From the NCBI GenBank assembly GCA_021604765.1, contig BQJP01000008.1:918-64917 (forward strand): a DNA stretch of 64,000 nt, read 5' to 3'. Shown here piece after piece: positions 1 to 64,000 of this stretch. The translations under genes were made by a program, and so were the position numbers. Each line of letters starts with the position of its first letter. Within the stretch, counting starts at the first letter, position 1. The stretch is from Thermodesulfobacteriota bacterium. Lineage in GTDB: Bacteria > Desulfobacterota_D > UBA1144 > Nemesobacterales > UBA2774. The notes beneath the pieces were generated by a model. It worked only from the letters and a program-made list of their open reading frames with translations, searched no databases and was not told the origin of the DNA.

Positions 1-735
1 GGGTGTACGGCGCCTAAGCGGGATGAAAATCAGTTACACGCCGCAGTTGTGGAACTAATTGCACACAAAGACGCAACTATCAAATATTCAACTATTCAGA
101 ACTGGTACCCCGGAGACAGTGAGGGTAAAGGTGGAATATACAACTTTGTAACAAAACGTGGCAGATGTCTAGGTAACAACTCTCATATCTCATGGACACA
201 GGTTGAAACCGGATCAGCAATCACCTGGAAATATCCTAGCTGTATTCTTGAAGGTGACAACTCCGTTGGAGAGTTCTATTCAGTAGCGCTTACAAACAGA
301 AAACAGCAGGCAGATACCGGCACTAAAATGATTCACAAAGGAAAAAATACTTCCAGCACAATCATTTCTAAAGGAATTTCGGCTGGTTTTGGGCAAAACA
401 CATATAGAGGATTAGTTGAGATAGGCAAAGACGCTAGCGGCGCTAGAAACTATACTCAGTGCGACTCTATGCTAATTGGGGACAAATGCGGAGCGCACAC
501 ATTCCCATATATTGAGGTAAAAAATTCAACTGCTCAAATGGAACATGAAGCTTCCACTTCTAAAATTGGAGAAGATCAGATTTTCTATTGCCAACAGAGG
601 GGTCTGTCGGCTGAGGACGCAGTATCGTTGATCGTAAACGGTTTTTGCAAAGACGTATTTAAAGAGCTTCCGTTTGAGTTTGCTGTAGAGGCTGAAAAAT
701 TATTAAGCATCAGTCTTGAGGGTAGTGTCGGATAA
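1..735 (+). CDS. sufB: Fe-S cluster assembly protein SufB, C-terminal part (5' end outside window)
   Basis: Translation ...[54 protein letters not shown]... is typical of the SufB C-terminus. Frame 1 is open from base 1. sufC follows immediately. Confidence 0.85.
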
Positions 736-785
736 CACCCCTGCTCTGAATCAAACACAGATAAAGATTTATAAGGAGAAAGAAT

Positions 786-1547
786 ATGTTGGAAATAAAG
801 AATCTACATGCAAGTGTAGAGGGACAGGAAATTCTGAAGGGGCTTAACCTGACTATTAATGCTGGAGAAGTCCATTCTATTATGGGGCCTAACGGATCAG
901 GCAAAAGCACTTTAGCTCAGGTTCTGGCTGGGCGTGATTCTTATGAAATAACAGAGGGTGAAATTTTATTTGAAGGTAAAGACCTGCTTGAGCTAGAACC
1001 TGAAGAACGTGCATGTGAAGGAATTTTTATGGCTTTTCAATACCCGGTAGAGATTCCTGGTGTCGCTAACACATATCTATTGAGAGAAGCATTAAATTCA
1101 GTTCGGAAATACCGTGGGGAAGAACCGCTAAAACACATTGAATTTGCAAAATATGCTAAACAGAAAATGGAAGTCATGCAAATTAGTGACAACTTGCTAA
1201 AACGTGCTGTAAATGAAGGCTTTTCTGGTGGAGAAAAAAAGAGAAACGAAATATTCCAGATGCAGGTATTAGAGCCTAAACTTGCTATTCTAGATGAAAC
1301 TGACTCAGGGCTTGATATTGACGCTCTTAAAGTAGTATCTGACGGTGTAAACGCTCTTAGGAGTCCGGAGCGCGGATTTTTGGTAATAACTCACTATCAA
1401 AGGTTGCTAGATTATATTGTTCCCGATTTTGTTCATGTTTTAGTAGACGGAAAGATTGTAAAAACCGGCGGTAAAGAACTTGCACTTGAGCTTGAGGACA
1501 AGGGCTACGGATGGGTTGAAGAAGAAAAAACAGCGGCTAATAGTTAG
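786..1547 (+). CDS. sufC: Fe-S cluster assembly ATPase SufC
   Basis: Walker A GPNGSGKST and ABC signature FSGGEKKR. 253 aa. RBS AAGGAGAA upstream of the ATG. Confidence 0.9.
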   Translation: MLEIKNLHASVEGQEILKGLNLTINAGEVHSIMGPNGSGKSTLAQVLAGRDSYEITEGEILFEGKDLLELEPEERACEGIFMAFQYPVEIPGVANTYLLREALNSVRKYRGEEPLKHIEFAKYAKQKMEVMQISDNLLKRAVNEGFSGGEKKRNEIFQMQVLEPKLAILDETDSGLDIDALKVVSDGVNALRSPERGFLVITHYQRLLDYIVPDFVHVLVDGKIVKTGGKELALELEDKGYGWVEEEKTAANS

Positions 1548-1558
1548 GGAGATATTTA

Positions 1559-2902
1559 ATGAGTATTACACTATCAGAAAAAGATAACGGATACATTGAA
1601 GGATTTGCTGGATTTAAAAAAAATGCGCCAGGCAGTAGTCTAGATTGGCTGCAATCAGTTCGTGAGCGGGCTATCACAAAGTTTTCAGAGTTGGGATTCC
1701 CTACACCGCAGAATGAAGACTGGCGTTTTACTAATGTCGCACCTATCGCCAGGAGTTCTTTTAACATTTTAGAAAACGGACACGACAAAGTCTCAAGTAG
1801 TGATTTAACTCAATTTCAATTCGAAGATACTGAAGTAGCTGAGCTTGTTTTTATTAACGGGCATTATTCCAAGGAGCTGTCTAAATATGGAAACCTTCCT
1901 GAAGGAGTAATACTTAAAAATCTGGCAGATGCGATTGAGTCAGAACAAGAAATTGTAAAAAGCAACCTAGCTAGATATGCTGATTTCAAAGACGAAGCAT
2001 TCACTGCATTAAATACTGCATTTATGGAAGACGGTGGATTTGTTTATATCCCAAAAGGTATTGTAGTGGAAACTCCCATTCATTTACTTTATATATCAAC
2101 AGATGAAGGCACTCCTTCTATAACAAACCCCAGAAACTTAATAATTGCGGAAGACAACTGTGAGGCAAACGTAATTGAGCACTATACTTCAATGACCGAT
2201 AACATCTATCTTTCAAATGTTGTCACTGAAATCGTTGTAGGTGAAAACAGTACTATCGGACATTACATGATCGAGCTTGAAAGCAAAAAGGCTTTTAACA
2301 TTTCAACACTTAGAGTACAGCAAGCAAGGAGCAGTAACATAAGGTCTCACTCCGTATTGCTTGGGGGCTCACTTGTCAGAAACAACGTTCACCCTGTATT
2401 GGCAGGTGAAGGCTGTGATTCGCTAATTAACGGATTGTATATGCCATCCCACCGCCAGCATATGGACAATTATATGAAAGTAGAGCATGCAAGCCCACAC
2501 TGCGACAGCAGACAGCTATATAATGGAATTCTTGATGGTAGATCTAGAGGAGTATTTCATGGACGAATAATTGTGCATGAAGATGCTCAAAAGACTGATG
2601 CAAAACAGACCAACAGGAACCTTCTACTTTCTGACACTGCCCAAATTGATACAAAACCTCAGCTCGAGATTTATGCTGATGATGTGAAGTGTACTCATGG
2701 AGCCACAATTGGACAGATAGATGAGAACGCTCTATTCTACCTACGCTCAAGAGGTATCTCTAAAGATGCCGCAAGGGACATTATACTCCATGCTTTTACA
2801 AATGAGGCTCTAGAGAGTATGGGTGTTGACTCTGTAAAAAATTACTGCTATAAACTTGTCACCAATTGGTTTGACCAAAGAAAAGAAGAGCAAGAATCTT
2901 AG
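1559..2902 (+). CDS. sufD: Fe-S cluster assembly protein SufD
   Basis: 447 aa placed between sufC and a ferredoxin. The C-terminal beta-helix region (…GATIGQIDENALFYLRSRGI…) is SufD-like. Confidence 0.8.
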   Translation: MSITLSEKDNGYIEGFAGFKKNAPGSSLDWLQSVRERAITKFSELGFPTPQNEDWRFTNVAPIARSSFNILENGHDKVSSSDLTQFQFEDTEVAELVFINGHYSKELSKYGNLPEGVILKNLADAIESEQEIVKSNLARYADFKDEAFTALNTAFMEDGGFVYIPKGIVVETPIHLLYISTDEGTPSITNPRNLIIAEDNCEANVIEHYTSMTDNIYLSNVVTEIVVGENSTIGHYMIELESKKAFNISTLRVQQARSSNIRSHSVLLGGSLVRNNVHPVLAGEGCDSLINGLYMPSHRQHMDNYMKVEHASPHCDSRQLYNGILDGRSRGVFHGRIIVHEDAQKTDAKQTNRNLLLSDTAQIDTKPQLEIYADDVKCTHGATIGQIDENALFYLRSRGISKDAARDIILHAFTNEALESMGVDSVKNYCYKLVTNWFDQRKEEQES

Positions 2903-2933
2903 ATCTCAAGCAGAAACTTATATAGGACTGAAA

Positions 2934-3248
2934 ATGGCTGAATTTGAGAAAGTAGCAAAGGTGTCTGATATTCAACCCGGAGAAATTAAATCATTTGTTT
3001 TAGGCAATGAAATGGTTGCTATCTGCAATACAGATGGGAAATTTTACGCATTTATTGATGAATGTTCTCATCAGACACTCCCCCTCTCAGATGGGTTACT
3101 CGAAGGAAAGACGATTACATGCGCATATCATGGCGCCGAGTTCAATGTCGAGACTGGTGAGGCCCTATGTCTTCCAGCAGTAGATGGCATAGAAACCTAT
3201 GAAGTAAAAATTGAAGGCGACGACATATATATTCTTTTACCAGACTAA
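2934..3248 (+). CDS. Rieske [2Fe-2S] ferredoxin-like protein in the suf operon
   Basis: Rieske boxes CSHQ…(17)…CAYHGAEF. The ORF track begins at 2856, overlapping sufD. The in-frame ATG at 2934 (MAEFEK) avoids that overlap. Confidence 0.7.
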   Translation: MAEFEKVAKVSDIQPGEIKSFVLGNEMVAICNTDGKFYAFIDECSHQTLPLSDGLLEGKTITCAYHGAEFNVETGEALCLPAVDGIETYEVKIEGDDIYILLPD

Positions 3249-3420
3249 AATTAATATATCCCCCCAATTTTCCTAAGTTCCAACCAACAGAAAAATTAGA
3301 ACGTCCGTTCAATCTTTTCAGATAATTTTTAAAAGTGAATGCTAAAATTGTATATAGAAACTTTTACTAATATTCACTATCTAAAATTCGGCGGCATACA
3401 GGCTTTATAGGAGGAGCAAA

Positions 3421-4226
3421 GTTGAAGTTAAAACACCTAATCTCTCTACCACTCTTTTTGATCTTGGTATTATCAATCTCATGTGACAATAACAATTCTG
3501 GCGGTGGCACTGATCCAGAAGGACTTCCGACCGCCTGGCGTGAATTTCAGAAGAATGTTTATAGAATTTCTTGTGAATGACGCAGAAGGCAATATTCTTT
3601 GGGCATCGGGCCGAACAAACAGTCTTGGTGCTATTATTGAGGGTGCTGACGGACCAATCCTACCGACAGAACTTGTCCTTGAGAACCCGCAAGCATTTCA
3701 ACCACACTATCAACAAATTACCTCTGAAGACCAGGTACAGATTTATCAGGAAGTAGTTGCTGATTCTGATGGTGACATTACTACAAGCTTCTTGAGACGT
3801 GTATTTACAATTAAAAACAACAGGATTAGACCGGAAGGATTTGACCCGGCATTCTTTTTTGAAAGTTCATCCCCATTTGAAAGGCAGCTTGCAGAGATTC
3901 CTGGAGAAGCTAAATTTGATCCATATTATACAGACCCTGAACTGACTGGCGCCGACATAATTGAATATGTGATATCACTTGATCCTCAAACTTTGGCAGC
4001 AGTCGACAATGTAAAAGCATCATTGTTTAACCAATCTATTCCACCGTTTTATCTCCAGCAAAGATTTAATGACGCCAACGTAGGTGCTGCAGAAAAAGAG
4101 AATATCCAAAGACTTTACTATCTAACAAGTCATTTGAATACTCAGAATGTTAAAGATGATAGTGGAGAGACATTTATTAAAGATTGGAAGCTAATGCTGG
4201 CGACAGATAGCCAGAATGTTCAATAA
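3421..4226 (+). pseudogene. Putative lipoprotein with an apparent frameshift: signal peptide and lipobox in frame 1, main body in frame 3
   Basis: A strong RBS (AGGAGGAG-N5) precedes TTG 3421. It encodes LKLKHLISLPLFLILVLSISC|DNNNSGGG… (lipobox LSISC) and hits a stop at about 3580. A 247-aa ORF (3483-4226) continues in a different frame with no signal peptide of its own. Confidence 0.4.
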
Positions 4227-4255
4227 CGCTGGCTTTAAGGTAATCTTCATAACAA

Positions 4256-4606
4256 ATGCAGATCAAACTAAAGCGTGTTTACGAAGAACCTGCAAATTCT
4301 GATGGAATTAGAATACTGGTAGAAAGGCTTTGGCCAAGAGGTTTATCTAAAGAGAAAGCTAAAGTAGATATCTGGCTAAAAGATGCTGCTCCTTCCACAG
4401 AACTCAGAAAGTGGTTCAACCATGACAGAGCAAAATGGGAGGAGTTTAAAAAGCGGTACTATATAGAACTCGATCAAAACCCAGAAGCACTAAAACCAAT
4501 TTACGATTTGCCCAATACCGTTAATATTACATTTGTATACGCCTCAAAAGAAGAGCAGTATAACAATTCAGTTGCTCTTAGAAACTATATTTCTAATTAT
4601 CGGTGA
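4256..4606 (+). CDS. DUF488 (YeaO-like) family protein
   Basis: 116 aa: [10 protein letters not shown]…[32 protein letters not shown]…LRKWFNHD matches the DUF488 pattern. Confidence 0.7.
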
Positions 4607-6299
4607 CCGCACCTTCTGATGCAGAAGAAACAAGCTTTGCATATTTCGCAAGTACCCCTCTTTTCTCTTTGGGTTTAGGCTGCTTCCAATCAGAGAGTCT
4701 CCTTTTGATCTCAGCCTTTGATATTTCAAGATTAATTTCACGTTTCTTTGCATCAATAGTAATAACATCACCGTTTTTAACAATTGCAATTACTCCGCCA
4801 TCTACAGCTTCTGGTGTAATGTGACCTACAACAAAACCATGTGTACCGCCTGAGAATCTTCCGTCGGTTATAAGCGCAACGTCATTGCCTAGCCCTTTAC
4901 CCATAATCGCAGAAGTAGGAGCTAACATCTCACGCATACCCGGTCCGCCTCTCGGTCCTTCATAGCGAATGACGATCACATGCCCCTTTTTTACCTTTCC
5001 GCTTAAGATTGCCTTTAGAGACTCCTCCTCGGAATTAAATACGATTGCTTTTCCAGTAAACGATAGCCCTTCATGACCTGAAATCTTTGCCACTGCGCCT
5101 TCTGAAGCCAGATTTCCTCTCAATATAACTATGTGACTATCTTTTTTAATAGGCTTTTTAATTGAGTGAACTATATCCTGTCCTTTTGGATAAGATCCTA
5201 CACCTCTTAAATTCTCTTTTACAGTTTTTCCTGTAACAGTTAAACAGTCACCGTGAAGCAATCCCGCTTGTAGTAACATTTTTAGTAGAGGTGTAATGCC
5301 GCCAATCTTGCAAAAATCAGCCATCATATATTTCCCACTCGGTTTAAGATCTGCGAGAACAGGGGTTTTCTTACCTATGCGTGTGAAGTCATCAATAGTG
5401 AGTTTAACGTTCATAGAATTTGCCATTGCAAGGAGGTGAAGTACTGCGTTTGTTGAACCGCCAAGAGTGATTACCACGGTTATTGCATTTTCAAATGCCT
5501 TTTTAGTCATTATATCACTAGGACGAATACCTTTTTTAATTAGATTTACAACCGCAGCTCCGGCATCCTGGCAATCTTTTATCTTGTCTCTAGAAATTGC
5601 AGCCTGCGCAGAACTATTAGGTAGACTCATACCAAGAGCCTCTATTGCTGAAGCCATAGTATTTGCTGTATACATACCCCCACATGAACCTGGTCCTGGA
5701 ATAGCATTTGATTCAATTTGTTTAAGCTGTCTGTCAGAGATGTCTTTATTGGCATGTGCCCCTACCGCTTCAAAAACAGAAACTACATCTATATCCTGCC
5801 CCTTGTAGTTTCCAGGCATAATCGTTCCGCCATATACAAATACAGATGGACGATTTAAACGAGACATGGCAATTAAACAACCAGGCATATTCTTATCACA
5901 GCCACCTATAGCAACAACACCGTCAAATCCTTCTCCGGCAGCAACAGTCTCAATTGAATCCGCTATAACTTCACGAGAAACGAGTGAGTACCTCATCCCA
6001 GGAGTTCCCATAGAAATGCCGTCAGAATTAGTAATAGTATTGAAGATAATAGATTTACCACCTGCTTTGTCAGCACCGACCCCTGCTTGTACGGCTAGCT
6101 TATCTATATGCATATTACAGGGAGTTACCATACTCCAAGTAGAAGCAATCCCAACAATAGGTTTTCTAAAATCTTTGTCTTTAAAACCCACTGCTCTCAA
6201 CATTGATCGGTTAGGAGCTTTATCGGCACCATCAACTACCAATGATGAAAACTTTTGTAACGTAACCGGTTTAGTATTCATTTCTGACTTTTTCTTCAA
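4593..6299 (-). CDS. ilvD: Dihydroxy-acid dehydratase
   Basis: 568 aa containing …GGCDKNMPG… and …SGGTHGF… IlvD/EDD motifs. TTG start at 6299 has AGGAGG 6 nt upstream. Confidence 0.9.
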
Positions 6300-6508
6300 G
6301 ACATTCCTCCTGGCAAATCTGGATCAAGATCGAATAATTATCTACAAATAGAAATTCATGTCAATTTTAGAGTACGAATTAGTACTTGAATGAACCCCCT
6401 ACTACAGTATATCATCTAATTATATAGAGAATTGTGATTATAGTCTTACATCTTTAGAAGAATGTGGATGGTGGTGCTTACTTCACACACGAACTAAGGG
6501 GGTGCTAT

Positions 6509-6970
6509 ATGAATGCTTTCATTTTTACTATAGTTTCGGGAATAGTTGGCACGGCTGGAATGAGTCTGTCTATGTGGTTGATTACCAAATCCGGAATAGC
6601 CAATGCGGGAATGATAAGAGCTATCGGTAGCCTGTTCACTAAGTCTTATGACAATTCTTTTAATCCAGGAATTGTTATCCACTTCATTTCTGGAATATTG
6701 TTTGCTTTCCTGTATGTGATTTTAATTAGCATCTTTGCACCAACTTCTGTTGCTGCAGCTATAGGAACTGGGGCTATGATTGGGCTCTTCCACGGCGTTG
6801 CATTCGCTTTTCTGTTGGTAATTATGGTTGCCGAGCATCACCCAATCGAACAGTTCAGAACTGCAGGCTTTGAAGTGGCAATTGCTCATCTGGTTGGACA
6901 TATAATATACGGAATCCTTGTAGGGCTTGTTGTCGGACTTAGCGGCGCAAGAATATTCTTGCTCTCATAA
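6509..6970 (+). CDS. Small polytopic membrane protein (hypothetical)
   Basis: Four to five hydrophobic helices. ATG 6509 is preceded by AAGGGGG. The ORF-track start at 6464 lacks an RBS. Confidence 0.6.
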   Translation: MNAFIFTIVSGIVGTAGMSLSMWLITKSGIANAGMIRAIGSLFTKSYDNSFNPGIVIHFISGILFAFLYVILISIFAPTSVAAAIGTGAMIGLFHGVAFAFLLVIMVAEHHPIEQFRTAGFEVAIAHLVGHIIYGILVGLVVGLSGARIFLLS

Positions 6971-6979
6971 AAGGAGACC

Positions 6980-7801
6980 TTATGGATAAACATAGGGAAC
7001 TATAAATAACAAAGCTGTAATTATAAAACCTACAAAAATTAGTTTGAAGAGAAAAGCGGCAAGTTTTTCAGAGGGTAAAATTGCTGATATTAAAAAAATT
7101 AGGCTGCAAAAAGCAAAATAATAATTGATGTAAGGCCTTCCTATATTTGCGAACAGAAGTGCTGATAGAAATGCAAGGCAAGAAAACATAGAGGCGGCTC
7201 GCTTGCCAAAGACTACAGTTATAGTTCTATGTCCTGCTGCCTTATCTACAGAATAATCCATCACTGCCCCGAAAGAATGTATCCCCATCACACAAATGGC
7301 AACAAAATATATCTTAAGAGGGATATCCCATACCTCACTTCCGAAACTGTAACCTATAGAAAATGCGAGGAAAAAAAGTATCCCGTTTGAAATAGAATCA
7401 AGTGGAGGTCTTTCTTTCAGCCTTATTGGCGGGGCAGAATAATAATAGGAAACAGCAATGAGTAGCAACATACTCAAAATGTTAGATAAGTTGAGAGTCG
7501 CAAATGAGCTTAGTAACAAAAGAACTGAAACAATAATTGAGACTTTCTTTATAATTACCCGCTCTTCTTCGTTGAAATTAAGAAGCTTCTTTCTGGGATT
7601 CAACTTATCAGAATCATAGTCATAAAGGTCATTAATACCGTAAAGAATTATGCTAAAGGGGAAAGAGAGCAATATAATTTGAACGATAGAGAGTAAGGTC
7701 AGGGATGAATTAGAATAACAAAGTCCAATCACAAAAACTAAAGGCGCCACCACCCAACCAAGCGGTCTACTTACCTTTAATAATAAGATTAAACTCCGCA
7801 T
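6980..7801 (-). CDS. UbiA-family aromatic prenyltransferase
   Basis: 273 aa polytopic protein with an Asp-rich motif NDLYDYDSDK, typical of UbiA prenyltransferases. Confidence 0.7.
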   Translation of the reverse strand: MRSLILLLKVSRPLGWVVAPLVFVIGLCYSNSSLTLLSIVQIILLSFPFSIILYGINDLYDYDSDKLNPRKKLLNFNEEERVIIKKVSIIVSVLLLLSSFATLNLSNILSMLLLIAVSYYYSAPPIRLKERPPLDSISNGILFFLAFSIGYSFGSEVWDIPLKIYFVAICVMGIHSFGAVMDYSVDKAAGHRTITVVFGKRAASMFSCLAFLSALLFANIGRPYINYYFAFCSLIFLISAILPSEKLAAFLFKLIFVGFIITALLFIVPYVYP

Positions 7802-7830
7802 ATCAATTCTTTAGAAACACTAAGCAACTA

Positions 7831-8955
7831 TTAAACAAGGACTTCATCCAAAGTTTTAAAAAACTTAAGTATTTCATCCTCGGTATTGTAGAAATGTGGG
7901 GCAACCCTTAATCCGCCGCCTCTATAATTGACCACAATATTCTGTTCAAAGAGTTTTTCAGCCATTTCTTTTGGATTAAAATCACCAGCAAACGAGATAA
8001 TCCCACCTCTTTCATCACTATTTTTAGGGGTCTTTAGTGTAAATTCTCTTTTCTCTGCTTCGCTTATTATTAAGTCCCCAAGTTCATGAATCCGCTTTCC
8101 AATTTTATCTACCCCAATCTCAAGCAATAGATCAACCGCAGCACCCAAGCCATATATTCCAATCGTATTAAATGTGCCCTCTTCAAATCTAAGCGCATTA
8201 TTTTTCAACTTAAATTCTAAGCTTTCAAAGTTGTGATCATTTTCAACACTTTTCCAACCAACCAAATTGGGCTTAATTTTAGAGGCCAGTTCTTTTTTGC
8301 AGTAAAATATTCCAATCCCCTCAGGAGCAAGAAGCCACTTATGACCGTCTGCGGAAAGAAAGTCCGCGTTAATATCTTTTACATCGATTGGCACAGCTCC
8401 AAGACTTTGTATGGCATCAACAAAAAACAAAATCTCTTTATTCTTACAAATCTGCCCCAATTTCTTAAGATCGATCATGAATCCATTTACAGACTGCACA
8501 GAACTCATAGTAACAAGCTTTGTTTGGGAATCTATTAAACCCTCTATATCCTCAAACAATATTCTCTCGTCACGAAGGGGAATAAATCTTACCTCCACCC
8601 CACGTTCTTTAAGGTTGAGCCAAGGGTAGATATTTGAAGAAAACTCTTTCTCAAATACAAGCACATTGTCTCCTTGTTTCCAATCGAGACCTGAGGCTAC
8701 AATAGAAATTCCATGTGAAGTATTTTTTACAAAAGCTATTTCATCATCATCGGCACCAATAAACTCGGCACATGAAGCCCTGATTTCCTCAATTCTTACA
8801 ACCCATGAATCGTAATCAAAGCCAGACTCTCCAGAGGCTTGTGCTAAAAACTTTACAGTTTCATTTTTAACTCTAAGAGATACAGGTGAGACTCCGGCAT
8901 GATCAAGGTATACGAAATTATTTCTAATAGGGAATTCTTTTCTGAAATTTTCCAT
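7831..8955 (-). CDS. Aminotransferase class-V fold PLP enzyme (cysteine desulfurase-like)
   Basis: 374 aa with the PLP-lysine motif SADGHKW. C-terminal …RVAPHFYNTEDE is typical of the class-V family. Confidence 0.7.
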   Translation of the reverse strand: MENFRKEFPIRNNFVYLDHAGVSPVSLRVKNETVKFLAQASGESGFDYDSWVVRIEEIRASCAEFIGADDDEIAFVKNTSHGISIVASGLDWKQGDNVLVFEKEFSSNIYPWLNLKERGVEVRFIPLRDERILFEDIEGLIDSQTKLVTMSSVQSVNGFMIDLKKLGQICKNKEILFFVDAIQSLGAVPIDVKDINADFLSADGHKWLLAPEGIGIFYCKKELASKIKPNLVGWKSVENDHNFESLEFKLKNNALRFEEGTFNTIGIYGLGAAVDLLLEIGVDKIGKRIHELGDLIISEAEKREFTLKTPKNSDERGGIISFAGDFNPKEMAEKLFEQNIVVNYRGGGLRVAPHFYNTEDEILKFFKTLDEVLV

Positions 8956-9043
8956 TTATTTTTATCCTTAAAATATCTAGCCATAGAAACTAATATATAA
9001 CACTATCTCAATCTAGTCTTCCTATCAAATCTTCATAAACTTG

Positions 9044-9072
9044 TTGACAAATTCTTCAAAAAGTGCGATATT
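9044..9072 (+). promoter_or_regulatory. Sigma-70 promoter of the cold-shock gene (TTGACA-17-GATATT)
   Basis: TTGACA at 9044-9049, a 17-nt spacer, then GATATT at 9067-9072. This leaves a ~38-nt leader before cspA, as is common for csp genes. Confidence 0.5.
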
Positions 9073-9110
9073 AACCTCTCGAAGTAGATTTTCTAGGAGG
9101 AATTTATTTA

Positions 9111-9320
9111 ATGCAGGGAACAGTAAAATGGTTTAACAGCTCTAAAGGATACGGATTTATCCAATCTGATGAGATAGATAAAGACGTATTTGTTCATTAC
9201 AGTGTTATCGAAGGCGACGGTTATAAGAGCCTAGCAGAAGGTGAAGCTGTAGAGTTTGAAATAACAGACGGACCAAAAGGGCCTCAAGCAACAAAAGTTA
9301 TGAAAGCTGGCTCTGAGTAG
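9111..9320 (+). CDS. cspA: Cold-shock protein (CspA family)
   Basis: 69 aa: [18 protein letters not shown]…VFVHYS with RNP1/RNP2 motifs. RBS AGGAGGAA. Confidence 0.9.
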
Positions 9321-9477
9321 ACTTCTTTTTCAAAAGCCTATTATTAGCTTTTGATGATTTAGAAGATCCGATTGATATTTTGACCCTCCCTAACTTTAAT
9401 CAGGACATATTCTGATTAACATAGTTTTGTTGTATTTGCTTGACACTAAGCTTTAAACCCCTCAATATTTTAGTACT

Positions 9478-10239
9478 GTGTTTACACATAAAGATTTTAT
9501 AAGAAAAGTTGCGACTATCAGTTTGGCAGTCTTGATACTTCCTCTCCTGGGTCTCTACGAGGGTTCACAGTTCCAATTTGCCCAAATTGCATACAATGGA
9601 AGCTCAGATCCGAGACCAAGAGCATATAAAAGATTAATGAGCTCGCTTGAGCTAAGAACAAGTGTGCAGGTTTCATACAATAAAAAGACGTTATCACTAG
9701 CTGACCCTGATCTATTTAATTATCCCTTCCTTTATTTAGCAGGAGATGGCAGTTTTGAATCATTTTCTCCTGAAGAAAGAAGAAAGATCAGGAAATACCT
9801 TAAATTTGGGGGAACTTTAATAATTGATGATGTCTCCGGAGAAGAAAATTCAAGCTTTGATAAACAGATAAGAGAGGAACTAGTAAACATAATGCCAGAG
9901 ATCCCCCTTACTCCAATAGGACATGAGCATGTAGTTTATAAATCATTCTATCTCTTGAATTCAGTAAGTGGGAGAAAAGTAATTCAACCATACCTTGAAG
10001 GAATCACATTCAGAGATGAAGATAGGACGGCAGTTTTCTACTCTAGGAATGACTTAGGTGGAGCATGGTCTGAAGATGAATTTGGCAAATGGGAGTTTGA
10101 AGTTGTTCCAGGTGGGGAGGCTCAAAGAGAAAGAGCTATCAGATTGGGAATAAATATTATAATGTACGCACTAACCGGAAATTACAAAAAAGATCAAGTG
10201 CATACACCCTTTATCAAAAGACGACAGATGAATTTTTAA
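9478..10239 (+). CDS. DUF4159-like protein with an N-terminal membrane anchor
   Basis: 253 aa with an N-terminal TM. …YPFLYLAGDG…KFGGTLIIDD… resembles DUF4159 / class-I glutamine-amidotransferase-like fold proteins. GTG start. Confidence 0.5.
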   Translation: MFTHKDFIRKVATISLAVLILPLLGLYEGSQFQFAQIAYNGSSDPRPRAYKRLMSSLELRTSVQVSYNKKTLSLADPDLFNYPFLYLAGDGSFESFSPEERRKIRKYLKFGGTLIIDDVSGEENSSFDKQIREELVNIMPEIPLTPIGHEHVVYKSFYLLNSVSGRKVIQPYLEGITFRDEDRTAVFYSRNDLGGAWSEDEFGKWEFEVVPGGEAQRERAIRLGINIIMYALTGNYKKDQVHTPFIKRRQMNF

Positions 10240-10265
10240 CACATTTCAGATATATTCAAAAGAAT

Positions 10266-10559
10266 ATGAACGATATTAATATCTGCCCTTTATGTAAACG
10301 CTCCCTTCCTGAAAAACCAAGCAAACATCACCTAATACCTAAAACATTTAAGGGGAAAGAAATAGTACTCTTGCATAGAGTCTGTCACAGACAAATCCAT
10401 GCTAATTTCACTGAAAGAGAACTACTAAATCACTATCACACTATTGAGCGTATTCTTGAGAATGAAAATGTACAAAAGTTTGTGAAATGGGTTGAGAACA
10501 AACCTCCAGATTTTCATGTCAGAACTAAAAACACTTCCCTGAAAAGAGCGAAAAACTGA
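10266..10559 (+). CDS. Small HNH-type endonuclease-like protein
   Basis: 97 aa: CPLCK…HHLIPK…LHRVCHRQIH is an HNH-like metal-binding signature. Confidence 0.5.
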   Translation: MNDINICPLCKRSLPEKPSKHHLIPKTFKGKEIVLLHRVCHRQIHANFTERELLNHYHTIERILENENVQKFVKWVENKPPDFHVRTKNTSLKRAKN

Positions 10560-10593
10560 CTTTAAGAATTAGAACATATTGCTATATAATTCT

Positions 10594-11382
10594 CTAATCA
10601 GGCAGCTTGTTAAGTGCAATTACTGCAAACATAGCACCTTGAGAATCTTTAAGAAATGCCATTCTACCAACATCTGGTAAATCTTTTGCAGGAATTACTA
10701 TTTCACCACCTAATTCAACGGATTCATCCACTATAACATCGCAGTTATTGACGGCAAAATAAACAAACCACACAGGTGGCACACACCATTCTTCCTGTAT
10801 AGGCAACATCCCTGCTGCAGGCCTATCCCCGTTCATTAACATAGTATAGATAATACCATTGAAGTCCATATCTTGCGCTTGCCAGCCAAATAGTTCTGTA
10901 TAAAATTCTTTTGCTTTTTCAGTATCATTTGTTGCAAGCTCATTCCATACCAATGCGCCGTGCTCATTTACAACCTTGGCTCCTATATGCTTCAGAGGCT
11001 GCCATACTGAAAAAATAGCTCCTGTGGGATCTATAATCGCAGCCATTCTTCCGGCATCAAACACATCCATAGGTGAAACTACCATAGCCGCCCCCAATGA
11101 TTCAGCTTTTTCCACCACTTCATCTACATTTGAAACTGATATATAACTAGCCCAATGTGTCGGAATCCCTTGTTCTTTTTGTTCTGGCCACATTTCATAT
11201 AGCGCTGCAGTCTCTTTCCCTCTTATGTGAGCCATGGAATAAACGTTGTCATTGCCAATTGGCACATCAGTAATGTCCCAGCTAAAAAGCTTCGAATAAA
11301 ATTCTTTCGCCTTACCGGAATCTGAAGCTACTAATTCAGGCCAGCAAAAAGTTCCGGGTTTATATTCCGCCATTTCGCTCAT
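10594..11382 (-). CDS. Two-domain VOC (glyoxalase/bleomycin-resistance/dioxygenase) family protein
   Basis: 262 aa with tandem repeats of the …AKEFY..LFGW… VOC module. Confidence 0.65.
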   Translation of the reverse strand: MSEMAEYKPGTFCWPELVASDSGKAKEFYSKLFSWDITDVPIGNDNVYSMAHIRGKETAALYEMWPEQKEQGIPTHWASYISVSNVDEVVEKAESLGAAMVVSPMDVFDAGRMAAIIDPTGAIFSVWQPLKHIGAKVVNEHGALVWNELATNDTEKAKEFYTELFGWQAQDMDFNGIIYTMLMNGDRPAAGMLPIQEEWCVPPVWFVYFAVNNCDVIVDESVELGGEIVIPAKDLPDVGRMAFLKDSQGAMFAVIALNKLPD

Positions 11383-11686
11383 ACTATCTTCCCCCTTGGA
11401 AAAAAGTGGTTTAAGTTAGCAATACATATCAATATTATCACAAAATAGTTAAGATATGATTAAAATGAATATCTACTAAAAAAGACTTAGGGTGATTTTT
11501 AATCACCCTAAGTAAGCCAAGAAGGACCCAAGGTTATGGGTGTGTTACGGATTGGATAAGAGGTGGCATTCTTAGTACAACACTTTAAAATGAAGAAGGT
11601 ATTCAGGAATTATTAAAAACATGTTAATGTCTGAATTCAAATACAGAAATTACTCTAAAATCAAAATCATATTATAGGAGATTAAA

Positions 11687-12100
11687 ATGGCAGAAAGATG
11701 GTTCCTCATCATACTATTGGCGATTGTATGCTTTTCTTTTGGTAGCTTCTTTGGCAAACTGGCTTCATTAAAAGACATTCCGTTTAGGGTCTACTTTTTT
11801 GAAGCTGTAGGGACTCTCACTGTTTTTACAACATTCGTCATTTACTATAGAAACACAATATTTACTAACTTTGCGATTAATTTTCCAGCTCTTTTGATGG
11901 GGCTATGCTGGGGAATTGGGACAGTACTGTTCATCATAGCTCTCAAGTATGCAAAACTCTCAATAGTGGCACCGCTATCAGCAGCATACCCGGCTCTGAC
12001 TGTTATCCTTGCATTAATATTTTTAGGGGAAAAATTGGAATTGAGAGAAATTGCCGGAATTGGATTTGCTATTATATCAGTTGTATTATTGGCAAGATAA
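11687..12100 (+). CDS. EamA/DMT-family small transporter (4 TM)
   Basis: 137 aa with four hydrophobic helices and an EamA-like C-terminus …LIFLGEKLELREIAGIGFAIISVVLL. Confidence 0.6.
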   Translation: MAERWFLIILLAIVCFSFGSFFGKLASLKDIPFRVYFFEAVGTLTVFTTFVIYYRNTIFTNFAINFPALLMGLCWGIGTVLFIIALKYAKLSIVAPLSAAYPALTVILALIFLGEKLELREIAGIGFAIISVVLLAR

Positions 12101-12128
12101 TGTCTGCCAGAGTGTTTTGAATATTAGC

Positions 12129-12833
12129 CTAAATGATGTCAGGCCTATTTGTAACTATTCCACTTACTCCAGTTTTTTTTAAACTCTGAGCTTTCAATGT
12201 CTCATCTACAGTCCAGGTAAACGTTTGCAAACCGTTTTCTCTCGCTCGTTCAACTAAACCTTTTGTAATAAACCAACGAAAGGGTGCAACAACATCCGCA
12301 CCACAATTTTTAGCAAGTCTAACAGGATCTAAAGATGCAAATAAGATTAAGCCGGTTTTAACCTTAGGCTCTAACTCTTTTATCATTTTCAGCCTGTTTG
12401 GTTTAAATGAAACAACAAATGCTTCGTCAAACAACTCATTCTTGCTTATAATATCAACGATCTTGTCTTCAATTCCATTTTCTTTCAATTCAAGAACAAA
12501 CTTGGCTCTACCTCTTCCGCAATCCAGAACTTCATTTAAGGTTGGTACTTTTTCGCCTTTACCGGCATTAAGTTCTTTCAATTCTGATAGTGTTTTTAAA
12601 GCTACAAGCCCCGTACCATCTGTCGTTCTATCTACAGTATTGTCATGTATGACAACTAGATGACCATCTATACTCTGCCGCACATCAAACTCAATCAAAT
12701 CCGTATTTAGATCAATAGCACGTTCAAAAGATCTGAGCGTGTTCTCAGGCTCATAAGCACTAGCACCACGATGAGCAATTTTGAAAAAGAAATTTTGGTC
12801 TTGCATATCAGTCATATTTTTTAGTAAATACAA
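12129..12833 (-). CDS. Glycerophosphodiester phosphodiesterase
   Basis: The motif HRGASAYEPENTLRSFERAIDL…EFDV…HD is canonical for GDPD. Confidence 0.85.
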   Translation of the reverse strand: MYLLKNMTDMQDQNFFFKIAHRGASAYEPENTLRSFERAIDLNTDLIEFDVRQSIDGHLVVIHDNTVDRTTDGTGLVALKTLSELKELNAGKGEKVPTLNEVLDCGRGRAKFVLELKENGIEDKIVDIISKNELFDEAFVVSFKPNRLKMIKELEPKVKTGLILFASLDPVRLAKNCGADVVAPFRWFITKGLVERARENGLQTFTWTVDETLKAQSLKKTGVSGIVTNRPDII

Positions 12834-13613
12834 TTACCGGAAAAGATCATCTTCAGGATTTCTTATAAGCTCCTTTGCTCCTTTTCCTTTAGTCTCGTAT
12901 TCATAACCTCTTACAATTATGACAGGTACAGATTCTGCTTTTTCCATCAGAAGTCCTGCAGCTGATGCTATCTCATCAGCTATAGCCATTACAGTCGCGT
13001 TCAATTCAAAACCCTTTGAATCTGTTTCGCCTCTATAGTCCTTCAAGGCTTTTATACCTGAGCAGCCTATAGCTATATCAACCAGCCCATCACGCCAAGG
13101 TCTTCCCACAGTATCAGTAATAATCACAGCAACTTCAAATCCTAGTTTTTTTTTCAAACCTTCTAAGAGGTTATCTGCAGATTTATCCGAATCTATTGGC
13201 AGTAATGTAACAATATTACCACCTGATACGTTTGAAGTATCAACTCCGGCGTTTGCAGATATAACTCCACCCCTGGTCTCAACTATAAGTCTACCCTTTT
13301 CAGGTTTTCTTTGATCCATCTTGATGATTTTTGTAGTCTCACTAAGTATTACTTCTATTAATCGAGGATCTTTGCTTACTTCTTTCGATAACGTATGGGC
13401 AAAGGGAGAAGGCTCTACTTTGTCCAAATCTACAATCCTATTCTCAGCTTTAGAAATAATTTTTTGAGCAATAACTAGGATATCACCCTGCTCTAATATG
13501 AGCCCTGAATCTGCAACCGCATTACATATTATCTGTACTATATCATCATTCGGTTTAATCTCCGGGATGCCACACACCGGGATTAATGAAATTGATTGTG
13601 TCGATTTTGTCAT
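12834..13613 (-). CDS. CofE/FbiB-N-like F420-0:gamma-glutamyl ligase homolog
   Basis: 259 aa: …IPVCGIPEIKPNDDI…ILVIAQKIISKAENR… matches the CofE family. It abuts the GDPD gene at 12833/12834. Confidence 0.6.
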   Translation of the reverse strand: MTKSTQSISLIPVCGIPEIKPNDDIVQIICNAVADSGLILEQGDILVIAQKIISKAENRIVDLDKVEPSPFAHTLSKEVSKDPRLIEVILSETTKIIKMDQRKPEKGRLIVETRGGVISANAGVDTSNVSGGNIVTLLPIDSDKSADNLLEGLKKKLGFEVAVIITDTVGRPWRDGLVDIAIGCSGIKALKDYRGETDSKGFELNATVMAIADEIASAAGLLMEKAESVPVIIVRGYEYETKGKGAKELIRNPEDDLFR

Positions 13614-13771
13614 TTTTCGTCCAATACCTATTTTATGTAGCTCGCAATCATAATAGTCTAGTATAAATCTATTTCAAGAAGGTCCTCTGAATAAGGCCTA
13701 TCTGCCATATTAATTCATGCTGTATTTATTTCAGATTATAGACTATCCTTTCCAACAGGAAAGAAGACTAA

Positions 13772-14194
13772 ATGAAAGCAACCAAATTAGTAGATACTAT
13801 CCAAAAACTTGTGAAGTTGGCAGACAAAGAATATTACTACAACGAACATAATTTCCAGCTCCGCTTTGAATCTCAAGATTCAAGTTATGTAGTTGGCTCT
13901 AGGCAAAACGGTTGGATATATCTTTCTGTTTACTTTGGCTCCCAAATTGATTTCAAGTTTTATATCGAAAGAGACGGAACGGTTCTTTTGGATGAAGGCA
14001 GTAGTGCCGATTTAGTAGAATACTACGGTCCTGAGTATGTCATAAGTCTAATTAATAATGCGGCAGAGGGTTTACTCATTTTTGGAACTGGAGCAATTGA
14101 ATCAGGGAACTATGAATTTAAAACCATGGAACAAGTAACTGAAGAATTTAATCAGATTAGAAATCCAGTCAAAGAAGAACCTGACAAGCATTAG
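13772..14194 (+). CDS. Hypothetical protein
   Basis: 140-aa ORF with codon usage consistent with its neighbours. No recognisable motif. Confidence 0.4.
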   Translation: MKATKLVDTIQKLVKLADKEYYYNEHNFQLRFESQDSSYVVGSRQNGWIYLSVYFGSQIDFKFYIERDGTVLLDEGSSADLVEYYGPEYVISLINNAAEGLLIFGTGAIESGNYEFKTMEQVTEEFNQIRNPVKEEPDKH

Positions 14195-14216
14195 CACAAA
14201 TTAATATCAACTTAGC

Positions 14217-14771
14217 CTATTTCCACTTAATATTACATCCAATACTTGGTATCTGATCTTCACCTACAGGATCTCCATTTAACAATTTGTTCAGCGCTTC
14301 CCTTATATGCTCTCCAGTAACCGGCTTCCCGTTGCCTGGCCTGGAATGATCCATCTGCCCTCTGTAGACACAAAGCAAATCACCATCGAATATATAAAAG
14401 TCCGGTGTGCATGCCGCGTCATAAGCCTGTGCTACTTCCTGAGTTTCATCAAAAAGATAAGGAAAAGGATAACCCAGGCGCTCCGCATCTTCTTTCATTT
14501 TATCAGGATGATCTGCAGGGTAATTCGCGACATCATTAGAATTTATAGCAATAAAAGAAACGCCATGAGGAATATAATCATTTGCTAATTCTACCAGCCC
14601 TTCCTGCACATGTTTTACGTATGGGCAGTGATTGCATATGAACATAATCACTGTAGCTTTCTCAGAAATAAGCTCATTTAGATGATATTCTGTTTCATCT
14701 ATAGCGTTAATGAGTTTAAATTCCGGAGCTTTTGTACCCAAAGGGAGCATTGTTGATGGTGTTAATGCCAT
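14217..14771 (-). CDS. Thioredoxin-fold protein (AhpC/TSA-like, CxxC)
   Basis: 184 aa with a CNHCP redox motif in a thioredoxin-like context. Confidence 0.7.
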   Translation of the reverse strand: MALTPSTMLPLGTKAPEFKLINAIDETEYHLNELISEKATVIMFICNHCPYVKHVQEGLVELANDYIPHGVSFIAINSNDVANYPADHPDKMKEDAERLGYPFPYLFDETQEVAQAYDAACTPDFYIFDGDLLCVYRGQMDHSRPGNGKPVTGEHIREALNKLLNGDPVGEDQIPSIGCNIKWK

Positions 14772-14801
14772 AATTAATTCTCCTAATTTTAGTTGTGAAT
14801 G

Positions 14802-15212
14802 TTATTCGTCTGAAAAATTTATTTTCTTATGTGACCCATCACAAAAAGGTTTATTTCCTGAGGCTCCGCATCTGCAAAGATAGTACGGATCGTCATTTGA
14901 AATACTCATCTCGTCTTTAATATTTAGTTCTATATCTCCTGATACCTCATAAGGCCCATTCATAAATATTCTGATCGCTCTTCTGCCCTCATCATTGTCT
15001 TGATCACTTTCAGATTTTTCGATTTGACTAGAGAACCTTATCTTTTTATGCGTTCCGTCACAAAAAGGCTTAGTCTGAGAAGCCCCGCATCTACAAAGGG
15101 CAATTCTTTTTTTCACCTCTAACTCATCGCCATTAGAATTGGTTAACGTCTCAAGCTCCTCAACACCTAACGGGCCATCGTCAAATACATTAATACAACA
15201 TTTATCACTCAT
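14802..15212 (-). CDS. Tandem CDGSH iron-sulfur domain protein
   Basis: Two CDGSH motifs: CRCGASQTKPFCDGTH and CRCGASGNKPFCDGSH. Confidence 0.85.
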   Translation of the reverse strand: MSDKCCINVFDDGPLGVEELETLTNSNGDELEVKKRIALCRCGASQTKPFCDGTHKKIRFSSQIEKSESDQDNDEGRRAIRIFMNGPYEVSGDIELNIKDEMSISNDDPYYLCRCGASGNKPFCDGSHKKINFSDE

Positions 15213-15336
15213 ATCCAGCCTCCGAATCCAGGGAATTAATAGCAGAAATAAATTTTACACAGGATGTATTAATTATTCTATCTGTGATTGTAACATAGGA
15301 ATTATTTTACATATTTTACATAAATAAAAAAGCCAC

Positions 15337-15365
15337 TTGACAGACCAGTCTGTCTGTTGTAATAT
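15337..15365 (+). promoter_or_regulatory. Sigma-70 promoter (TTGACA-17-TAATAT) with an inverted-repeat operator ACAGAC-CA-GTCTGT in the spacer
   Basis: TTGACA at 15337-15342, TAATAT at 15360-15365. The inverted repeat at 15341-15354 lies within the spacer. An identical inverted repeat recurs at 15974-15987 upstream of the next gene. Confidence 0.6.
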
Positions 15366-15372
15366 AAAAGTC

Positions 15373-15954
15373 ATGCAGAAAAATGCAAGACTATCGAGCA
15401 AAGACCGGATCATTGAAACCGCTAATGATCTATTTTATCGTCAGGGCTATCATCAAACCGGGATTAACCAGATAATTGAAGAATCCGGTGTTGCTAAAGC
15501 AACTTTTTACAGCAACTTCAAATCTAAAGAGGATCTTGGGGTTGAGTATCTAAGAGAACGCGACCGCATTGATACAAATGCTACCAAAAATACGCTAAAT
15601 GGCATAACTGATCCACATGAAAGGTATATGTCAATAATCAATGGCCTATTAAGATACATGAAAGATACTGATTTCAGGGGATGCGCATTTGGGAATATGG
15701 CTGTAGAGATTACTGATCCCAATCACCCTATGCGCAAGGAAGTGAAGCTGCACGATGACAGATTTCGTTCAATACTAAAGGATGTGATTCAAGACTTGAA
15801 GGATTCAAACCCTAAATACAAGCAGCTAGATGTAGATCAACTGGTTGACACCTATCACCTATTAGTAGAGGGGGCAGTAGTTGCCAGCAAAAATTATAAT
15901 GATACATGGCCAATTGAAAGAGCGGTCAAATTAATCGAAAAATTAGTGAAATAA
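15373..15954 (+). CDS. TetR/AcrR-family transcriptional regulator
   Basis: N-terminal HTH …DLFYRQGYHQTGINQIIEESGVAKATFYSNF… The ORF-track start at 15337 is the TTG inside the -35 box. The true start is ATG 15373 (MQKNAR). Confidence 0.8.
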   Translation: MQKNARLSSKDRIIETANDLFYRQGYHQTGINQIIEESGVAKATFYSNFKSKEDLGVEYLRERDRIDTNATKNTLNGITDPHERYMSIINGLLRYMKDTDFRGCAFGNMAVEITDPNHPMRKEVKLHDDRFRSILKDVIQDLKDSNPKYKQLDVDQLVDTYHLLVEGAVVASKNYNDTWPIERAVKLIEKLVK

Positions 15955-15973
15955 TTTTTTTATACAATTATAG

Positions 15974-15987
15974 ACAGACCAGTCTGT
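15974..15987 (+). promoter_or_regulatory. Second copy of the ACAGACCAGTCTGT operator, upstream of the methyltransferase gene
   Basis: The same 14-bp inverted repeat as at 15341. It lies 27 nt upstream of the ATG at 16015 and 13 nt before the RBS AGGAGG. Confidence 0.55.
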
Positions 15988-16014
15988 TTAATTACAAATC
16001 AGGAGGTATTAGTT

Positions 16015-17094
16015 ATGTGTAGTAACTGTGGAGTTAATATAAACGAAGTAAAATCTGAGCAATTTGCTGAAAAGCTCATGACCATATTAAATCACGGGGC
16101 CATTAATTTAATGATCTCAATCGGCTACCGAACAGGATTATTTGACACGATGAGCAAGCTCGAGCCCTCGACAAGTGAGGAGATCGCAGAGGCTTCTGGT
16201 CTGGACGAACGCTATGTCAGAGAGTGGCTCGGAGCAATGGTAACAGGAGAAATCATAGATTACGACCCAGAGAACAAAACTTATTCTTTGCCTCAAGAGC
16301 ATGGCGCCTGGCTTACTCGAGCTGCCGTACCCAACAATATTGCGGTAACAGCACAGTGGATGTCCGTACTGGGCTCTGTAGAGGACAAAATCGTAGACTG
16401 CTTCAAAAACGGAGGAGGGGTGCCCTACGAAGCTTTTGAGCGCTTCCATGAGGTAATGTCGGACGAGAGCAACCAGACAGTTATAGCACCTCTCTTAGAC
16501 CAAACCCTTCCATTAATACCCGGCATCAAAGAAAAGCTTGAAGAAGGAATCGAGGTTCTGGACGTTGGTTGTGGAAGCGGTTTTGCTCTGGTACATCTGG
16601 CCAAAGAATTTCCAAACAGCCAATTTACCGGATATGACATTTCTCAAGAGGCTGTTGAAAGAGGTATGGCTCACGCAGCAGAGCATGGGTTAAAAAATGT
16701 CAACTTGATCGCTAAAGATGTTGCTAAAATCGATGATGTAGAGAAGTTCGACTTTATTACCACATTTGACGCGGTTCATGATCAGGCAGATCCAGATCGG
16801 GTATTGGTAAATATATACAGGGCTCTAAAAGATGAAGGCATCTATTTAATGCAGGATATTGCCGGTTCAAGTCATGTTCACAACAATATGGACCACCCGC
16901 TTGGGCCACTCCTGTACACAACCTCATGTATGCACTGTATGACTGTCTCACTATCGCAAAATGGTAAAGGTCTAGGAGCAATGTGGGGAAAAGAGCTGGC
17001 AAGTGATATGTTGAAAAGCGCTGGGTTTACTCAAGTAGAGATTAAAGAGTTGCCACATGATCCAATTAACTATTATTACATTGTAAGAAAATAA
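16015..17094 (+). CDS. Class I SAM-dependent methyltransferase with an N-terminal winged-helix-like domain
   Basis: Motif I VLDVGCGSGF, followed by acidic motifs II and III. Confidence 0.75.
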   Translation: MCSNCGVNINEVKSEQFAEKLMTILNHGAINLMISIGYRTGLFDTMSKLEPSTSEEIAEASGLDERYVREWLGAMVTGEIIDYDPENKTYSLPQEHGAWLTRAAVPNNIAVTAQWMSVLGSVEDKIVDCFKNGGGVPYEAFERFHEVMSDESNQTVIAPLLDQTLPLIPGIKEKLEEGIEVLDVGCGSGFALVHLAKEFPNSQFTGYDISQEAVERGMAHAAEHGLKNVNLIAKDVAKIDDVEKFDFITTFDAVHDQADPDRVLVNIYRALKDEGIYLMQDIAGSSHVHNNMDHPLGPLLYTTSCMHCMTVSLSQNGKGLGAMWGKELASDMLKSAGFTQVEIKELPHDPINYYYIVRK

Positions 17095-17098
17095 TGAT

Positions 17099-18643
17099 CT
17101 AGCTATCTTCAAAACGTGGAAAGAGGCTCTGTCCTTTTTCCACGGTCTGGCCAGATTGTATAATACCCCAATCTTTGGTGTCAGATAGAATCTTAGAATT
17201 GATGGGATCCTGAGAACCCAGTCGTTCCCATATCTTCTCTGCAGACTCCGGCATGAAAGGATAAATTAATATTGTTACAACTCCGATCGCCTGAACTATA
17301 GTCCAGAGTACTGTGCCCAATCTTTCCTGATTTTCTTCTTTAGCAAGAGTCCATGGGGCTGACTCATCAACATATTTATTTACATCGGCAATATAATCCC
17401 ATAGCGCAACTAATGCTTTATGAAAAGCAATTTCGTCCATTTCTCTTTCAAAAATATCAACCATCGTAAAAGCTTTATCTCTGACATTTGCGTCATCAGA
17501 ATTAAGATCACCTGCCACAGGAACTTTACCATCAAAATATTTCTCGATCATGCCCAGTGTTCTGCTAACCAAATTACCAAGACCGTTTGCAAGCTCACCG
17601 TTTACCCTTGCGATTATTGCGCTTTTGGAAAAATCACCATCTTGACCAAACGGAATTTCTCTCAGAAGAAAATATCTGAACACATCAGCACCAAATTCCT
17701 CAACGACCTGATAAGGGTCTACAACATTACCAATAGACTTAGACATCTTTTCCCCTTCTACAGTCCACCAACCATGAGCAAAGACTGTTTTGGGAAGCTC
17801 AATACCAGCTGACATTAAAAATGCGGGCCAATATACGGCATGGAACCTCAATATATCCTTACCCACAAGGTGCACATCAGCAGGCCAGTTCTCTTTAAAC
17901 ATTTCCTCGTTATCGGGAAATCCAACACCAGTTATGTAATTCGTAAGAGCATCGAACCAAACATAGATCACATGGTCTGAATTTCCAGGAACTGGAATTC
18001 CCCATGTAAAAGTTGTACGGCTTATGCTAAGATCGCGGAGACCCCCTTCTACAAACCGAGCAACCTCATTTAGCCTGTAACCGGGCTGAACAAATTCGGG
18101 GTGTTTTTTATAGTGTTCAAGTAGAGGTTCCTGATACTTTGAAAGTCTGAAGAAATAACTTTCTTCTTTTACTTTCTCAATTATAGGGCGTTTATCCTCA
18201 GGAATGGTCATAATCTCTTCAAGCTGGGTCTCTGTAATAAAAGCTTCATTCCTTACGTCATACCAGCCTTCATATTCACTGAGGTAAATATCCCCTGCCT
18301 CTTCTACTCTTCTGAAAATCTCTGCTACTGAAATCTTATGTCTCTCTTCGGTAGTTCTAATAAAATCATTATTAGTAATATTGAGCAATCCTGAGAGATC
18401 TTGAAATCTTGTAACCACCTTGTCTGCAAGCTCTATTGGGGTCATACCGTTTGCTTCAGCTGTTGTTTCAATCTTCTGCCCATGCTCGTCAGTCCCTGTA
18501 AGGAAGAAAACATTATTTCCTTGAAGTCTTTTGAACCTGGCAATCACATCAGCGGCAATGGTTGTGTATGCGTGTCCAATATGGGGCACGTCATTTACAT
18601 AATAAATTGGAGTCGTAACATAAAAAGACTTAGACATAAACAT
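17099..18643 (-). CDS. metG: Methionyl-tRNA synthetase (short form)
   Basis: HIGH motif PHIGHAYT and KMSKS motif KMSKSIGN. Confidence 0.9.
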   Translation of the reverse strand: MFMSKSFYVTTPIYYVNDVPHIGHAYTTIAADVIARFKRLQGNNVFFLTGTDEHGQKIETTAEANGMTPIELADKVVTRFQDLSGLLNITNNDFIRTTEERHKISVAEIFRRVEEAGDIYLSEYEGWYDVRNEAFITETQLEEIMTIPEDKRPIIEKVKEESYFFRLSKYQEPLLEHYKKHPEFVQPGYRLNEVARFVEGGLRDLSISRTTFTWGIPVPGNSDHVIYVWFDALTNYITGVGFPDNEEMFKENWPADVHLVGKDILRFHAVYWPAFLMSAGIELPKTVFAHGWWTVEGEKMSKSIGNVVDPYQVVEEFGADVFRYFLLREIPFGQDGDFSKSAIIARVNGELANGLGNLVSRTLGMIEKYFDGKVPVAGDLNSDDANVRDKAFTMVDIFEREMDEIAFHKALVALWDYIADVNKYVDESAPWTLAKEENQERLGTVLWTIVQAIGVVTILIYPFMPESAEKIWERLGSQDPINSKILSDTKDWGIIQSGQTVEKGQSLFPRFEDS

Positions 18644-18717
18644 TAATCTCCATAATATTTCTTCTTCCCTTCATTAGAAACTCTCTTAATTAGAAACTCA
18701 AGGACTATGATAATACC

Positions 18718-19719
18718 CTAACTAGCTATCCTTATAAAAAGATTCTCAAATGAAAGCTGTTTGTTCGCATTTAAATGGTAAATATCATTTTGGGTTTTCT
18801 CTAAAGCACCCATTTTATCTAAAATGTTATCAAGGTCCCATTTCTGTGCTATTTGATTACTTGGTTCTATCAAATCTATATTTGTAATCCCTGTCTTATC
18901 TGAATCAGTCTTTATTAACATAAGATCGCGAAGCCACAGCGAAATAAATTCAAAAGCAAGGGTCATTCTCTCCATATCTTCAGGAGTCGAGGTGAGAGGC
19001 ATATATTCAGCCAGCCCTATAACCCTCATAGCAGAGTGAGGCTTGAGGTGCATTAAAAATTGAATCAATTCTTTTCTCCACTTTATCAAATCGCTATCCA
19101 TCATAAAAGCTCTGCCAAGACTACCATTTGATAACTTTGAGCATATATGAGCTTCTTCTAATGAAAGCTCGCCCCTTTTTTTGAGTTCATTAAAAACCAA
19201 TTCTTCAGGTAAAGCATTGAACCTGATGAGCTGACATCTGGAACGTATTGTTGGCAAAAGAGAATCCGGATTTGAGGTAATAAGAATTATTACTGAATTT
19301 GGAGGCGGCTCTTCGAGTGTTTTTAAGAACGCATTTTGCGCTCCATTGCTCATTCTTTCAGCTTCATCAACTATTACAACTTTGTATTTACCTTCAAAGG
19401 ATTTAAGAAAAAGCCTATCTTCAACTCCCTCTCTAATCTGCTCCACCTTGATATTTTTAACCCCTTCGAACTGAACGTAAATTACGTCAGGGTGGATGCC
19501 TTTGTCTATTTTTGAACATGAGCTGCAATCACAGCCATCTGACTCAAGTGAACTACCAGTCTGACAATTTATTAATTTAGCAAATTCATTTGCTACAAGT
19601 TTTTTACCAATGCCGTCAGGACCAAAAAACAAATATGAATGAGAAATAAGATTCTCACTTACTGCTCTTTTTAATATTTCCTTTTGAAAATCATGTCCTT
19701 TTATTTCATCGTTGAACAT
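18718..19719 (-). CDS. holB: DNA polymerase III delta' subunit
   Basis: …HSYLFFGPDGIGKK…, a zinc module CQTGSSLESDGCDCSSC, and SRC…. Confidence 0.8.
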   Translation of the reverse strand: MFNDEIKGHDFQKEILKRAVSENLISHSYLFFGPDGIGKKLVANEFAKLINCQTGSSLESDGCDCSSCSKIDKGIHPDVIYVQFEGVKNIKVEQIREGVEDRLFLKSFEGKYKVVIVDEAERMSNGAQNAFLKTLEEPPPNSVIILITSNPDSLLPTIRSRCQLIRFNALPEELVFNELKKRGELSLEEAHICSKLSNGSLGRAFMMDSDLIKWRKELIQFLMHLKPHSAMRVIGLAEYMPLTSTPEDMERMTLAFEFISLWLRDLMLIKTDSDKTGITNIDLIEPSNQIAQKWDLDNILDKMGALEKTQNDIYHLNANKQLSFENLFIRIAS

Positions 19720-19756
19720 TTGTATCTCTTTAATCCGTATAATCGACGAGAAGTTA

Positions 19757-20377
19757 TTAACTTTCCTTTGCGATCGAATTTATTACAATGCCACTTATCT
19801 CTTCATGAATTTCTGAACTATCTCTATCACCATTTATCTTCTTTATTCTCTCCGGCTCTCTTCTAGCTAATAACATATAACCCTGTCTTATGGTCTCATG
19901 AAACTCCAATGGCTCTTCATCCATTTTAGTTATGTCTCCTCTAGTTTGCAGCCGTGTAAGACCGGTCCTTACAGGAAGATTCAATAAAAAAGTGATATTT
20001 GGAATCAGATCAAGAGTTGAAGCTGTTGCAATCTTGTTAACTAACCGCTTATCAAGTTTTCTGCCGTGACCCTGATATACTAGAGTCGAGTCAAAATATC
20101 TGTCACAGATTACGATCTCACCATCTTGAAGTTTGGGCTTGATAAAGTCTCTAACGTGCTGAGCTCTATCGGCGCAGAAAAGACAGAGCTCTGAAAAAGG
20201 GTCGAGATCTAGATCCCTTTCATCAAGTATCATCTTTCTGATTAACTCTCCCAAGCGCCCCCAACCAGGCTCACGTGTTAAAGTGACTTTATATCCGCGT
20301 TCAGAAAGGAATTCTACTAGAAGTTTGGCTTGAGTACTCTTTCCACTCCCCTCTACACCTTCAAATGTAATAAACAT
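19757..20377 (-). CDS. tmk: Thymidylate kinase
   Basis: FITFEGVEGSGKSTQ P-loop with …DRY… The tmk-holB-metG order is conserved in many bacteria. Confidence 0.9.
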   Translation of the reverse strand: MFITFEGVEGSGKSTQAKLLVEFLSERGYKVTLTREPGWGRLGELIRKMILDERDLDLDPFSELCLFCADRAQHVRDFIKPKLQDGEIVICDRYFDSTLVYQGHGRKLDKRLVNKIATASTLDLIPNITFLLNLPVRTGLTRLQTRGDITKMDEEPLEFHETIRQGYMLLARREPERIKKINGDRDSSEIHEEISGIVINSIAKES

Positions 20378-20493
20378 AATTAGATTTACCTTTTAGATTT
20401 ACCTTTGGAAACTAGAATTAAGACAAACTGGCAATTTAACTCAGAATCACCAGAGAATCCTACCATAATTCTTACTATTGATACAGGCAATTT

Positions 20494-21222
20494 TCAGTTT
20501 TCAAGACCAACTGCTTTCTTGAGATTTTTGAGTTCTTTACTAGTTATATCCCTCCATCGACCTCTCTCGAGATTTCCAATACTAAGTGGACCGACCGACA
20601 TTCTTCTGAGCTGTCTAACAGGGTGCATAAATTCCGCAAAAAATCGTTTAACCAGATGATTTCTACCCTCATGAAAAGAAATTTCTAAAGTACTAGAGAT
20701 TTTATCCGCTTTGATAAGCTTGATAGAGTCAGGCTTTGCATATCCGTCTTCAAGTTCTACTCCTTGTGCCATCTGGGCTGACTTAGCATTGCTAACATTG
20801 CCTTTAACTATCGCAAAATAAGTCTTTTTGAGTTCGAAACTTGGATGAAGAACTCTATTTGCAAGCTCTCCATCATTCGTTAAGAGTATTACTCCCTCAA
20901 CGTCATAGTCCAGTCTGCCAACAGGATAGACTCTTTCAGGTATTTCGGTAATCAATTCTTGTATGGTCCTTTTTTCGTCCTGCCCCTCACCAAGAGCGGT
21001 AATGTAGAGTTTTGGTTTATTGAGAATTAGATATCTGTTTTGCTCAGGCTTAATTATTTTACCGCGAACCTTGATTACATCATTATCAGGGTCTATTGTG
21101 GATCCTAGATTTCTTTCATTCTTACCGTTAACACTTACAACCCCATCAGAAATGAGATTGTCTGCACCCCTTCTAGACGAAATACCACAAATGGACAGAT
21201 ACCTATTTAGTCTTATTTTCAA
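20494..21222 (-). CDS. Pseudouridine synthase (RsuA/RluB family) with S4 domain
   Basis: S4 domain IRLNRYLSICGISSRRGAD and catalytic …VGRLDYDVEGV…. Confidence 0.8.
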   Translation of the reverse strand: MKIRLNRYLSICGISSRRGADNLISDGVVSVNGKNERNLGSTIDPDNDVIKVRGKIIKPEQNRYLILNKPKLYITALGEGQDEKRTIQELITEIPERVYPVGRLDYDVEGVILLTNDGELANRVLHPSFELKKTYFAIVKGNVSNAKSAQMAQGVELEDGYAKPDSIKLIKADKISSTLEISFHEGRNHLVKRFFAEFMHPVRQLRRMSVGPLSIGNLERGRWRDITSKELKNLKKAVGLEN

Positions 21223-21285
21223 TTAATGTCCCGGATAGTTCTTAGATAGCGCTTAGAATAAAAGCCACGTATTATGGCTAAAAGA

Positions 21286-21672
21286 TTATCTTGCAAAAAG
21301 AGCTTCCCTTTTCGCCCAAAAGGTCGTGTTTTGACCTCTTATACCGAACTTCACATAGCCGCTGCCTTTATCTTGCAAAAAAGCTTTTTCATTCCCTGTC
21401 AATTTCACACATTTTTTGTCATCTGATATAATCCCCTCTGCAAGCTCAATCTTTTCCTCTCCGACAAATTGATAGTACTTTTCTATATCAATTTTTTTGT
21501 AACAAGCGGGGAATCCAGCTTCTGTAAAACACTCCCTATGCTGAAAATCACAAGTGGACTTTACAGCGATAGAATCTTGTACTGGCAATAACATGATAAA
21601 ACAAAAAGCAATTAATAAAGTCATATACCCTAAATTGTTTAAACTAACCTCAAACACTTTTTTTAAACGCAT
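21286..21672 (-). CDS. Secreted Cys-containing hypothetical protein
   Basis: 128 aa with a signal peptide and 5 Cys. Confidence 0.4.
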   Translation of the reverse strand: MRLKKVFEVSLNNLGYMTLLIAFCFIMLLPVQDSIAVKSTCDFQHRECFTEAGFPACYKKIDIEKYYQFVGEEKIELAEGIISDDKKCVKLTGNEKAFLQDKGSGYVKFGIRGQNTTFWAKREALFAR

Positions 21673-21696
21673 GTAATATTCTCCTTTGTTTAAAAT

Positions 21697-22515
21697 CTAG
21701 TTCAAATCCATTCTCTGTTTTTTATAACCAGCAGGAGGCTCCAGATCTGAGGCATTAACTGTAGTTTTCTTTGAAGAAACTAATTCTGATTCACTAATCA
21801 CGACTCCATTTCCATAATCTATTGACTGCACAGGGAAGCCGTTCATCTTTTCAATCTGTTTGAACACATTGTTTTCAAACTTCATTTGTTGTCCAAACAT
21901 TCCTTTACTATTTTTAAATGACTTGCTTAATTGATCCATAAATTGTGACATCTCAACCATAACCGTCTTCATTTCAGCCCCACCTTCAAGACTCTCCCAA
22001 GAAGCTACACAATGCTGGCTTGTTTTCACATCACCACGATATACATCATAATTTGTACAGCTATAATTGTTTACTTTTCCGCTACCTGCTTTTTTGATAA
22101 CTGGTTCGACAGTTTGGCTTTCTCCTGCACCTGGCATTCTTCCCTTCATCATTTTCTCCATCATAGCTCTTTCTTCTGGACTTGCATCTTTCATTGCTTC
22201 TTCAAATTGGCTCATAGCTTCAGCCATAACTCCAGCAAGTTCATTCATAGTAGCTTTGTCTAAAACAACATAGGATTTATCTTGATGATTTACCATAATC
22301 ATCTCTTTTTTATCACCATGATAGATCATAGCGCCATCGAGTTTTTCTCCATTTTCATAAAATTCCATTTTAAAATTATTGCCCTTCACCATACCCTTTG
22401 TTTTATGAGTAGCCTCCGGATCAACCTGACTCTGGTCCATTTCAAATATAACGTCAGCAAATGAACTAAACGTGAAACTAATTGTAAAAACTAGGATAGC
22501 GAGAATTTTTAACAT
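21697..22515 (-). CDS. Secreted Met-rich hypothetical protein
   Basis: Signal peptide. The region …EERAMMEKMMKGRMPGAG… is Met-rich and resembles a Cu(I)-binding methionine motif. Confidence 0.45.
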   Translation of the reverse strand: MLKILAILVFTISFTFSSFADVIFEMDQSQVDPEATHKTKGMVKGNNFKMEFYENGEKLDGAMIYHGDKKEMIMVNHQDKSYVVLDKATMNELAGVMAEAMSQFEEAMKDASPEERAMMEKMMKGRMPGAGESQTVEPVIKKAGSGKVNNYSCTNYDVYRGDVKTSQHCVASWESLEGGAEMKTVMVEMSQFMDQLSKSFKNSKGMFGQQMKFENNVFKQIEKMNGFPVQSIDYGNGVVISESELVSSKKTTVNASDLEPPAGYKKQRMDLN

Positions 22516-22696
22516 AAAGCCCCTCCATATTTTTTTATTAAGTCTAACACAAATATTAGACTATTTTGCTCTTATCATCAGCGCTAAACTAAAAATATTG
22601 TGTTGATGTATGAATTAAGCGCCAATTACCATAAATTGCTCAAGAATAGGAGGGTTTTTATCTTGACAATTTTTACATTCCACATAACATAATGCT

Positions 22697-23053
22697 GTGC
22701 TTTACAACTATATACCAATTCTACTCATACTAATATTTGCAATTGGACTTGCTTCAATAATGCTCGGGCTTTCTTCGCAGTTAGGACCAAAAAGAAAAGC
22801 CAAAGGCAAGCTTGCGCCATATGAATCTGGAATGGCTCCGACTGGGGATACCAGAGGAAAATTTTCAATAAAATATTATTTAGTTGGAGCACTATTTATA
22901 CTATTCGATGTTGAAGCTGTGTTCCTTTTTGCTTGGGCTGTGGTCTTTAAAGATCTAGGAATCCTAGCTTTACTTGAATTAATTGTTTTTCTGATAGTTA
23001 TAATGGCAGGATATTTTTATGTTATTAAAAAAGGAGCATTAGATTGGGAGTAA
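22697..23053 (+). CDS. nuoA: NADH-quinone oxidoreductase subunit A
   Basis: 118 aa with 3 TM. …YESGMAP…FILFDVE… GTG start. Confidence 0.85.
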
Positions 23054-23529
23054 ACGCAGATCCACTAGTTGGTGGAGAGGGTTTTTTAACAACAACAATA
23101 GAAGCTTTCGCAAACTGGGGAAGAAAAAATAGTCTTTGGCCAATGCCCTTTGGAACAGCGTGTTGCGCTATTGAGATGATGGGAGTTTTTGCCTCAAGAT
23201 ACGACCTTTCAAGATTTGGAGCAGAGGTTGCTAGATTTTCCCCGCGTCAAGCTGACTTAATGATAGTTTCAGGAACAATTACCTATAAAATGGCCTCTGT
23301 ATGCAGAAGGATTTACGATCAGATGCCAGAGCCAAAATGGGTAATTGCAATGGGCTCTTGCACATGCGGAGGCGGTCCTTTTGACAGCTATGCAGTTGTA
23401 CAGGGAATAGACGAGTTCCTTCCTGTTGATGTTTATGTAGGAGGCTGTCCTCCGAGACCTGAAGCCCTAATTGATGCAGTTATGAAGATCCAGAAAAAAA
23501 TAGAGATGAAAGGGGCCCCTGTAGTATGA
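23044..23529 (+). CDS. nuoB: NADH-quinone oxidoreductase subunit B
   Basis: …[14 protein letters not shown]… and …[10 protein letters not shown]…GGCPPRPEA… N2-cluster cysteines. Confidence 0.9.
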
Positions 23530-24047
23530 GTTTTGATTTAGAACAGGCGACCGTCTTGCTACAAAACGAGTTTCCGCAAGATATTTTGGATATCAAAGAG
23601 TACAGAAATGAAACTACTCTTCTAATAAAAAAAGACCAAATCCATAGATTCTGCAAACATCTAAAAGACAATTTGGATTTCACTTTTTTAGCTGATTTAA
23701 CTGCAGTTGATTACCTTGAAGTTAAATTACCCCGCTATGAAGTTGTATACCATATTCACAGATTTGGACCTGATTGCGAAGAGAATATCAGAATAAGGCT
23801 TAAAGCTGAGCTGACTGATGATAACCCAAAGATTGACTCGGTTGCATCCATTTGGAGTAGCGCTGATTGGTTGGAAAGAGAAGTATACGATATGTTTGGG
23901 ATTGAATTTACAGGACATCCCGATCTAAGGCGAATCCTAATGCCTGAGGATTACGGACCTTTTCCACTTAGAAAAGATTTTGATGTAAGAAACCGTGAAG
24001 CTTCAAAGGAGTCATTTGAAAAGGCTCTTGAGGACGGTAGGGATTAA
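23526..24047 (+). CDS. nuoC: NADH-quinone oxidoreductase subunit C
   Basis: 173-aa 30-kDa subunit fold …[22 protein letters not shown]…. Confidence 0.85.
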
Positions 24048-25276
24048 TGGAAAGAGTTGAATTCATAAGCGAAGATCAATCAGTAATACACGAGGACGGC
24101 ACCAGAACTGAGACCATGATGCTCAACATGGGACCTCAGCACCCAGCTACACATGGTGTTTTAAGAATCGTGCTCCACTTAGACGGCGAGATGGTTGTAA
24201 AAGCTGTGCCTTATATTGGTTATCTTCACAGAGGAATTGAGAAATTATGTGAGCATATTACTTACCAACAATGCCTGCCTTATACGGATAGGATGGACTA
24301 CATTGCATCCATATGTAACAACATTGGATACATACTTGCTGTTGAAAAACTGCTTGGAATCGAAGAAGAAATACCACAAAGAGCTAAAACGGCTGAAGTT
24401 ATACTATTTGAACTCGGACGAATTGAGTCGCATTTAGTAGGAATCGGAACTAACGCTCTTGATCTAGGGGCAATGAGTGCTTTCCTCTATTGCTTTAAAG
24501 AAAGAGAAAGAATATATGACATACTGGAGACTGTTTGTGGAGCAAGGCTAACCACTTCTTATCCAAGAGTAGGAGGTCTTCCACTTGATTTGCCTGATAA
24601 CTTTGAGGAAGTAGTAAGAAATTTTCTAAAGATATTCCCTAAAACACTGACCGAAGTAGAAAACCTGCTAACTAGAAACAAAATATGGATAGAAAGAACA
24701 AAAGGTGTTGCGGTCATTAGTGCTAAAGACGCGATTGATTTAGGTCTCACAGGGCCAGCTCTGAGAGGTAGCGGTGTGCCGTATGACGTGAGAAAAGCCA
24801 CTCCATATTTAGGATACGAGAATTATGACTTTGAAGTACCTGTAGCAAACGAGGGTGATGCCTACTCCCGTTATCTATGCAGAATGGAGGAAATGCATCA
24901 GAGTTTAAAGATCATACAACAAGCTATAGACAACCTCCCTGACGGACCTTTCATTGCGGATCTCCCTGATATTGTTCTGCCTGAGAAGGAACTTACCTAT
25001 ACCAAAATGGAATCACTTATCAGACATTTTGTAATAGTTTATGAAGGATTCAAACCACCTGCGGGAGAAATACAACACGCCGTTGAAAACCCTAAAGGAG
25101 AGTTATCTTATTACTTGATAAGTGATGGCTCAGGAAAACCTTACAGAATGCGTGTGAGGGGACCATCGTTTGTAAACATGCAGGCTCTTTCTAAAATGGT
25201 AGAAGGCAGTTTAGTCGCTGACGTAATTGCTGCAATCGGAAGCCTTGATATCGTACTGGGAGAGATAGACCGCTAA
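24047..25276 (+). CDS. nuoD: NADH-quinone oxidoreductase subunit D (49 kDa)
   Basis: 409 aa: …MMLNMGPQHPATHGVLR…. Confidence 0.9.
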   Translation: MERVEFISEDQSVIHEDGTRTETMMLNMGPQHPATHGVLRIVLHLDGEMVVKAVPYIGYLHRGIEKLCEHITYQQCLPYTDRMDYIASICNNIGYILAVEKLLGIEEEIPQRAKTAEVILFELGRIESHLVGIGTNALDLGAMSAFLYCFKERERIYDILETVCGARLTTSYPRVGGLPLDLPDNFEEVVRNFLKIFPKTLTEVENLLTRNKIWIERTKGVAVISAKDAIDLGLTGPALRGSGVPYDVRKATPYLGYENYDFEVPVANEGDAYSRYLCRMEEMHQSLKIIQQAIDNLPDGPFIADLPDIVLPEKELTYTKMESLIRHFVIVYEGFKPPAGEIQHAVENPKGELSYYLISDGSGKPYRMRVRGPSFVNMQALSKMVEGSLVADVIAAIGSLDIVLGEIDR

Positions 25277-25464
25277 TCAGGTTTAATCCCGAATAACAGT
25301 TCATATATTAACTTTCGAGTCTTTTTATATAAAGTATACCGCTCCCCATTAAGAACCATATAGATTTAAAACCCTCTGTCCAATCTATATGATCCCACTA
25401 CCTGATATACATTCCTTTATGAGTAAATATATTGTAATATTCCAATGAGTTAAAAGGTCACAAA

Positions 25465-26139
25465 ATGCGTTTATTAATAATAGAAGATGATAAGAAAACG
25501 GCGTCTTTCATTAAGAAAGGTTTTAAACGTGCGGGCTTTACAGTAGATCATGTCTCAGACGGAGAAAAGGCTCTCAATTTATTGCTATCGGAGGCTTATG
25601 ATGCTGCTGTTCTAGATATAATGCTCCCAAAACTAGATGGAATAAGCGTAGTTAAGGAGACTCGAAAGTTGGGTGTACATACTCCTGTAATCATATTAAG
25701 CGCTAAGCACTCCGCCGATGATCGGATAAGGGGGCTCAATTGTGGGGGAGATGATTACCTGGTCAAGCCATTTCTGTTTTCTGAGCTTCTTGCACGTGTG
25801 CACGCTCTCACTAGAAGAAAAAATTATACTATCCAGGATATGAAACTAAATGTCGGAGACCTTCAACTGGATTTTAGTACCAGGGAAGTCTTCAGATCAG
25901 GCAAGAAAATTGAGCTAAGAACAAAGGAATTTGAGCTTCTAGAATATTTTATGCGTAACGAGGGCATTGTACTAATGAAGACTATGATTCTGGAACATTT
26001 ATGGGGTTACAACTTCGAGCCGCAAACGAACGTAGTAGAGGTGCTAGTATGCAATTTAAGAAACAAAATCGAGCACAAAGGCGAGAAAAAGATAATTAAT
26101 ACCATTCGAGGTGTCGGTTATGTCCTTAAGGTTTCTTGA
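25465..26139 (+). CDS. OmpR-family response regulator
   Basis: Receiver domain (D…VLDIMLPKLDG) plus a winged-helix output domain. Confidence 0.85.
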   Translation: MRLLIIEDDKKTASFIKKGFKRAGFTVDHVSDGEKALNLLLSEAYDAAVLDIMLPKLDGISVVKETRKLGVHTPVIILSAKHSADDRIRGLNCGGDDYLVKPFLFSELLARVHALTRRKNYTIQDMKLNVGDLQLDFSTREVFRSGKKIELRTKEFELLEYFMRNEGIVLMKTMILEHLWGYNFEPQTNVVEVLVCNLRNKIEHKGEKKIINTIRGVGYVLKVS

Positions 26140-27517
26140 CAATATTTCGAGAAACGTCGTTACTAGATTGACCCTCTGGTATTCATCTGTATTTATACTG
26201 AGTTTTCTACTCCTATTCGGCATAGCATATTATTACATATATTCATCTATCAAGTATCTTGAGAGACGGGACATTCAGGTTGAGCACAGGGAGTTAACTA
26301 TAAAACATGAAGGCGGTGGGCTACCTGCTCTAAAAGAAGAGCTTGAATTTGAACATAAAGTTGCCGGGACAAATTTTTTCTTTGTTCGACTTATAAATCC
26401 CAAGAACGATATTGTGTTTTTGAATATTCCCGATCAATCAACGGAACTCGACTTTAAAGAGCTGGAAGATATTATCACGAGTGAAAACAAACAATGGATA
26501 CATTTATCCGGCATTAGAGATTTGCATGACTGGGACATTCTATCAAGTTTTCTTAGTAACGGCTTTCTACTACAAGTTGGCAAGAGCACCGAGACTCAGC
26601 TTAGTTTTCTTAATAGGTTCCGCTGGATATTCCTGGCTGTTATGGGCTTTGTGATAACTATTGGAATCGCTGTAGGCGCTATACTTGCAAACCGGGCAGT
26701 CAGACCCGCGCGAACTTTAAACAATACATTGAAATCAATATTAGAAAACAGTGATATACGAGCACGTGTTCCTATTGAGAAAACAGGCGATGAATTTGAT
26801 GGCTTAGCCGCAATGTTCAACACCATGCTGGATAAAAATGAACTCTTAATAACCAGCCTCCGCAGTTCTTTAGAGAACATTGCGCACGACATACGCACTC
26901 CGGTAACAAGATTAATGGGGACTGCCGAATTAGCTTTAGATTCAAAACATGACCCACAAAGCACGAGGGAAGCACTTGATGAATGCATAAAAGAATCGCA
27001 ACAGATAATTACAATACTGAATGCTCTGATGGAGATTTCAGCTGCAGAAAGCGGAGCTATAGAACTTAAGATTGAGAAAACGAATCTCTCAGCACTACTA
27101 AAAGAAGTTGTTGATCTCTATGATTTTATCGCAGAAGGTAAAAACATAACAATCAAGACAAATTTACCGGAGATTCTCACAGCAGGGATTGATAGAAATA
27201 AAATGCGTCAAGCGCTTTCAAATCTAGTTGATAACTCAATCAAATACACCCCGAAAGACGGTAGTGTTGAGATTGAAGCATACGAAAGAGCCAATGAAGT
27301 TTGTGTTAAAATCAGCGATACAGGTGTAGGTATAGACCCCGAGGAAATTGACAGGATATGGGAACGGTTATATCGTGGAGACAAAAGCCGTTCTCAGAAA
27401 GGACTTGGTCTTGGACTGAGCATTGTAAAACCAATTATTGAGGCCCACAAAGGACATATAGAAGTTTCAAGCCAACCCGGCAGGGGTTCAATCTTTACAA
27501 TACATCTACCTAAATAG
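26111..27517 (+). CDS. Sensor histidine kinase (2 TM, periplasmic sensor, HAMP, HisKA, HATPase)
   Basis: H-box …NIAHDIRTP… and G-boxes …DTGVGI… and GLGLGLSIV. It overlaps the response-regulator gene. Confidence 0.85.
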   Translation: MSVMSLRFLDNISRNVVTRLTLWYSSVFILSFLLLFGIAYYYIYSSIKYLERRDIQVEHRELTIKHEGGGLPALKEELEFEHKVAGTNFFFVRLINPKNDIVFLNIPDQSTELDFKELEDIITSENKQWIHLSGIRDLHDWDILSSFLSNGFLLQVGKSTETQLSFLNRFRWIFLAVMGFVITIGIAVGAILANRAVRPARTLNNTLKSILENSDIRARVPIEKTGDEFDGLAAMFNTMLDKNELLITSLRSSLENIAHDIRTPVTRLMGTAELALDSKHDPQSTREALDECIKESQQIITILNALMEISAAESGAIELKIEKTNLSALLKEVVDLYDFIAEGKNITIKTNLPEILTAGIDRNKMRQALSNLVDNSIKYTPKDGSVEIEAYERANEVCVKISDTGVGIDPEEIDRIWERLYRGDKSRSQKGLGLGLSIVKPIIEAHKGHIEVSSQPGRGSIFTIHLPK

Positions 27518-27548
27518 AAAGGCATTTTTCATTCCCCCCGTCTGATGA

Positions 27549-27570
27549 AACATTAAATATATTTAATGTT
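27549..27570 (+). promoter_or_regulatory. 22-bp perfect palindrome AACATTAAATA|TATTTAATGTT upstream of the IPTL-CTERM gene
   Basis: Reverse-complement symmetry read directly from the sequence. It lies between the HK stop and the next start. Confidence 0.4.
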
Positions 27571-27654
27571 CATTTAAGCTTAATTTAATCTTGCCGTGTT
27601 AAAATCCTAACAGTAATTCAGATTTATCGATAAATCTAAGGTATGGAGGAATCA

Positions 27655-28899
27655 ATGTATAAAATCATTAGAGGGTACTACCCTCAGTTTATTCTAACAA
27701 TAGTATTTTTATTTGGAGTTATCGGCATGTTCTCAGCCGCACCCGTGGCGCGGGCTGATCTTCTGGTGGGTACTGACGGCCCGCCTGGTTCAGGTGCAGT
27801 TCGCCGTTTCAACAATTTCGGGACATACTTGGGTGATTTCACTACAGGAGGCCCCGGCTTGGACGGACCAGCGGCAGTGCAATTTGGTCCGGACGGCAAC
27901 GTCTACGTATTGAGCGGCAGTAACACAGTACTTCGCTACAACAGCACAACAGGTGTATTTATTGACGAATTCATTCCAACTGGTTCAAACGGTCTGGATG
28001 ATGCAAAGGACATGATATTTGGACCCGACGGCAACTTGTACCTAGCCAATAACGAAAATCCCGCAAACACTATTGGTGAGGGTGGCGAGGTCTTACGCTT
28101 CAACGGTACAACGGGAGCCTTCATGGGCACATTCATACAAAACGGCGCCGGACTGGGACCGCCCACCAATGTCGATACTGTGTCTGAAGCCATGAGCATG
28201 GCTTTCGGACCCGACGGTTTCTTCTACCTAGGAAATGACCCGCGCGAGGTGCTTGATCCTGAGGATGGAGATATACAGGGTTATATGGTTATGCGTTTTA
28301 ACGGCACAACCGGACAGTATATCGACACCCCATTCCCTCCCAATTTCCTGGGTTTGCACGATCCTAACGGCATGACTATCGGACCCGACTGCAATCTATA
28401 CATAAGCAGCGAGGGGCTTTCAAATAATGGTAACCCCCCAAATCCTAATGTTATATACCGTTTGAATCTTACGACCGGGAATAATACACCTGATACCATT
28501 GAAGAATTTGTTCCTTCAAACGGGTTCCTTGACGCCGACTTACCTGGTGGGCAACCAGGGCCCCCTAATAGAGGCATGATAGAGCCTGAGAAGATCGTCT
28601 TCGGTCCTAATGGTGATTTATACGTTACAAGCGGCGATACGGCTGAAGTTTGGCGCTACAATGGTACAACGGGAGCGATAGTTGGTGGCGGAGCGTTTGC
28701 CATGCAGGGGCTCGGTGCGGACTCGTCAGATCCCAAGGGGATTACCTTCTTCCCGGGCGAATCACTCCAGTGTGACATACCATTTCCTGTTGCACAGATT
28801 CCGACTCTTAGTCAATGGGGATTGGTTGCAATGGCAGGAGCTCTAGGAATAATAGCTTTCTTAGTGTTGACTATACGCAGAAAGAAAGCGGTAGCTTAG
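27655..28899 (+). CDS. Secreted 6-bladed beta-propeller-like repeat protein with C-terminal IPTL-CTERM sorting domain
   Basis: Signal peptide. About six repeats of [FGPDGNxY…V.R(F/Y)NGTTG.F…]. C-terminus …IPTLSQWGLVAMAGALGIIAFLVLTIRRKKAVA (IPTLxxWG + TM + basic). ATG 27655 has GGAGG 5 nt upstream. Confidence 0.75.
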   Translation: MYKIIRGYYPQFILTIVFLFGVIGMFSAAPVARADLLVGTDGPPGSGAVRRFNNFGTYLGDFTTGGPGLDGPAAVQFGPDGNVYVLSGSNTVLRYNSTTGVFIDEFIPTGSNGLDDAKDMIFGPDGNLYLANNENPANTIGEGGEVLRFNGTTGAFMGTFIQNGAGLGPPTNVDTVSEAMSMAFGPDGFFYLGNDPREVLDPEDGDIQGYMVMRFNGTTGQYIDTPFPPNFLGLHDPNGMTIGPDCNLYISSEGLSNNGNPPNPNVIYRLNLTTGNNTPDTIEEFVPSNGFLDADLPGGQPGPPNRGMIEPEKIVFGPNGDLYVTSGDTAEVWRYNGTTGAIVGGGAFAMQGLGADSSDPKGITFFPGESLQCDIPFPVAQIPTLSQWGLVAMAGALGIIAFLVLTIRRKKAVA

Positions 28900-29007
28900 A
28901 AAAAATTTTTCATCATCCATCCTCTATGGATACAGGTGGGGGTTATATTAGGATTTAGGTTCAAATTAATTTCCACCTGGAATTTAATTAACATAAATTT
29001 AACTATC

Positions 29008-29034
29008 AGGGAGCTTCGGCTCCCTTTTTGTTTG
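29008..29034 (+). terminator. Rho-independent terminator GGGAGC-TTCG-GCTCCC + T-tract
   Basis: A 6-bp GC-rich stem with a TTCG tetraloop followed by TTTTTGTTT, downstream of the IPTL-CTERM gene. Confidence 0.6.
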
Positions 29035-29129
29035 GTAAGTATGCTAAGCAAGCCATAATATCCTATTCATAATCCCAGCTTAAACTGATCTTAACAAATG
29101 GTGGCATTACAAAATATAGCTGCAACCAA

Positions 29130-29792
29130 TTATTGGAAGGATGGAGGTTTTACAACTTCAGCCCCGTCCGGAGTCTTGAAGTTAAAAAGAGAATCAGATA
29201 CACCACCGTCTACTTTAATATCGGCAAGTTTTACCGTTGTGAGATTACCAAATGGGTCATATAAATAAAGTGTATTCACCATCATGTCAGTCTTATTAAC
29301 CGAAATAGTAACCTTGTTATATTCCTCATCACCTTTCGGTACCAGATCAACCAAATAACTACCGTTAGGACTTATGTCTTCAGACTCTGCAAAGCTAGCA
29401 TTAAAAAGCTCTTTGATATTACCTAAACCTGAAAGAAGTGTGGTTGTTGATTGCGTTTCAGACACCTGAGCGAGCGGCGTTTCTATGACCTGCTCTTCTT
29501 CCTCATCATAAAACCATAGAGTTTTACCATCAGAAACAATTTGATCTTTATTAGGTGAATTGTAATTCCATCTCATTTTGCCAGGTTTTTTAAACCAGAC
29601 CTCACCCTGTGCTAACTGGGTTTTATTTAATGCCTTTACTTCTGATTCTTGAGTAAACAAGGCTTGGAAATTATTAATTTGTTCATACTTTTTCTGAATA
29701 CCGTCTATAACAGAATTCAAATTATCTTCAGCGTGAACTTCAATGGAGAATACACATAATAAAAGACATATGGTAAATAATTTTTTAGACAT
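29130..29792 (-). CDS. lolA: Outer-membrane lipoprotein carrier protein LolA
   Basis: Signal peptide with …F.Q…G..W.KPG.MRW.Y..P..Q.I.SDG..LW.YD… LolA pattern. Confidence 0.8.
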   Translation of the reverse strand: MSKKLFTICLLLCVFSIEVHAEDNLNSVIDGIQKKYEQINNFQALFTQESEVKALNKTQLAQGEVWFKKPGKMRWNYNSPNKDQIVSDGKTLWFYDEEEEQVIETPLAQVSETQSTTTLLSGLGNIKELFNASFAESEDISPNGSYLVDLVPKGDEEYNKVTISVNKTDMMVNTLYLYDPFGNLTTVKLADIKVDGGVSDSLFNFKTPDGAEVVKPPSFQ

Positions 29793-32101
29793 TATTGCCT
29801 CTCTTCAACCTGACTTGGATCAATGAATACTTCCCTTGGTTTTCCAGCTACTTCCTGCGGACCGACAATCCCTTCTTTTTCCATAATCTCAACTATTCGA
29901 GCCGCCCTGTTGTAACCTATCTTAAGTTTTCTCTGTAGCATAGAGATTGAAGCCTGACCACTTTCGGCGATCGTCCTTAGCGCCTGTTGATAAAGCTCGT
30001 CTTTCTCATCATCCAGATCAGAGTCACCTTCTTGTTCTTCTACAAAAGTGATTTCTTCATTATAGTGAGGCTGTCCCTGAGATTTCACAAAATCGGTTAT
30101 TCCCTCTCTCTCTTCATCAGAGATAAGAGCACCCTGGAGCCTCACAAGATTTGATGTTCCAGGCTCTAAAAATAGCATATCTCCTTTTCCAAGAAGCCTC
30201 TCCGCGCCGCCTGCATCTAAAATGATCCTCGAATCAATCTTCGAGAATACCAAGAATGAAATCCTGGCCGGGAAGTTGGCTTTGATAAGCCCTGCAACAA
30301 CGTCCGCCGAAGGACGCTGTGTTGCAACTATTAGGTGAATACCTGCTGCGCGCGCTTTCTGTGCAAGCCTTGTAACTGAATCTTTAATTTCGTTACCGGA
30401 AACCATCATAAGATCTGCAAGCTCATCAAGAACAATAACTATGTATGGTAGGAATCTCTCCCACTTATCCTCAGCGTCATGCTTCATTAAATTTTTATTG
30501 TATGACTCAATGTCTCTAACACCCTCTTCAGAAAGAATCCTATATCTGTTATCCATTTCCATCACAGCCCATCTCAGAGCTGCTGCTGCCTTTTTAGGAT
30601 CTGTTACTACTGGATGGAGAAGGTGTGGTATATCTTCATATACGGAAAGCTCAAGCATCTTGGGATCTATCATAATAAACTTAAGCTCACGGGGGCTTGC
30701 TTTGTAAAGCATGCTAGTGATTATCGCATTTAGGAGAACACTCTTTCCCGACCCTGTGGTACCTGCAATCATAAGATGAGGTGCTTTTCTAAGATCCATA
30801 TAAAAAGAAAGCCCCGAGATGTCTTTACCTAATGCGAGTGTCAAAAAGGATTCGCTCTTTGAAAACTCAGGATCCTCAAGCATTTCCCTTAACACAACAA
30901 GCTCTCGTTTTGTATTGGGAACTTCTATTCCTATAACATCCTTACCTGGGATTGGAGCAATTATTCTTATACTCACAGCACTGAGCCCCATAGCTAGATC
31001 ATTCTCAAGAGCAGCTATTTTATTGATCTTAATTCCAGGCGCCGGTTTATATTCAAACATCGTAATCACAGGACCCGGTCTTATTTCAGTAACTTTTCCC
31101 TTGACTCCAAAATCTTCTAATTTGTCTTCTATTAGTTTAGCTTTTTCATAAACAGCTGTCCTATCTACTTCAATTCCAGAATCCATTTTTGCATCCAATA
31201 AGTCAGTAGATGGAAGTTTATAATCCTCGTGCAATGTTTCCTTTTTAGGAAAAAACTCTTCCAGTCCCTTTAATTTTGGTTCCTCTACTACAATTTGCGG
31301 ATGTTCACTATCCGTCTGAATTTCCTCAGTTGTATATTCTGTGACAATTTCATCTTCCAAATTTATTATGTCTTCATTAAGTATCTCATCTACAGGACTT
31401 TGTTTACCATTTAGAACTATTGAGGCATCTGCGGTTGATATTTGAGGTTCTTCTATACTATCAGCTTTGGGTTTGGCGTAGGACTCCTTGAGTTGACTCA
31501 CTCCGCTCTTAGCTTTGTATACAAGATATTTAGATACTCCTAAGGCATGTTGGATGATATACATGGACCACTTTCCCGTAAACCCTATTAATTGCGTTAA
31601 AGATAAACTCGATATAATTATTAAACTGAGCAAAAACAATATGGTTACAATTAAATATGATCCGACCTTGCCAGCTATACCATCTCTGAGTATTGTGGCT
31701 ACCGAACTTCCTATCCATCCGCCTGCGGGGTTGTAGCCTAAAAAGTCAGTTCCTATAAATGCCAGTCCAAGAAAAGTCATTATGGCTAAGAGAAAGATAA
31801 ATGAAGCAATTGCCTTTCTATAAAGACTATTTCCAGCGCGATTCAGAAAAACAACGACAGATGAATAAAACATCACTATAGGGACTACGAAAGCACATAT
31901 ACCAAAAGCTTTTCCTAGCATATCGGAAATGAAGACTCCAATGGTACCCATAGCACCTTGAACATCTTGATCTGTACCTGAGCTATAAAAAATGAGGCTG
32001 AGAGCGGAGAAAATCCCTAAAGAGAATAAGAATGCTGAAATTAGCTCTCTAATAAGGTTATCTGAGGAATTTTGCTTGGAACTGCTTCTCTTTCTTGCCA
32101 T
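29792..32101 (-). CDS. ftsK: DNA translocase FtsK/SpoIIIE
   Basis: N-terminal 4 TM, Walker A GTTGSGKS, a C-terminal gamma winged helix, and 769 aa. Confidence 0.9.
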   Translation of the reverse strand: MARKRSSSKQNSSDNLIRELISAFLFSLGIFSALSLIFYSSGTDQDVQGAMGTIGVFISDMLGKAFGICAFVVPIVMFYSSVVVFLNRAGNSLYRKAIASFIFLLAIMTFLGLAFIGTDFLGYNPAGGWIGSSVATILRDGIAGKVGSYLIVTILFLLSLIIISSLSLTQLIGFTGKWSMYIIQHALGVSKYLVYKAKSGVSQLKESYAKPKADSIEEPQISTADASIVLNGKQSPVDEILNEDIINLEDEIVTEYTTEEIQTDSEHPQIVVEEPKLKGLEEFFPKKETLHEDYKLPSTDLLDAKMDSGIEVDRTAVYEKAKLIEDKLEDFGVKGKVTEIRPGPVITMFEYKPAPGIKINKIAALENDLAMGLSAVSIRIIAPIPGKDVIGIEVPNTKRELVVLREMLEDPEFSKSESFLTLALGKDISGLSFYMDLRKAPHLMIAGTTGSGKSVLLNAIITSMLYKASPRELKFIMIDPKMLELSVYEDIPHLLHPVVTDPKKAAAALRWAVMEMDNRYRILSEEGVRDIESYNKNLMKHDAEDKWERFLPYIVIVLDELADLMMVSGNEIKDSVTRLAQKARAAGIHLIVATQRPSADVVAGLIKANFPARISFLVFSKIDSRIILDAGGAERLLGKGDMLFLEPGTSNLVRLQGALISDEEREGITDFVKSQGQPHYNEEITFVEEQEGDSDLDDEKDELYQQALRTIAESGQASISMLQRKLKIGYNRAARIVEIMEKEGIVGPQEVAGKPREVFIDPSQVEERQ

Positions 32102-32209
32102 GGATTGTTAAAGTTAATTATACAATAATTAGGTTAAGTATTCAAAATTGTTAGGTTTAGTATATAGATCCAATCAGAGTATAAACGACATTTAAAACTG
32201 AGAGAATGC

Positions 32210-33673
32210 CTATCCTCCGTTTAAAGCAACTAGAACTGATCCTGCTGCCTCCAGAGCTAAGTGCCAGGAATCAAAAGGAAATACTCCTAGAAGAAGAGTT
32301 CCTATGCAAAGCACAACCAGCACTATCGATGAGGCAATCTTAAATGAAGGAAAAGTGGCTGTATCATCTTTCATATAAGCGTAAACAAGGACTCTTATAT
32401 AATAATATGCGGAAACTACGCTGCTTAGAATACCTATTATTGCTAACCAGTAGAAATCTGCCTGTACGGCAGAGAGAAAAATTCTATACTTAGCAAAAAA
32501 TCCTATAGTTGGTGGAATTCCTGCAAGAGAAAACATAAATACCCCTAGCGCCAGGGCAAGATATGGTCTTTTTTTCCAAAGCCCTGAAATATCCTCAAAC
32601 GTCTCACATTCCTTACCATCTCTTGATAAGTAAGCTAAAACGCCGAATGCGCCTAAGTTCATAAACATATATGCAAAAAAATAATAAATTACACTACTTA
32701 CAGCTAATTTATCACCGCCATATGCAGCAACGACACCAACCAGAGCATATCCGGCATGAGCAATACTTGAGTAAGCAAGCATACGTTTTATGCTCTTTTG
32801 AGCTATTGCCGCTATGTTCCCCACTATCATAGTGAATACTGCAACTATCCAGAGAACCGGCATAATAGTTAACTGAATCTCAGCAAATCCTTCGAAAATA
32901 ACTCTTAAAAGGATGGCAAAAGCTGCGGCCTTTACACCAACTGACATAAAAGCGGTCACAGGCATAGGGGCTCCCTCATAAACATCGGGCACCCATTGAT
33001 GTAATGGAAAAGCTCCTATCTTAAATATAAATCCGACAAGCACTAATGCGCTACCTGCCAAAAACAGTGGGTTTGTAGGATCAAATTTGCTTAATATCTC
33101 ATCCAAATAAACCGACCCTGAAGCTCCATAGAGTAGTGCTATACCGTAAAGGAGTATCGCTGATGAAAAACCGCCCAAGATAAGATATTTAATCCCGGCT
33201 TCTGTTGATCTGACAGATTTTCTGTTAAAAGCAGAGAGTATATATACAGATATAGACATTATCTCAAATCCGAGAAAAAGGGACATAAACTCTTTTCCAG
33301 AGCTTAGAATCATCATCCCTGATGTTGAAAAAAGTATTAAGGCATAAAGCTCATTTGAGTGCTTACTTATCTTTGAAAGGTAGTCTCTTGAAAAAATGAC
33401 TGCTAGAAATGCGCCAATGAGAAAAATAACATTAAAATAAGCAGCGAACTGATCTAGAGAAAGCGCTCCTGAGAAAGCTGTTTCTGGTACCCCAAATCTC
33501 TTAATATTGAGGATAAAACCAACTGCTAATCCTAAAAGTGCTATACCAAAGAGATTCTTTTTTGCAGAATCTCTGAGTATTGGATCGAGCACTATAATTA
33601 TGAGGCCTGCTATTATGAGAGAGAGTTCCGGTCCAATTAGAAGAGTACTTTTAAAAACCTCGCTTAAATCCAT
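32210..33673 (-). CDS. nuoN: NADH-quinone oxidoreductase subunit N-like antiporter subunit (PF00361 family), orphan
   Basis: 487 aa with 14 TM. N-terminus MDLSEVF…LIGPELSLIIAGLIIIVLD is NuoN-like. No other nuo/mrp gene is adjacent. Confidence 0.7.
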   Translation of the reverse strand: MDLSEVFKSTLLIGPELSLIIAGLIIIVLDPILRDSAKKNLFGIALLGLAVGFILNIKRFGVPETAFSGALSLDQFAAYFNVIFLIGAFLAVIFSRDYLSKISKHSNELYALILFSTSGMMILSSGKEFMSLFLGFEIMSISVYILSAFNRKSVRSTEAGIKYLILGGFSSAILLYGIALLYGASGSVYLDEILSKFDPTNPLFLAGSALVLVGFIFKIGAFPLHQWVPDVYEGAPMPVTAFMSVGVKAAAFAILLRVIFEGFAEIQLTIMPVLWIVAVFTMIVGNIAAIAQKSIKRMLAYSSIAHAGYALVGVVAAYGGDKLAVSSVIYYFFAYMFMNLGAFGVLAYLSRDGKECETFEDISGLWKKRPYLALALGVFMFSLAGIPPTIGFFAKYRIFLSAVQADFYWLAIIGILSSVVSAYYYIRVLVYAYMKDDTATFPSFKIASSIVLVVLCIGTLLLGVFPFDSWHLALEAAGSVLVALNGG

Positions 33674-33815
33674 TTATAATTCCTCGAAATTAGTAGAGTT
33701 TACAGAGTTAAAAGGTCGTTTTGAGTAGTTTAGTATGGTGGAGGTACAGGGTGTTGTCAAGTTCACAGCAAGCTGTGTATTTCTAATAGTCTTTATTGTT
33801 GAATTTGAGCGCTAC

Positions 33816-34637
33816 TCAAGAGTTAGCAGAGTTCTCATAATCACACTCAGGCTTAACATATTCGGCTACATCTTTAATTGTCGCGTTCTTCCCACATAAG
33901 CAACATTTTGGATGTTTATTTACTTTTACAGTGTCAAAAGTCATTTTGAGTGCATTATACATTAAGAGACGGTCCTCCAATGTATCGCCTATTTCTAATA
34001 TTTCTTTTAATGTTTCAACAGCCTGCATTGTTCCCACGGTTCCGGCTACCGCACCTAAGATTCCAGCTTCCTGGCAGCTTGGCATCATCCCTTCAGGGGG
34101 AATCTCGGGATATAAACAACGGTAACAAGCTCCACCGTTATGTGGTTTAAAGACTGAGATCTGACCCTCAAACTGCAATATTGCTCCGGAAATTAGAGTT
34201 TTTTTCTCGAAATAGCAAGCATCATTAACCAAATACCGTGTCATAAAATTATCCGAACCATCAACAACTATATCAAAATTCTTTACGATGTCCCGTATGT
34301 TATCTTTGGTAATTTTGCTGTCGTACGCAATTATATCAACATCAGGATTTAATTTCTCAAGCTTTTCCTGAGCTGAATGTGTTTTAGGTTTTCCAATATC
34401 CTCAGTATAGTGAAGGACTTGTCTTTGAAGGTTTGATATTTCCACCTGATCAGAGTCGGCAATTCCTATGGTCCCTACTCCGGCGGCAGCTAAATATAGT
34501 GCAATTGGCGAACCCAGTCCTCCTACACCTAAACAAAACACCTTTGCATCTAAAAGTTTCTTTTGCCCTTCGCCACCAACTTCCGGCAGCAAAATGTGCC
34601 TACTGTATCTATAAATCTGGTCTTCAGTTAATTGCAA
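33816..34637 (-). CDS. MoeB/ThiF-family E1-like adenylyltransferase (no rhodanese domain, C-terminal Cys cluster)
   Basis: Nucleotide-binding GVGGLGSP, catalytic-region C…C, and C-terminal CCLCGK. 273 aa. Confidence 0.85.
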   Translation of the reverse strand: MQLTEDQIYRYSRHILLPEVGGEGQKKLLDAKVFCLGVGGLGSPIALYLAAAGVGTIGIADSDQVEISNLQRQVLHYTEDIGKPKTHSAQEKLEKLNPDVDIIAYDSKITKDNIRDIVKNFDIVVDGSDNFMTRYLVNDACYFEKKTLISGAILQFEGQISVFKPHNGGACYRCLYPEIPPEGMMPSCQEAGILGAVAGTVGTMQAVETLKEILEIGDTLEDRLLMYNALKMTFDTVKVNKHPKCCLCGKNATIKDVAEYVKPECDYENSANS

Positions 34638-34640
34638 TCT

Positions 34641-35057
34641 TCAACCTTCCGTAACTTCAATTTGCTCTTCATTAAACTGCCCATCAAAATCTTCTAAAAC
34701 CCAAGCTCTAGCATCACTATATTTTCCGCTCATGATAGAAAAAATAATATAGATCCAATCAGGCCAACCTCTTTGCCTATCAGTTTCTGAAGCTTTCGAG
34801 GGATGATCAGGGTGTGAGTGATAGATTCCTAGTATTTCCATTTGATTTCCTCTCGCCCATTCATCAGCTTCTTTAAAAGAAACAGGATCTAATTCATAAC
34901 GGTCATGGGCTCTTTGTGTGTTGAGATTTCCACATTCTTTGTAGTGGGTAATATTTCCGTTTGTGCCGATCATGACTCCGCAAACTTCGTGCGGGAACCC
35001 CGCTTCAGCGTGTTTAATCATTCCATCGTATGCCGATTTTGCTACTTTTACCACCAT
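34641..35057 (-). CDS. JAMM/MPN+ metalloprotease (Mec+/CysO-hydrolase-like)
   Basis: JAMM motif E…HSHPDHPSKASETD. 138 aa. Confidence 0.85.
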   Translation of the reverse strand: MVVKVAKSAYDGMIKHAEAGFPHEVCGVMIGTNGNITHYKECGNLNTQRAHDRYELDPVSFKEADEWARGNQMEILGIYHSHPDHPSKASETDRQRGWPDWIYIIFSIMSGKYSDARAWVLEDFDGQFNEEQIEVTEG

Positions 35058-35995
35058 ATACCTCCGCTCAAATATCTATATCCTCCATCAGGGAACACTG
35101 TAACGACCACTCCCTCTTCAAGGGTTTTCGCACACTCAATTGCAGCGTAAGCAACCGCTCCTCCTGAATGACCTACAAAAATGCCTTCCTTCTTTAGAAG
35201 GTCTTTCATTGTGTCATAAGCATCTTCTGTTGTAACTCCAACCAGTTCATCCGCCTTATGTGAATCATATATTCCAGGAACAATTGACGAAGGCATATGC
35301 TTCATCCCTTCAAGCCCATGTAAAGCCTCAGAGGGTTCAATAGAAATAGTTTTAATATCAGGATTAAATTCCTTAAGCCTTCTGCTGGTTCCCATAAATG
35401 TCCCGCTAGTGCCTAGACCAGCTAGAAAATGTGTTACCCTGCCTTCCGTCTGATCCCAAATTTCAACGGCTGTTGTTTCGTAATGAGACTGAGGGTTAGC
35501 CGGGTTATTATACTGATCAGGCATATAGTACTTATCCGGATTTTCAGCTTTTAATTTCCTGGCAAGCCTTATAGCTCCATCTGAGCCTTCAAGTGGATCT
35601 GAATAAATTATTTTCGCTCCAAAAGCTGTGAGCGTTTTTTTTCTTTCAATATTAATATTCATTGGCGTAACAAGCTCTACCTTATAACCTAGAGCTGCAC
35701 CAAACATAGCATATGCAATAGCGGTATTACCGGAGGAAGAATCCATCAGAATCTTATCATGTGTTAGTTGACCGGAGTTTATTCCATCTAAAATCATCCA
35801 CAGAGCTGGACGATCCTTAACAGAACCTCCGGGATTGAACCACTCGGCCTTAGCATAAACCTCAACACTGGGTTTTATCCCTGCAGTAATATTATTCAGT
35901 TTGATGAGAGGTGTATTTCCCACCAATTCAATTACGGAATTAGCTCTTTTTAATCCGCTTTCCGAAGATTTAATTCTGGCTAACGATAGGTTCAT
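35048..35995 (-). CDS. cysM: Cysteine synthase (CysM/CysK fold, PLP-dependent)
   Basis: PLP lysine …NPGGSVKDRPA…, plus GNT…, GTSGT and …SGG… motifs. Confidence 0.85.
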   Translation of the reverse strand: MNLSLARIKSSESGLKRANSVIELVGNTPLIKLNNITAGIKPSVEVYAKAEWFNPGGSVKDRPALWMILDGINSGQLTHDKILMDSSSGNTAIAYAMFGAALGYKVELVTPMNINIERKKTLTAFGAKIIYSDPLEGSDGAIRLARKLKAENPDKYYMPDQYNNPANPQSHYETTAVEIWDQTEGRVTHFLAGLGTSGTFMGTSRRLKEFNPDIKTISIEPSEALHGLEGMKHMPSSIVPGIYDSHKADELVGVTTEDAYDTMKDLLKKEGIFVGHSGGAVAYAAIECAKTLEEGVVVTVFPDGGYRYLSGGIWW

Positions 35996-36231
35996 TAAGT
36001 ACGCTCAATTACAAGTTTGTATATATCGCCTTCTTGGTGAAGATCTAATATTTTGTGTCCGTCCTGTTCAACACTCTTGGGGACGTTTATTAAAGGCTCT
36101 CCTTCACGTAAAGTTACCTCTAGCACTTCCCCTGTGGACATAGTTTCAAGTTTCAACTTAGTTTTTACAAAAGTCATAGGGCAAATTTCTTTTGTTATAT
36201 CTATCTGACTGTCTATTTTATATTCTGTCAT
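35995..36231 (-). CDS. TusA-like sulfurtransferase (CPxP)
   Basis: 78 aa: …EICPMTFVKTK… CPxP motif. The stop overlaps the cysM start. Confidence 0.8.
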   Translation of the reverse strand: MTEYKIDSQIDITKEICPMTFVKTKLKLETMSTGEVLEVTLREGEPLINVPKSVEQDGHKILDLHQEGDIYKLVIERT

Positions 36232-36536
36232 TTTACTAACCTTACATTAACTCTCAAATACCAATACTTTGGCATTTTAAGAGTACCATACAGGCACATT
36301 TGCAACAAATATTTGTGTTTGAGCGGGGGTCTAATATTTATTTAGAAATCATGTGTAAACTAAGTCTCATCTTCTATTTCAATGTCAATTATTTCAGATT
36401 CGTCTTGATTATTATTTTTAGAAATTTTCTCTTTTTTAGAACTCACGGATAACCTCCCTACCCAAAAAGCGATAAGGATTATCAATAAAAGTATTAGTAA
36501 TTTTCCCATTTAATATTATGTTTCGACCGGCAGAAA

Positions 36537-37271
36537 TTAAGCCCGATCCTTTTGTTTATTATTTAGATTGAGCCAGGAGATAATAGATTCAAAAATCAAT
36601 CTACCCTGGGTTCCGTTAAGTATTTCTTCAGCACATCTCTCAGGGTGAGGCATCATGCCAAGCACATTGCCTTCTTTGTTAGTTATGCCTGCGATATTCT
36701 CTATTGATCCGTTAGGGTTTGACTCGGGTGTTACATCCCCATTATCAGCACAATATTTGAATACTATCTGAGAATTCTCATTAAGCGCTTTGAGCTCATC
36801 TGGAGAGCAGAAATAATTACCCTCACCATGCGCTATGGGGATTTCCAACGTATCGCCTACTTTCATGTTTTCAGTAAAAAGATTTTTAGTGCTTTCAACC
36901 CTAATATTGACCCATTTACAGACAAACTTTAAAGAGGAATTTGTTATGAGAGCCCCAGGCAGGAGACCTGATTCTACAAGAACTTGAAAACCATTACAAA
37001 TACCAATAACTGGCCTTCCAGACTGTGCGAATTTTTCTACCGACTTCATAATTGGAGAAAGACTAGCTATTGATCCAGTTCTAAGATAATCACCGTAAGA
37101 AAATCCTCCCGGCAGAACTATACAATCAAATTGCCCGACATCTGTCTCGTGGTGCCACAAGAATTCGCATTCTTGCCGTAAGACATGTTTTATAGCATGA
37201 TAGCAATCGTGATCACAGTTGGACCCAGGAAATACAACTATTCCAAACTTGTAGATATTACTCTTCGACAT
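36537..37271 (-). CDS. purQ: Phosphoribosylformylglycinamidine synthase subunit PurQ
   Basis: Class-I GATase triad …GICNGFQ… with H/E. 244 aa. Confidence 0.85.
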
Positions 37272-37509
37272 TTACAACAAAATCCTCTATCACCGGATTT
37301 GACAGGAGTTTCATGCACATATCATTCACTCGCTCTTTTACTTTACCTGCATCCTCATCAGTGATCTTTAGTTCTATTAATTTACCAATTCTTGCGTCCT
37401 CTACTTTCTCGTATCCAAGATTATGAAGTGCTGTAAGTACAGTCTTCCCCTGAGGATCTAAGACCACAGGCTTTAACTTCACTTCGACTTTAACTTTGAA
37501 TTCTTTCAT
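37258..37509 (-). CDS. purS: Phosphoribosylformylglycinamidine synthase subunit PurS
   Basis: 83 aa: …VLDPQGKTV… It overlaps purQ. Confidence 0.8.
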
Positions 37510-37527
37510 TAGGTTTTATTCCTTCTT

Positions 37528-38367
37528 TTATATATTCCCCTTGAGTAATGAAATAAGCCTCTCAAGTTCGTCACTAGAATAATAATCAATTTCAATCTTA
37601 CCCTTTCCCTGCTTATCCACAATTCTTACCTGTGTGCTAAGAACATTCTTCAACTCATCTAAAATTTGCTTAAGATAAATATCCTCAGGCTCTGTGGCGG
37701 TTTCTTTCTTCTTACGTTTTGAAATTTTCTTTATCAGCTGTTCCGTGTTTCTGACAGATAACCTTTGTTTTTGTATAGCTTTTAAAGCTTCTCTTGCTTC
37801 AGCTGGTGATTCAATACTCAGAATAGCACGGGCATGACCTGATGTTATATCACCAGCGATCAGGGCTGCTTTGGCTTCATCGGGAAGTTTTAACAACCTC
37901 AGCTGATTTGTTATAGTGGACCTTTCCTTTCCAATTTGACGGGAAACATCTTCATGGGTTAATTCGAACTCATCAATTAAATGTTGATAGGCAACTGCCT
38001 CTTCTATTGGGTTTAGATCTTCGCGCTGCAGGTTCTCTATTAGTGCGAGTTCCATGACCTCCCTATCAGATGCTTCTTTAATAATTACGGGAACTCTTGT
38101 AACCCCGGCCCGTTGAGCTGCTCGCCATCTCCTCTCCCCAGCAATAATCTCATAACCATTCTCAACAGTTCTGACTACAAGTGGCTGTAGAATGCCTTTT
38201 TCCTTAATAGAATTAGCAAGTTCACCAATTGCTTCTTCGTCAAATTCCTTTCTTGGCTGGGAAGAATTGGGTTTAACTTCATTTATTGACGCTACAATGT
38301 AGCCCTCAAGTTTTTCTTCTTTAGGTATAAGAGCATCCAGACCTCTACCCAGATTAGACTTCTTCAA
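37528..38367 (-). CDS. parB: Chromosome partitioning protein ParB
   Basis: ParB box …GERRWRAA…, an HTH, and 279 aa. Confidence 0.85.
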   Translation of the reverse strand: MKKSNLGRGLDALIPKEEKLEGYIVASINEVKPNSSQPRKEFDEEAIGELANSIKEKGILQPLVVRTVENGYEIIAGERRWRAAQRAGVTRVPVIIKEASDREVMELALIENLQREDLNPIEEAVAYQHLIDEFELTHEDVSRQIGKERSTITNQLRLLKLPDEAKAALIAGDITSGHARAILSIESPAEAREALKAIQKQRLSVRNTEQLIKKISKRKKKETATEPEDIYLKQILDELKNVLSTQVRIVDKQGKGKIEIDYYSSDELERLISLLKGNI

Positions 38368-39151
38368 CAGACTGACCTCCGTTCCTGGCTATTATTTCTT
38401 GTGCCAACGAGATATAACTCTTTGCTCCGATAGATTTAACGTCATACAATAACGCAGGTTTTCCGTGACTAGGTGATTCGGCGAGCCTGACGTTTCTATA
38501 GATTATAGTATCAAAAACATCACCGTTAAAATAATTTCTAAGTTCGTTTGCAACCATATGGCAAATATTATTCCTAGAGTCAAACATCGTAAGCAAATAC
38601 CCTTCTATGCTCAACTCGGGATTTAGCCTCTGCTTGATTAATGAAATAGTTCTCTTTAGCTGCCCAAGCCCCTCCATAGCATAATATTCACACTGAACAG
38701 GGACTAAGACCGAATCTGAGGCGGCTAGAGCATTCACAGTCAAAAGACTCAATGATGGTGGGCAATCAATGAAAATGTAATCGTATTGGTCCCGCACCAA
38801 GTCAATAGCATCTTTAAGTCTCCACTCCCTTCTTTCCAAATGTATGAGTTCTACTTCAGCCCCAGTTAGCTCTGAATTAGCTGGCACAACAGTTAAGAAG
38901 CCACCGAGAGAATCAGGCTCAATTTTAACAGAAATATCATTGATACTTGATTCTCCAATTAATGCATTATATATAGTTTCACTTAATCCGTCTTTATCTA
39001 CCCCAACTCCGCTTGAAGCATTACCTTGAGGGTCAAAATCGATGAACAATGTTTTCTTATGAGCTGCTGCTAACGACGCGGCAAGGTTAATTACCGTTGT
39101 TGTTTTTCCTACTCCGCCTTTCTGATTTGCAACACATATGACTTTTCCCAT
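38354..39151 (-). CDS. parA: Chromosome partitioning ATPase ParA/Soj
   Basis: Deviant Walker A KGGVGKTT. 265 aa. Confidence 0.9.
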   Translation of the reverse strand: MGKVICVANQKGGVGKTTTVINLAASLAAAHKKTLFIDFDPQGNASSGVGVDKDGLSETIYNALIGESSINDISVKIEPDSLGGFLTVVPANSELTGAEVELIHLERREWRLKDAIDLVRDQYDYIFIDCPPSLSLLTVNALAASDSVLVPVQCEYYAMEGLGQLKRTISLIKQRLNPELSIEGYLLTMFDSRNNICHMVANELRNYFNGDVFDTIIYRNVRLAESPSHGKPALLYDVKSIGAKSYISLAQEIIARNGGQSVEEV

Positions 39152-39509
39152 CTGAAGACTACCGCGAATAGCACCCCTTTATTTATATAGTGGATATCGA
39201 TTATTTAAGTCTAAATGAAAATAAAATTTAGTGACCTGGTCACTGCCTCTATGTCCAAGCTCTAACTTGAATACTATCATATTATCTACTATCACCATTC
39301 ACCGCAAGACTGCACATTTATTTAAACAATGATCGAGAATTATATATAATGTATAAAATAGCAAATACTGCCTTCTCAAATTAATATTTCTGTTAAGCTT
39401 GCTTACAATACAAAACAGTAGATTTAAGTTGCAATTTTAATAGATTCTATGTAAGATTGCTTCAGTTTATTATAGCACTACTCATATAAACATATCACAC
39501 CCAATCTGG

Positions 39510-40364
39510 TTGGACAGATTCTGGAGGCATTACATGGACACGGACCGTTATACTATTATGCTGGTCACAGCAGGGCACCAAGGTGCAAAATCTTTTAGTG
39601 TAAAAAAATCCCATATTAGATTAGTTTTTTGTAGCATTATCATATTTGCTTTTATATCACTATTTTCTTTTAGCACAAGCTATATCTATTACAAAGATTC
39701 AGCAAAAAAATCCCAGTCTGTTAACAAACTAATTAGCACTATTAATTTATTAAGCCAAGATATAGACGAAAACAGAATGATAGAAGCAAAATTGAGAAAT
39801 AAGCTTCAGGGAATAGAAGAAACTTTGCTGGAAATGCAGGAAATCCTTCAGAAAAAAGGTATTAAAAAAGAGTTATCAATCGGTGGAGAATTTATTCCAG
39901 CAGAAAGGTTGAGCCTATCATATGTTGATTATATGAAAAAGGATATAGATGACCTATTTAATACTATGATAAGTACTCCAGTGGGCACCCCCTTAAAAGG
40001 AAAGATAAATTCCAACTTTGGATACAGAAAAGACCCGTTTAAACGTAAAGCGGGTTTCCATTCTGGAATTGATATAGATGCGCATCATGGTCAGGCAGTT
40101 GTAGCAACCGCGGATGGTAAAGTTATTAAAGCTTCTTGGCACAGCAGTTATGGAAAGACCGTTATTATTAAACATGAAGATAAGTATGAAACATTATTCG
40201 GACATTTATCTAAGATTACAGTTAAAGAAGGAGACACGGTTAAGGTTGGAGATGTAATTGGTAAAGCAGGTTCCACAGGAAGGTCCACCGGAACTCACCT
40301 TCATTACGAAGTGATTAAAGATGGTAAAAGAGTAAATCCAAAAAACTTTTTATCGCTAAAATAA
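39510..40364 (+). CDS. M23-family metallo-endopeptidase with an N-terminal TM and coiled coil
   Basis: HxxxD and HxH motifs (…HSGIDIDAHHG…, GSTGRSTGTHLHYE). Confidence 0.85.
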   Translation: MDRFWRHYMDTDRYTIMLVTAGHQGAKSFSVKKSHIRLVFCSIIIFAFISLFSFSTSYIYYKDSAKKSQSVNKLISTINLLSQDIDENRMIEAKLRNKLQGIEETLLEMQEILQKKGIKKELSIGGEFIPAERLSLSYVDYMKKDIDDLFNTMISTPVGTPLKGKINSNFGYRKDPFKRKAGFHSGIDIDAHHGQAVVATADGKVIKASWHSSYGKTVIIKHEDKYETLFGHLSKITVKEGDTVKVGDVIGKAGSTGRSTGTHLHYEVIKDGKRVNPKNFLSLK

Positions 40365-40365
40365 A

Positions 40366-40812
40366 GTGGGAATCTTTAATAAAAAAAAGGACAGCAAAAA
40401 AGTGCCGAAATCGGATCCAAATCTTATAACGACACTGATTGGGGCCGGATGTGAATTTGAAGGCAATATGTCTACCTCAACATCTACTAGAATAGATGGA
40501 AAATTAAACGGCAAAATAACAGGCGAGAACACTATAATAATCGGCGAAAACGGATTGGTGCTCGGAGAAATCAAGTCCGCTGATACAGTTGTGTATGGAA
40601 GAGTTGAAGGCGTAATAGAAACTCACAGCTTAGAAATAAAAAGAAGTGGAATAGTGCTTGGTGATGTTTTTATAGAATCACTGATTGTAGAAGATGGCGG
40701 CGTTTATAATGGCAGATGCACTATGGATGAGGTCACCGAAAATATTAGTATTGAAACTACAGAAGGTACCAAAAAAGAACTTTCCTCAAACACGCTTGAA
40801 TTTAAGGGCTAA
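40366..40812 (+). CDS. Bactofilin
   Basis: Beta-helical bactofilin repeats …G.I.G.V.G….I…G.V.G…. Confidence 0.8.
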   Translation: MGIFNKKKDSKKVPKSDPNLITTLIGAGCEFEGNMSTSTSTRIDGKLNGKITGENTIIIGENGLVLGEIKSADTVVYGRVEGVIETHSLEIKRSGIVLGDVFIESLIVEDGGVYNGRCTMDEVTENISIETTEGTKKELSSNTLEFKG

Positions 40813-40827
40813 CTTTCAGAAACCATA

Positions 40828-41283
40828 CTAATGATGGTGCTTATGGCCACCTTCTTGTCCCTTTTTAACTGGTACTTCAATCATAACTTCGCCAGCCTTT
40901 TCAAAAACCAGTTTTAAATTCACACTATCTTTACCTACAAGAGATTCCTTTAAACCTATTAACATAATATGCATGCCGCCTGGTTGAAAATCTATGGAAT
41001 TGTTTGATGGAATATCCAATACCTCGATCATCTCCATTGTTGCGACTCCATTACTGTCAACCTTACTTGTATGAAGCTCAGCACTTTCTGCAGCTTTAGA
41101 TGACATACTAACTAATTTGTCATCTTCATCTCCATTGCTCTGAATTGTCATATATATAGCGCTTACCGAGCTGCCTGGAGGAACTTCTCTCACCCAGGCG
41201 TCATTTATGGCGATATCACCCTCTGCGGATGAGAATTGAGCAAAAGCAAAAAAGATAACTCCAAGTAACAAAGTTGTTTTCAT
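40828..41283 (-). CDS. Periplasmic copper chaperone PCu(A)C
   Basis: Signal peptide, …GGMHIMLIGLK…, and a C-terminal HKHHH. Confidence 0.8.
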   Translation of the reverse strand: MKTTLLLGVIFFAFAQFSSAEGDIAINDAWVREVPPGSSVSAIYMTIQSNGDEDDKLVSMSSKAAESAELHTSKVDSNGVATMEMIEVLDIPSNNSIDFQPGGMHIMLIGLKESLVGKDSVNLKLVFEKAGEVMIEVPVKKGQEGGHKHHH

Positions 41284-41326
41284 AGTAAATACTCCGTGAA
41301 CTAAAGCTATTTTTGACGAGCTAAAT

Positions 41327-41935
41327 TTATAAAATACTTTCTATATCACCAGCTATTGAAGCTGGGTCCATTCTATTCTGGGGGTATTTCATGAGTATTT
41401 CTCCGTCAGGTGTAATTAGAAGCACACTTGAGTTATGCCCCATCAAATACTCTGATGATGATTCCACTTCTTCCTTGCTGTAAAAAATATTATAGTCATC
41501 AGCTACTTTATCTATCTCTTCTGGAGTTCCTGTTAGTCCTATAAAGTTTTCATTATAGTATGGCACATAGCTCTTTAGTTTCTCTTGAGTGTCGCGCTCT
41601 GGGTCTACTGTTACAAAAACAACCTGGACTTGATCTGCTTGATCCCCAAGTTGATCTACAACGTTGTTCATTACCGACATAGTCATAGGACATATATCAG
41701 GGCAATGAGTGTATCCAAAAAATATAAGGACAAGCTTATCTTTAAAATCTGAGAGGCTCACTTTAGACCCATCTTGGTCTGTCAGAGTAAATTCTGGCGC
41801 TTCTCTTTCATATACTATTCCATAGTAATCTGATTTATTGTTCTGATCTAAATAAACATAAAGGATTATGCCCCAGAGCAGTATGATTATAACCAACATT
41901 CCAATTAGAATTTTAAAAAGATTCCTTCTCTTCAT
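41327..41935 (-). CDS. SCO1/SenC copper chaperone
   Basis: N-terminal TM with a thioredoxin-like CPDIC…H motif. Confidence 0.85.
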   Translation of the reverse strand: MKRRNLFKILIGMLVIIILLWGIILYVYLDQNNKSDYYGIVYEREAPEFTLTDQDGSKVSLSDFKDKLVLIFFGYTHCPDICPMTMSVMNNVVDQLGDQADQVQVVFVTVDPERDTQEKLKSYVPYYNENFIGLTGTPEEIDKVADDYNIFYSKEEVESSSEYLMGHNSSVLLITPDGEILMKYPQNRMDPASIAGDIESIL

Positions 41936-42087
41936 CAGTTCCTCGAAACATCAAAGTTCAGTTATAAGTAGAATGGATAATATATTACCCTAAAAATATC
42001 ACCAAGTACCTAAAATCGAGGAAATATCAGGGAAATAAGTTAGATTAGCTCATAAATTTGTAATATTTATAATGTGAAAAGGTTATC

Positions 42088-42185
42088 TAAAAACAAAAAG
42101 AGGGAATGCTCAGATGGCGGTTAGTGCATTCCCTCTTTTAAAGGAGGATGGAGGATGACTTGTTAAGTATTCCGTTTAACTTCGA
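42088..42185 (-). ncRNA. Putative small RNA with tandem CCUCC (anti-SD-like) motif and a strong intrinsic terminator
   Basis: On the minus strand: TTGACA (42219-42214), a 17-nt spacer, then TATTTT (42196-42191). The transcript contains …CAUCCUCCAUCCUCCUUU… An 11-bp stem (42099-42109 with 42126-42136) is followed by UUUUUGUUUUU. No ORF longer than 13 aa. Confidence 0.3.
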
Positions 42186-42419
42186 TAATAAAAATAAAGT
42201 ATTTTACTTAAGTTGTCAAGAAGAATTTTCCTCTATTCAACAAATAATCCTAAGCAGCTGGATTTAATTAAAAATTATTGCTTAATAAAAAACCTTATAG
42301 TGATTGGGGTATTTTCTTGAAAGTTAATGGAACCATGATATATTTTCGGTTTTGAATTTACAGCTAAAACAACAAAATATTAATCTCTAAAGGTATTTAA
42401 TCCTTTAGACTCTAACTAA

Positions 42420-42491
42420 GGCGGCGTAGCTCAGGGGCAGAGCGGGGCTCTCATAAGGCCTGTGTCGGTGGTTCAAATCCACCCGTCGCCA
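42420..42491 (+). tRNA. tRNA-Met (anticodon CAT; elongator Met or Ile2/lysidine type)
   Basis: Cloverleaf: acceptor GGCGGCG/CGTCGCC, D-arm GCTC…GAGC, anticodon loop CTCATAA, T-arm GGTGG-TTCAAAT-CCACC. No encoded CCA. Confidence 0.85.
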
Positions 42492-42492
42492 C
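42443..42492 (+). repeat. 50-bp direct repeat copy 1 (3' half of tRNA-Met), putative attL
   Basis: Exact 50/50 identity with 58932-58981. Confidence 0.85.
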
Positions 42493-42656
42493 TCTTTTTA
42501 AACCCCAATATTTATTATATATTTAAATGGATACAGGAACTTACAACTGCCGATATTGAAATTGCTTCTTTTCTATATTTTTCTCTTTTTTTCTCAATTT
42601 TACTACTTTTTATGTCAGAACAATCCCACGAACAAAAAGTAGGATAAAACGAAAGC

Positions 42657-43598
42657 TCAATTTTCCTTTATAAACTCATCAATCAGTTTTGCGATTTGTT
42701 CTGGTGCATCCTCATGACAGTAGTGACCAACTCCCTCTAGAGTATAAATGTTGCCATTCGGAAAAGCCTCACTAAAGAGCGGAAGGAAGTGTGCAGATTG
42801 AAGAGTTTTGTCTTCCATTCCCCATATTGCTAATGCAGGCTTGCGTGATAGCTCTTTTGCTATGAGAGTGTCACTCACCTCAAATCTATGCGTACCTTCC
42901 GCAAACCCCTGAGCCCAACCGATAGCGCCTTTACAATTCTCCGGAGATTTGAAATGATCACGATAAGCATGTAACCAGGTATCTGTGATGACCTCATTAT
43001 GCACGAATCCGTTTAATTTTAGAGTACTGAGAATATTGTAATCAAGCTGTCCGAGAATCTGCCCTAAAGTGCCATCCGCATATGCCTTAGCGATCCAGCT
43101 GAACCATGGAGAGGCCACCCCATTTTTTTCAAGAGCATCAGCAAGACCCGGCTGCCCAAGCGGTGTGGGTCCGTTGGTGCTAATAATCCGCTTAATGCGA
43201 TCTGGATGACGAATAGCCAAGCCAATACCTGTAGGTCCGCCAAAGTCATGCATTACAAGCGTGATGTCTCTCAAGTCAAGATCGAGTACAAACCGCTCAA
43301 GGTTATCGATATGATCCTGAAGCAGATAGCTCCTATCCTGGGGTGTATCACTTTTTCCGAAGCCCATGTGGTCGGGTGCTATTACTCTATATAATGATGA
43401 AAGATCTTGGATGAGATTTCTGAACAAATATCCCCATGTTGGCTCACCGTGAAGGGCCAGTATTGTCTCACCCTCGCCCTCCTCCACATAATGCATCTTG
43501 AAGCCCGGAGCGCTCGTGTAGTAAGCTTCGAAAAGCCACGTTCCTTCAAAGGTTTCCTCAGATGGTAAATCCAATAGCATAGGCGGTTTGTTTTTCAT
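42657..43598 (-). CDS. Alpha/beta hydrolase, haloalkane-dehalogenase-like
   Basis: …HGEPTWGYLFRN… and nucleophile elbow …HDFGG…. Confidence 0.7.
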   Translation of the reverse strand: MKNKPPMLLDLPSEETFEGTWLFEAYYTSAPGFKMHYVEEGEGETILALHGEPTWGYLFRNLIQDLSSLYRVIAPDHMGFGKSDTPQDRSYLLQDHIDNLERFVLDLDLRDITLVMHDFGGPTGIGLAIRHPDRIKRIISTNGPTPLGQPGLADALEKNGVASPWFSWIAKAYADGTLGQILGQLDYNILSTLKLNGFVHNEVITDTWLHAYRDHFKSPENCKGAIGWAQGFAEGTHRFEVSDTLIAKELSRKPALAIWGMEDKTLQSAHFLPLFSEAFPNGNIYTLEGVGHYCHEDAPEQIAKLIDEFIKEN

Positions 43599-44278
43599 TT
43601 TAATTTGCGCTTTTTGGTCATATGTTTAATTGCAACTTTTGTAGTCCATACTGTATTTGCTAGAAAACGGAAATTGGTTAGTGCGGCTTGATAACCGTCT
43701 CCTTCTGGAACCTGTGCTGCAGCAGTTGCGTCTTTCACCACAGCAATTTCAAACCCTTGCTCTAATAGCTCACGTAAATGGGACTCAACACATAAATTGG
43801 CTGACATACCTGCCAAAATAACCTTATCGATCTTACGCTTTCTTAATTGAAGAACAAGGTCGTTTGCTTCTGGACCATATACTTTATGAGGGCTGCATAC
43901 TATTGTTTTGCCATCGTTAATATAGGGTTTATATTGCTCAAGCCAGTCTGCACCTGAACCTTCAAATTCATCTAAATTTAGGGCGCTTTTTCGGTCAAAC
44001 ATTCCTATATAATGCATTAACCTTTCTAATGCACCCTCAAATTTCCAGCCATGATCTGTTGGATAATAATAGTGAGGGGAGATAAAAACCGGTATTCCAT
44101 TTTTCTTTGCGGTTTTAAAAAGAGAATCTAAATTCTTAACAGTGTTGTTCTCAGTTACGTTTTCTCCAACTACACCCCAAGTTACTCCTTCTGGACTTAG
44201 GAAATCATTTTGTGGATCAGTAATAACCAAAGCTGTATTCTTAAAGTCTACTTTTAATCCTGGGTTTGGTAATGCCAT
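43595..44278 (-). CDS. Isochorismatase-family hydrolase
   Basis: …ALVITDPQNDFLSP… with a catalytic …C…. Confidence 0.7.
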   Translation of the reverse strand: MALPNPGLKVDFKNTALVITDPQNDFLSPEGVTWGVVGENVTENNTVKNLDSLFKTAKKNGIPVFISPHYYYPTDHGWKFEGALERLMHYIGMFDRKSALNLDEFEGSGADWLEQYKPYINDGKTIVCSPHKVYGPEANDLVLQLRKRKIDKVILAGMSANLCVESHLRELLEQGFEIAVVKDATAAAQVPEGDGYQAALTNFRFLANTVWTTKVAIKHMTKKRKLK

Positions 44279-44386
44279 TTTTAGTCACCTCTTTATATTA
44301 AGTTTTTATTAAACATTCAAACAAATAGCTCCTTTGAAAGGACTATAGAGGAGAGATTTTTTTGATCTCTCCTCTAAGATGTGCAT

Positions 44387-44734
44387 TCAATTAACAAATA
44401 GAATCCAGCCGTTCTGCTCACTTCCCTCAACCTTGCCTGTGATCTTTACGTTGGTTCTATTAGGGTTTCGCTCTATCTTCATCAAACCGTCTTGAAGACC
44501 TTGAAGTGAATAAACTCTGGTCTCTGTTACAAGAACATGCTGATGAGGTGGCAAACCATCACAAGGATGTGTTGCTATAACCGGATTAACAGTACCTTTG
44601 GCGTAATCTGGTATTAGGCAAATTACATTTCCTTGAACGGTCTTTGAGTCATCTGCATAGCTCAAAGTAGCCGCAAAGATTGAAAGCGTAAGTCCAAATA
44701 TTAATGTTAGCGTTGTTAGTTTTAAGTTTCTCAT
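44387..44734 (-). CDS. Secreted hypothetical protein
   Basis: Signal peptide. 115 aa. Confidence 0.45.
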   Translation of the reverse strand: MRNLKLTTLTLIFGLTLSIFAATLSYADDSKTVQGNVICLIPDYAKGTVNPVIATHPCDGLPPHQHVLVTETRVYSLQGLQDGLMKIERNPNRTNVKITGKVEGSEQNGWILFVN

Positions 44735-44768
44735 TTTAATTTCTCCTTTTTATTGATTTTATTTATGA

Positions 44769-45782
44769 TTATTTTTTAGCTGTGGACTTCTTAACTACAT
44801 TTTTCTGCATAAATCTATCAATGTGATTTGAAATAATGTACAAATCCTCTTCAAGGGCGAAGTGCCCAGTGTCGAGAATGTTAAAATCGATATTCTTTAA
44901 ATCTCGTTTGTAAGGGTAAGCACCTTCAGCAGGAAAAATGTGGTCATTCTTACCCCAGACTATAAGAGTAGGTGGTTGGTGCTTTCTGAGATAAGCCTGC
45001 CAATCTGGATATAACGGTGGATTTGAACCGTAGCTGTAGAATAGAGCGAGTTGGATTTCTTGGTTTCCTGGACGGTCTAATAGAGGCTGGACGTGACCCC
45101 AGTTGTCAGGGCTAATAGTTTCAACATTTCGTACTCCATGAGTATATTGCCACTTAGTTGTGTCCAAGGTTAGGAATCCTTTAAGAGGTTCAGCGTTTGC
45201 CTCAGACCTGTCTTTCCAATAAGCTTTAAGTGGAATCCAAAATTCACGAAGACCCTCTTCATAAGCATTTCCGTTCTGTATTATTAGAGCATCCACCTTT
45301 TCAGGATTTTTAGCTGCGATACGGAAACCAACTGGAGCACCGTAGTCCTGAAGGTATAGGGTGTAATTTTCTATCCCCATTTTGTTGATGAACTTTTCAA
45401 CTACAACTGCTAAGTTATCAAATGTATAATCGAACTCATCAACTGTAGGCATAGAACTGAAACCATATCCTGGATAATCTGGAGCTATCACATGGTATTT
45501 GTCTGAGAGCTCTGGAATAAGATCCCTGAACATATGAGAAGAAGTAGGGAACCCATGCAATAGAACAATAGTGGGAGCATCTTTAGACCCCGCTTCTCTA
45601 TAGAAAATATCTAGTCCGTCTATTTTGATGGTTTTGTGAAGAGTCTGATTGTTACTTTGAGACTGTTCTCCTGCGAACGCAGAAACTCCGCTTAGATCAT
45701 TACTTGATAAATTAGGCGTAATAGATCCAGCAATCATTAATACTAAAAACATCAGTAAAGCTTTTCTAAAAAGGTTTAACAT
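44769..45782 (-). CDS. Secreted alpha/beta hydrolase (epoxide hydrolase/dehalogenase-like)
   Basis: …[10 protein letters not shown]… and …DYGAPVGF… The true start is likely ATG 45782 (MLNLF… signal peptide) with AGGAGG 8 nt upstream. The ORF-track start at 45860 would overlap the promoter. Confidence 0.7.
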
Positions 45783-45819
45783 TGTACTACCTCCTGAAAC
45801 TTTGATAGTTCCTATAAGT

Positions 45820-45834
45820 GCAATGGGCGTGCCA
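45820..45834 (-). promoter_or_regulatory. Sigma-54 (-24/-12) promoter TGGCAC-N5-TTGCA
   Basis: Minus strand reads TGGCACgcccaTTGCA, an exact consensus. It sits about 38 nt upstream of the hydrolase-operon start and next to the bEBP gene. Confidence 0.7.
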
Positions 45835-45970
45835 ATGTAGGGAGTTTTTGCTTGTAACACACTAAGCCACTGACATTAAATGATTTATTGAAACTATTAG
45901 GAAGGTTCAATTACAGAACTAGGTCTGAAAAATTTGGGATATTTAGAAAATCTTTGCTATATGGAAACTT

Positions 45971-47542
45971 CTATCTCTTAGAAATACCAAGCTTTCTCAT
46001 TCGCGATTCTAGGGTGGAAGAGTTCAGCCCTAAGATCTTAGCTGCTCCTTTATCACCACTAACTCTCCCGCCAGTTAATTCTAAAGCTTTTAAAATATGG
46101 TTTTTCTCTAATTCTTCTAAAGTTGCAACCTCATTGCTATCCGACAGCTTATCATTTGTTTTACTTTTAGGTACCCAATCACCCAATTGCAATGTGGTCG
46201 TCTCACTTATAATCACTGCTCTCTCTATTATGTTTTCTAATTCCCTTACATTTCCAGGCCAGTTGTATTCTACAAGACGGCCCATAACCTTCTTACTTAC
46301 AGATTTGATGTTCTTTCCAACCTTTACTCCTAACTTGTCACAAAAGTAATTGACTAATAAAGGTATATCTTCCTTTCTCTCACGTAAGGCTGGAGAATGA
46401 AGGGGAAAAACATTGAGTCTATAAAAAAGATCTTCACGAAAATCTCCTTTTTCAATAGCAGTCTCTAAATCTCGATTAGTAGCTGCTATCACTCTTACGT
46501 CCACTTTCATAGTCTTCGGATTACCAAGTCTTTCAAATTCACCTTCTTGGAGAACCCTAAGCAGCTTAGCTTGTAGTCCCAATGGCAGGTCACCTATTTC
46601 ATCTAAAAATATAGTGCCGCCATTAGCAAGTTCAAATCTGCCGATTTTTTGACTTATAGCCCCGGTAAAAGCCCCCTTTTCATGACCGAATAACTCGCTC
46701 TCTATTAAATTAGCGGGAAGTGCAGAACAATTTACTTTTACCAAAGGTCTATCTTTTCTGGAGCTGTTGTTATGTACTGCACGTGCTAATAATTCTTTGC
46801 CTGTACCCGTCTCTCCCAGTATCAATACAGTCGAACTTGTTTGTGCAACCTGTTCAACTTTTTTTAATACTTTTTTTATTGTGTTACTTTTACCAATTAT
46901 CTCCGTAAAGTTGTATTCCTCTTTGATTTCTTCCTGAAGGTAAATATTTTCTTGTTCAAGTTGGTTCTTTAACTTCTCTACTTCAGAATAAGCCTGTTTA
47001 AGCGCCTCTTCCGCCTCTTTTTCTTTAGTTACATCTCTGAAAACAACAACTGCACCAACCAATTTACCTTTTTCCCATATAGGGGTGCTAACATATTCAA
47101 CAGGAAAGCTGCTTCCGTCTTTTCGCCAAAATACTTCATCTTTTACAACATGAACCTTGCCATCTTTGAAGGCTGCATATATAGGACACTCAGTGTTTGG
47201 ATAATGTGATCCATCAGCTCTTGAATGATGCAAGATCTTGTGTTGAGATTTCCCTAGGAGTTCTTCGGGATTCCAACCAATCATTTCTGCTGCCGCTGGG
47301 TTAACGAAGGTTGTATTTCCTTTTGAATCAAGGCCGTAGATTCCTTCTCCCGCAGCATTAAGGATTAACTCATTCCTTGTTTTAAGTTTGCTGATTTCAT
47401 CGCTCATCTCTTTTATCTTAACATGCGAGTATTTTTTTTCGAAGATATCTAAAACGTTAATTGTTCCTTTTACAACTTCATTGTTGAAAGTATTTTCTGA
47501 GAATGTTTCTTTTATTATTTTAGACATATCAAGCTCCTCCAA
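45971..47542 (-). CDS. Sigma-54-dependent transcriptional activator (PAS + AAA+ + Fis HTH)
   Basis: PAS domain, Walker [15 protein letters not shown] motif, [15 protein letters not shown], and a C-terminal HTH. Confidence 0.9.
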
Positions 47543-47558
47543 AAAACTGCTTTGTTAT

Positions 47559-47574
47559 TACCGAACGTTCGGTA
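47559..47574 (+). promoter_or_regulatory. Perfect 16-bp palindrome TACCGAACGTTCGGTA (putative TetR operator 1) overlapping a TATAAT box
   Basis: Perfect dyad. TATAAT at 47573-47578. Confidence 0.55.
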
Positions 47575-47618
47575 TAATTACATCATATTTGATTTTTATT
47601 ATGTTGTCAAGTATTTTT

Positions 47619-47636
47619 TTACCGTACGTTCGGTAA
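47619..47636 (+). promoter_or_regulatory. Near-palindrome TTACCGTACGTTCGGTAA (putative TetR operator 2)
   Basis: 17/18 symmetric. It lies 34 nt upstream of the TetR ATG and 45 bp from operator 1. Confidence 0.5.
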
Positions 47637-47669
47637 CGTGGCAGTCTGCAAATTCTGAAGGAGACGAAT

Positions 47670-48245
47670 ATGGCTAGAAATAAAAGTGTTGATGACGAGA
47701 CCCTGATCATAAAACTGACACAAGCTTTCCGTGATTATGGATACGAAGGTGCATCCTTAAATATCTTAGCAAAAGCTACAGGACTTCAAAAAGCGAGTCT
47801 ATATCATAGGTTTCCTGGGGGAAAAGAAGAGATGGCTCTAGAGGTCTTAAATAGGGCGGGCAACTGGGTTGGAGAAAATATTGTATTACCGCTAACTTCA
47901 AATATTAAACCCGAGAAGAAAATTAAAATCATGGCAAAAAAACTTGATGAATTTTATTCGGGCGGAAATAATTCATGTTTACTTAACATGTTAGCCTCCC
48001 CAGAGATGATAAAGGGCCCATTTACAAGTCATATTAAAGAAGCATTTGAAGTTTGGATAAAAACACTATCAGATGTGCTTGTAGAAAGCGGACTAAGTAG
48101 AAAAGAAAGCAGGAAAAGAGCAGAAAATGCTATAGCCATGCTTCAGGGTTCCCTCGTTATGTCTAGAGGAATGAATGACCCAAAACTTTTTAAAAACTTT
48201 CTAAAGAACTTACCTAACATGCTATTAGATAATAATAAGTTATAA
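47670..48245 (+). CDS. TetR-family transcriptional regulator
   Basis: HTH …ASLNILAKATGLQKASLYHRFPGGKEEM…. Confidence 0.8.
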   Translation: MARNKSVDDETLIIKLTQAFRDYGYEGASLNILAKATGLQKASLYHRFPGGKEEMALEVLNRAGNWVGENIVLPLTSNIKPEKKIKIMAKKLDEFYSGGNNSCLLNMLASPEMIKGPFTSHIKEAFEVWIKTLSDVLVESGLSRKESRKRAENAIAMLQGSLVMSRGMNDPKLFKNFLKNLPNMLLDNNKL

Positions 48246-48250
48246 CTCTA

Positions 48251-48291
48251 AAAAAAGGAGTACAAACAATTAAGCTTGTACTCCTTTTCTA
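48251..48291. terminator. Bidirectional intrinsic terminator (A-tract, 9-bp stem GGAGTACAA/TTGTACTCC, T-tract)
   Basis: Lies between the convergent TetR (+) and YHS (-) genes. Confidence 0.6.
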
Positions 48292-48315
48292 TGCCAAATT
48301 CTATTCTATATTTAA

Positions 48316-48777
48316 TTAAAGATCAGCGGGATCTTTGTCTTTTATATTTGGCCAATGCTTGTTTGCTTTTACTATATTGCCTGGAATATCTTCAAACCAT
48401 ATTTTCTGGATTTTTTTATCGAGATTAAGATATAGAGTTCCATCTACGATTTTCCATGCTTCAGGATCTCCGACAAATTTCTTACCTACTGATGCACCAT
48501 ATGCACAGTAACCTCCGTATGCCGGAAGATATTTATTAGGATTCGCTTCAAATGCCTTCTTGTTCGCTTCGTTGGCAAAGAGGTAAGTCACATCGTCAAT
48601 TACAACTAGGTTGTTTCCGTCACCTCTTACAGGTTTTCCTTCTGTATGATATGCAACAAGGTCATAACCTAGAACACCTGTTGTGCTTTCTTGAACATAT
48701 CCTGCAAAAGAATCAACTGCAAAAAAACTTACTGCTACAACTAAAACTGTTAACATAATTGTTTGAATTTTCTTCAT
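48316..48777 (-). CDS. Secreted YHS-domain-like protein
   Basis: Signal peptide, …GYDLVAY…YLF.NE.NK.AF..NP.KYLPAYGGYCAYG…. Confidence 0.55.
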   Translation of the reverse strand: MKKIQTIMLTVLVVAVSFFAVDSFAGYVQESTTGVLGYDLVAYHTEGKPVRGDGNNLVVIDDVTYLFANEANKKAFEANPNKYLPAYGGYCAYGASVGKKFVGDPEAWKIVDGTLYLNLDKKIQKIWFEDIPGNIVKANKHWPNIKDKDPADL

Positions 48778-48991
48778 GATAGTCTCCTATTTTGTTATTT
48801 TGTGAAACATTCTGTCCCAATGTGTACTCAAAATATCTGATTCTCTACTACTCTGACATTGCCCTAATTTACTAAGCTAGGATTAGCAAATATTGGATCA
48901 AGTAATTAAACTTGAGCCATAATTTGAACGACTCGTTTGTTTATATATTCATCACCCCCTTGTGACTATATATTGGCTAGAATCTGATCTC

Positions 48992-49720
48992 CTATATCAG
49001 CTCAACCATGTTGTACTGAGACAATTTATCCTTGAACTGAAGCCTTGCTCTCCTAAGCCTGGACTTAACTGCACTGAGGCTTAGACCGAGCAATCTTCCA
49101 ACTTCAAGATTTGTGTGTCCTTCCATATCTTTTAAACGAAGCACAGTTCGGTATATTTCAGGAATCTCCATTAGTATTGATTCAATTTTTTCACGTCTCT
49201 TTTCTTGCATGAGTATTTGATCTGGAATAAACCTCCAGTCTTCTGCAGGCATAGAATACTTAGTTTCTTTCTCATCGTATGTTTCTTCTATAAGCTGTTT
49301 TTCATCTTGATACTTTTTATTACTTCTCAAATACATAAGACAAGTATTTTTAGCTATGCTATATAGCCAGGTAGAGAACTTGGATTCGTTTCTAAATGTT
49401 CCGAGCTTCTCTACAAGTGTTATGAAAACTTCCTGAAGAACATCATCAGCATTTCTTTCATTTTTGGTAAATTTAAGTGCAAGCCTGTATATCTTGCAGC
49501 TATATCTGTTTACAAGTTCATTAAATGCCCACTCATCTTTGTGATTTAAATAGAGTTTGACTAAATTTTCATCATCCTCATTTCTATACCTAATAAAAGA
49601 AAAATCCTCTGATTTATCAATTAGCGGTGACTCTATTACGTGTTTAATAGGTCTCTGCTTAACCTGGTAATTTGCAATATTATCTATATTGTTTGACTCT
49701 GCTAAATTAGTATTTTCCAT
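48992..49720 (-). CDS. ECF (sigma-70 family) sigma factor with N-terminal extension
   Basis: Region 2 …DVLQEVFITLVEKLGTF… and region 4 …RLLGLSLSAVKSRLRRAR…. Confidence 0.8.
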   Translation of the reverse strand: MENTNLAESNNIDNIANYQVKQRPIKHVIESPLIDKSEDFSFIRYRNEDDENLVKLYLNHKDEWAFNELVNRYSCKIYRLALKFTKNERNADDVLQEVFITLVEKLGTFRNESKFSTWLYSIAKNTCLMYLRSNKKYQDEKQLIEETYDEKETKYSMPAEDWRFIPDQILMQEKRREKIESILMEIPEIYRTVLRLKDMEGHTNLEVGRLLGLSLSAVKSRLRRARLQFKDKLSQYNMVELI

Positions 49721-50053
49721 CTTTCTTCTCCTTTTCTAATTCTTATTAATTTTTATTTACTACATGTATGTATAAAGCAAGGAGTGTGCCAAATATAAAA
49801 ATTAGGCTGGAGGATAATGTAATTGCCTTAAATAATTGAATTAAATTAACATTTAGGTGGAGCTTGGCTGAGGTTAACGTATTGAGATCAAATGTATTTA
49901 TTTACGCTATATTATAAATTTGCGAAATGTCACGACTTACTATTTCAATTTGATCTAAAGATAAGGTGTTGAGTAAACATGAATAGGAAGTCTTCTTGCA
50001 ATCTAATTATCTGTATTTTCCTAAAACTAATTATTTGCATCTCACTTTTATTG

Positions 50054-50560
50054 TTAGTAAGTAAAGGCGATGCCTATTAGTATTGCCTTAGAAGATTCTG
50101 CATGATATAAACCGATCTCAAACCCACAATCAATTGCTATTTGATCATTGGCCTCATATACAAAACTAGTTTTATGATATATTGGTTTTTCAGTATCATA
50201 TTCGGCAAACTCTCCTGCTACTTCTGAAACAACTGCTGTATTTTTTCTAAACGTAGGAACTTCTATCTCCAGCCCATAGTAAAACATTTCATCAAAAGGT
50301 TGGTCTATAAATATCTTGCTAGTTGGTGAATAGCCAAATTCCTCTTGTATTGGTGTAATAAATAGAATTTTTTCTAGTCCTAGCAAAACATCTGATTCAG
50401 ATCCAATTACTCTATATTCAATTCCTGTCTCTAACTCAACCTCCACTTTTTCGGATATATAGTCATAAACACCTTCGGTTGAAGAATGAGCAAACACTAA
50501 TTGAGAATTGAGAACGATGAAGAGTAAAAAAATCGTGTGAATAATAATTTTAAATAACAT
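50054..50560 (-). CDS. Secreted hypothetical protein
   Basis: Signal peptide. 168 aa. Tightly linked downstream of the TPR gene. Confidence 0.45.
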   Translation of the reverse strand: MLFKIIIHTIFLLFIVLNSQLVFAHSSTEGVYDYISEKVEVELETGIEYRVIGSESDVLLGLEKILFITPIQEEFGYSPTSKIFIDQPFDEMFYYGLEIEVPTFRKNTAVVSEVAGEFAEYDTEKPIYHKTSFVYEANDQIAIDCGFEIGLYHAESSKAILIGIAFTY

Positions 50561-50593
50561 TATGTTTCCCCCATATTTTTATTATATGAGACC

Positions 50594-51916
50594 TTACTTT
50601 CTAGTAACTAATATTGTATTTATATCCAGGATCAAAGCTTTAGATTCATTAACTTTGTTTTGATCAAAATATGGATTTATATCTAAAGCTAACTCAAAGT
50701 GCTTTTTAGCTTCCTTAAATTTATTCTGGCTATAGCAAATCATTCCCGCGTGATAATGGAGAAGGGCATCCTTTGTACCTAACTTAAGTGATTGGTTTAT
50801 GGCATCCTGAGCCTTATCAAGATCATTACGTTTGAAATGCACCCAAGCGAGTGTGTCATAAGCATAAATGTCTTCAGTATCTTTGGAATCTTGTAGGGCC
50901 AGATCTAACGCAAGGTCTAAATGTTTGTTACTATCTACATAAAATAATACAAGGTCTCTTGAGTGACCTTTAATGCCATCCTGTATTATCGTATCGTAAC
51001 TTTCCTCAGCCTTTTTATAAAGTCTGTCAGCCTTTTCGGTCTTGCCTTGGCTCTTGTAAATATCTCCAAGTGAAATATAAAACTGTGGTTTTGGGTTCAG
51101 CTCTAAGGTTTTTTCATAAAGATTAATTGCTTCTTCGAAATTACCTTTTATAGCATTTACTTCCGCCAGATGCTCAAGTGCAAGATAATAATTGTCATAG
51201 ATATCAAGTGCTTCTTTATAATAATCCCGGGCCTTGTCTAGCTCTCCAGTATTAAAATAAAATGAACCTAGAATTACTTTTGCCCAAGCTATGTTTTCAT
51301 TAGGCAGGTTCATTTTATTTCCATAATCTATTGATTTTTCCATCGCCTTAATTGCACCAATTGTGTCGCCCCAGAGAAACTTTAATTGAGCTATCCTGCT
51401 GTATGAATAAAAACCGGGCTCTAGATAGAGCATAAGTCCGTACGCTTTTAGAGCTTCTTCATACATACCAAGTTCAAGAAAGGCATCTCCTTGAAGTCCA
51501 TAAGATATAGCCTTGTCTGGCCTCAACTCTATTGCTTTTTTCGCATAATTTATTGATTTGTGAAAATCATGTTTATATGAACTAATCTGCCCTAAGTAGA
51601 TGTAAGCAGCATATGAATCAGGATAAAGCTCGAGTGCTCTCTCTATAGCTTTTTCTGCTAGTTGATAAGGGCCTATTTGACCCACTTCCCTACCTTTTTG
51701 TATGTAAGATTCTCCAAGTTTTAAGTAGTAATAGTAATCTTCAGGATGTTTGTTGATCTTAGTTTTATATAAATTTATCTCCTTATCAGCCGGACTTTCT
51801 ATGGCTACCTTTTCAACTTCACTATGAGAATGTCCACCTTTATGAGCGTAAGAGAAAGCTGGTGAAACTAATAATGCTATGAAGAAAAAAATTATTGGTG
51901 ATCTATATGTTATCAT
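50594..51916 (-). CDS. Secreted TPR-repeat protein with an N-terminal His-rich segment
   Basis: Signal peptide, HKGGHSHSE, and multiple TPR units (…YYYLKLGESY…, …ALKAYGLMLYLEP…). Confidence 0.75.
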   Translation of the reverse strand: MITYRSPIIFFFIALLVSPAFSYAHKGGHSHSEVEKVAIESPADKEINLYKTKINKHPEDYYYYLKLGESYIQKGREVGQIGPYQLAEKAIERALELYPDSYAAYIYLGQISSYKHDFHKSINYAKKAIELRPDKAISYGLQGDAFLELGMYEEALKAYGLMLYLEPGFYSYSRIAQLKFLWGDTIGAIKAMEKSIDYGNKMNLPNENIAWAKVILGSFYFNTGELDKARDYYKEALDIYDNYYLALEHLAEVNAIKGNFEEAINLYEKTLELNPKPQFYISLGDIYKSQGKTEKADRLYKKAEESYDTIIQDGIKGHSRDLVLFYVDSNKHLDLALDLALQDSKDTEDIYAYDTLAWVHFKRNDLDKAQDAINQSLKLGTKDALLHYHAGMICYSQNKFKEAKKHFELALDINPYFDQNKVNESKALILDINTILVTRK

Positions 51917-51958
51917 GGTTTATCCTCCTATTTAGATTGCAAATTAAGCAGTAAAATG

Positions 51959-51979
51959 AGGGGGCATGCTGCCCCCTCT
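51959..51979 (-). terminator. Intercistronic hairpin (9-bp GC stem GAGGGGGCA/TGCCCCCTC) between the DUF4331 and TPR genes
   Basis: Perfect 9-bp stem with a 3-nt loop. The downstream U-tract on the minus strand is weak, so this is a possible partial terminator or attenuator. Confidence 0.35.
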
Positions 51980-51988
51980 ATTATTCTA

Positions 51989-53647
51989 TTAATCAACTGG
52001 ACAAAAGCCCGTGTCTGTACCTGTACAACCAAACTCTCCTGGATCAACGTGACGGCTATTGCGTCCATCATTTGGATAATTCAAATAAGGAAATGATGTG
52101 CGGTATGGAAGCACATCATTTGCGTTAACACCATCGCCAATTCTATTGTGAGGAAAGATGTTGAAATCAGGATTTAATACTCCTACAGCTACACGGGATG
52201 TAATATCAATCACATCATCAATCACACGACGTCCGTTAGGAAATCCGGCAGGGTCATCATTGAACTCATCATCATCAAGAACGGTCAGGAAACCTAAACG
52301 GCTTTGCTGATCAGGCGGTGTTGGAGGAACTCCAGTGTTAAGTCTGAGCAGGTCAGCAATCGGTCCTGTTGGTGTTCCCTCAGGAGCAATAGGTGCTGTG
52401 TACTGTACTAGTGGTAAAAGATCAAGCCTTGGAACATTAGGTATAGGAAGAATGTTCGGGCCAAATAGAGCCTCATATACTGAGTTCAATACTCTAGCAA
52501 TTACTGGATCGAGAAAGAAATCTGAGAACTCTGCATCATTTTTTGGCTGAGCCATACTGAACTTATCTTTAAATCCAATACCAATGATTAGCTCGTTAAT
52601 TAGAGGATTAGCCATTCTTTGAATCTGAGTGAATCTTCTTGATAGTCTGGGATCTTCTCCAGGTCCTCTGAAAGTTTTCTTGGTAGGTCTTGAGCTTGTT
52701 CCCCACATACCTATTGTGGACTCTGGTTCTGAGGCGCTATGAATCTCGCCATCGCTAGTTAGAAGTTCTATTGGAACTTCTATGGCAATAGCGTTTACGT
52801 TATAACCAGAGAACTCATCAGAAGCATAGTTGTTAAAATCATCAGCATCTTGTTCATCAGTTAATACACCCTGTACAACAAAACCTTGGGTTCTGAAATT
52901 GAATGAATCGAATGCTGCGCCAAGATCTAGCCAGAACGGATCATCAACAGTACCGGCAAAAGATTTAACACCGTTATCAAGCTTATAAATACCCTGCTCA
53001 AATAATAATGGGTAATTAGGCATGGTTCTTGGGCCTGCATTGGTAGGAACTTTAAATAGTGATCCACCGTTAGCATTTTGAAGGACTGTACGTTTCTTTC
53101 CTTTTACCATTGTAACGGTATAGGACTGTCTTAGACCAAGTCCTTCAGACCCGGGTCCATCTAAAGCTGTAATTGCTGGTGGGACAACCAGCTGTCCAAC
53201 AGTTGAATTTCCGTTTAAGTCATCCGGAGAATTAGCTGGCGCATTTACACCACCAAGCGCACCAACATACGCAGTAAATACATTTGGTAATCGAATTTCA
53301 TTCTGAAAGCGAAATTCGAAAACTATATCTTCCACTGCGTCATGGTCGTTATCAACCCTAATTGCATATAGAATTTCAGGATCGAAGGGGAAATATGTAG
53401 GACCGTTTCCTGGTTCTAGAAACGGGTCGTAAGTTACAATCATTGTAACTTTGTCAGAAGCGCTAGGATCCGAAGGATCATAACTTACGAAAGCAAATAC
53501 ATCTGGTATATCGGCTTCGTCATCTATCGCAGTTATAGGAGCCTCTCTATGATTAGCTGCCTGTGCGATATTTTGAATACTTGTAATAGACATTGTTAAG
53601 CCCATTATCAATAATGCAAATACGGTGAAAACTCTTGAAATACTCAT
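51989..53647 (-). CDS. Secreted DUF4331-family protein
   Basis: Signal peptide, then …ANHREAP…DDEADIPDVFAF… The true start is likely ATG 53647 (MSISRVF) with GGAGGT 7 nt upstream. Confidence 0.6.
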   Translation of the reverse strand: MSISRVFTVFALLIMGLTMSITSIQNIAQAANHREAPITAIDDEADIPDVFAFVSYDPSDPSASDKVTMIVTYDPFLEPGNGPTYFPFDPEILYAIRVDNDHDAVEDIVFEFRFQNEIRLPNVFTAYVGALGGVNAPANSPDDLNGNSTVGQLVVPPAITALDGPGSEGLGLRQSYTVTMVKGKKRTVLQNANGGSLFKVPTNAGPRTMPNYPLLFEQGIYKLDNGVKSFAGTVDDPFWLDLGAAFDSFNFRTQGFVVQGVLTDEQDADDFNNYASDEFSGYNVNAIAIEVPIELLTSDGEIHSASEPESTIGMWGTSSRPTKKTFRGPGEDPRLSRRFTQIQRMANPLINELIIGIGFKDKFSMAQPKNDAEFSDFFLDPVIARVLNSVYEALFGPNILPIPNVPRLDLLPLVQYTAPIAPEGTPTGPIADLLRLNTGVPPTPPDQQSRLGFLTVLDDDEFNDDPAGFPNGRRVIDDVIDITSRVAVGVLNPDFNIFPHNRIGDGVNANDVLPYRTSFPYLNYPNDGRNSRHVDPGEFGCTGTDTGFCPVD

Positions 53648-53681
53648 AATTCTTACCTCCATTGAAGTTGTTTTGAATATA

Positions 53682-53709
53682 TATACGGAGGTTGTTCTGA
53701 ATTGGAGCA
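53682..53709 (-). promoter_or_regulatory. ECF-type promoter TGCTCCAA-N14-CGTATA upstream of DUF4331
   Basis: Minus strand: TGCTCC (53709-53704), a 16-nt spacer, then CGTATA (53687-53682). It shares the motif found at 55081, 55651 and 57085. Confidence 0.55.
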
Positions 53710-53769
53710 TATATTTTATAGAACTAATATGTATTTTATAATATATATGTATTATTTTGACTTCTGGAA

Positions 53770-53802
53770 ACTAAAACGGCTGCCTTTTAGACAGCCGTTT
53801 AT
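53770..53802 (-). terminator. Intrinsic terminator after msrB (stem AACGGCTG/CAGCCGTT, U-tract on minus strand)
   Basis: 8-bp stem at 53775-53782 and 53792-53799. Confidence 0.5.
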
Positions 53803-53881
53803 ACAAGATAGGAGATTAAGAGATGATTCTTAAAGGGGGATTTAGATTCTTTGTTACGATAAATTTTATCAATATGCACTA

Positions 53882-54412
53882 TTAATTCTTTTCCTCTACA
53901 AAAACAAGCGCACCCGAGTTTAAACAATATCTAAGGCCTGTTGGTTCTGGTCCATCGTTGAAGACGTGTCCCAAATGCTCTCCGCATTTTGACAAAACTT
54001 CAGTTCTTTTAAAACCTAGGTCGTAATCATCCTTGAGTACTATTGCATCTTCAGAGATAGGTTGATAGAAACTCGGCCATCCAGTACCAGAATCGTATTT
54101 ATGTTCTGAACTAAATACTGGCTCTTTACAGCCTGCGGTTAGGTATACGCCTTCCTTCTTATTGTAAAGCAGATCTCCCGAGAATGCTTTTTCTGTTCCT
54201 TTCTCCCAAAGCAACTGATACTGAACCGGCGTTAACCTTTGCTTCCATTCTTCTTTGGTAATTTTTGAGAGATCATTTGTGTTGGATTCTTCCTGCGTAG
54301 CCTCTGAAACTTTCACATAACCAATTGACTCTTTTTGCGTTGAATTAAAATATAATAGCCCAAGAGCTAAAATCACTACTAACATTATTCCCGTCGATAT
54401 TCTTTCATTCAT
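53882..54412 (-). CDS. msrB: Peptide-methionine (R)-S-oxide reductase MsrB with N-terminal signal/anchor
   Basis: …[24 protein letters not shown]… catalytic Cys motif. A Cys pair (…GCKEPVF…CGEH…) is consistent with the zinc site. Confidence 0.85.
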
Positions 54413-54481
54413 GGTTTTCTCCTCTAAAATAGAAGGCGCTTTTGAATTGCTATAAGCGCCCCTCTATTGTTTTTCATATAC

Positions 54482-55048
54482 TTAATTAGGTAATACAACA
54501 GTGTCTATGACGTGGATTACACCGTTTGACTGTATTACGTCATATGTCGTAATATTTGCAAAATTGCCCATTTCGTCCTTAAGAACAACGTTTGTTGGAC
54601 CATTCATCCAAGCAACTAAAGTATCACCACTAGCAGTTTTGAACTCAGCCTGTCCGCCTGCAGCTTTGATCTGCTCTGAAAGAGCCTTGAAATCTAGTCT
54701 TCCAGGAATTACATGATATGTGAGCACCTTAGTAAGGGTTTCCTTATTCTCGGGTTTTAGAAGTGTCTCAACAGTTCCTTCAGGTAGGTTTTCAAAAGCG
54801 TCATTTGTAGGAGCAAATACTGTAAATGGTCCTGGGCTTTTGAGAGTCTCAACCAACTCAGCTGCTTTTACTGCTGCAACCAAAGTGGTATGATCCTTCG
54901 AGTTAACAGCGTTGTCTATAATATCCTTTGTAGGATACATAGCCTCACCGCCAACTATTACATTACTTGCAAAAACATTTGATGCTGCCACTGTTAAAGT
55001 AGCAACAACAAGAAACATCATAATAAATTTTTTGAATATACTGTGCAT
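54482..55048 (-). CDS. Secreted fasciclin (FAS1) domain protein
   Basis: …FTVFAPTNDAF…TYHVIPG… FAS1 motifs. Confidence 0.85.
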   Translation of the reverse strand: MHSIFKKFIMMFLVVATLTVAASNVFASNVIVGGEAMYPTKDIIDNAVNSKDHTTLVAAVKAAELVETLKSPGPFTVFAPTNDAFENLPEGTVETLLKPENKETLTKVLTYHVIPGRLDFKALSEQIKAAGGQAEFKTASGDTLVAWMNGPTNVVLKDEMGNFANITTYDVIQSNGVIHVIDTVVLPN

Positions 55049-55080
55049 TTAAGCACCTCCTTAATTTTTTTTCATATATG

Positions 55081-55108
55081 ATTACGGAGGTTACTTTGAG
55101 TTGGATCA
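55081..55108 (-). promoter_or_regulatory. ECF-type promoter TGATCCAA-N14-CGTAAT upstream of fasciclin-msrB
   Basis: Minus strand: TGATCC (55108-55103), a 16-nt spacer, then CGTAAT (55086-55081). RBS GGAGGTG before ATG 55048. Confidence 0.6.
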
Positions 55109-55244
55109 TAAAAAAGAATATTTTTTTGATTAGCACGAACTTTATTATAGAAAGTAGACTGCGAAATTATTCAGATTAGCATATGAGACGATAAAGCAAT
55201 TTAATCTCTAGTAACAATAAGGAGTTAATATTTTTTAGATTACA

Positions 55245-55292
55245 AAAAAGACGGGGGAAGCCTTGTCTATTATGGACTTGGCTTCCCTCTTT
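55245..55292 (-). terminator. Intrinsic terminator (stem GGGAAGCC/GGCTTCCC) after the small secreted protein gene
   Basis: 8-bp GC stem at 55255-55262 and 55280-55287. The minus strand is followed by CCGTCTTTTTT. Confidence 0.55.
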
Positions 55293-55307
55293 TGGGTTGG
55301 GGTATGG

Positions 55308-55586
55308 TTATGATTTGTTGGCTGTGGGGACACTAACGCCAAAGACTATCAAACTGTCTTGATCACTCGAATTATTAACTTGCTTCGAGTCTGTTTCTAT
55401 ATTTTCGCCTTTTGAGCTTATATAGAAACTAATGAAATCTGTCTCAACCATTCCACCTTTTGCTTGGTCGTTAACAGTGCTTTTAACTACGGGTGTTTGT
55501 ACACCGAAAACGTTAACGTCTGCAAAGGATAAGGAAGGACTTAGTAGAGCTAGACTCAATGTTGCTATTGCTAATAGCTTTCTCAT
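55308..55586 (-). CDS. Small secreted hypothetical protein
   Basis: 92 aa with a signal peptide. Confidence 0.5.
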   Translation of the reverse strand: MRKLLAIATLSLALLSPSLSFADVNVFGVQTPVVKSTVNDQAKGGMVETDFISFYISSKGENIETDSKQVNNSSDQDSLIVFGVSVPTANKS

Positions 55587-55650
55587 TTGACTTACCTCCT
55601 TTTAAAATATTTATTCTGAGCCGCTAGGATCATGAATATGTTTTCCTAAG

Positions 55651-55678
55651 ATTACGTTGATACAATAATATTGGATCA
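55651..55678 (-). promoter_or_regulatory. ECF-type promoter TGATCCAA-N14-CGTAAT upstream of the small secreted protein gene
   Basis: Minus strand: TGATCC (55678-55673), a 16-nt spacer, then CGTAAT (55656-55651). Confidence 0.55.
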
Positions 55679-55772
55679 CTTATTTTAATAAGAGGTGGAT
55701 TTATTGAGATTATTACAATTGTTAAGATTTATATTATAGAAAATTATATGAATATTCGATCAAGAATGAAGC

Positions 55773-56381
55773 TTATTCGGCAGGCAACATCTCATTTTCT
55801 TGAGAAGCTTGTATTAATAGGAAACAACCTGTTACAGTGGAAATACTTTCATGAACACTATGTGCATCAGCTCGAATATAATCTCCTTTACCAAAGGTCA
55901 TTCCGCCCATGCTTAACTCACCTTCTATGATGTAACACTCTTCAGCTTCTGCATGAACATGGTCTGGGAAAGTCGATCCAGGATCCATTTTTACAAGAAC
56001 AGTTGAATACTTTCGGGCAGGATCTTCATAAAGCTGTTTTACTTTGACACCATCTACGACTTCAACCCAATCACCTTGATTTTCTCGCACAAATAGATAA
56101 CCGGTTTCCTTCTCTGCTACATCCCTTTCTTTTTGGATTTTTGTAAAAAGTTTATCCTCTAAGCCTCTTGGTTCTTTGCGGGGCTCAGTACTATAAGTTA
56201 CGTCTTCCATTATTTCGTTGAAGTAATCAAGATGCACAGATGCTGAGCCATTTTCTTTAAGCATAGCCTCAAATACTGCTTTATCTTCGTCACCTAAAAC
56301 TCCTAATGCATAAGAAGCAGCCAGATCTTGAATTTCTTCGTCAGTGTACTTTTGACTCATATAAATGTCCTTGTTCTTCAT
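55773..56381 (-). CDS. Cytoplasmic anti-sigma factor: RskA-like N-terminal sigma-binding domain + C-terminal cupin (ChrR-like architecture)
   Basis: N-terminus …LAASYALGVLGDEDKAVFEAML… with no Cys and no TM. C-terminal cupin …VLVKMDPGSTFPDHVH…EECYIIEGEL… It overlaps the ECF sigma gene upstream. Confidence 0.65.
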   Translation of the reverse strand: MKNKDIYMSQKYTDEEIQDLAASYALGVLGDEDKAVFEAMLKENGSASVHLDYFNEIMEDVTYSTEPRKEPRGLEDKLFTKIQKERDVAEKETGYLFVRENQGDWVEVVDGVKVKQLYEDPARKYSTVLVKMDPGSTFPDHVHAEAEECYIIEGELSMGGMTFGKGDYIRADAHSVHESISTVTGCFLLIQASQENEMLPAE

Positions 56382-57021
56382 TAATTATATTCTTCATTTT
56401 AACCATTGCAACTCTGATAGTGCTCTTTACAGATCCTACGGGAATACCAACTTTATCCGCAATTTCACTATGGCTGTACTGATGATAATAAGAAAGCTCC
56501 ACGACCTCTTTTTGCTTAGGTGTGAGTTGAGCCATGGCATGTTTTGTGATTTTTCTCATTTCTGAAGCAACATAAGTATCTTCAGGATTATCTGTTCCCG
56601 TCACCATGCTATCATCAATGCTATCGTCAATGTGAACTGTTTTTGCACTTTTTCTAATCTTATCAATTGAACGGCTCCTGGTAATCATCAATAACCAACT
56701 TAAAGGCTTGCTCAGATCTGAATCATATTTGGATGCGTTGTTCCATACATACATAAATACCTCAAGGGCAACTTCTTCAGCCTCTTCCGGATTAGAAATA
56801 ATCTTATGAGACATACTGTAAACTAGTCTTACAGTTTGTTGGTAAAACGTTCTCATTGCATTTTCATCGCCATTTGAAATTAGCGATAATAATGTTTTTA
56901 ATTCATTTTCCCTGTCAGTGTGCTCAGTAGCAACTGTAGCAGTATCCTGATTCATTTTTTCCCTGTAACTATCTAAGAATAATATGTTAGAATCATTTAT
57001 CTTTGCCATTATATCACACAC
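56341..57021 (-). CDS. ECF sigma factor (cognate to the cupin anti-sigma)
   Basis: Sigma-70 region 2 …EVALEVFMYVWNNASKYD… and region 4 …YSHSEIADKVGIPVGSVKSTI…. Confidence 0.8.
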   Translation of the reverse strand: MCDIMAKINDSNILFLDSYREKMNQDTATVATEHTDRENELKTLLSLISNGDENAMRTFYQQTVRLVYSMSHKIISNPEEAEEVALEVFMYVWNNASKYDSDLSKPLSWLLMITRSRSIDKIRKSAKTVHIDDSIDDSMVTGTDNPEDTYVASEMRKITKHAMAQLTPKQKEVVELSYYHQYSHSEIADKVGIPVGSVKSTIRVAMVKMKNIINEEQGHLYESKVH

Positions 57022-57084
57022 TCTATTCTATATCCAATCATTAAATTACCTTTTTATAGTTACAGAAATACTTATTCGAATAGT

Positions 57085-57112
57085 AATACGACAACTAGAT
57101 CAAATTGGATCA
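57085..57112 (-). promoter_or_regulatory. Autoregulatory ECF promoter TGATCCAA-N14-CGTATT
   Basis: Minus strand: TGATCC (57112-57107), a 16-nt spacer, then CGTATT (57090-57085). It lies upstream of the ECF/anti-sigma operon. Confidence 0.6.
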
Positions 57113-57208
57113 CTTATCTTTGTACTTAAGAAGAAAACATAGAAATGGAGCTGTATTAATAAGAGGTATTCTGCTATGCTTGCAGTAGTTTAGGATAGTT
57201 TGCAAGTT

Positions 57209-57799
57209 CTATTCATCTAATAAATTTAGAGTGTTTTTTAGTTTATCTTTAGCTAGTCTGATTGTGCTTTTTACAGAACCGACAGGCATATCCAACATTT
57301 CTGCAATTTCTGACTGATTGAATTGATAGAAGTAGACAAGCTCTATAACTTTTCTCTGCTTTGGGCTTAATTCCAATAAAGCATCCTGAACGATTTTACG
57401 CTTTTCCTGCCCTAAAACTGTATCTTCCGGGCTAAGATCAGTATTCGTCAATTCTCTTTCGAGCGAATCAGAAATCTCCATGGTGACTTTCCGTGAACGT
57501 AGTTTGTCTATGGCACGTGAGCGTGCAATCATTACAAGCCATGTAGTCGGGTTACTTTGTGAAGGATCAAAATTTGAAGCATTTTTCCAGACATACTTAT
57601 ATACATCTAGGGCAACTTCCTCAGATTCAGATGTATCACTAAGTATTTTCAGCACAAGGCTATATATCAGTCTATTAGACTCATCGTATAATTCACCTAG
57701 TGCATTATCATTTTGTTTTGCAATCTGTGTTAAAAGACGTTGCCATCTTTGATTTCTTTCTAAGGAAGTTTCGGATTTTATATTGATATCTGATGACAT
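57209..57799 (-). CDS. ECF sigma factor
   Basis: Region 2 …EVALDVYKYVWKNASNFD… and region 4 …FNQSEIAEMLDMPVGSVKSTIRLAK…. Confidence 0.8.
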   Translation of the reverse strand: MSSDINIKSETSLERNQRWQRLLTQIAKQNDNALGELYDESNRLIYSLVLKILSDTSESEEVALDVYKYVWKNASNFDPSQSNPTTWLVMIARSRAIDKLRSRKVTMEISDSLERELTNTDLSPEDTVLGQEKRKIVQDALLELSPKQRKVIELVYFYQFNQSEIAEMLDMPVGSVKSTIRLAKDKLKNTLNLLDE

Positions 57800-57990
57800 A
57801 TCTTATCCGTAAGCGGTTATGTAATTTTATACTATACAAAATTAACTGTATAGCGCAGCTAATATTAATTTATCACATAAAGTGAGCGAAATTTCAAAAG
57901 CGGACGTATACATGTTACAAAATATAGAAAAGTTATATGTAATTGTACTTTGATGTTACAAGATGTACCATATTATAATTGAGGAATAGC

Positions 57991-58806
57991 ATGCCTTACG
58001 ACGACAGAATCGAAGAGTTAATATCGGCTTATACACTTGGTGTACTAGACGGTAATGAACTTAAAGAACTCGAAGATTATATAAGAAAAAACCCTGGTGT
58101 TTACCAAGAATTAATCAATGAGAATGAAGCAGTATTCTCTCAGTTAGCTTATGTCCTAAAAGTCTCTAGTCCAAGACCAGGATTACGAAATGAACTATTG
58201 TCAGATATACAAAAAGAAAAAAAGGTTTATGAAATTGAGACCAAACCGCCTTTCTGGCAAAGGTTACAGCCCCTGTGGCTGGGGTTAGGCAGTGCTGTTG
58301 CAGCAATTCTGATAATTTCTCTATTTACCTATAGTTCGTCTCTCAATAACACTGTAAAAGAGCAGCAAGCTAAGATTTCAAATCTTGAGGCTCTTATCTC
58401 CGAAAAAGATTCGGAACTAGCTTTGCTACAAGAAGAATTCGGCTCGCAATCCGAAATGTTAGCGTTTCTTGATAATCCTGAAGTTGTTATTATAAATCTT
58501 GTAAAAACAGAGCCCAATCTAAAAGCTGTGGCCAGAGTGCTCTGGAACCCAGGGGATGATGAAGCACTGTTTTATGGAATAAACCTCCCGGAGGTTCCTG
58601 AAGGCAAGACTTACCAATTATGGGCAATAGCAGGAGAAAAGCCTGAAAGCCTGGGTGTATTTAATGTTGACAATCATGGCAACAATGTTCATCTAATAAA
58701 ATCTCTCAGTAATTTTGGTGACATCGGTACTTTTGCAGTCAGCCTTGAGCCAGCAGGCGGGGTTCCTCTACCTACCGGGAAGGTATATCTAGCCGGTGAA
58801 ATTTAG
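57991..58806 (+). CDS. Membrane anti-sigma factor (RskA / anti-sigma-K type)
   Basis: N-terminus …LISAYTLGVLDGNELKELEDY…, a single TM (…LGLGSAVAAILIISLF…), and a periplasmic C-domain. It is divergent from the ECF gene at 57799, with its own TTGATG-18-TATAAT promoter. ATG 57991 has GAGGA upstream. Confidence 0.7.
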   Translation: MPYDDRIEELISAYTLGVLDGNELKELEDYIRKNPGVYQELINENEAVFSQLAYVLKVSSPRPGLRNELLSDIQKEKKVYEIETKPPFWQRLQPLWLGLGSAVAAILIISLFTYSSSLNNTVKEQQAKISNLEALISEKDSELALLQEEFGSQSEMLAFLDNPEVVIINLVKTEPNLKAVARVLWNPGDDEALFYGINLPEVPEGKTYQLWAIAGEKPESLGVFNVDNHGNNVHLIKSLSNFGDIGTFAVSLEPAGGVPLPTGKVYLAGEI

Positions 58807-58931
58807 CCATTATATTTATTTTTGATCAACCTAAAATATGCAAATAAATGGAAGAACAATCCCACTACAATCACATAAGTTCATAAATAGCATGATAAAT
58901 CTAACAATTCAAGTGAGTTGTGCACTTGGAA

Positions 58932-58981
58932 CGGGGCTCTCATAAGGCCTGTGTCGGTGGTTCAAATCCACCCGTCGCCAC
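58932..58981 (+). repeat. 50-bp direct repeat copy 2 (3' half of tRNA-Met), putative attR
   Basis: Exact copy of 42443-42492. There is no 5' tRNA half here, so it is not a functional tRNA. Confidence 0.85.
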
Positions 58982-59007
58982 CAATCATTTCAATGTCTTA
59001 AGCTGAT

Positions 59008-59229
59008 TCATAAATTTCCTTCGATGCCCAAGTCAGTGGATTTGCCAGTAACAGAAGAGTATTTCCCTAATATGTCAGTCCCTTTTCTCACACTTTCTTC
59101 TGGATGACTATATCTCTCGGTTATCTTTACTGTTGAATGGCCTAGTAGCTTTGCTACTGCATGAAGAAGTATTTCAGACCCTACTAATCTTGTAGCTACA
59201 GTATGACGTAAGCCGTGAAATCCGAGACC
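59008..59229 (-). pseudogene. Tyrosine recombinase (phage integrase) C-terminal remnant
   Basis: Minus-strand translation GLGFHGLRHTVATRLVGSEILLHAVAKLLGHSTVKITERYSHPEE…* carries the catalytic-box R, H.LGH and Y. An in-frame stop lies immediately upstream, leaving only ~73 codons. Confidence 0.75.
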
Positions 59230-59351
59230 TTATTTATTCTGATCTATCAATCTCACAATTTGTATATTAAATACAAAAAGAAAAATATATAATATGGTAT
59301 TGAACCTTTCTGGCTCATGGTGTTACTTACTGTTCAAACGGATAGGAAAAA

Positions 59352-59930
59352 ATGAATAAAACACCGGAAAATACAAATCATTCAGACTTGCAACTGATAG
59401 AGGAAATTGTGGATAGCAACAAAGAGGCGTTTAAAGCTCTCTATGAAAAGTATGTACGGCAGGTTTTCTCTTTTGTTTACAAAATAACGAGGGATTCAAA
59501 GCTTACAGAGGAAGTTGTAAACGATACCATGTTTGAGGTTTGGAAAGGTGCTGCAAATTTCAAAGGAAATTCAACTGTATTGACGTGGATTTTTGGAATT
59601 GCACATAACAAATCGATGAACGAGCTTAGAAAGAAAAGACCTGAAGCCCTCGATCCTGAAGAGTTCTCAAGATTTGCAAGTTCCGATGAAACTGCGGAGG
59701 AAATTGTGGTGAAGAAAGATAGATCAGAAAGAATGAATTATGCTATGAGCGAACTTTCCCCAGAGCATAGAACAGTTTTAGAGCTTACTTTTTATAACGG
59801 TTTGTCATATCAGGAAATAGCAGAAATTATGGAATGTCCCGTAAATACAGTAAAAACCAGGATGTTTTATGCAAAAAATAAGCTTAAGGAAAGTCTCAGT
59901 AAATACGGAATCAATCAACAGGAGTTATAG
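59352..59930 (+). CDS. ECF sigma factor
   Basis: Region 2 …EEVVNDTMFEVWKGAANF… and region 4 …LSYQEIAEIMECPVNTVKTRM…. Confidence 0.8.
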   Translation: MNKTPENTNHSDLQLIEEIVDSNKEAFKALYEKYVRQVFSFVYKITRDSKLTEEVVNDTMFEVWKGAANFKGNSTVLTWIFGIAHNKSMNELRKKRPEALDPEEFSRFASSDETAEEIVVKKDRSERMNYAMSELSPEHRTVLELTFYNGLSYQEIAEIMECPVNTVKTRMFYAKNKLKESLSKYGINQQEL

Positions 59931-59932
59931 CT

Positions 59933-60643
59933 ATGAGCGATAAAAATATATCACACGAAGAAATCAATCTTCTTCTCCCATGGTACTTAAACGGAACACT
60001 TGAGTCAGAGGAAAAAGAGATAGTAAAGAAACATCTCTCAGACTGTTCGCTATGTCATATGGAAATTGAAGAGCTCAAAATGTTGAGAAGCACCGTACTG
60101 GAAGCTAACGAAGCTCAGAATGAAATGCTAAGTGTCCCTGTTGAAAAGATGGAAATGAACGTCATGGATAGAATTGACTCCTTTGAGGAATCGATTGAGC
60201 AAAAAACTCAAAGGGTTCCAATTGATGATACAGATTCAATATGGTCCAAGGTGCAGGGATTCTTTGATGGGATCGCCCTACCTTCACTATCACCAGTAGG
60301 AATGGCCGCACTTTTTGTCATACAGTTTGCAATTATATTAGGTCTGGCCGGGACGCTATTTTTTACAGAGCCTGAGTATGAAGTCCTTAGCGGAAACACC
60401 CAGACTGAAGTAATTAGCGGGCCGACGATTATGCTTTCATTCAAAGACAGTGCAACAGAAAAAGAAATACGCGAAATTTTAAGGGAAATTGATGGCCGAA
60501 TAATTGACGGTCCCAAAGCTGGTGGATTATATATTGTAGAGTTACCTGAAGAAATGACTAATGAGAAAATAATGGAAAATGTAATTGATGATCTGAGCTC
60601 AAATACAAAAGTGATAAAAAATGTCTTTAAGGGAAGCAAGTAA
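59933..60643 (+). CDS. Membrane anti-sigma factor with zf-HC2-type N-terminus
   Basis: H..DCSLCHMEIEEL (HxxxCxxC), one TM (…ALFVIQFAIILGLAGTLFF…), and a periplasmic C-domain. Confidence 0.65.
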   Translation: MSDKNISHEEINLLLPWYLNGTLESEEKEIVKKHLSDCSLCHMEIEELKMLRSTVLEANEAQNEMLSVPVEKMEMNVMDRIDSFEESIEQKTQRVPIDDTDSIWSKVQGFFDGIALPSLSPVGMAALFVIQFAIILGLAGTLFFTEPEYEVLSGNTQTEVISGPTIMLSFKDSATEKEIREILREIDGRIIDGPKAGGLYIVELPEEMTNEKIMENVIDDLSSNTKVIKNVFKGSK

Positions 60644-60676
60644 ATAAGGTATTTTTATTGCTAAGGTCAAATTGAT

Positions 60677-62395
60677 ATGTTGAGAATGAAAATAAACATA
60701 ATAATAGTTGTTTTAATATATGTCTTTTGTTTAGCATATATTGCTGGTGCCCAGGAGAATAAGCCACCTAGCAATCCCAATATTCCTACTAATCCTAATG
60801 ACCCAACTTTCCCAAGAGATCCGAATCAAGGACAACGCATCATCGTACCACCACCGAATAAAGTAATTGTAATCCCGGATGTAGATGATAATCCCAGAAT
60901 ACCGGACAATAACCCTAATAAGCCAGACCGTAACCCACCACGAATACCTGACTATCCAAATAATCCAGGCAGAGTACCCGGTACTCCTGACAGATTAGAT
61001 CCTGAGCCTGAAATACCAAGAGAGCCTATCGCTGAACCAGAGATCCCAAGGGACCCCGTCGCTGAGCCTGATATTCCAACTGTGCCGGATGTACCTGAGC
61101 AACCACAAGGTGTACCAAAAGATCCTGTTGTTGATCAAAATGACCCCAATATTCCCAGACCTGATGACCAAATACCGGCCGCACCAAAACTTCCGGATGA
61201 CCCTTCATTAATTCAGCCTGACATGGAAACTGAATTTCTCACAGCTCCGGTATTTAAAGATGTAACACCCAAAATATTAGAAAGCGACCTAAATAATTAT
61301 ATCCCGAATCAAGTACTGGTGTTGTTAGAGGGCTCGTCAGAAAAGCAGCAAGACATTGATTCTCTGTCCCAAAGCTATAACATTAATAGTATAGACAGTT
61401 CTGTACTAAGCTCTATAAATGCTACTATGGTGCTTTTTGAAATACCTGACAACAGAGGTGTCATTGACGTCTCTAGAACCCTGGCAGCGGATTCAAGAAC
61501 TTTAGCCGCTCAACCTAATTTTTACTTCGAGGGCATGAGCGAAAACAACATTCAATATGGTGTACAGAAGATTAAAGCTGATTCTGCACATAGTATTTCT
61601 ACCGGGAAGGGGATAAAAGTGGCAGTAATAGATACTGGTATAGATTACAGTCATAAAGCTATAGCAAATAAAATATTTATGAAATCAGATTTTGTGGATA
61701 CAGGCTCCTATGAGTTTGATGTACACGGAACATCAATAGCCGGGATTATTGCTTCAACATCAATTGAAGACGGTATAACCGGAGTAGCGCCTGACGTTAA
61801 GATAATTGCAGCAAGAGCTTGTTGGAAAGATCCCAAAAATAAAATTAATACCCTATGTTCATCTAATACTCTTGCTAAAGCACTAAACTACGCCATTTTA
61901 AATAAAGCGCATATCATAAACTTGAGTTTAGGCGGTCCAAAGGACAATATCGTTTCCCTGCTGATAACTAAAGCTAGTAGAGCTGGTATTGTGATAGTTG
62001 CTGCTGCTGGTAATGGAGGCCCCAAAGGCAAGCCGGTCTATCCTGCGGCTTTAAAGGAGGTAATTGCTGTTTCTGCAACTGATTCAGATGATAAACTCTA
62101 CCAATCCTCGACCAGAGGTAAGTATATAGATTTATCAGCACCTGGTGTAGATATCTTAAGTACTGCTCCTGGAAACTCCTGGCAGGTTATTTCAGGAACA
62201 TCCATGGCCGCGGCTCATGTAACAGGGGCTATAGCACTGGTTCTTCAGAAACACCCTGAGTTATCAGCGTTTCAAATGAAAAGCTTGCTTGGATCTACTT
62301 CCATAGATCTGGGCAAGAAAGGCAAAGATATTGAGTTTGGAGAGGGTAGAATAGATGCTTTAAGCGCTCTTCACAAATTAAAGACTAACCCCTAA
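60677..62395 (+). CDS. Secreted subtilisin-like S8 serine protease with N-terminal Pro-rich low-complexity region
   Basis: Signal peptide, about 150 aa of P/D/N/E-rich repeats (…PEIPREPIAEPEIPRDPVAEPDIP…), and the catalytic triad VIDTGID / HGTSIAG / GTSMAAAHVTG. Confidence 0.85.
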   Translation: MLRMKINIIIVVLIYVFCLAYIAGAQENKPPSNPNIPTNPNDPTFPRDPNQGQRIIVPPPNKVIVIPDVDDNPRIPDNNPNKPDRNPPRIPDYPNNPGRVPGTPDRLDPEPEIPREPIAEPEIPRDPVAEPDIPTVPDVPEQPQGVPKDPVVDQNDPNIPRPDDQIPAAPKLPDDPSLIQPDMETEFLTAPVFKDVTPKILESDLNNYIPNQVLVLLEGSSEKQQDIDSLSQSYNINSIDSSVLSSINATMVLFEIPDNRGVIDVSRTLAADSRTLAAQPNFYFEGMSENNIQYGVQKIKADSAHSISTGKGIKVAVIDTGIDYSHKAIANKIFMKSDFVDTGSYEFDVHGTSIAGIIASTSIEDGITGVAPDVKIIAARACWKDPKNKINTLCSSNTLAKALNYAILNKAHIINLSLGGPKDNIVSLLITKASRAGIVIVAAAGNGGPKGKPVYPAALKEVIAVSATDSDDKLYQSSTRGKYIDLSAPGVDILSTAPGNSWQVISGTSMAAAHVTGAIALVLQKHPELSAFQMKSLLGSTSIDLGKKGKDIEFGEGRIDALSALHKLKTNP

Positions 62396-62489
62396 TTCTT
62401 TAACATATCCAAATATTTTCTTCTTTTTTTGAACCTTTTATCTCCTAGCTGTTACTTACAGTTTAAATAACACTTTAGGAGGAGATAGA

Positions 62490-64000
62490 ATGACTCATTT
62501 AAACCTAAATTCACAATCAAGATTAATAGTAATGTCTTTGTTAATTTTATTATCAGTACTTTATTTTCAATTTGGAGATAGTGCATACGCACAAAGTTTC
62601 CCTATAAAAAACCCTAAACCTAGTCCTACACATCGTCCCCCACCCGATAGGTTTGATCCACCTCTAGTAGGCAATCCAGAGAAGGAATACGGAAGAGCGG
62701 CAGACAGAATGGAAGTTAGGTCTGAGACCCATATTGGATGCAGGATTAAAAATTCATCCTATGCATCTGAAGATACCAAAGAATGTATTAATGACGGCCC
62801 ATCACCTGAATATCAAGTTATGTTGGACCAATTCGTTAAAATGCCGGCAGAAAGCAAAGGGTTTGTTGATATACCAAGGGCTGCAAGCAAGTTTGTTGCA
62901 GACGAAGATGAAACATTTGTTGCAATTACTTTCTCTGCTATGTCTTTTACATCGTCCACTGATGAGGACGAGGCGCTTGAAATCAGAGTGCTGGTAGACG
63001 GAATGGTTGCTGAGCCAGGCGAGATTGAATTTGTAGGCGGAGCAAGCCCTGTATTAACTTCACCAAGCCAGTCGTTTACTTTCTATACTACTGTCGATAA
63101 AGGCATCCATACTGTACAAGTTCAGTATTCAACAGAGAACATAGCCTCAAACAGCTCATATCTTAGAAACGCTTCGATTAAGATCAGTACTGATTTAGAT
63201 GGAATAGGTTCTAAAAAATTATTTATAACAGATACCGCTGTCTGGACTCAGATTACAGGTGCTGAGTTCAATTTCGTTATGCCAGCAGATGCTGAAGCAG
63301 CAATAACATTTTCATCCTCTCTAAAGATGGAGCAGGGAGATTTTATTATGCTCCGAGCTGTTGTTGATAATGGTGTATTTGTTCTCTATCCAAAAGAGGT
63401 AACCCTTGCCGGGCGCAAATATCATACTGAAGCAAACAGTGTTACGTTCAATGCTGAGGAGCTTCCTCCAGGAGCCCATACTGTTAAGTTTGAGTGGAGA
63501 TCAAGCTTAACTGATGAGATCGCAATTGCTGAGATGACAGCATGGTCAATTATTGTACAGACCAGGGTAAATGACTCAAAGGATACTTACTTTGACGTTG
63601 TCTCACAGTATGACACTGCAAGTACAGTTGAAACTTATTTTCAGGAAATACCTAATCTTGTAACTCATGTGGAAGTTGATGAGGTATCAGATATAGCTGT
63701 AACTTTTAGTGGCGTTCTCTATGGACCAGGAGTAATTATAGTTGCTCCTATGATAGATGGTTTTGTTGAAACTGATCAAGAGGTTGTTCTTCATCATCCT
63801 TATATCACTTATGAAAACGATGATTTCAAAAACCCAATATCGAATAATACAGGAATAGCTAGCTATACATTTGCTTTAAAAGAACTTTGGCCTAAACAAG
63901 CTGGTTACGATATTGGAGTTGCTTTCCGAGTAGTTCAAGCCGGAGTTAGCACAGATCCCGCAGGTTATGTAACTGACGCAACTCTTACAGTAGATAAGAA
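62490..64000 (+). CDS. Large secreted hypothetical protein (3' end outside window)
   Basis: ATG 62490 encodes MTHLNLNSQSRLIVMSLLILLSVLYFQFGDSAYA (signal peptide). By manual translation the frame stays open to the window end. The ORF-track entry at 62734 lies in another frame inside it. Confidence 0.5.
   Translation, partial: MTHLNLNSQSRLIVMSLLILLSVLYFQFGDSAYAQSFPIKNPKPSPTHRPPPDRFDPPLVGNPEKEYGRAADRMEVRSETHIGCRIKNSSYASEDTKECINDGPSPEYQVMLDQFVKMPAESKGFVDIPRAASKFVADEDETFVAITFSAMSFTSSTDEDEALEIRVLVDGMVAEPGEIEFVGGASPVLTSPSQSFTFYTTVDKGIHTVQVQYSTENIASNSSYLRNASIKISTDLDGIGSKKLFITDTAVWTQITGAEFNFVMPADAEAAITFSSSLKMEQGDFIMLRAVVDNGVFVLYPKEVTLAGRKYHTEANSVTFNAEELPPGAHTVKFEWRSSLTDEIAIAEMTAWSIIVQTRVNDSKDTYFDVVSQYDTASTVETYFQEIPNLVTHVEVDEVSDIAVTFSGVLYGPGVIIVAPMIDGFVETDQEVVLHHPYITYENDDFKNPISNNTGIASYTFALKELWPKQAGYDIGVAFRVVQAGVSTDPAGYVTDATLTVDK

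Follow-up and report, generated by a model that had tools for sequence, protein, structure and literature searches.

Here, we found that the genes ABH1, SSP, ISO and ABH2, which follow each other in this order on the minus strand of the 64,000-nucleotide stretch analysed (the window), form a genuine sigma-54-dependent operon in an otherwise fairly ordinary cluster. The promoter, the gene content, its conservation and its linkage to the gene of a PAS-AAA+ enhancer-binding protein can be read directly from the DNA, and the central idea is carried by a -24/-12 box kept in eight loci together with the linkage of activator and hydrolases in several phyla. We read the operon as a candidate clean-up module for stress or xenobiotics (electrophile or redox) and not as a haloalkane or nutrient pathway. 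Of the ligand-sensing sigma-54 module proposed in a preliminary description of this DNA, the promoter, the cognate activator and the hydrolase operon stood, whereas the activator proved to be in tandem, the dehalogenase label did not hold, and the island was not supported.

44769..45782, minus strand: ABH1, exported alpha/beta hydrolase, 337 aa (Pfam Abhydrolase_1, E 7e-37)
44387..44734, minus strand: SSP, small exported protein, 115 aa
43595..44278, minus strand: ISO, isochorismatase-family cysteine hydrolase, 227 aa (Pfam Isochorismatase, E 7e-28)
42657..43598, minus strand: ABH2, cytoplasmic alpha/beta hydrolase, 313 aa (Pfam Abhydrolase_1, E 8e-26)
45834..45819, minus strand: sigma-54 promoter, -24/-12 box TGGCACGCCCATTGCA, 16 nt
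45780..45795, minus strand: ribosome-binding site AGGAGG and ATG (45782) of ABH1

In the box, the -24 GG falls on 45833-45832 and the -12 GC on 45821-45820, and transcription of the operon is predicted to start at about 45808. The element had been recognized before, although with an end coordinate off by one, because the box comprises 16 nt; likewise, the corrected ABH1 start at 45782 held, with its AGGAGG and a signal-peptide-like N-terminus, and lies 36 nt from the box. The GGAGG and ATG are kept in 5/5 relatives of the intergenic alignment, and the longer GTG ORF of the public gene calls (45860, 363 aa) would engulf the promoter. Exact matches to TGGCACN5TTGCW occur twice in the window versus 0.07 expected from dinucleotide shuffles, a count reached in only 1/100 of these. 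TGGCAC and TTGC are invariant in eight orthologous loci (the window, L112, L113, L114, L116, L004, L032 and L121), which carry at least four different spacers and diverged flanking DNA. Related genomes contain 18 exact boxes in 406 kb versus 1.18 in shuffles. A wider scan, which added L001 and the window to these loci, gave 22 exact boxes, 21 of them shortly 5' of a same-strand ORF of at least 60 aa. Neither the window nor related loci totalling 1.07 Mb yielded an rpoN gene, so that we infer sigma-54 rather than see it. We consider the dependence of the hydrolase operon on it very probable.

45971..47527, minus strand: enhancer-binding protein, 518 aa, with PAS, AAA+ (GAFTGA) and HTH_8
45925..45971, minus strand: conserved upstream block, putative enhancer (UAS), 47 nt, -91 to -137 from the box
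45862..45877, minus strand: IHF-like site AATGTCAGTGGCTTAG, between upstream block and promoter

The activator shows the domains previously assigned to it (Pfam PAS, Sigma54_activat with E 1e-75, and HTH_8), including the GAFTGA loop, and it also has the Walker motifs. Its gene is not divergently placed, as had been stated, but lies in tandem on the same strand, directly upstream of the operon. The ATG at 47527, which has a GGAGGA ribosome-binding site, yields 518 aa and agrees with the public calls, is a more likely start than the TTG at 47542. Across 30 homologues, H96, C114 and P115 of the PAS domain are invariant and H100, H101 and H126 are retained in at least 90%. The recognition-helix region reads NSSTLESRM in the window as opposed to NP[NS]TLRSRM in relatives.

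The stretch from the activator's stop codon to the box contains the IHF-like site and the conserved upstream block. This block has two degenerate sites, TTCCATATAGCAAA (45953-45966) and TTCTAAATATCCCA (45935-45948), at a distance of 18 nt, and receives a negative score from the family position-weight matrix, which does work for this activator family at other loci. In an intergenic alignment of five relatives that has for the most part diverged, the block is one of the conserved islands; L121 has it too, and its core, CCAAATATC / CTAAATATCC, is in common with canonical sites in L004. It is likely the enhancer of the ABH1 promoter; because of its score this assignment remains putative, and the case for binding by the adjacent activator is therefore built on synteny and the variant recognition helix. 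That this activator is cognate to the hydrolase operon is, in our estimate, probable. Around the IHF-like site, a AATATCAG..GTTAG block is kept in 4/5 relatives, and the L113 copy TATCAACAAGTTA matches WATCAANNNNTTR perfectly while the window copy has one mismatch, which is weak evidence for a possible IHF site.

49776..49791, minus strand: second perfect sigma-54 box TGGCACACTCCTTGCT
49903..49934, minus strand: canonical two-site enhancer of the ECF sigma promoter

A second sigma-54 promoter, absent from the preliminary description, belongs to an ECF sigma gene (48992..49720) that is followed by a YHS-domain gene. The first base of its box is 71 nt from the ECF sigma ATG, and L005 and L112 share this box. 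One enhancer site, CGTGACATTTCGCA (49921-49934), has its first base 143 nt 5' of the box, and the other is 18 nt away; together they rank first in the window for single as well as paired matches to the family enhancer matrix, which was trained on distant loci only. Their position recurs in 10 other untrained loci, while the score itself is not unusual compared to shuffles. The ECF sigma unit is a neighbouring unit with the same kind of enhancer.

47670..48245, plus strand: TetR-family regulator (Pfam TetR_N and TetR_C_13_2)
47582..47610, minus strand: sigma-70-like promoter of the activator gene, TTGACA-17-TATGAT, 11/12 matches
47559..47574: operator-like perfect palindrome TACCGAACGTTCGGTA, 3' of the -10 element
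47620..47635: second operator-like palindrome, 1 mismatch, 5' of the -35 element

The divergent neighbour of the activator gene is a TetR gene, an arrangement also found in L112, where the sigma-70-like promoter and TACCGAACGTTCGGTA are conserved as well. Two palindrome matches (0.10 expected) bracket this promoter, the second of them 35 nt ahead of the TetR ATG. The TetR protein presumably represses the activator gene at these palindromes; we regard such gating, which had not been described earlier, as somewhat better than an even bet, with L113, where the hydrolase module is present and the TetR gene absent, counting against it.

We infer the contacts of proteins with DNA, the signal and the chemistry as follows. 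The TetR protein would keep the activator gene's sigma-70 promoter down via two palindromic operators; once produced, the PAS-AAA+-HTH activator would bind the conserved block, some 90-140 nt 5' of the -24/-12 box, an IHF-like bend may aid its contact with the sigma-54 holoenzyme, and, triggered through the PAS domain, it would open the promoter by ATP hydrolysis. Of the products, ABH1 would be an alpha/beta hydrolase with an Asp nucleophile and SSP a small Cys/His protein, both of them exported; ISO would be a cysteine amidohydrolase of the cytoplasm, and ABH2 a second hydrolase with an Asp nucleophile. Taken as a whole, from the TetR-gated activator to a sigma-54 operon for stress or xenobiotic detoxification, this explanation is reasonably probable.

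XylR/Pu and DmpR/Po are classical examples of sigma-54 catabolic operons whose dedicated activator is encoded in cis. RedR1/RedR2, described for resorcinol, is a further sigma-54 catabolic system with a dedicated activator (PMC10084136). As at Pu and Po, the window combines a -24/-12 promoter, an enhancer about 100-150 nt upstream and an IHF-like site between them with a GAFTGA AAA+ activator that has a Fis-type HTH, an N-terminal sensor and a gene adjoining its target. In contrast to XylR and DmpR, the sensor is a single PAS domain with an invariant His and Cys-Pro and three nearly invariant His, and not V4R/GAF; moreover, the targets are hydrolases, the activator gene is seemingly TetR-gated and the enhancer deviates from the canonical one as a degenerate variant specific to the clade. 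A stress-sensing enhancer-binding protein is NorR, which uses a GAF sensor and activates detoxification genes with sigma-54. Similarly, the activator in the window may sense a reactive small molecule through its sensor domain and switch on detoxification genes, although this domain is PAS and not GAF and the regulon content differs.

The order and families of the operon genes were as previously given (Pfam Abhydrolase_1, small protein, Isochorismatase, Abhydrolase_1), and none of the enzymes here reaches a curated equivalog cut-off in NCBIfam. ABH1, with orthologues of 52-91% identity in 80 metagenome loci, carries HGFP at residue 76, the Asp146 nucleophile (QDYG), Asp280 and His307. SSP has no match in Pfam or NCBIfam, and its 113 homologues are all nameless or merely 'hypothetical protein'; alignment of homologues shows Cys39, Cys58, His64, His66 and Tyr44 to be invariant, and its AlphaFold model is all-beta (pLDDT 80), with OB-fold-like top PDB matches that are not significant (E 0.04). 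The ISO triad is Asp21, Lys132 and Cys163 by alignment to 3KL2, and the protein has no signal peptide. Its stop overlaps the ABH2 start by 4 nt. ABH2 carries HGEP at residue 50, Asp118 (HDFG), His292 and, as candidate acid, Asp263 in a WGMED motif; it is absent from L112, L113, L114 and L116.

Is the coupling of this activator to hydrolases a common arrangement? The activator gene immediately precedes the operon in the window, L112, L113, L114, L116, L121 and L032 (the L116 activator gene is cut, with linkage taken from the intergenic alignment, and the L032 contig has only the gene's 3' end). In L058, a homologue of 64% identity precedes ISO-DUF1348-ABH1, and in a Phycisphaerales genome a homologue of 58% identity is placed divergently to an ABH1 orthologue of 67%. 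The linkage recurs across phyla. The gene most constantly linked to the activator is ISO. The 'three-hydrolase operon' exists in the window but is not a fixed unit in relatives, where only ISO is constant, next to interchangeable additions of either ABH1 and SSP or a Zn-dependent alcohol dehydrogenase and ABH2. Homologous activators further neighbour genes for DUF1348, glutaredoxin, DSBA, short-chain dehydrogenases, AhpD-like (CMD) proteins and GST; L058 also carries a nitroreductase gene, and ABH1 co-occurs with PNPOx-like (32/80 loci), DUF1348 (13/80), ISO (11/80) and DoxX (5/80) genes. A fungal DUF1348 protein was examined as a candidate cercosporin-resistance gene (PMC4608573). In other phyla, the company of ABH1, ISO, DUF1348, AhpD-like proteins, GST, glutaredoxin and nitroreductase suggests a regulon for electrophile or redox detoxification. 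Most of these detoxification-associated genes are missing from the window, and a detoxification or stress role of the operon, based on guilt by association, is a tentative assignment that we place slightly short of even. The suggested location on an island is unproven, as GC content stays level throughout the region and no integrase is encoded in the window.

Could the operon instead serve dehalogenation? Haloalkane dehalogenases are the nearest solved relatives of ABH1 and ABH2, and dehalogenases are also the top NCBIfam names. Similar to DhaA-type enzymes, both proteins show the alpha/beta fold, the Asp nucleophile, the His base and an acidic residue where expected, with a clearly similar N-terminal core, but the cap regions scarcely align and both halide-stabilising residues are replaced. 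For this reason neither ABH1 nor ABH2 can be supported as a haloalkane dehalogenase, and the 'haloalkane-dehalogenase-like' label was dropped. ABH1 has HGFP and QDYG at these positions (N->F and W->Y against DhaA; PDB alignment, E 9e-22). ABH2 has HGEP and HDFG instead of the dehalogenase HGNP and HDWG (N->E, W->F), which its top PDB match 8OOH/8CKP (E 2e-37 to 8OOH), presumably an HLD-III-type enzyme, does bear; HGEP and HDFGG are retained in the 74% identical ABH2 orthologue of the L121 operon. NCBIfam dehalogenase scores are 80-140 bits (135-140 for ABH2) against cut-offs of 241-466. By residue test, both would work like Asp-nucleophile hydrolases outside the dehalogenase family, and a haloalkane or halo-acid dehalogenation module is very improbable. 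The E. coli rut operon for pyrimidine utilisation unites a sigma-54 promoter, an isochorismatase-family amidohydrolase, an alpha/beta hydrolase and the TetR repressor RutR. The window resembles it in each of these, its TetR-family regulator being adjacent, and an operon scavenging nitrogen or carbon from a specific amide, ureide or ester would suit both the cysteine hydrolases and biuret hydrolase among the best solved ISO relatives and the weak NCBIfam similarities of ISO to RutB/BiuH, ABH1/ABH2 to RutD and the TetR protein to RutR. These scores are, however, an order of magnitude under the equivalog cut-offs (RutB 35 bits vs 378, RutD 42-44 vs 238.5, RutR 23 vs 368), RutA-, RutF-, RutC- and RutG-like genes and a transporter are lacking from the operon, two products (ABH1 and SSP) are exported, and a dedicated PAS activator takes the place of NtrC. 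As GST, glutaredoxin, AhpD-like, DoxX and nitroreductase associates elsewhere resemble defence and not assimilation, we consider nutrient scavenging unlikely, and favour the clean-up module.

On the side of regulation, no terminator-like site was found between the activator gene and ABH1, so that read-through transcription is possible. A chance box, with the operon transcribed by read-through from the activator's own sigma-70 promoter, is nevertheless the least probable alternative, given a box kept across eight loci despite diverged spacers and flanks and the low number of chance boxes expected. A promoter fired by an activator encoded elsewhere, with the adjacent PAS activator chiefly serving the ECF sigma promoter, which lies 2.2 kb 5' of the activator gene, deserves more weight while being rather improbable: the ECF promoter has the best family-matrix match in the window, the ABH1 upstream block scores negatively, and these genomes harbour several activator subfamilies whose HTH is nearly the same. 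However, the variant helix NSSTLESRM of the window-clade activator and the clade-specific conserved upstream block fit a matched pair. Moreover, the L005 ECF promoter adjoins a different activator with a canonical helix, and the tandem order of activator and operon persists in L113 and L121 without a nearby ECF gene.

Comparative evidence gives good support to the view that the alpha/beta hydrolases ABH1 and ABH2, the small exported protein SSP and the isochorismatase-family cysteine hydrolase ISO belong to a genuine sigma-54 operon, textbook-like in style and served by an activator of its own.

Features of the operon and of its upstream region
42420-42492, plus strand: tRNA-Met, abutting ABH2
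42657..43598, minus strand: ABH2, 313 aa (Abhydrolase_1, E 8e-26)
43595..44278, minus strand: ISO, 227 aa (Isochorismatase, E 7e-28)
44387..44734, minus strand: SSP, 115 aa, with a signal peptide and no Pfam or NCBIfam match
44769..45782, minus strand: ABH1, 337 aa (Abhydrolase_1, E 7e-37)
45834..45819, minus strand: sigma-54 box, 16 nt
45862-45877: IHF-like stretch, AATGTCAGTGGCTTAG
45925-45971, minus strand: conserved block, putative enhancer, -91 to -137 from the box, with two related sites 18 nt apart
45953-45966: site 1 of the block, TTCCATATAGCAAA
45935-45948: site 2 of the block, TTCTAAATATCCCA
45971..47527, minus strand: activator gene

The gene families and their order, as proposed in the preliminary description, agree with the Pfam matches. 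ABH1 and SSP are separated by 34 nt and SSP and ISO by 108 nt, while the last two genes, ISO and ABH2, share 4 nt. Terminator-like sites were found neither within the operon nor between the activator gene and ABH1, and an Rfam scan of 42300-50200 returned the tRNA as the sole RNA family match. Proteins identical to those of the window are found in the MAG Thermodesulfobacteriota bacterium DHS20C13, and the relatives are labelled Candidatus Dadabacteria.

The promoter proposed for ABH1 is borne out by the sequence, which matches TGGCAC-N5-TTGCW exactly and holds its GG and GC doublets exactly 10 nt apart. Its start (45834) and strand were given correctly, but the 16-nt string ends at 45819, one nucleotide off the end first reported. 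Two exact TGGCACN5TTGCW boxes occur in the window, compared with a mean of 0.07 in dinucleotide shuffles, of which 1 in 100 gave two. The box lies 36 nt from the ATG at 45782. An AGGAGG ribosome-binding site precedes this ATG, the N-terminus that it begins resembles a signal peptide, and both ATG and GGAGG are kept in an intergenic alignment of the relatives. The longest ABH1 reading frame, adopted in public gene calls, begins with a GTG at 45860 (363 aa) and would put the promoter within coding sequence, which is why we prefer the corrected start at the ATG. An exact protein look-up of ABH1 from this ATG gave no match, as the public calls have the longer form that begins at the GTG.

Is the promoter conserved together with the operon? 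We gathered orthologous loci via the SSP, ABH1 and activator proteins and found that each of the eight loci examined has a box ahead of its first operon gene, including one with a GC content of 57% (L032).

Sigma-54 boxes ahead of the first operon gene
Window, L112 and L116: TGGCACGCCCATTGCA, operon ABH1-SSP-ISO (followed by ABH2 in the window)
L113 and L114: TGGCACACCTGTTGCA, operon ABH1-SSP-ISO
L004: TGGCACGCGCGTTGCA, operon ABH1-ISO
L032: TGGCACACCGATTGCC, operon ABH1-ISO
L121: TGGCACACTTATTGCG, operon ISO-ADH-ABH2 (ADH, Zn-dependent alcohol dehydrogenase)

The -24 and -12 elements are fixed across these loci and the spacers vary. In an alignment of five relatives the intergenic region has diverged, except for four stretches: a block after the activator stop codon, a short AATATCAG..GTTAG element, the box and the ribosome-binding site. 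Exact boxes are also frequent in the related loci (18 in 406 kb, compared with 1.18 in dinucleotide shuffles), and in a wider scan of related loci, L001 and the window, 21 of 22 lay just upstream of a same-strand ORF of at least 60 aa. The rpoN gene was found neither in the window nor in 1.07 Mb of loci, hence we infer its presence in the genome, which the excess of boxes in relatives and the many intact activators would indirectly support.

The activator gene had been described as divergent; it lies on the same strand, in tandem upstream of the operon, and the divergent gene encodes a TetR regulator. The activator translation contains the GAFTGA loop, the Walker A and B motifs and FLDEIG, and Pfam assigns PF00158 Sigma54_activat (E 1e-75), AAA_lid, HTH_8 (E 1e-8), PAS_9 (E 3e-15) and PAS (E 3e-13). 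With a GAFTGA-bearing AAA+ domain, a C-terminal Fis-type HTH and an N-terminal regulatory domain, it has the domain composition of a bacterial enhancer-binding protein. The PAS domain (residues about 55-175) carries the motif H-x3-HH-x3-DG-x7-CPIYAA-x-KDGKVH. Across 30 homologues of 50-84% identity from several phyla, many of which have a tandem PAS duplication, H96, C114 and P115 never vary, and at least 90% of the proteins also retain H100, H101 and H126. None of the solved PAS domains has this His/Cys-Pro motif, and we found no described activator of this kind in the literature. A cofactor, metal or thiol-based sensor is plausible from these residues. If the domain senses electrophiles, redox state or metal, it would represent a new input class for enhancer-binding proteins.

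The region upstream of the activator gene and the neighbouring unit, which encodes an ECF sigma factor, contain the following elements.

Features of the TetR and ECF sigma region
47559-47574: perfect 16-nt palindrome, TACCGAACGTTCGGTA, on one flank of the activator promoter
47610..47582, minus strand: sigma-70-like promoter, TTGACA-17-TATGAT, upstream of the activator ATG at 47527
47620-47635: copy of the palindrome with one mismatch, on the other flank, 35 nt before the TetR start codon
47670..48245, plus strand: TetR regulator gene, divergent from the activator gene
48316-48777: YHS-domain (seleno)protein-family gene, following the ECF sigma gene
48992-49720: ECF sigma gene
49776-49791, minus strand: second perfect sigma-54 box, TGGCACACTCCTTGCT, starting 71 nt before the ECF sigma ATG
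49903-49934: canonical two-site enhancer of the ECF promoter, CGTGACATTTCGCA plus a site 18 nt away, starting 143 nt upstream of the box

The palindrome matches twice, compared with 0.10 expected, and the whole arrangement of promoter and both palindromes is kept in L112. The two copies have the usual look of a TetR operator pair and are putative operators. This suggests two tiers of control, in which TetR gates the synthesis of the activator and PAS gates its activity; since the L113 module comes without a TetR gene, the TetR layer is not universal. The ECF unit, whose box and enhancer are kept in L005 and L112, is a sigma-54 to ECF sigma cascade. The earlier reading of the regulation was right about the promoter but missed both the TetR layer and this unit.

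A dense cluster of envelope and oxidative-stress regulators is found farther along the window (53882-60643). It holds three further ECF sigma genes (56341-57021, 57209-57799 and 59352-59930), anti-sigmas of the ChrR-type cupin (55773-56381) and RskA type (57979-58806), MsrB (53882-54412) and a fasciclin protein (54482-55048). At slightly lower coordinates come genes for a TPR protein (50594-51916) and a DUF4331 protein (51989-53710).

Where does the activator bind? UAS inverted repeats had been expected in 45860-45970. A conserved upstream element is indeed present, but it is not a clean inverted repeat. Repeat-finding in the two upstream regions returned weak, uninformative repeats only, and the elements were then located by phylogenetic footprinting. 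The stretch at 45862-45877 resembles the IHF consensus, WATCAANNNNTTR, which the IHF-like site of L113 matches perfectly. Beside distant activator homologues, paired near-palindromes lie 80-140 nt upstream of sigma-54-like boxes, as in L119 (CACGACATTTCGTG / CACGAAATGTCGTA) and L032 (CGCGATATTTCACG / CGCGAAATATCACG), with similar pairs in L118, L043, L058 and L117. A distant activator subgroup (L066, L068, L069) has another palindrome, TTGTGAWTCACAA, and these sites were excluded from the enhancer position-weight matrix, which was built from 11 sites, none from the window or its close relatives. In 11 untrained loci, the locus-wide top site of this matrix precedes a sigma-54 box by 112 to 143 nt, counted from the first base of the site. 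At this distance the consensus CACGATATTTCGTG is the top site in L013, L016, L017, L018, L025, L026, L028, L004 and L113 and at 49921-49934 in the window; it serves activators with PAS or GAF sensors yet nearly the same HTH (NP[NS]TLRSRM).

The best single site of the window, and with 49903-49916 by far its best pair, is the one at 49921-49934, upstream of the ECF sigma box. The top matrix score of the window, 11.8, is not unusual in itself against a block-shuffle control mean of 13.7, so what speaks for the ECF enhancer is its position and the fact that L112 and L005 keep it. The block upstream of ABH1 scores below zero with the same matrix and shares with the canonical sites of L004 and L121 a common core only (CCAAATATC / CTAAATATCC). 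The recognition-helix region of the window-clade activator reads NSSTLESRM, compared with NP[NS]TLRSRM in relatives with canonical sites. We read this as a putative matched change of helix and enhancer site, seen in essentially one lineage.

With more doubt than conviction, we further consider that PAS(His/Cys) and GAF activators sharing one Fis-type HTH and the enhancer CACGATATTTCGTG could define an undescribed sigma-54 stress regulon in several phyla. Its enhancer would be a pair of sites about 18 nt apart that begins 112-143 nt ahead of the -24/-12 box. Besides sigma-54 to ECF sigma cascades (STAS, ECF sigma, zf-HC2 anti-sigma, SSP), the regulon would take in the SSP family of small exported Cys/His proteins, cytochrome P460, cupredoxin and YHS genes, and the ABH1/ISO detoxification set; the window module would represent a branch whose recognition helix (R->E, P->S) and enhancer have changed in step. 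Cytochrome P460 genes occur in the neighbourhoods of L113 (1966 and 2061-3246) and L112 (839-1411), and those of L113 come after a sigma-54 box that is accompanied by a canonical enhancer site and by a GAF activator.

What does the operon act on? Both alpha/beta hydrolases align best, over the N-terminal core, with haloalkane dehalogenases, and ABH2 had been called haloalkane-dehalogenase-like. That family is defined by two halide-stabilising residues, one a Trp that follows the nucleophile, the other either the Asn of HGNP or another Trp.

Motifs of the hydrolases
Dehalogenases (DhaA; 8OOH): oxyanion hole HGNP, nucleophile HDWG
ABH1: oxyanion hole HGFP, nucleophile QDYG
ABH2: oxyanion hole HGEP, nucleophile HDFG

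Aligned to DhaA and 8OOH, ABH1 and ABH2 lack both residues, and their NCBIfam dehalogenase scores (80-109 bits for ABH1, 135-140 bits for ABH2) are under the cut-offs of 241-466; with HGEP and HDFG in place of HGNP and HDWG, the earlier label for ABH2 proves too specific. The residue test places both enzymes outside the dehalogenase family, and their catalytic residues (D146, H307 and D280 in ABH1; D118, H292 and, as candidate acid in WGMED, D263 in ABH2) predict that they act like Asp-nucleophile hydrolases, the class covering epoxide hydrolases and dehalogenases. ISO matches PF00857 with 98 bits, compared with a cut-off of 27, and its D21, K132 and C163 align to the triad region of 3KL2. No specific NCBIfam equivalog was reached, the closest solved relatives are cysteine hydrolases and amidases, and the predicted target is most likely an amide or ureide bond. 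The Rut pyrimidine pathway was rejected: the operon has no RutA monooxygenase, no RutF reductase and no RutB/C/D/E equivalogs, and RutB, RutD and RutR score 23-44 bits against cut-offs of 238-378. A signal peptide of ISO is absent in the window clade (43595-44278 in the window) and L004 and clear in L121 (8710-9444), L058 (3371-4117), L066 (1552-2301) and L068, thus the compartment of the enzyme differs between relatives.

The SSP family has 113 members, none named beyond 'hypothetical protein', and is found mainly in Dadabacteria-like genomes (loci L002-L031). Cys39, Cys58, His64, His66 and Tyr44 are invariant, in the pattern CxxPDY...PC...PxHxH. The AlphaFold model is all-beta (pLDDT 80); its best PDB matches are OB-fold proteins, none of them significant. 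Elsewhere, the family occurs in two kinds of sigma-54-driven operon, one with STAS, ECF sigma, zf-HC2 anti-sigma and SSP beside a divergent GAF activator, the other with cupin, SSP, DUF4142, cupredoxin and YHS. In the window clade SSP is inserted between ABH1 and ISO, which is consistent with its prior membership of the same regulatory family.

Across the operons compared, ISO is the constant partner of the activator. In L121, ISO-ADH-ABH2 with a 74% ABH2 orthologue stands behind an 85% activator. In L058, a 64%-identical activator is followed by sec101-ISO-DUF1348-ABH1-DoxX-PNPOx-nitroreductase; in L119 (Phycisphaerales), the activator has 58% identity and points away from ABH1 (67%)-CMD-SDR-DUF1348, a divergent arrangement; and in L117 and L118, activators of 61-66% identity lie next to DUF1348, glutaredoxin, TetR, DSBA, SDR, CMD and GST genes. 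The ABH1 neighbours among 80 loci are PNPOx-like (32), DUF1348 (13), ISO (11) and DoxX (5). We read the linked gene set as protection from reactive or xenobiotic compounds. In a fungus, a DUF1348 protein has been studied as a candidate cercosporin-resistance gene (PMC4608573). A literature search on DUF1348 with isochorismatase gave nothing useful.

Is the module carried on an island, as had been proposed? On composition this was rejected, as GC is flat (0.37-0.40 both inside and outside the module); no integrase was found in the annotated flanks, and core genes, among them parAB, ftsK and SCO1/PCuAC, occupy the flank at lower coordinates. What stands of the proposal is the border, since the module ends at tRNA-Met 42420-42492, and variable presence among relatives. 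There, ISO is followed by an integrase fragment (L113, 8498-9124) or an IS3 transposase (L114, 3254-4395), and L005 has an IS element (14463-15610) after ECF-YHS-TetR and lacks the module. The module is accessory, and it is probably mobile.

A full-text literature search returned no sigma-54 paper for Dadabacteria. For the Dadabacteria-like Thermodesulfobacteriota, which are uncultured and marine, the operon offers a sigma-54 circuit that is clean and open to test, and it would give access to the functions of ABH1, ISO, DUF1348 and the SSP family. ABH1 relatives are encoded in 591 of 600 metagenome stretches among the matches listed, and this very widespread, uncharacterised family is now tied to a partner cysteine hydrolase and a dedicated sensor. 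Adjoining a homologous activator in L117 are genes for a Piwi-domain protein of 477 aa, a SIR2_2 protein and a third protein of 132 aa (8540-11545), a set that resembles a short prokaryotic Argonaute defence system.

Follow-up and report, generated by a model that had tools for sequence, protein, structure and literature searches.

The 64,000-nucleotide stretch of DNA analysed here (the window) carries on its minus strand an ECF sigma factor gene close to several genes for exported proteins, and raises the question of whether a common promoter ties these genes together and which kind of sigma factor would read it. The original prediction described four minus-strand sites of identical architecture (a 6-nt -35 element, a spacer of exactly 16 nt opening with AA, and a CGTA-type -10 element), defining a self-contained regulon of an ECF11-type sigma factor and its ChrR-like partner. 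Sequence inspection and a pattern scan of the window located all four sites, and the architecture was found in each:

57085-57112, minus strand: promoter-like site 1, TGATCC-N16-CGTATT, upstream of the sigma/anti-sigma operon (57112-57085, TGATCCAATTTGATCTAGTTGTCGTATT)
55651-55678, minus strand: promoter-like site 2, TGATCC-N16-CGTAAT, upstream of the small secreted protein gene (55678-55651, TGATCCAATATTATTGTATCAACGTAAT)
55081-55108, minus strand: promoter-like site 3, TGATCC-N16-CGTAAT, upstream of fasciclin-msrB (55108-55081, TGATCCAACTCAAAGTAACCTCCGTAAT)
53682-53709, minus strand: promoter-like site 4, TGCTCC-N16-CGTATA, upstream of the genes for DUF4331, TPR and hypothetical proteins (53709-53682, TGCTCCAATTCAGAACAACCTCCGTATA)

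Each lies between genes and points towards the gene downstream of it. The resemblance to ECF11 promoters noted in the original prediction was correct: transcription starts have been mapped at Shewanella RpoE2 targets, which carry TGATCC-N16-CGTA(A/T)T (PMC4336711), and the P. syringae PSPTO_1043 consensus is TGATCC-N16-CGTA (PMC5507510). With the predicted pattern itself, 4 matches were obtained compared to 0.00 expected from 100 shuffles of the window, a test that is circular. The ECF11 consensus TGATCC-N16-CGTA, derived from the literature and independent of the four sites, gave 3 exact matches in the window compared to 0.01 expected, and 3 was reached in no shuffle; allowing one mismatch added the fourth site (TGCTCC) and one unrelated match. 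The motif at the four sites is real and non-random. The distance from the end of the -10 element to the start codon is 32 nt for the fasciclin gene, 34 nt for DUF4331, 64 nt for the small secreted protein and 75 nt for the sigma gene (ATG 57009), so that the predicted range of 25-60 nt was slightly too narrow; the ribosome binding site, expected to be good throughout, is weak for the sigma gene. One program-made open reading frame opens within site 4, at 53710, but is spurious: homologues are all 552 aa long and start at the equivalent of 53647.

The genes concerned and the hairpins between them are:

56341-57009, minus strand: ECF sigma factor, 222 aa, Pfam Sigma70_r2/r4_2, start ATG 57009 (alternative GTG 57021)
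55773-56360, minus strand: soluble anti-sigma factor, 195 aa, Pfam Cupin_7 (74.8 bits)
55308-55586, minus strand: small secreted protein, 92 aa, with a signal peptide and without a Pfam family
55243-55287, minus strand: hairpin then U-run, intrinsic-terminator-like, end of the small-protein unit (-19.3 kcal/mol, z -4.4)
54482-55048, minus strand: exported fasciclin (FAS1) protein, 188 aa, PF02469 (109.7 bits), N-terminal hydrophobic segment
53882-54412, minus strand: MsrB, SelR 144.9 bits, TIGR00357 165 bits (above cut-off)
53770-53799, minus strand: hairpin then U-run, terminator-like, end of the fasciclin-msrB unit (-17.5 kcal/mol, z -5.95)
51989-53647, minus strand: exported DUF4331 protein, 552 aa, PF14224 (329.9 bits)
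50594-51916, minus strand: exported TPR protein, 440 aa, TPR families of Pfam, hydrophobic N-terminus
50054-50560, minus strand: exported hypothetical protein, 168 aa, signal-like N-terminus

Pfam thus confirmed the identities of the sigma factor, the Cupin_7 anti-sigma factor, fasciclin, SelR/MsrB, DUF4331 and TPR proteins, and the predicted compact unit, with a promoter common to itself and three neighbouring transcription units, was borne out. Folding of the window indicated that terminator-like hairpins bound the units; further hairpins precede msrB, in the fasciclin-msrB spacer, and the TPR gene (51958-51978). The hydrophobic N-terminus of MsrB is a membrane anchor or signal, and the enzyme is therefore predicted to face the periplasm. 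The DUF4331 protein, about 60% identical across phyla and with more than 6300 homologues, recurs in many phyla close to sigma/cupin anti-sigma pairs: outside Dadabacteria, its gene lies at most 10 kb from such a pair in about 21 of about 55 loci; its structure model was too poor for use. The TPR gene adjoins DUF4331 in many distant loci, and its product contains 13 His and opens His-rich in the mature form. The hypothetical protein matched no Pfam or NCBIfam family; its gene is probably the last of the DUF4331 unit.

Conservation was analyzed in 13 distinct related Dadabacteria-type loci (numbered with the prefix L, as are the more distant ones below) in which the anti-sigma factor is 48-83% identical and the flanks differ. 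Gene order in the cluster was kept, and the two motif blocks were constant upstream of orthologous genes while the spacer sequence diverged. All weight-matrix sites scoring at least 20 in the 20-kb loci lay within the cluster and on the gene strand. A counterpart of site 3 was present in 10/10 related loci with a fasciclin gene, at a nearly fixed distance of 32-36 nt to the ATG (in L007, 71 nt to the start as called), with the variants GAGATCC, AAGATCC and TGCTCC with a 17-nt spacer. Site 4 has counterparts at the same 32-36 nt from DUF4331 in L001 (weak, TGATCT), L002, L003, L005, L007 and L012, and reads TTCATCCAAT-N15-CGTATA in L004 and L018. Site 2 has a counterpart shortly after the end of the anti-sigma gene in all related loci covering this position except L018, which is not counted although a TTCATCCAAT site is present there; in L002 it is weak (TGATCT) and in L004 the following gene is a sigma-like ORF. 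Orthologues of the small secreted protein (46-68% identity) were found in L001, L007, L012, L004 and L018, those of the hypothetical protein in L001 and L002 only. Conservation is lowest for site 1, the putative promoter of the sigma gene itself, and autoregulation may therefore be weak or lineage-specific: a counterpart of site 1 precedes the sigma gene in L001 and a short ORF ahead of that gene in L002, is degenerate (TG[CA]TCTAATC..CG(A/T)ATAAGTA) in the clade of L003, L005, L006, L014, L015 and L017, and was not found upstream of the sigma gene in L007 or L012. The regulon is self-contained at the scale of the 64-kb window and of the flanks of the related loci; the target listing covers 64 kb of an uncultured metagenome-assembled genome, which may hold further targets.

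Identity extends over a longer stretch in sites 1 and 3 (ATAAGTGATCCAAT), and AACCTCCGTA is common to sites 2 and 4. This might be expected if the motif were not a promoter but an operator bound by a conventional regulator, or a repeat that had spread along with the cluster. We consider either very improbable: conservation concerns two short blocks with a fixed spacing of 16 nt and no dyad, the spacer varies freely from species to species but the blocks and the start-codon distance are kept, the orientation of the motif always follows the gene, the blocks equal an ECF promoter type with mapped starts (PMC4336711), and an ECF sigma gene lies within the cluster.

With the sites read as ECF promoters, the family of the sigma factor becomes the issue. 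It scored 130 bits on the NCBIfam SigK model PRK09646 and 131 bits on PRK12519, compared to 71-73 bits on the best-matching models of the ECF11 references, which themselves reach 135-336 bits there; this ranking is reversed for genuine ECF11 sigma factors. Among solved structures, M. tuberculosis SigK (4NQW) is its best relative, ahead of R. sphaeroides RpoE. Identity is 23-26% to ECF11 references, 30-32% to four of five SigK-like references and 24% to M. tuberculosis SigK. It joined ECF11 in 2/300 bootstraps and clusters with an RskA-partnered neighbour, in a tree with poor support for its deep branches, where the ECF11 references formed a single clade in only 48% of bootstraps. The scores of the sigma factor stay under the curated thresholds of all NCBIfam sigma subfamilies, so that "SigK-like" refers to its nearest neighbours. 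Combined, these results do not support the membership of ECF11 that had been suggested.

The anti-sigma factor had been called ChrR-like, which holds for its two-domain build, metal-ligand spacing and structural match. As in R. sphaeroides sigma-E/ChrR, the sigma gene is followed by an overlapping gene (by 20 nt here) for a soluble anti-sigma factor made of four helices and a cupin; no transmembrane segment was found in the protein (maximum hydropathy 0.89). Its AF2 model (pLDDT 77) had R. sphaeroides ChrR as the top three Foldseek matches, across both domains. Residues H134, H136, E140, H170, C142 and C179 are invariant, and the spacing of the His-His-Glu-His set is identical to that of the ChrR metal ligands H141/H143/E147/H177 (PMC6852236). 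The designation fails for the N-terminal domain: ChrR needs H6/H31/C35/C38, whereas sequence comparison found none of these four zinc ligands here, and the ChrR family model TIGR02451 gave 31.9 bits (cut-off 124.5; true ChrR 205). This domain was matched by two NCBIfam anti-sigma models, NF052375 and PRK13920; its identity to the N-terminal part of the RskA-type protein encoded next door is 32%.

Several features are shared with ECF11 systems, and some of them would suit a bona fide ECF11 sigma-E/ChrR singlet-oxygen regulon with unusual extra targets, as originally proposed. Besides the ChrR-type cupin and the structural matches, the promoter is identical to the ECF11 consensus and, as in ECF11 systems, one copy precedes the sigma operon; HxxxCxxC is retained in some distant relatives of the anti-sigma factor; the motif is found upstream of a fasciclin gene at the ECF11 reference locus L078 and directly upstream of 4/6 plasmid-borne sigma genes with a partner annotated as ChrR family or cupin; and some targets are periplasmic oxidative-defence proteins, like the Shewanella periplasmic glutathione peroxidase PgpD (PMC4336711). 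The profile scores, identities and bootstraps of the sigma factor and the missing zinc site nevertheless make such a regulon unlikely, as do the lack in the window of motif-bearing photolyase or cyclopropane/furan fatty-acid genes, which belong to the ECF11 core regulon, and the CATCC -35 element of L004, L018 and some proteobacterial and planctomycete relatives. Nothing in the analysis points specifically to singlet oxygen, and that part of the prediction is unsupported. TGATCC here looks like drift within the SigK-like lineage, since the divergent relatives L004 and L018 and the SigK-like Pantoea and Pseudoalteromonas cassettes use CATCC.

A paralogous sigma factor, encoded next door (57209-57799) and partnered with a membrane RskA-type anti-sigma factor, could in principle read the same promoters, as the two are 44% identical with similar region 4.2 helices. 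In L010, the motif and the cupin anti-sigma gene come immediately after the paralog's orthologue, and no cupin-partnered sigma gene intervenes. We nevertheless hold it to be quite unlikely that the paralog is the main reader of the four sites and that the cupin-partnered sigma factor has other targets or none here: motifs and cluster are both retained in L001, L003, L005, L006, L007 and L012, and no paralog or RskA gene was found in their locus DNA. Furthermore, rskA has a different site of its own, GTGAGC(G/T)-N16-CGTATACAT, conserved in the window and L002, which suggests a separate -35 specificity for the paralog.

The cupin-partnered, SigK-like sigma factor is closest, by profile and solved structure, to M. 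tuberculosis SigK/RskA (ECF19) and the Gram-negative fasciclin-sigK-rskA cassettes (ECF18-type; Pantoea, L008). The anti-sigma N-terminus is homologous to that of RskA, the promoter is of the xxATCC-N16-CGTA type, and a genuine RskA-partnered paralog adjoins the cluster. In SigK/RskA systems an exported fasciclin-domain protein is a direct target, and mpt83/mpt70 (fasciclin) form a conserved cassette with sigK-rskA (PMC7509140); fasciclin is already a hallmark SigK target, and to count it among new regulon members, as had been done, was overstated. The fasciclin here is 60% identical to that of the Pantoea cassette, where TGCATCC-N16-CGTATA lies upstream of the fasciclin gene. In contrast to RskA, a cytoplasmic cupin replaces the transmembrane segment and the extracytoplasmic RskA_C domain; the sigma factor contains no cysteine whereas SigK has two; the -35 element is GATCC or GCTCC instead of the CATCC of the Pantoea and Pseudoalteromonas cassettes; and MsrB, DUF4331-TPR and small secreted proteins are added to the regulon.

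We consider it probable that the locus encodes an autoregulated SigK-like sigma factor held by a soluble, zinc-less cupin-type anti-sigma factor and driving exported proteins, including a periplasmic MsrB. The two proteins would be co-translated and, by homology to RskA and ChrR, the four-helix domain would keep the sigma factor inactive. The cupin, with its putative metal site and two invariant cysteines, is the likely input domain; a cytoplasmic signal, with an oxidant or a metal/redox change favoured, would inactivate or remove the anti-sigma factor. The freed sigma factor would then guide RNA polymerase to TG(A/C)TCC-N16-CGTA promoters of its own operon (positive feedback) and of the three other units. 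All of the output proteins are exported, and among them is a methionine sulfoxide reductase predicted to face the periplasm; most likely, therefore, the output serves to protect or repair the cell envelope. The system probably arose inside the SigK/RskA lineage, with the adjacent paralog, apparently using a different -35 box, as nearest relative; the switch is a variant of well-known sigma/anti-sigma families and not fundamentally new.

In the Neisseria Ecf-MsrAB system, an ECF sigma factor with a cytoplasmic anti-sigma factor also drives an exported Msr enzyme, with a different ECF group and promoter and without fasciclin or DUF4331. We know of no experimental study of clusters of SigK-like sigma, anti-sigma and DUF4331 genes, and a full-text literature search returned no paper mentioning DUF4331. 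Such clusters, often with TPR, occur in other phyla, for example in the cultured Pseudoalteromonas sp. HL-AS1 (plasmid, L081), metagenomic Gammaproteobacteria (L065, L067) and Planctomycetota (L071). There, fasciclin and MsrB are not cluster members and the -35 element is CATCC: (G)CATCC-N16-CGT was found upstream of DUF4331 (in L065, upstream of the TPR gene preceding it) and also upstream of the sigma gene in L065, L067 and L081. In L081, DUF4331 follows the sigma and anti-sigma genes, the anti-sigma factor is RskA-type, and TGCATCCAA-N14-CGTT, with its distinct -10 element, is present upstream of both the sigma and DUF4331 genes.

Upon reading of the minus strand between 53000 and 57400, the four ECF promoter-like sites of the original prediction were found exactly where it had placed them: 57085-57112, upstream of a sigma gene (site 1), 55651-55678, upstream of a gene for a small secreted protein (site 2), 55081-55108, upstream of fasciclin-msrB (site 3), and 53682-53709, upstream of a DUF4331 gene (site 4). 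The -35 box is TGATCC in three sites and TGCTCC in the remaining one, and in all four it is followed by a 16-nt spacer opening with AA and then by CGTAAT, CGTATT or CGTATA. The pattern proposed for these sites matches four times in 64 kb, at the sites only, and was not found in 100 shuffles. As this pattern had been derived from the sites themselves, the consensus published for ChrR-controlled sigmas, TGATCC-N16-CGTA, was tried too; it gave three exact matches in the window compared to 0.01 expected, and allowing one mismatch added the fourth site and one unrelated match. The four sites are intergenic and oriented toward the downstream gene, the -10 box ending 34 nt (DUF4331), 64 nt (small protein) or 75 nt (sigma) from the start codon, and 32 nt from it at the fasciclin gene. 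A mechanically called ORF start at 53710, inside site 4, was rejected as the start of the DUF4331 gene, the homologues all being 552 aa long. Photolyase and cyclopropane/furan fatty-acid genes with the motif make up the core ECF11 regulon; neither the 64-kb window nor the DNA flanking the related loci gave further motif matches. Rfam detected no known RNA family between 49000 and 59000. The genes of the cluster and those adjoining it are as follows.

56341-57009, minus strand: ECF sigma (Pfam, NCBIfam)
55773-56360, minus strand: 195-aa protein with a ChrR-type cupin, its gene overlapping the sigma gene (Pfam, NCBIfam)
Minus strand: 92-aa protein, no Pfam or NCBIfam family
54482-55048, minus strand: fasciclin-domain protein (Pfam/NCBIfam)
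Minus strand: MsrB (NCBIfam, above the curated cut-off)
51989-53647, minus strand: DUF4331 protein (Pfam)
Minus strand: TPR protein (Pfam)
Minus strand: 168-aa protein, no Pfam or NCBIfam family
57209-57799, minus strand: second ECF sigma (paralog), adjoining the cluster
57979-58806, plus strand: RskA-type membrane anti-sigma, divergent, adjoining the cluster

The six non-regulatory proteins of the cluster all have a hydrophobic N-terminus. The window has a G+C content of 38%. The loop limits of a simple terminator scan hid both unit-end terminators, and direct folding revealed them as stable hairpins with U-runs 3' of the small-protein gene and 3' of msrB. Weaker hairpins with short U-tracts lie on the minus strand in the fasciclin/msrB gap (54425-54472) and in the DUF4331/TPR gap (51950-51985), where they could reduce expression of the distal genes. 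The placement of the hairpins is consistent with four transcription units.

Proteins encoded in the window are identical to those of a metagenome-assembled genome labelled Thermodesulfobacteriota bacterium DHS20C13, and the relatives of the window genome are Candidatus Dadabacteria genomes. Seven loci were chosen through anti-sigma homologues 83-48% identical to that of the window, and a scan of one genome per species gave further loci. The order sigma, cupin anti-sigma, (small protein), fasciclin, msrB, DUF4331, TPR is maintained among them while the flanking genes vary. The motif is present 5' of fasciclin in 10 of 10 related loci having this gene and 5' of DUF4331 in 8 of 8 (weakly in L001). 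A site directly 3' of the anti-sigma gene occurs in all loci covering this position (weakly in L002) save the divergent locus L018 under the scoring criterion used; a TTCATCCAAT site was seen there on reading. The motif 5' of the sigma gene is less consistent than those at the other positions. A weight-matrix scan of 20-kb loci placed all strong matches within the cluster and on the gene strand. A repeat or an operator was considered as an alternative and rejected, since the spacer sequence varies freely among related loci while the -35 and -10 blocks, and how far they lie from the start codon, are constant; together with the orientation, this is what would be expected of a functional promoter. 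Conservation of these predicted promoters across species strengthens the four-site observation.

The original prediction named the ECF11-type promoter motif correctly. The same boxes are found in published targets of Shewanella RpoE2, where TGATCC-N16-CGTAAT or CGTATT precedes mapped transcription starts (PMC4336711), and of P. syringae PSPTO_1043 (PMC5507510). Six plasmid-borne sigma genes with a partner annotated as ChrR family or cupin served as ECF11 references, and TGATCC-N16-CGTA was read 5' of four of them. With three exact sites and one TGCTCC variant, one of them before the sigma operon, the window has this ECF11 feature, and the promoter type is common to the window system and to the sigma-E/ChrR systems. 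The window system would thus work much as sigma-E/ChrR does.

Membership of the sigma itself in ECF11, also part of the original prediction, did not hold: model scores, tree and bootstraps all place it outside the ECF11 sequence clade. ECF11 references score best on NCBIfam NF008890, NF009178 and NF009183 (135-336 bits) and reach about 94-102 bits on the SigK model. The window sigma gives 130-131 bits on SigK PRK09646 and PRK12519, reaching neither curated cut-off (226 and 222), and 71-73 bits on the ECF11-type models. The nearest solved structure is M. tuberculosis SigK (4NQW), which at 75.5 bits outscores R. sphaeroides RpoE at 62.6 bits. When 74 sigmas were placed in a neighbour-joining tree, the six plasmid references and R. 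sphaeroides RpoE were separate from a large SigK-containing group, which includes SigK-like sigmas of Pantoea and Pseudoalteromonas and nearly all cupin-partnered sigmas. Of 300 neighbour-joining bootstraps run with our own code, 2 put the window sigma with ECF11, and 69-84% put it with the other Dadabacteria sigmas and the RskA-partnered sigma next to it; as the deep nodes are weak, "SigK-like" is a statement of nearest neighbours. Two conserved sigma cysteines are reported in 94% of ECF18 and 56% of ECF19 (PMC7509140); the window sigma has no cysteine, and the two conserved SigK-type cysteines are absent. Judged by its sequence, the window sigma is not an ECF11 protein.

The anti-sigma is a hybrid. 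Its residues 8-85 match the general anti-sigma models NF052375 and PRK13920, and its N-terminus is homologous to the anti-sigma domain of the SigK/RskA system (32% identity, E 4e-9, with the same part of the RskA-type protein encoded next door). RskA combines this cytoplasmic domain with one transmembrane helix and an extracytoplasmic RskA_C domain, whereas the window anti-sigma has neither a transmembrane segment nor RskA_C, and carries a cupin instead (Cupin_7, 74.8 bits); the system thereby lacks the defining anti-sigma feature of SigK/RskA too. In an AlphaFold2 model (pLDDT 77) four N-terminal helices precede a cupin barrel, and the top three Foldseek matches were R. sphaeroides ChrR (2Q1Z, 2Z2S), aligned over both domains. 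The invariant residues H134, H136, E140 and H170 have the 2/4/30 spacing of the ChrR cupin ligands H141, H143, E147 and H177 (PMC6852236). The cupin-like C-terminal domain and its ligand spacing are thus shared with ECF11/ChrR, but the zinc site is not. ChrR binds zinc in its anti-sigma domain through His6, His31, Cys35 and Cys38, with an H-x3-C-x2-C motif (PMC6852236); all four ligands are absent from the window anti-sigma, whose residues 1-90 contain no Cys and one His. The motif was found in none of the Dadabacteria-type homologues and in some distant relatives: among 64 loci from many phyla encoding anti-sigma relatives, HxxxCxxC is retained in some and absent from many, and the cupin HxH...EE motif is retained in all 64. 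On the ChrR model TIGR02451 (cut-off 124.5) the window protein gives 31.9 bits, over the cupin region only, compared to 205.5 bits for the true ChrR of a reference locus, L074.

The interpretation of the sites as an ECF11/ChrR regulon therefore stands in part. The cupin domain and the promoter agree with it, the sigma clade, the zinc site and the ChrR model score do not, and the observation itself is confirmed. The system is a variant combining two known families, sigma-E/ChrR and SigK/RskA, which a computational ECF group may already cover. A literature search found no experiments on this system. Homology suggests that the sigma would be held by the anti-sigma domain and that the cupin would take the input, as it does in ChrR (PMC6852236); release of the sigma would follow a cytoplasmic signal, and the sigma, once free, would transcribe its own operon and three units for exported proteins, one product presumably repairing oxidised methionine in the envelope. 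We favour an oxidative or metal-related signal; the window data give no specific support to singlet oxygen.

Fasciclin, which had been put forward as a new kind of regulon member, is an established type of target: an mpt83-sigK-rskA cassette with a conserved SigK site has been described even in Gram-negative bacteria (PMC7509140). The window fasciclin gene has this feature of the SigK cassette in site 3, and in Pantoea a plasmid-borne cassette of fasciclin, sigma and anti-sigma genes has TGCATCC-N16-CGTATA 5' of fasciclin. In an ECF11 reference locus with ChrR-family annotation, on a Qingshengfaniella alkalisoli plasmid (L078, 4255-4282, minus strand), TGATCC-N16-CGTAAC lies about 70 nt 5' of a fasciclin gene, and fasciclin proteins may thus be ECF11 targets too in some Rhodobacterales. 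Upstream of fasciclin in Rhizobium aquaticum, TGAAAC-N16-CGTATA was read by eye. No paper joining ECF, fasciclin and methionine sulfoxide reductase was found in the literature search.

Of about 55 non-Dadabacteria loci, about 21 encode DUF4331 no more than 10 kb away from the sigma/cupin pair, often with a TPR gene. It also follows a SigK-like sigma and an RskA-type anti-sigma in the cultured Pseudoalteromonas sp. HL-AS1 (plasmid NZ_CP133570.1, locus L081), with TGCATCCAA-N14-CGTT 5' of both the sigma and DUF4331 genes (L081 2420-2470 and 3780-3830); this strain offers a tractable system in which to study the regulon's DUF4331 branch. CATCC-type sites precede DUF4331, or a TPR gene ahead of it, in two metagenomic Gammaproteobacteria loci (L065, L067) and one of Planctomycetota (L071). 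When the upstream regions of 23 DUF4331 genes from distant phyla were scanned, only 4 had [GC]ATCC-N16/17-CGT, and the promoter is thus not shared by all. Sequence identity of the protein among Dadabacteria, Gammaproteobacteria and Acidobacteria is about 60%; it has more than 6300 homologues and shows about 140 invariant, D/N/G/P-rich alignment positions (e.g. GFPNGRR..DDV.D, DGVN.ND). Sequence and profile searches of the PDB gave no meaningful relatives, an AlphaFold2 model from a 28-sequence alignment (mean pLDDT 49.9) was too poor for a fold search, and no paper mentioning DUF4331 was found. DUF4331 is probably part of an envelope stress response under SigK-like sigmas.

The more divergent Dadabacteria loci L004 and L018 carry TTCATCCAAT-N15-CGTATA at three positions each. 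Given such CATCC-type sites here and in other SigK-like loci, TGATCC in the window clade looks like a shift within a CATCC-using lineage. Upstream of rskA, GTGAGC(G/T)-N16-CGTATACAT is conserved between the window (57883-57910, plus strand) and the related locus L002 (about 8100-8135, minus strand). This site shares its -10 box with the TGATCC sites and differs in its -35 box, an indication that the paralogous sigmas are insulated from each other at the promoter level. In an alignment of region 4.2 (window sigma residues about 190-200), the residue after V/I-K-S in the -35 helix varies by group: it is W or H in four of the five CATCC-site sigmas shown (Pantoea, L004, L065 and L067) and W in Pseudoalteromonas, also with CATCC sites, T in the GATCC Dadabacteria sigmas and R in the GATCC ECF11 sigmas. 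With L071 as an exception, and T also in the paralog, this correlation is a lead only.

More broadly, it is possible, although our own judgement leans somewhat against it, that an unstudied ECF module is widespread in Dadabacteria, Acidobacteriota, Planctomycetota, Ignavibacteria, Bacteroidota and Proteobacteria, in which a SigK-like sigma is paired with a soluble anti-sigma bearing a ChrR-type cupin, whether or not the zinc motif is present. The highly conserved exported DUF4331 and its TPR partner would be its regular output, in an undescribed envelope response in which a cytoplasmic cupin reads a metal or redox signal. In Dadabacteria, fasciclin and MsrB would be later additions, and the -35 would have changed from CATCC to GATCC for insulation from the co-resident SigK/RskA paralog. 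If the reading of the window system itself is correct, that system would be a clean natural example of the rewiring of an ECF switch: a SigK-type sigma retaining its hallmark fasciclin target, a membrane sensor replaced by a cytoplasmic ChrR-type cupin lacking the zinc site that ChrR needs, and a -35 preference apparently shifted from that of the paralog. It would also give a first regulatory handle on DUF4331, an exported protein without known function, and the short promoter with its compact sigma/anti-sigma pair could be an orthogonal expression part. The general view of ECF signalling is unchanged.

Several observations concern the surroundings of the cluster and the wiring of related loci. 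Four ECF sigma genes lie inside 11 kb of the window (48992-49720, 56341-57009 and 57209-57799, minus strand; 59352-59930, plus strand), the last followed by a zf-HC2 anti-sigma gene (59933-60643) and a subtilase gene (60677-62395). Just outside the cluster, the window also encodes a sigma-54 activator (45971-47542) and, at 48316-48777, a YHS-domain protein; similar genes lie beside the related locus L007, and a sigma-54 activator gene also beside L001. In L003 (10700-10900) and in the same region of L005, L006, L014 and L015, the post-anti-sigma site GTGATCCG-N14-CCGTATAAC is invariant. The small-protein gene is missing from these five loci, with no conserved ORF between the site and the fasciclin promoter about 200 nt further on, and what the site controls may be a small RNA or a peptide of very few residues. 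On a 2.3-kb Dadabacteria contig (L010, 598-1949), the paralogous RskA-type sigma gene is followed by a TGATCC site and then by the cupin anti-sigma gene, the cupin-partnered sigma being absent between them, which amounts to another wiring of the same parts. In L002, the segment 9028-9279 (identical in L011) lies between the paralogous and cupin-partnered sigmas, 3' of a TGATCC site at 8895, and might represent an anti-sigma in truncated form, as has been described for Nocardia RskA.
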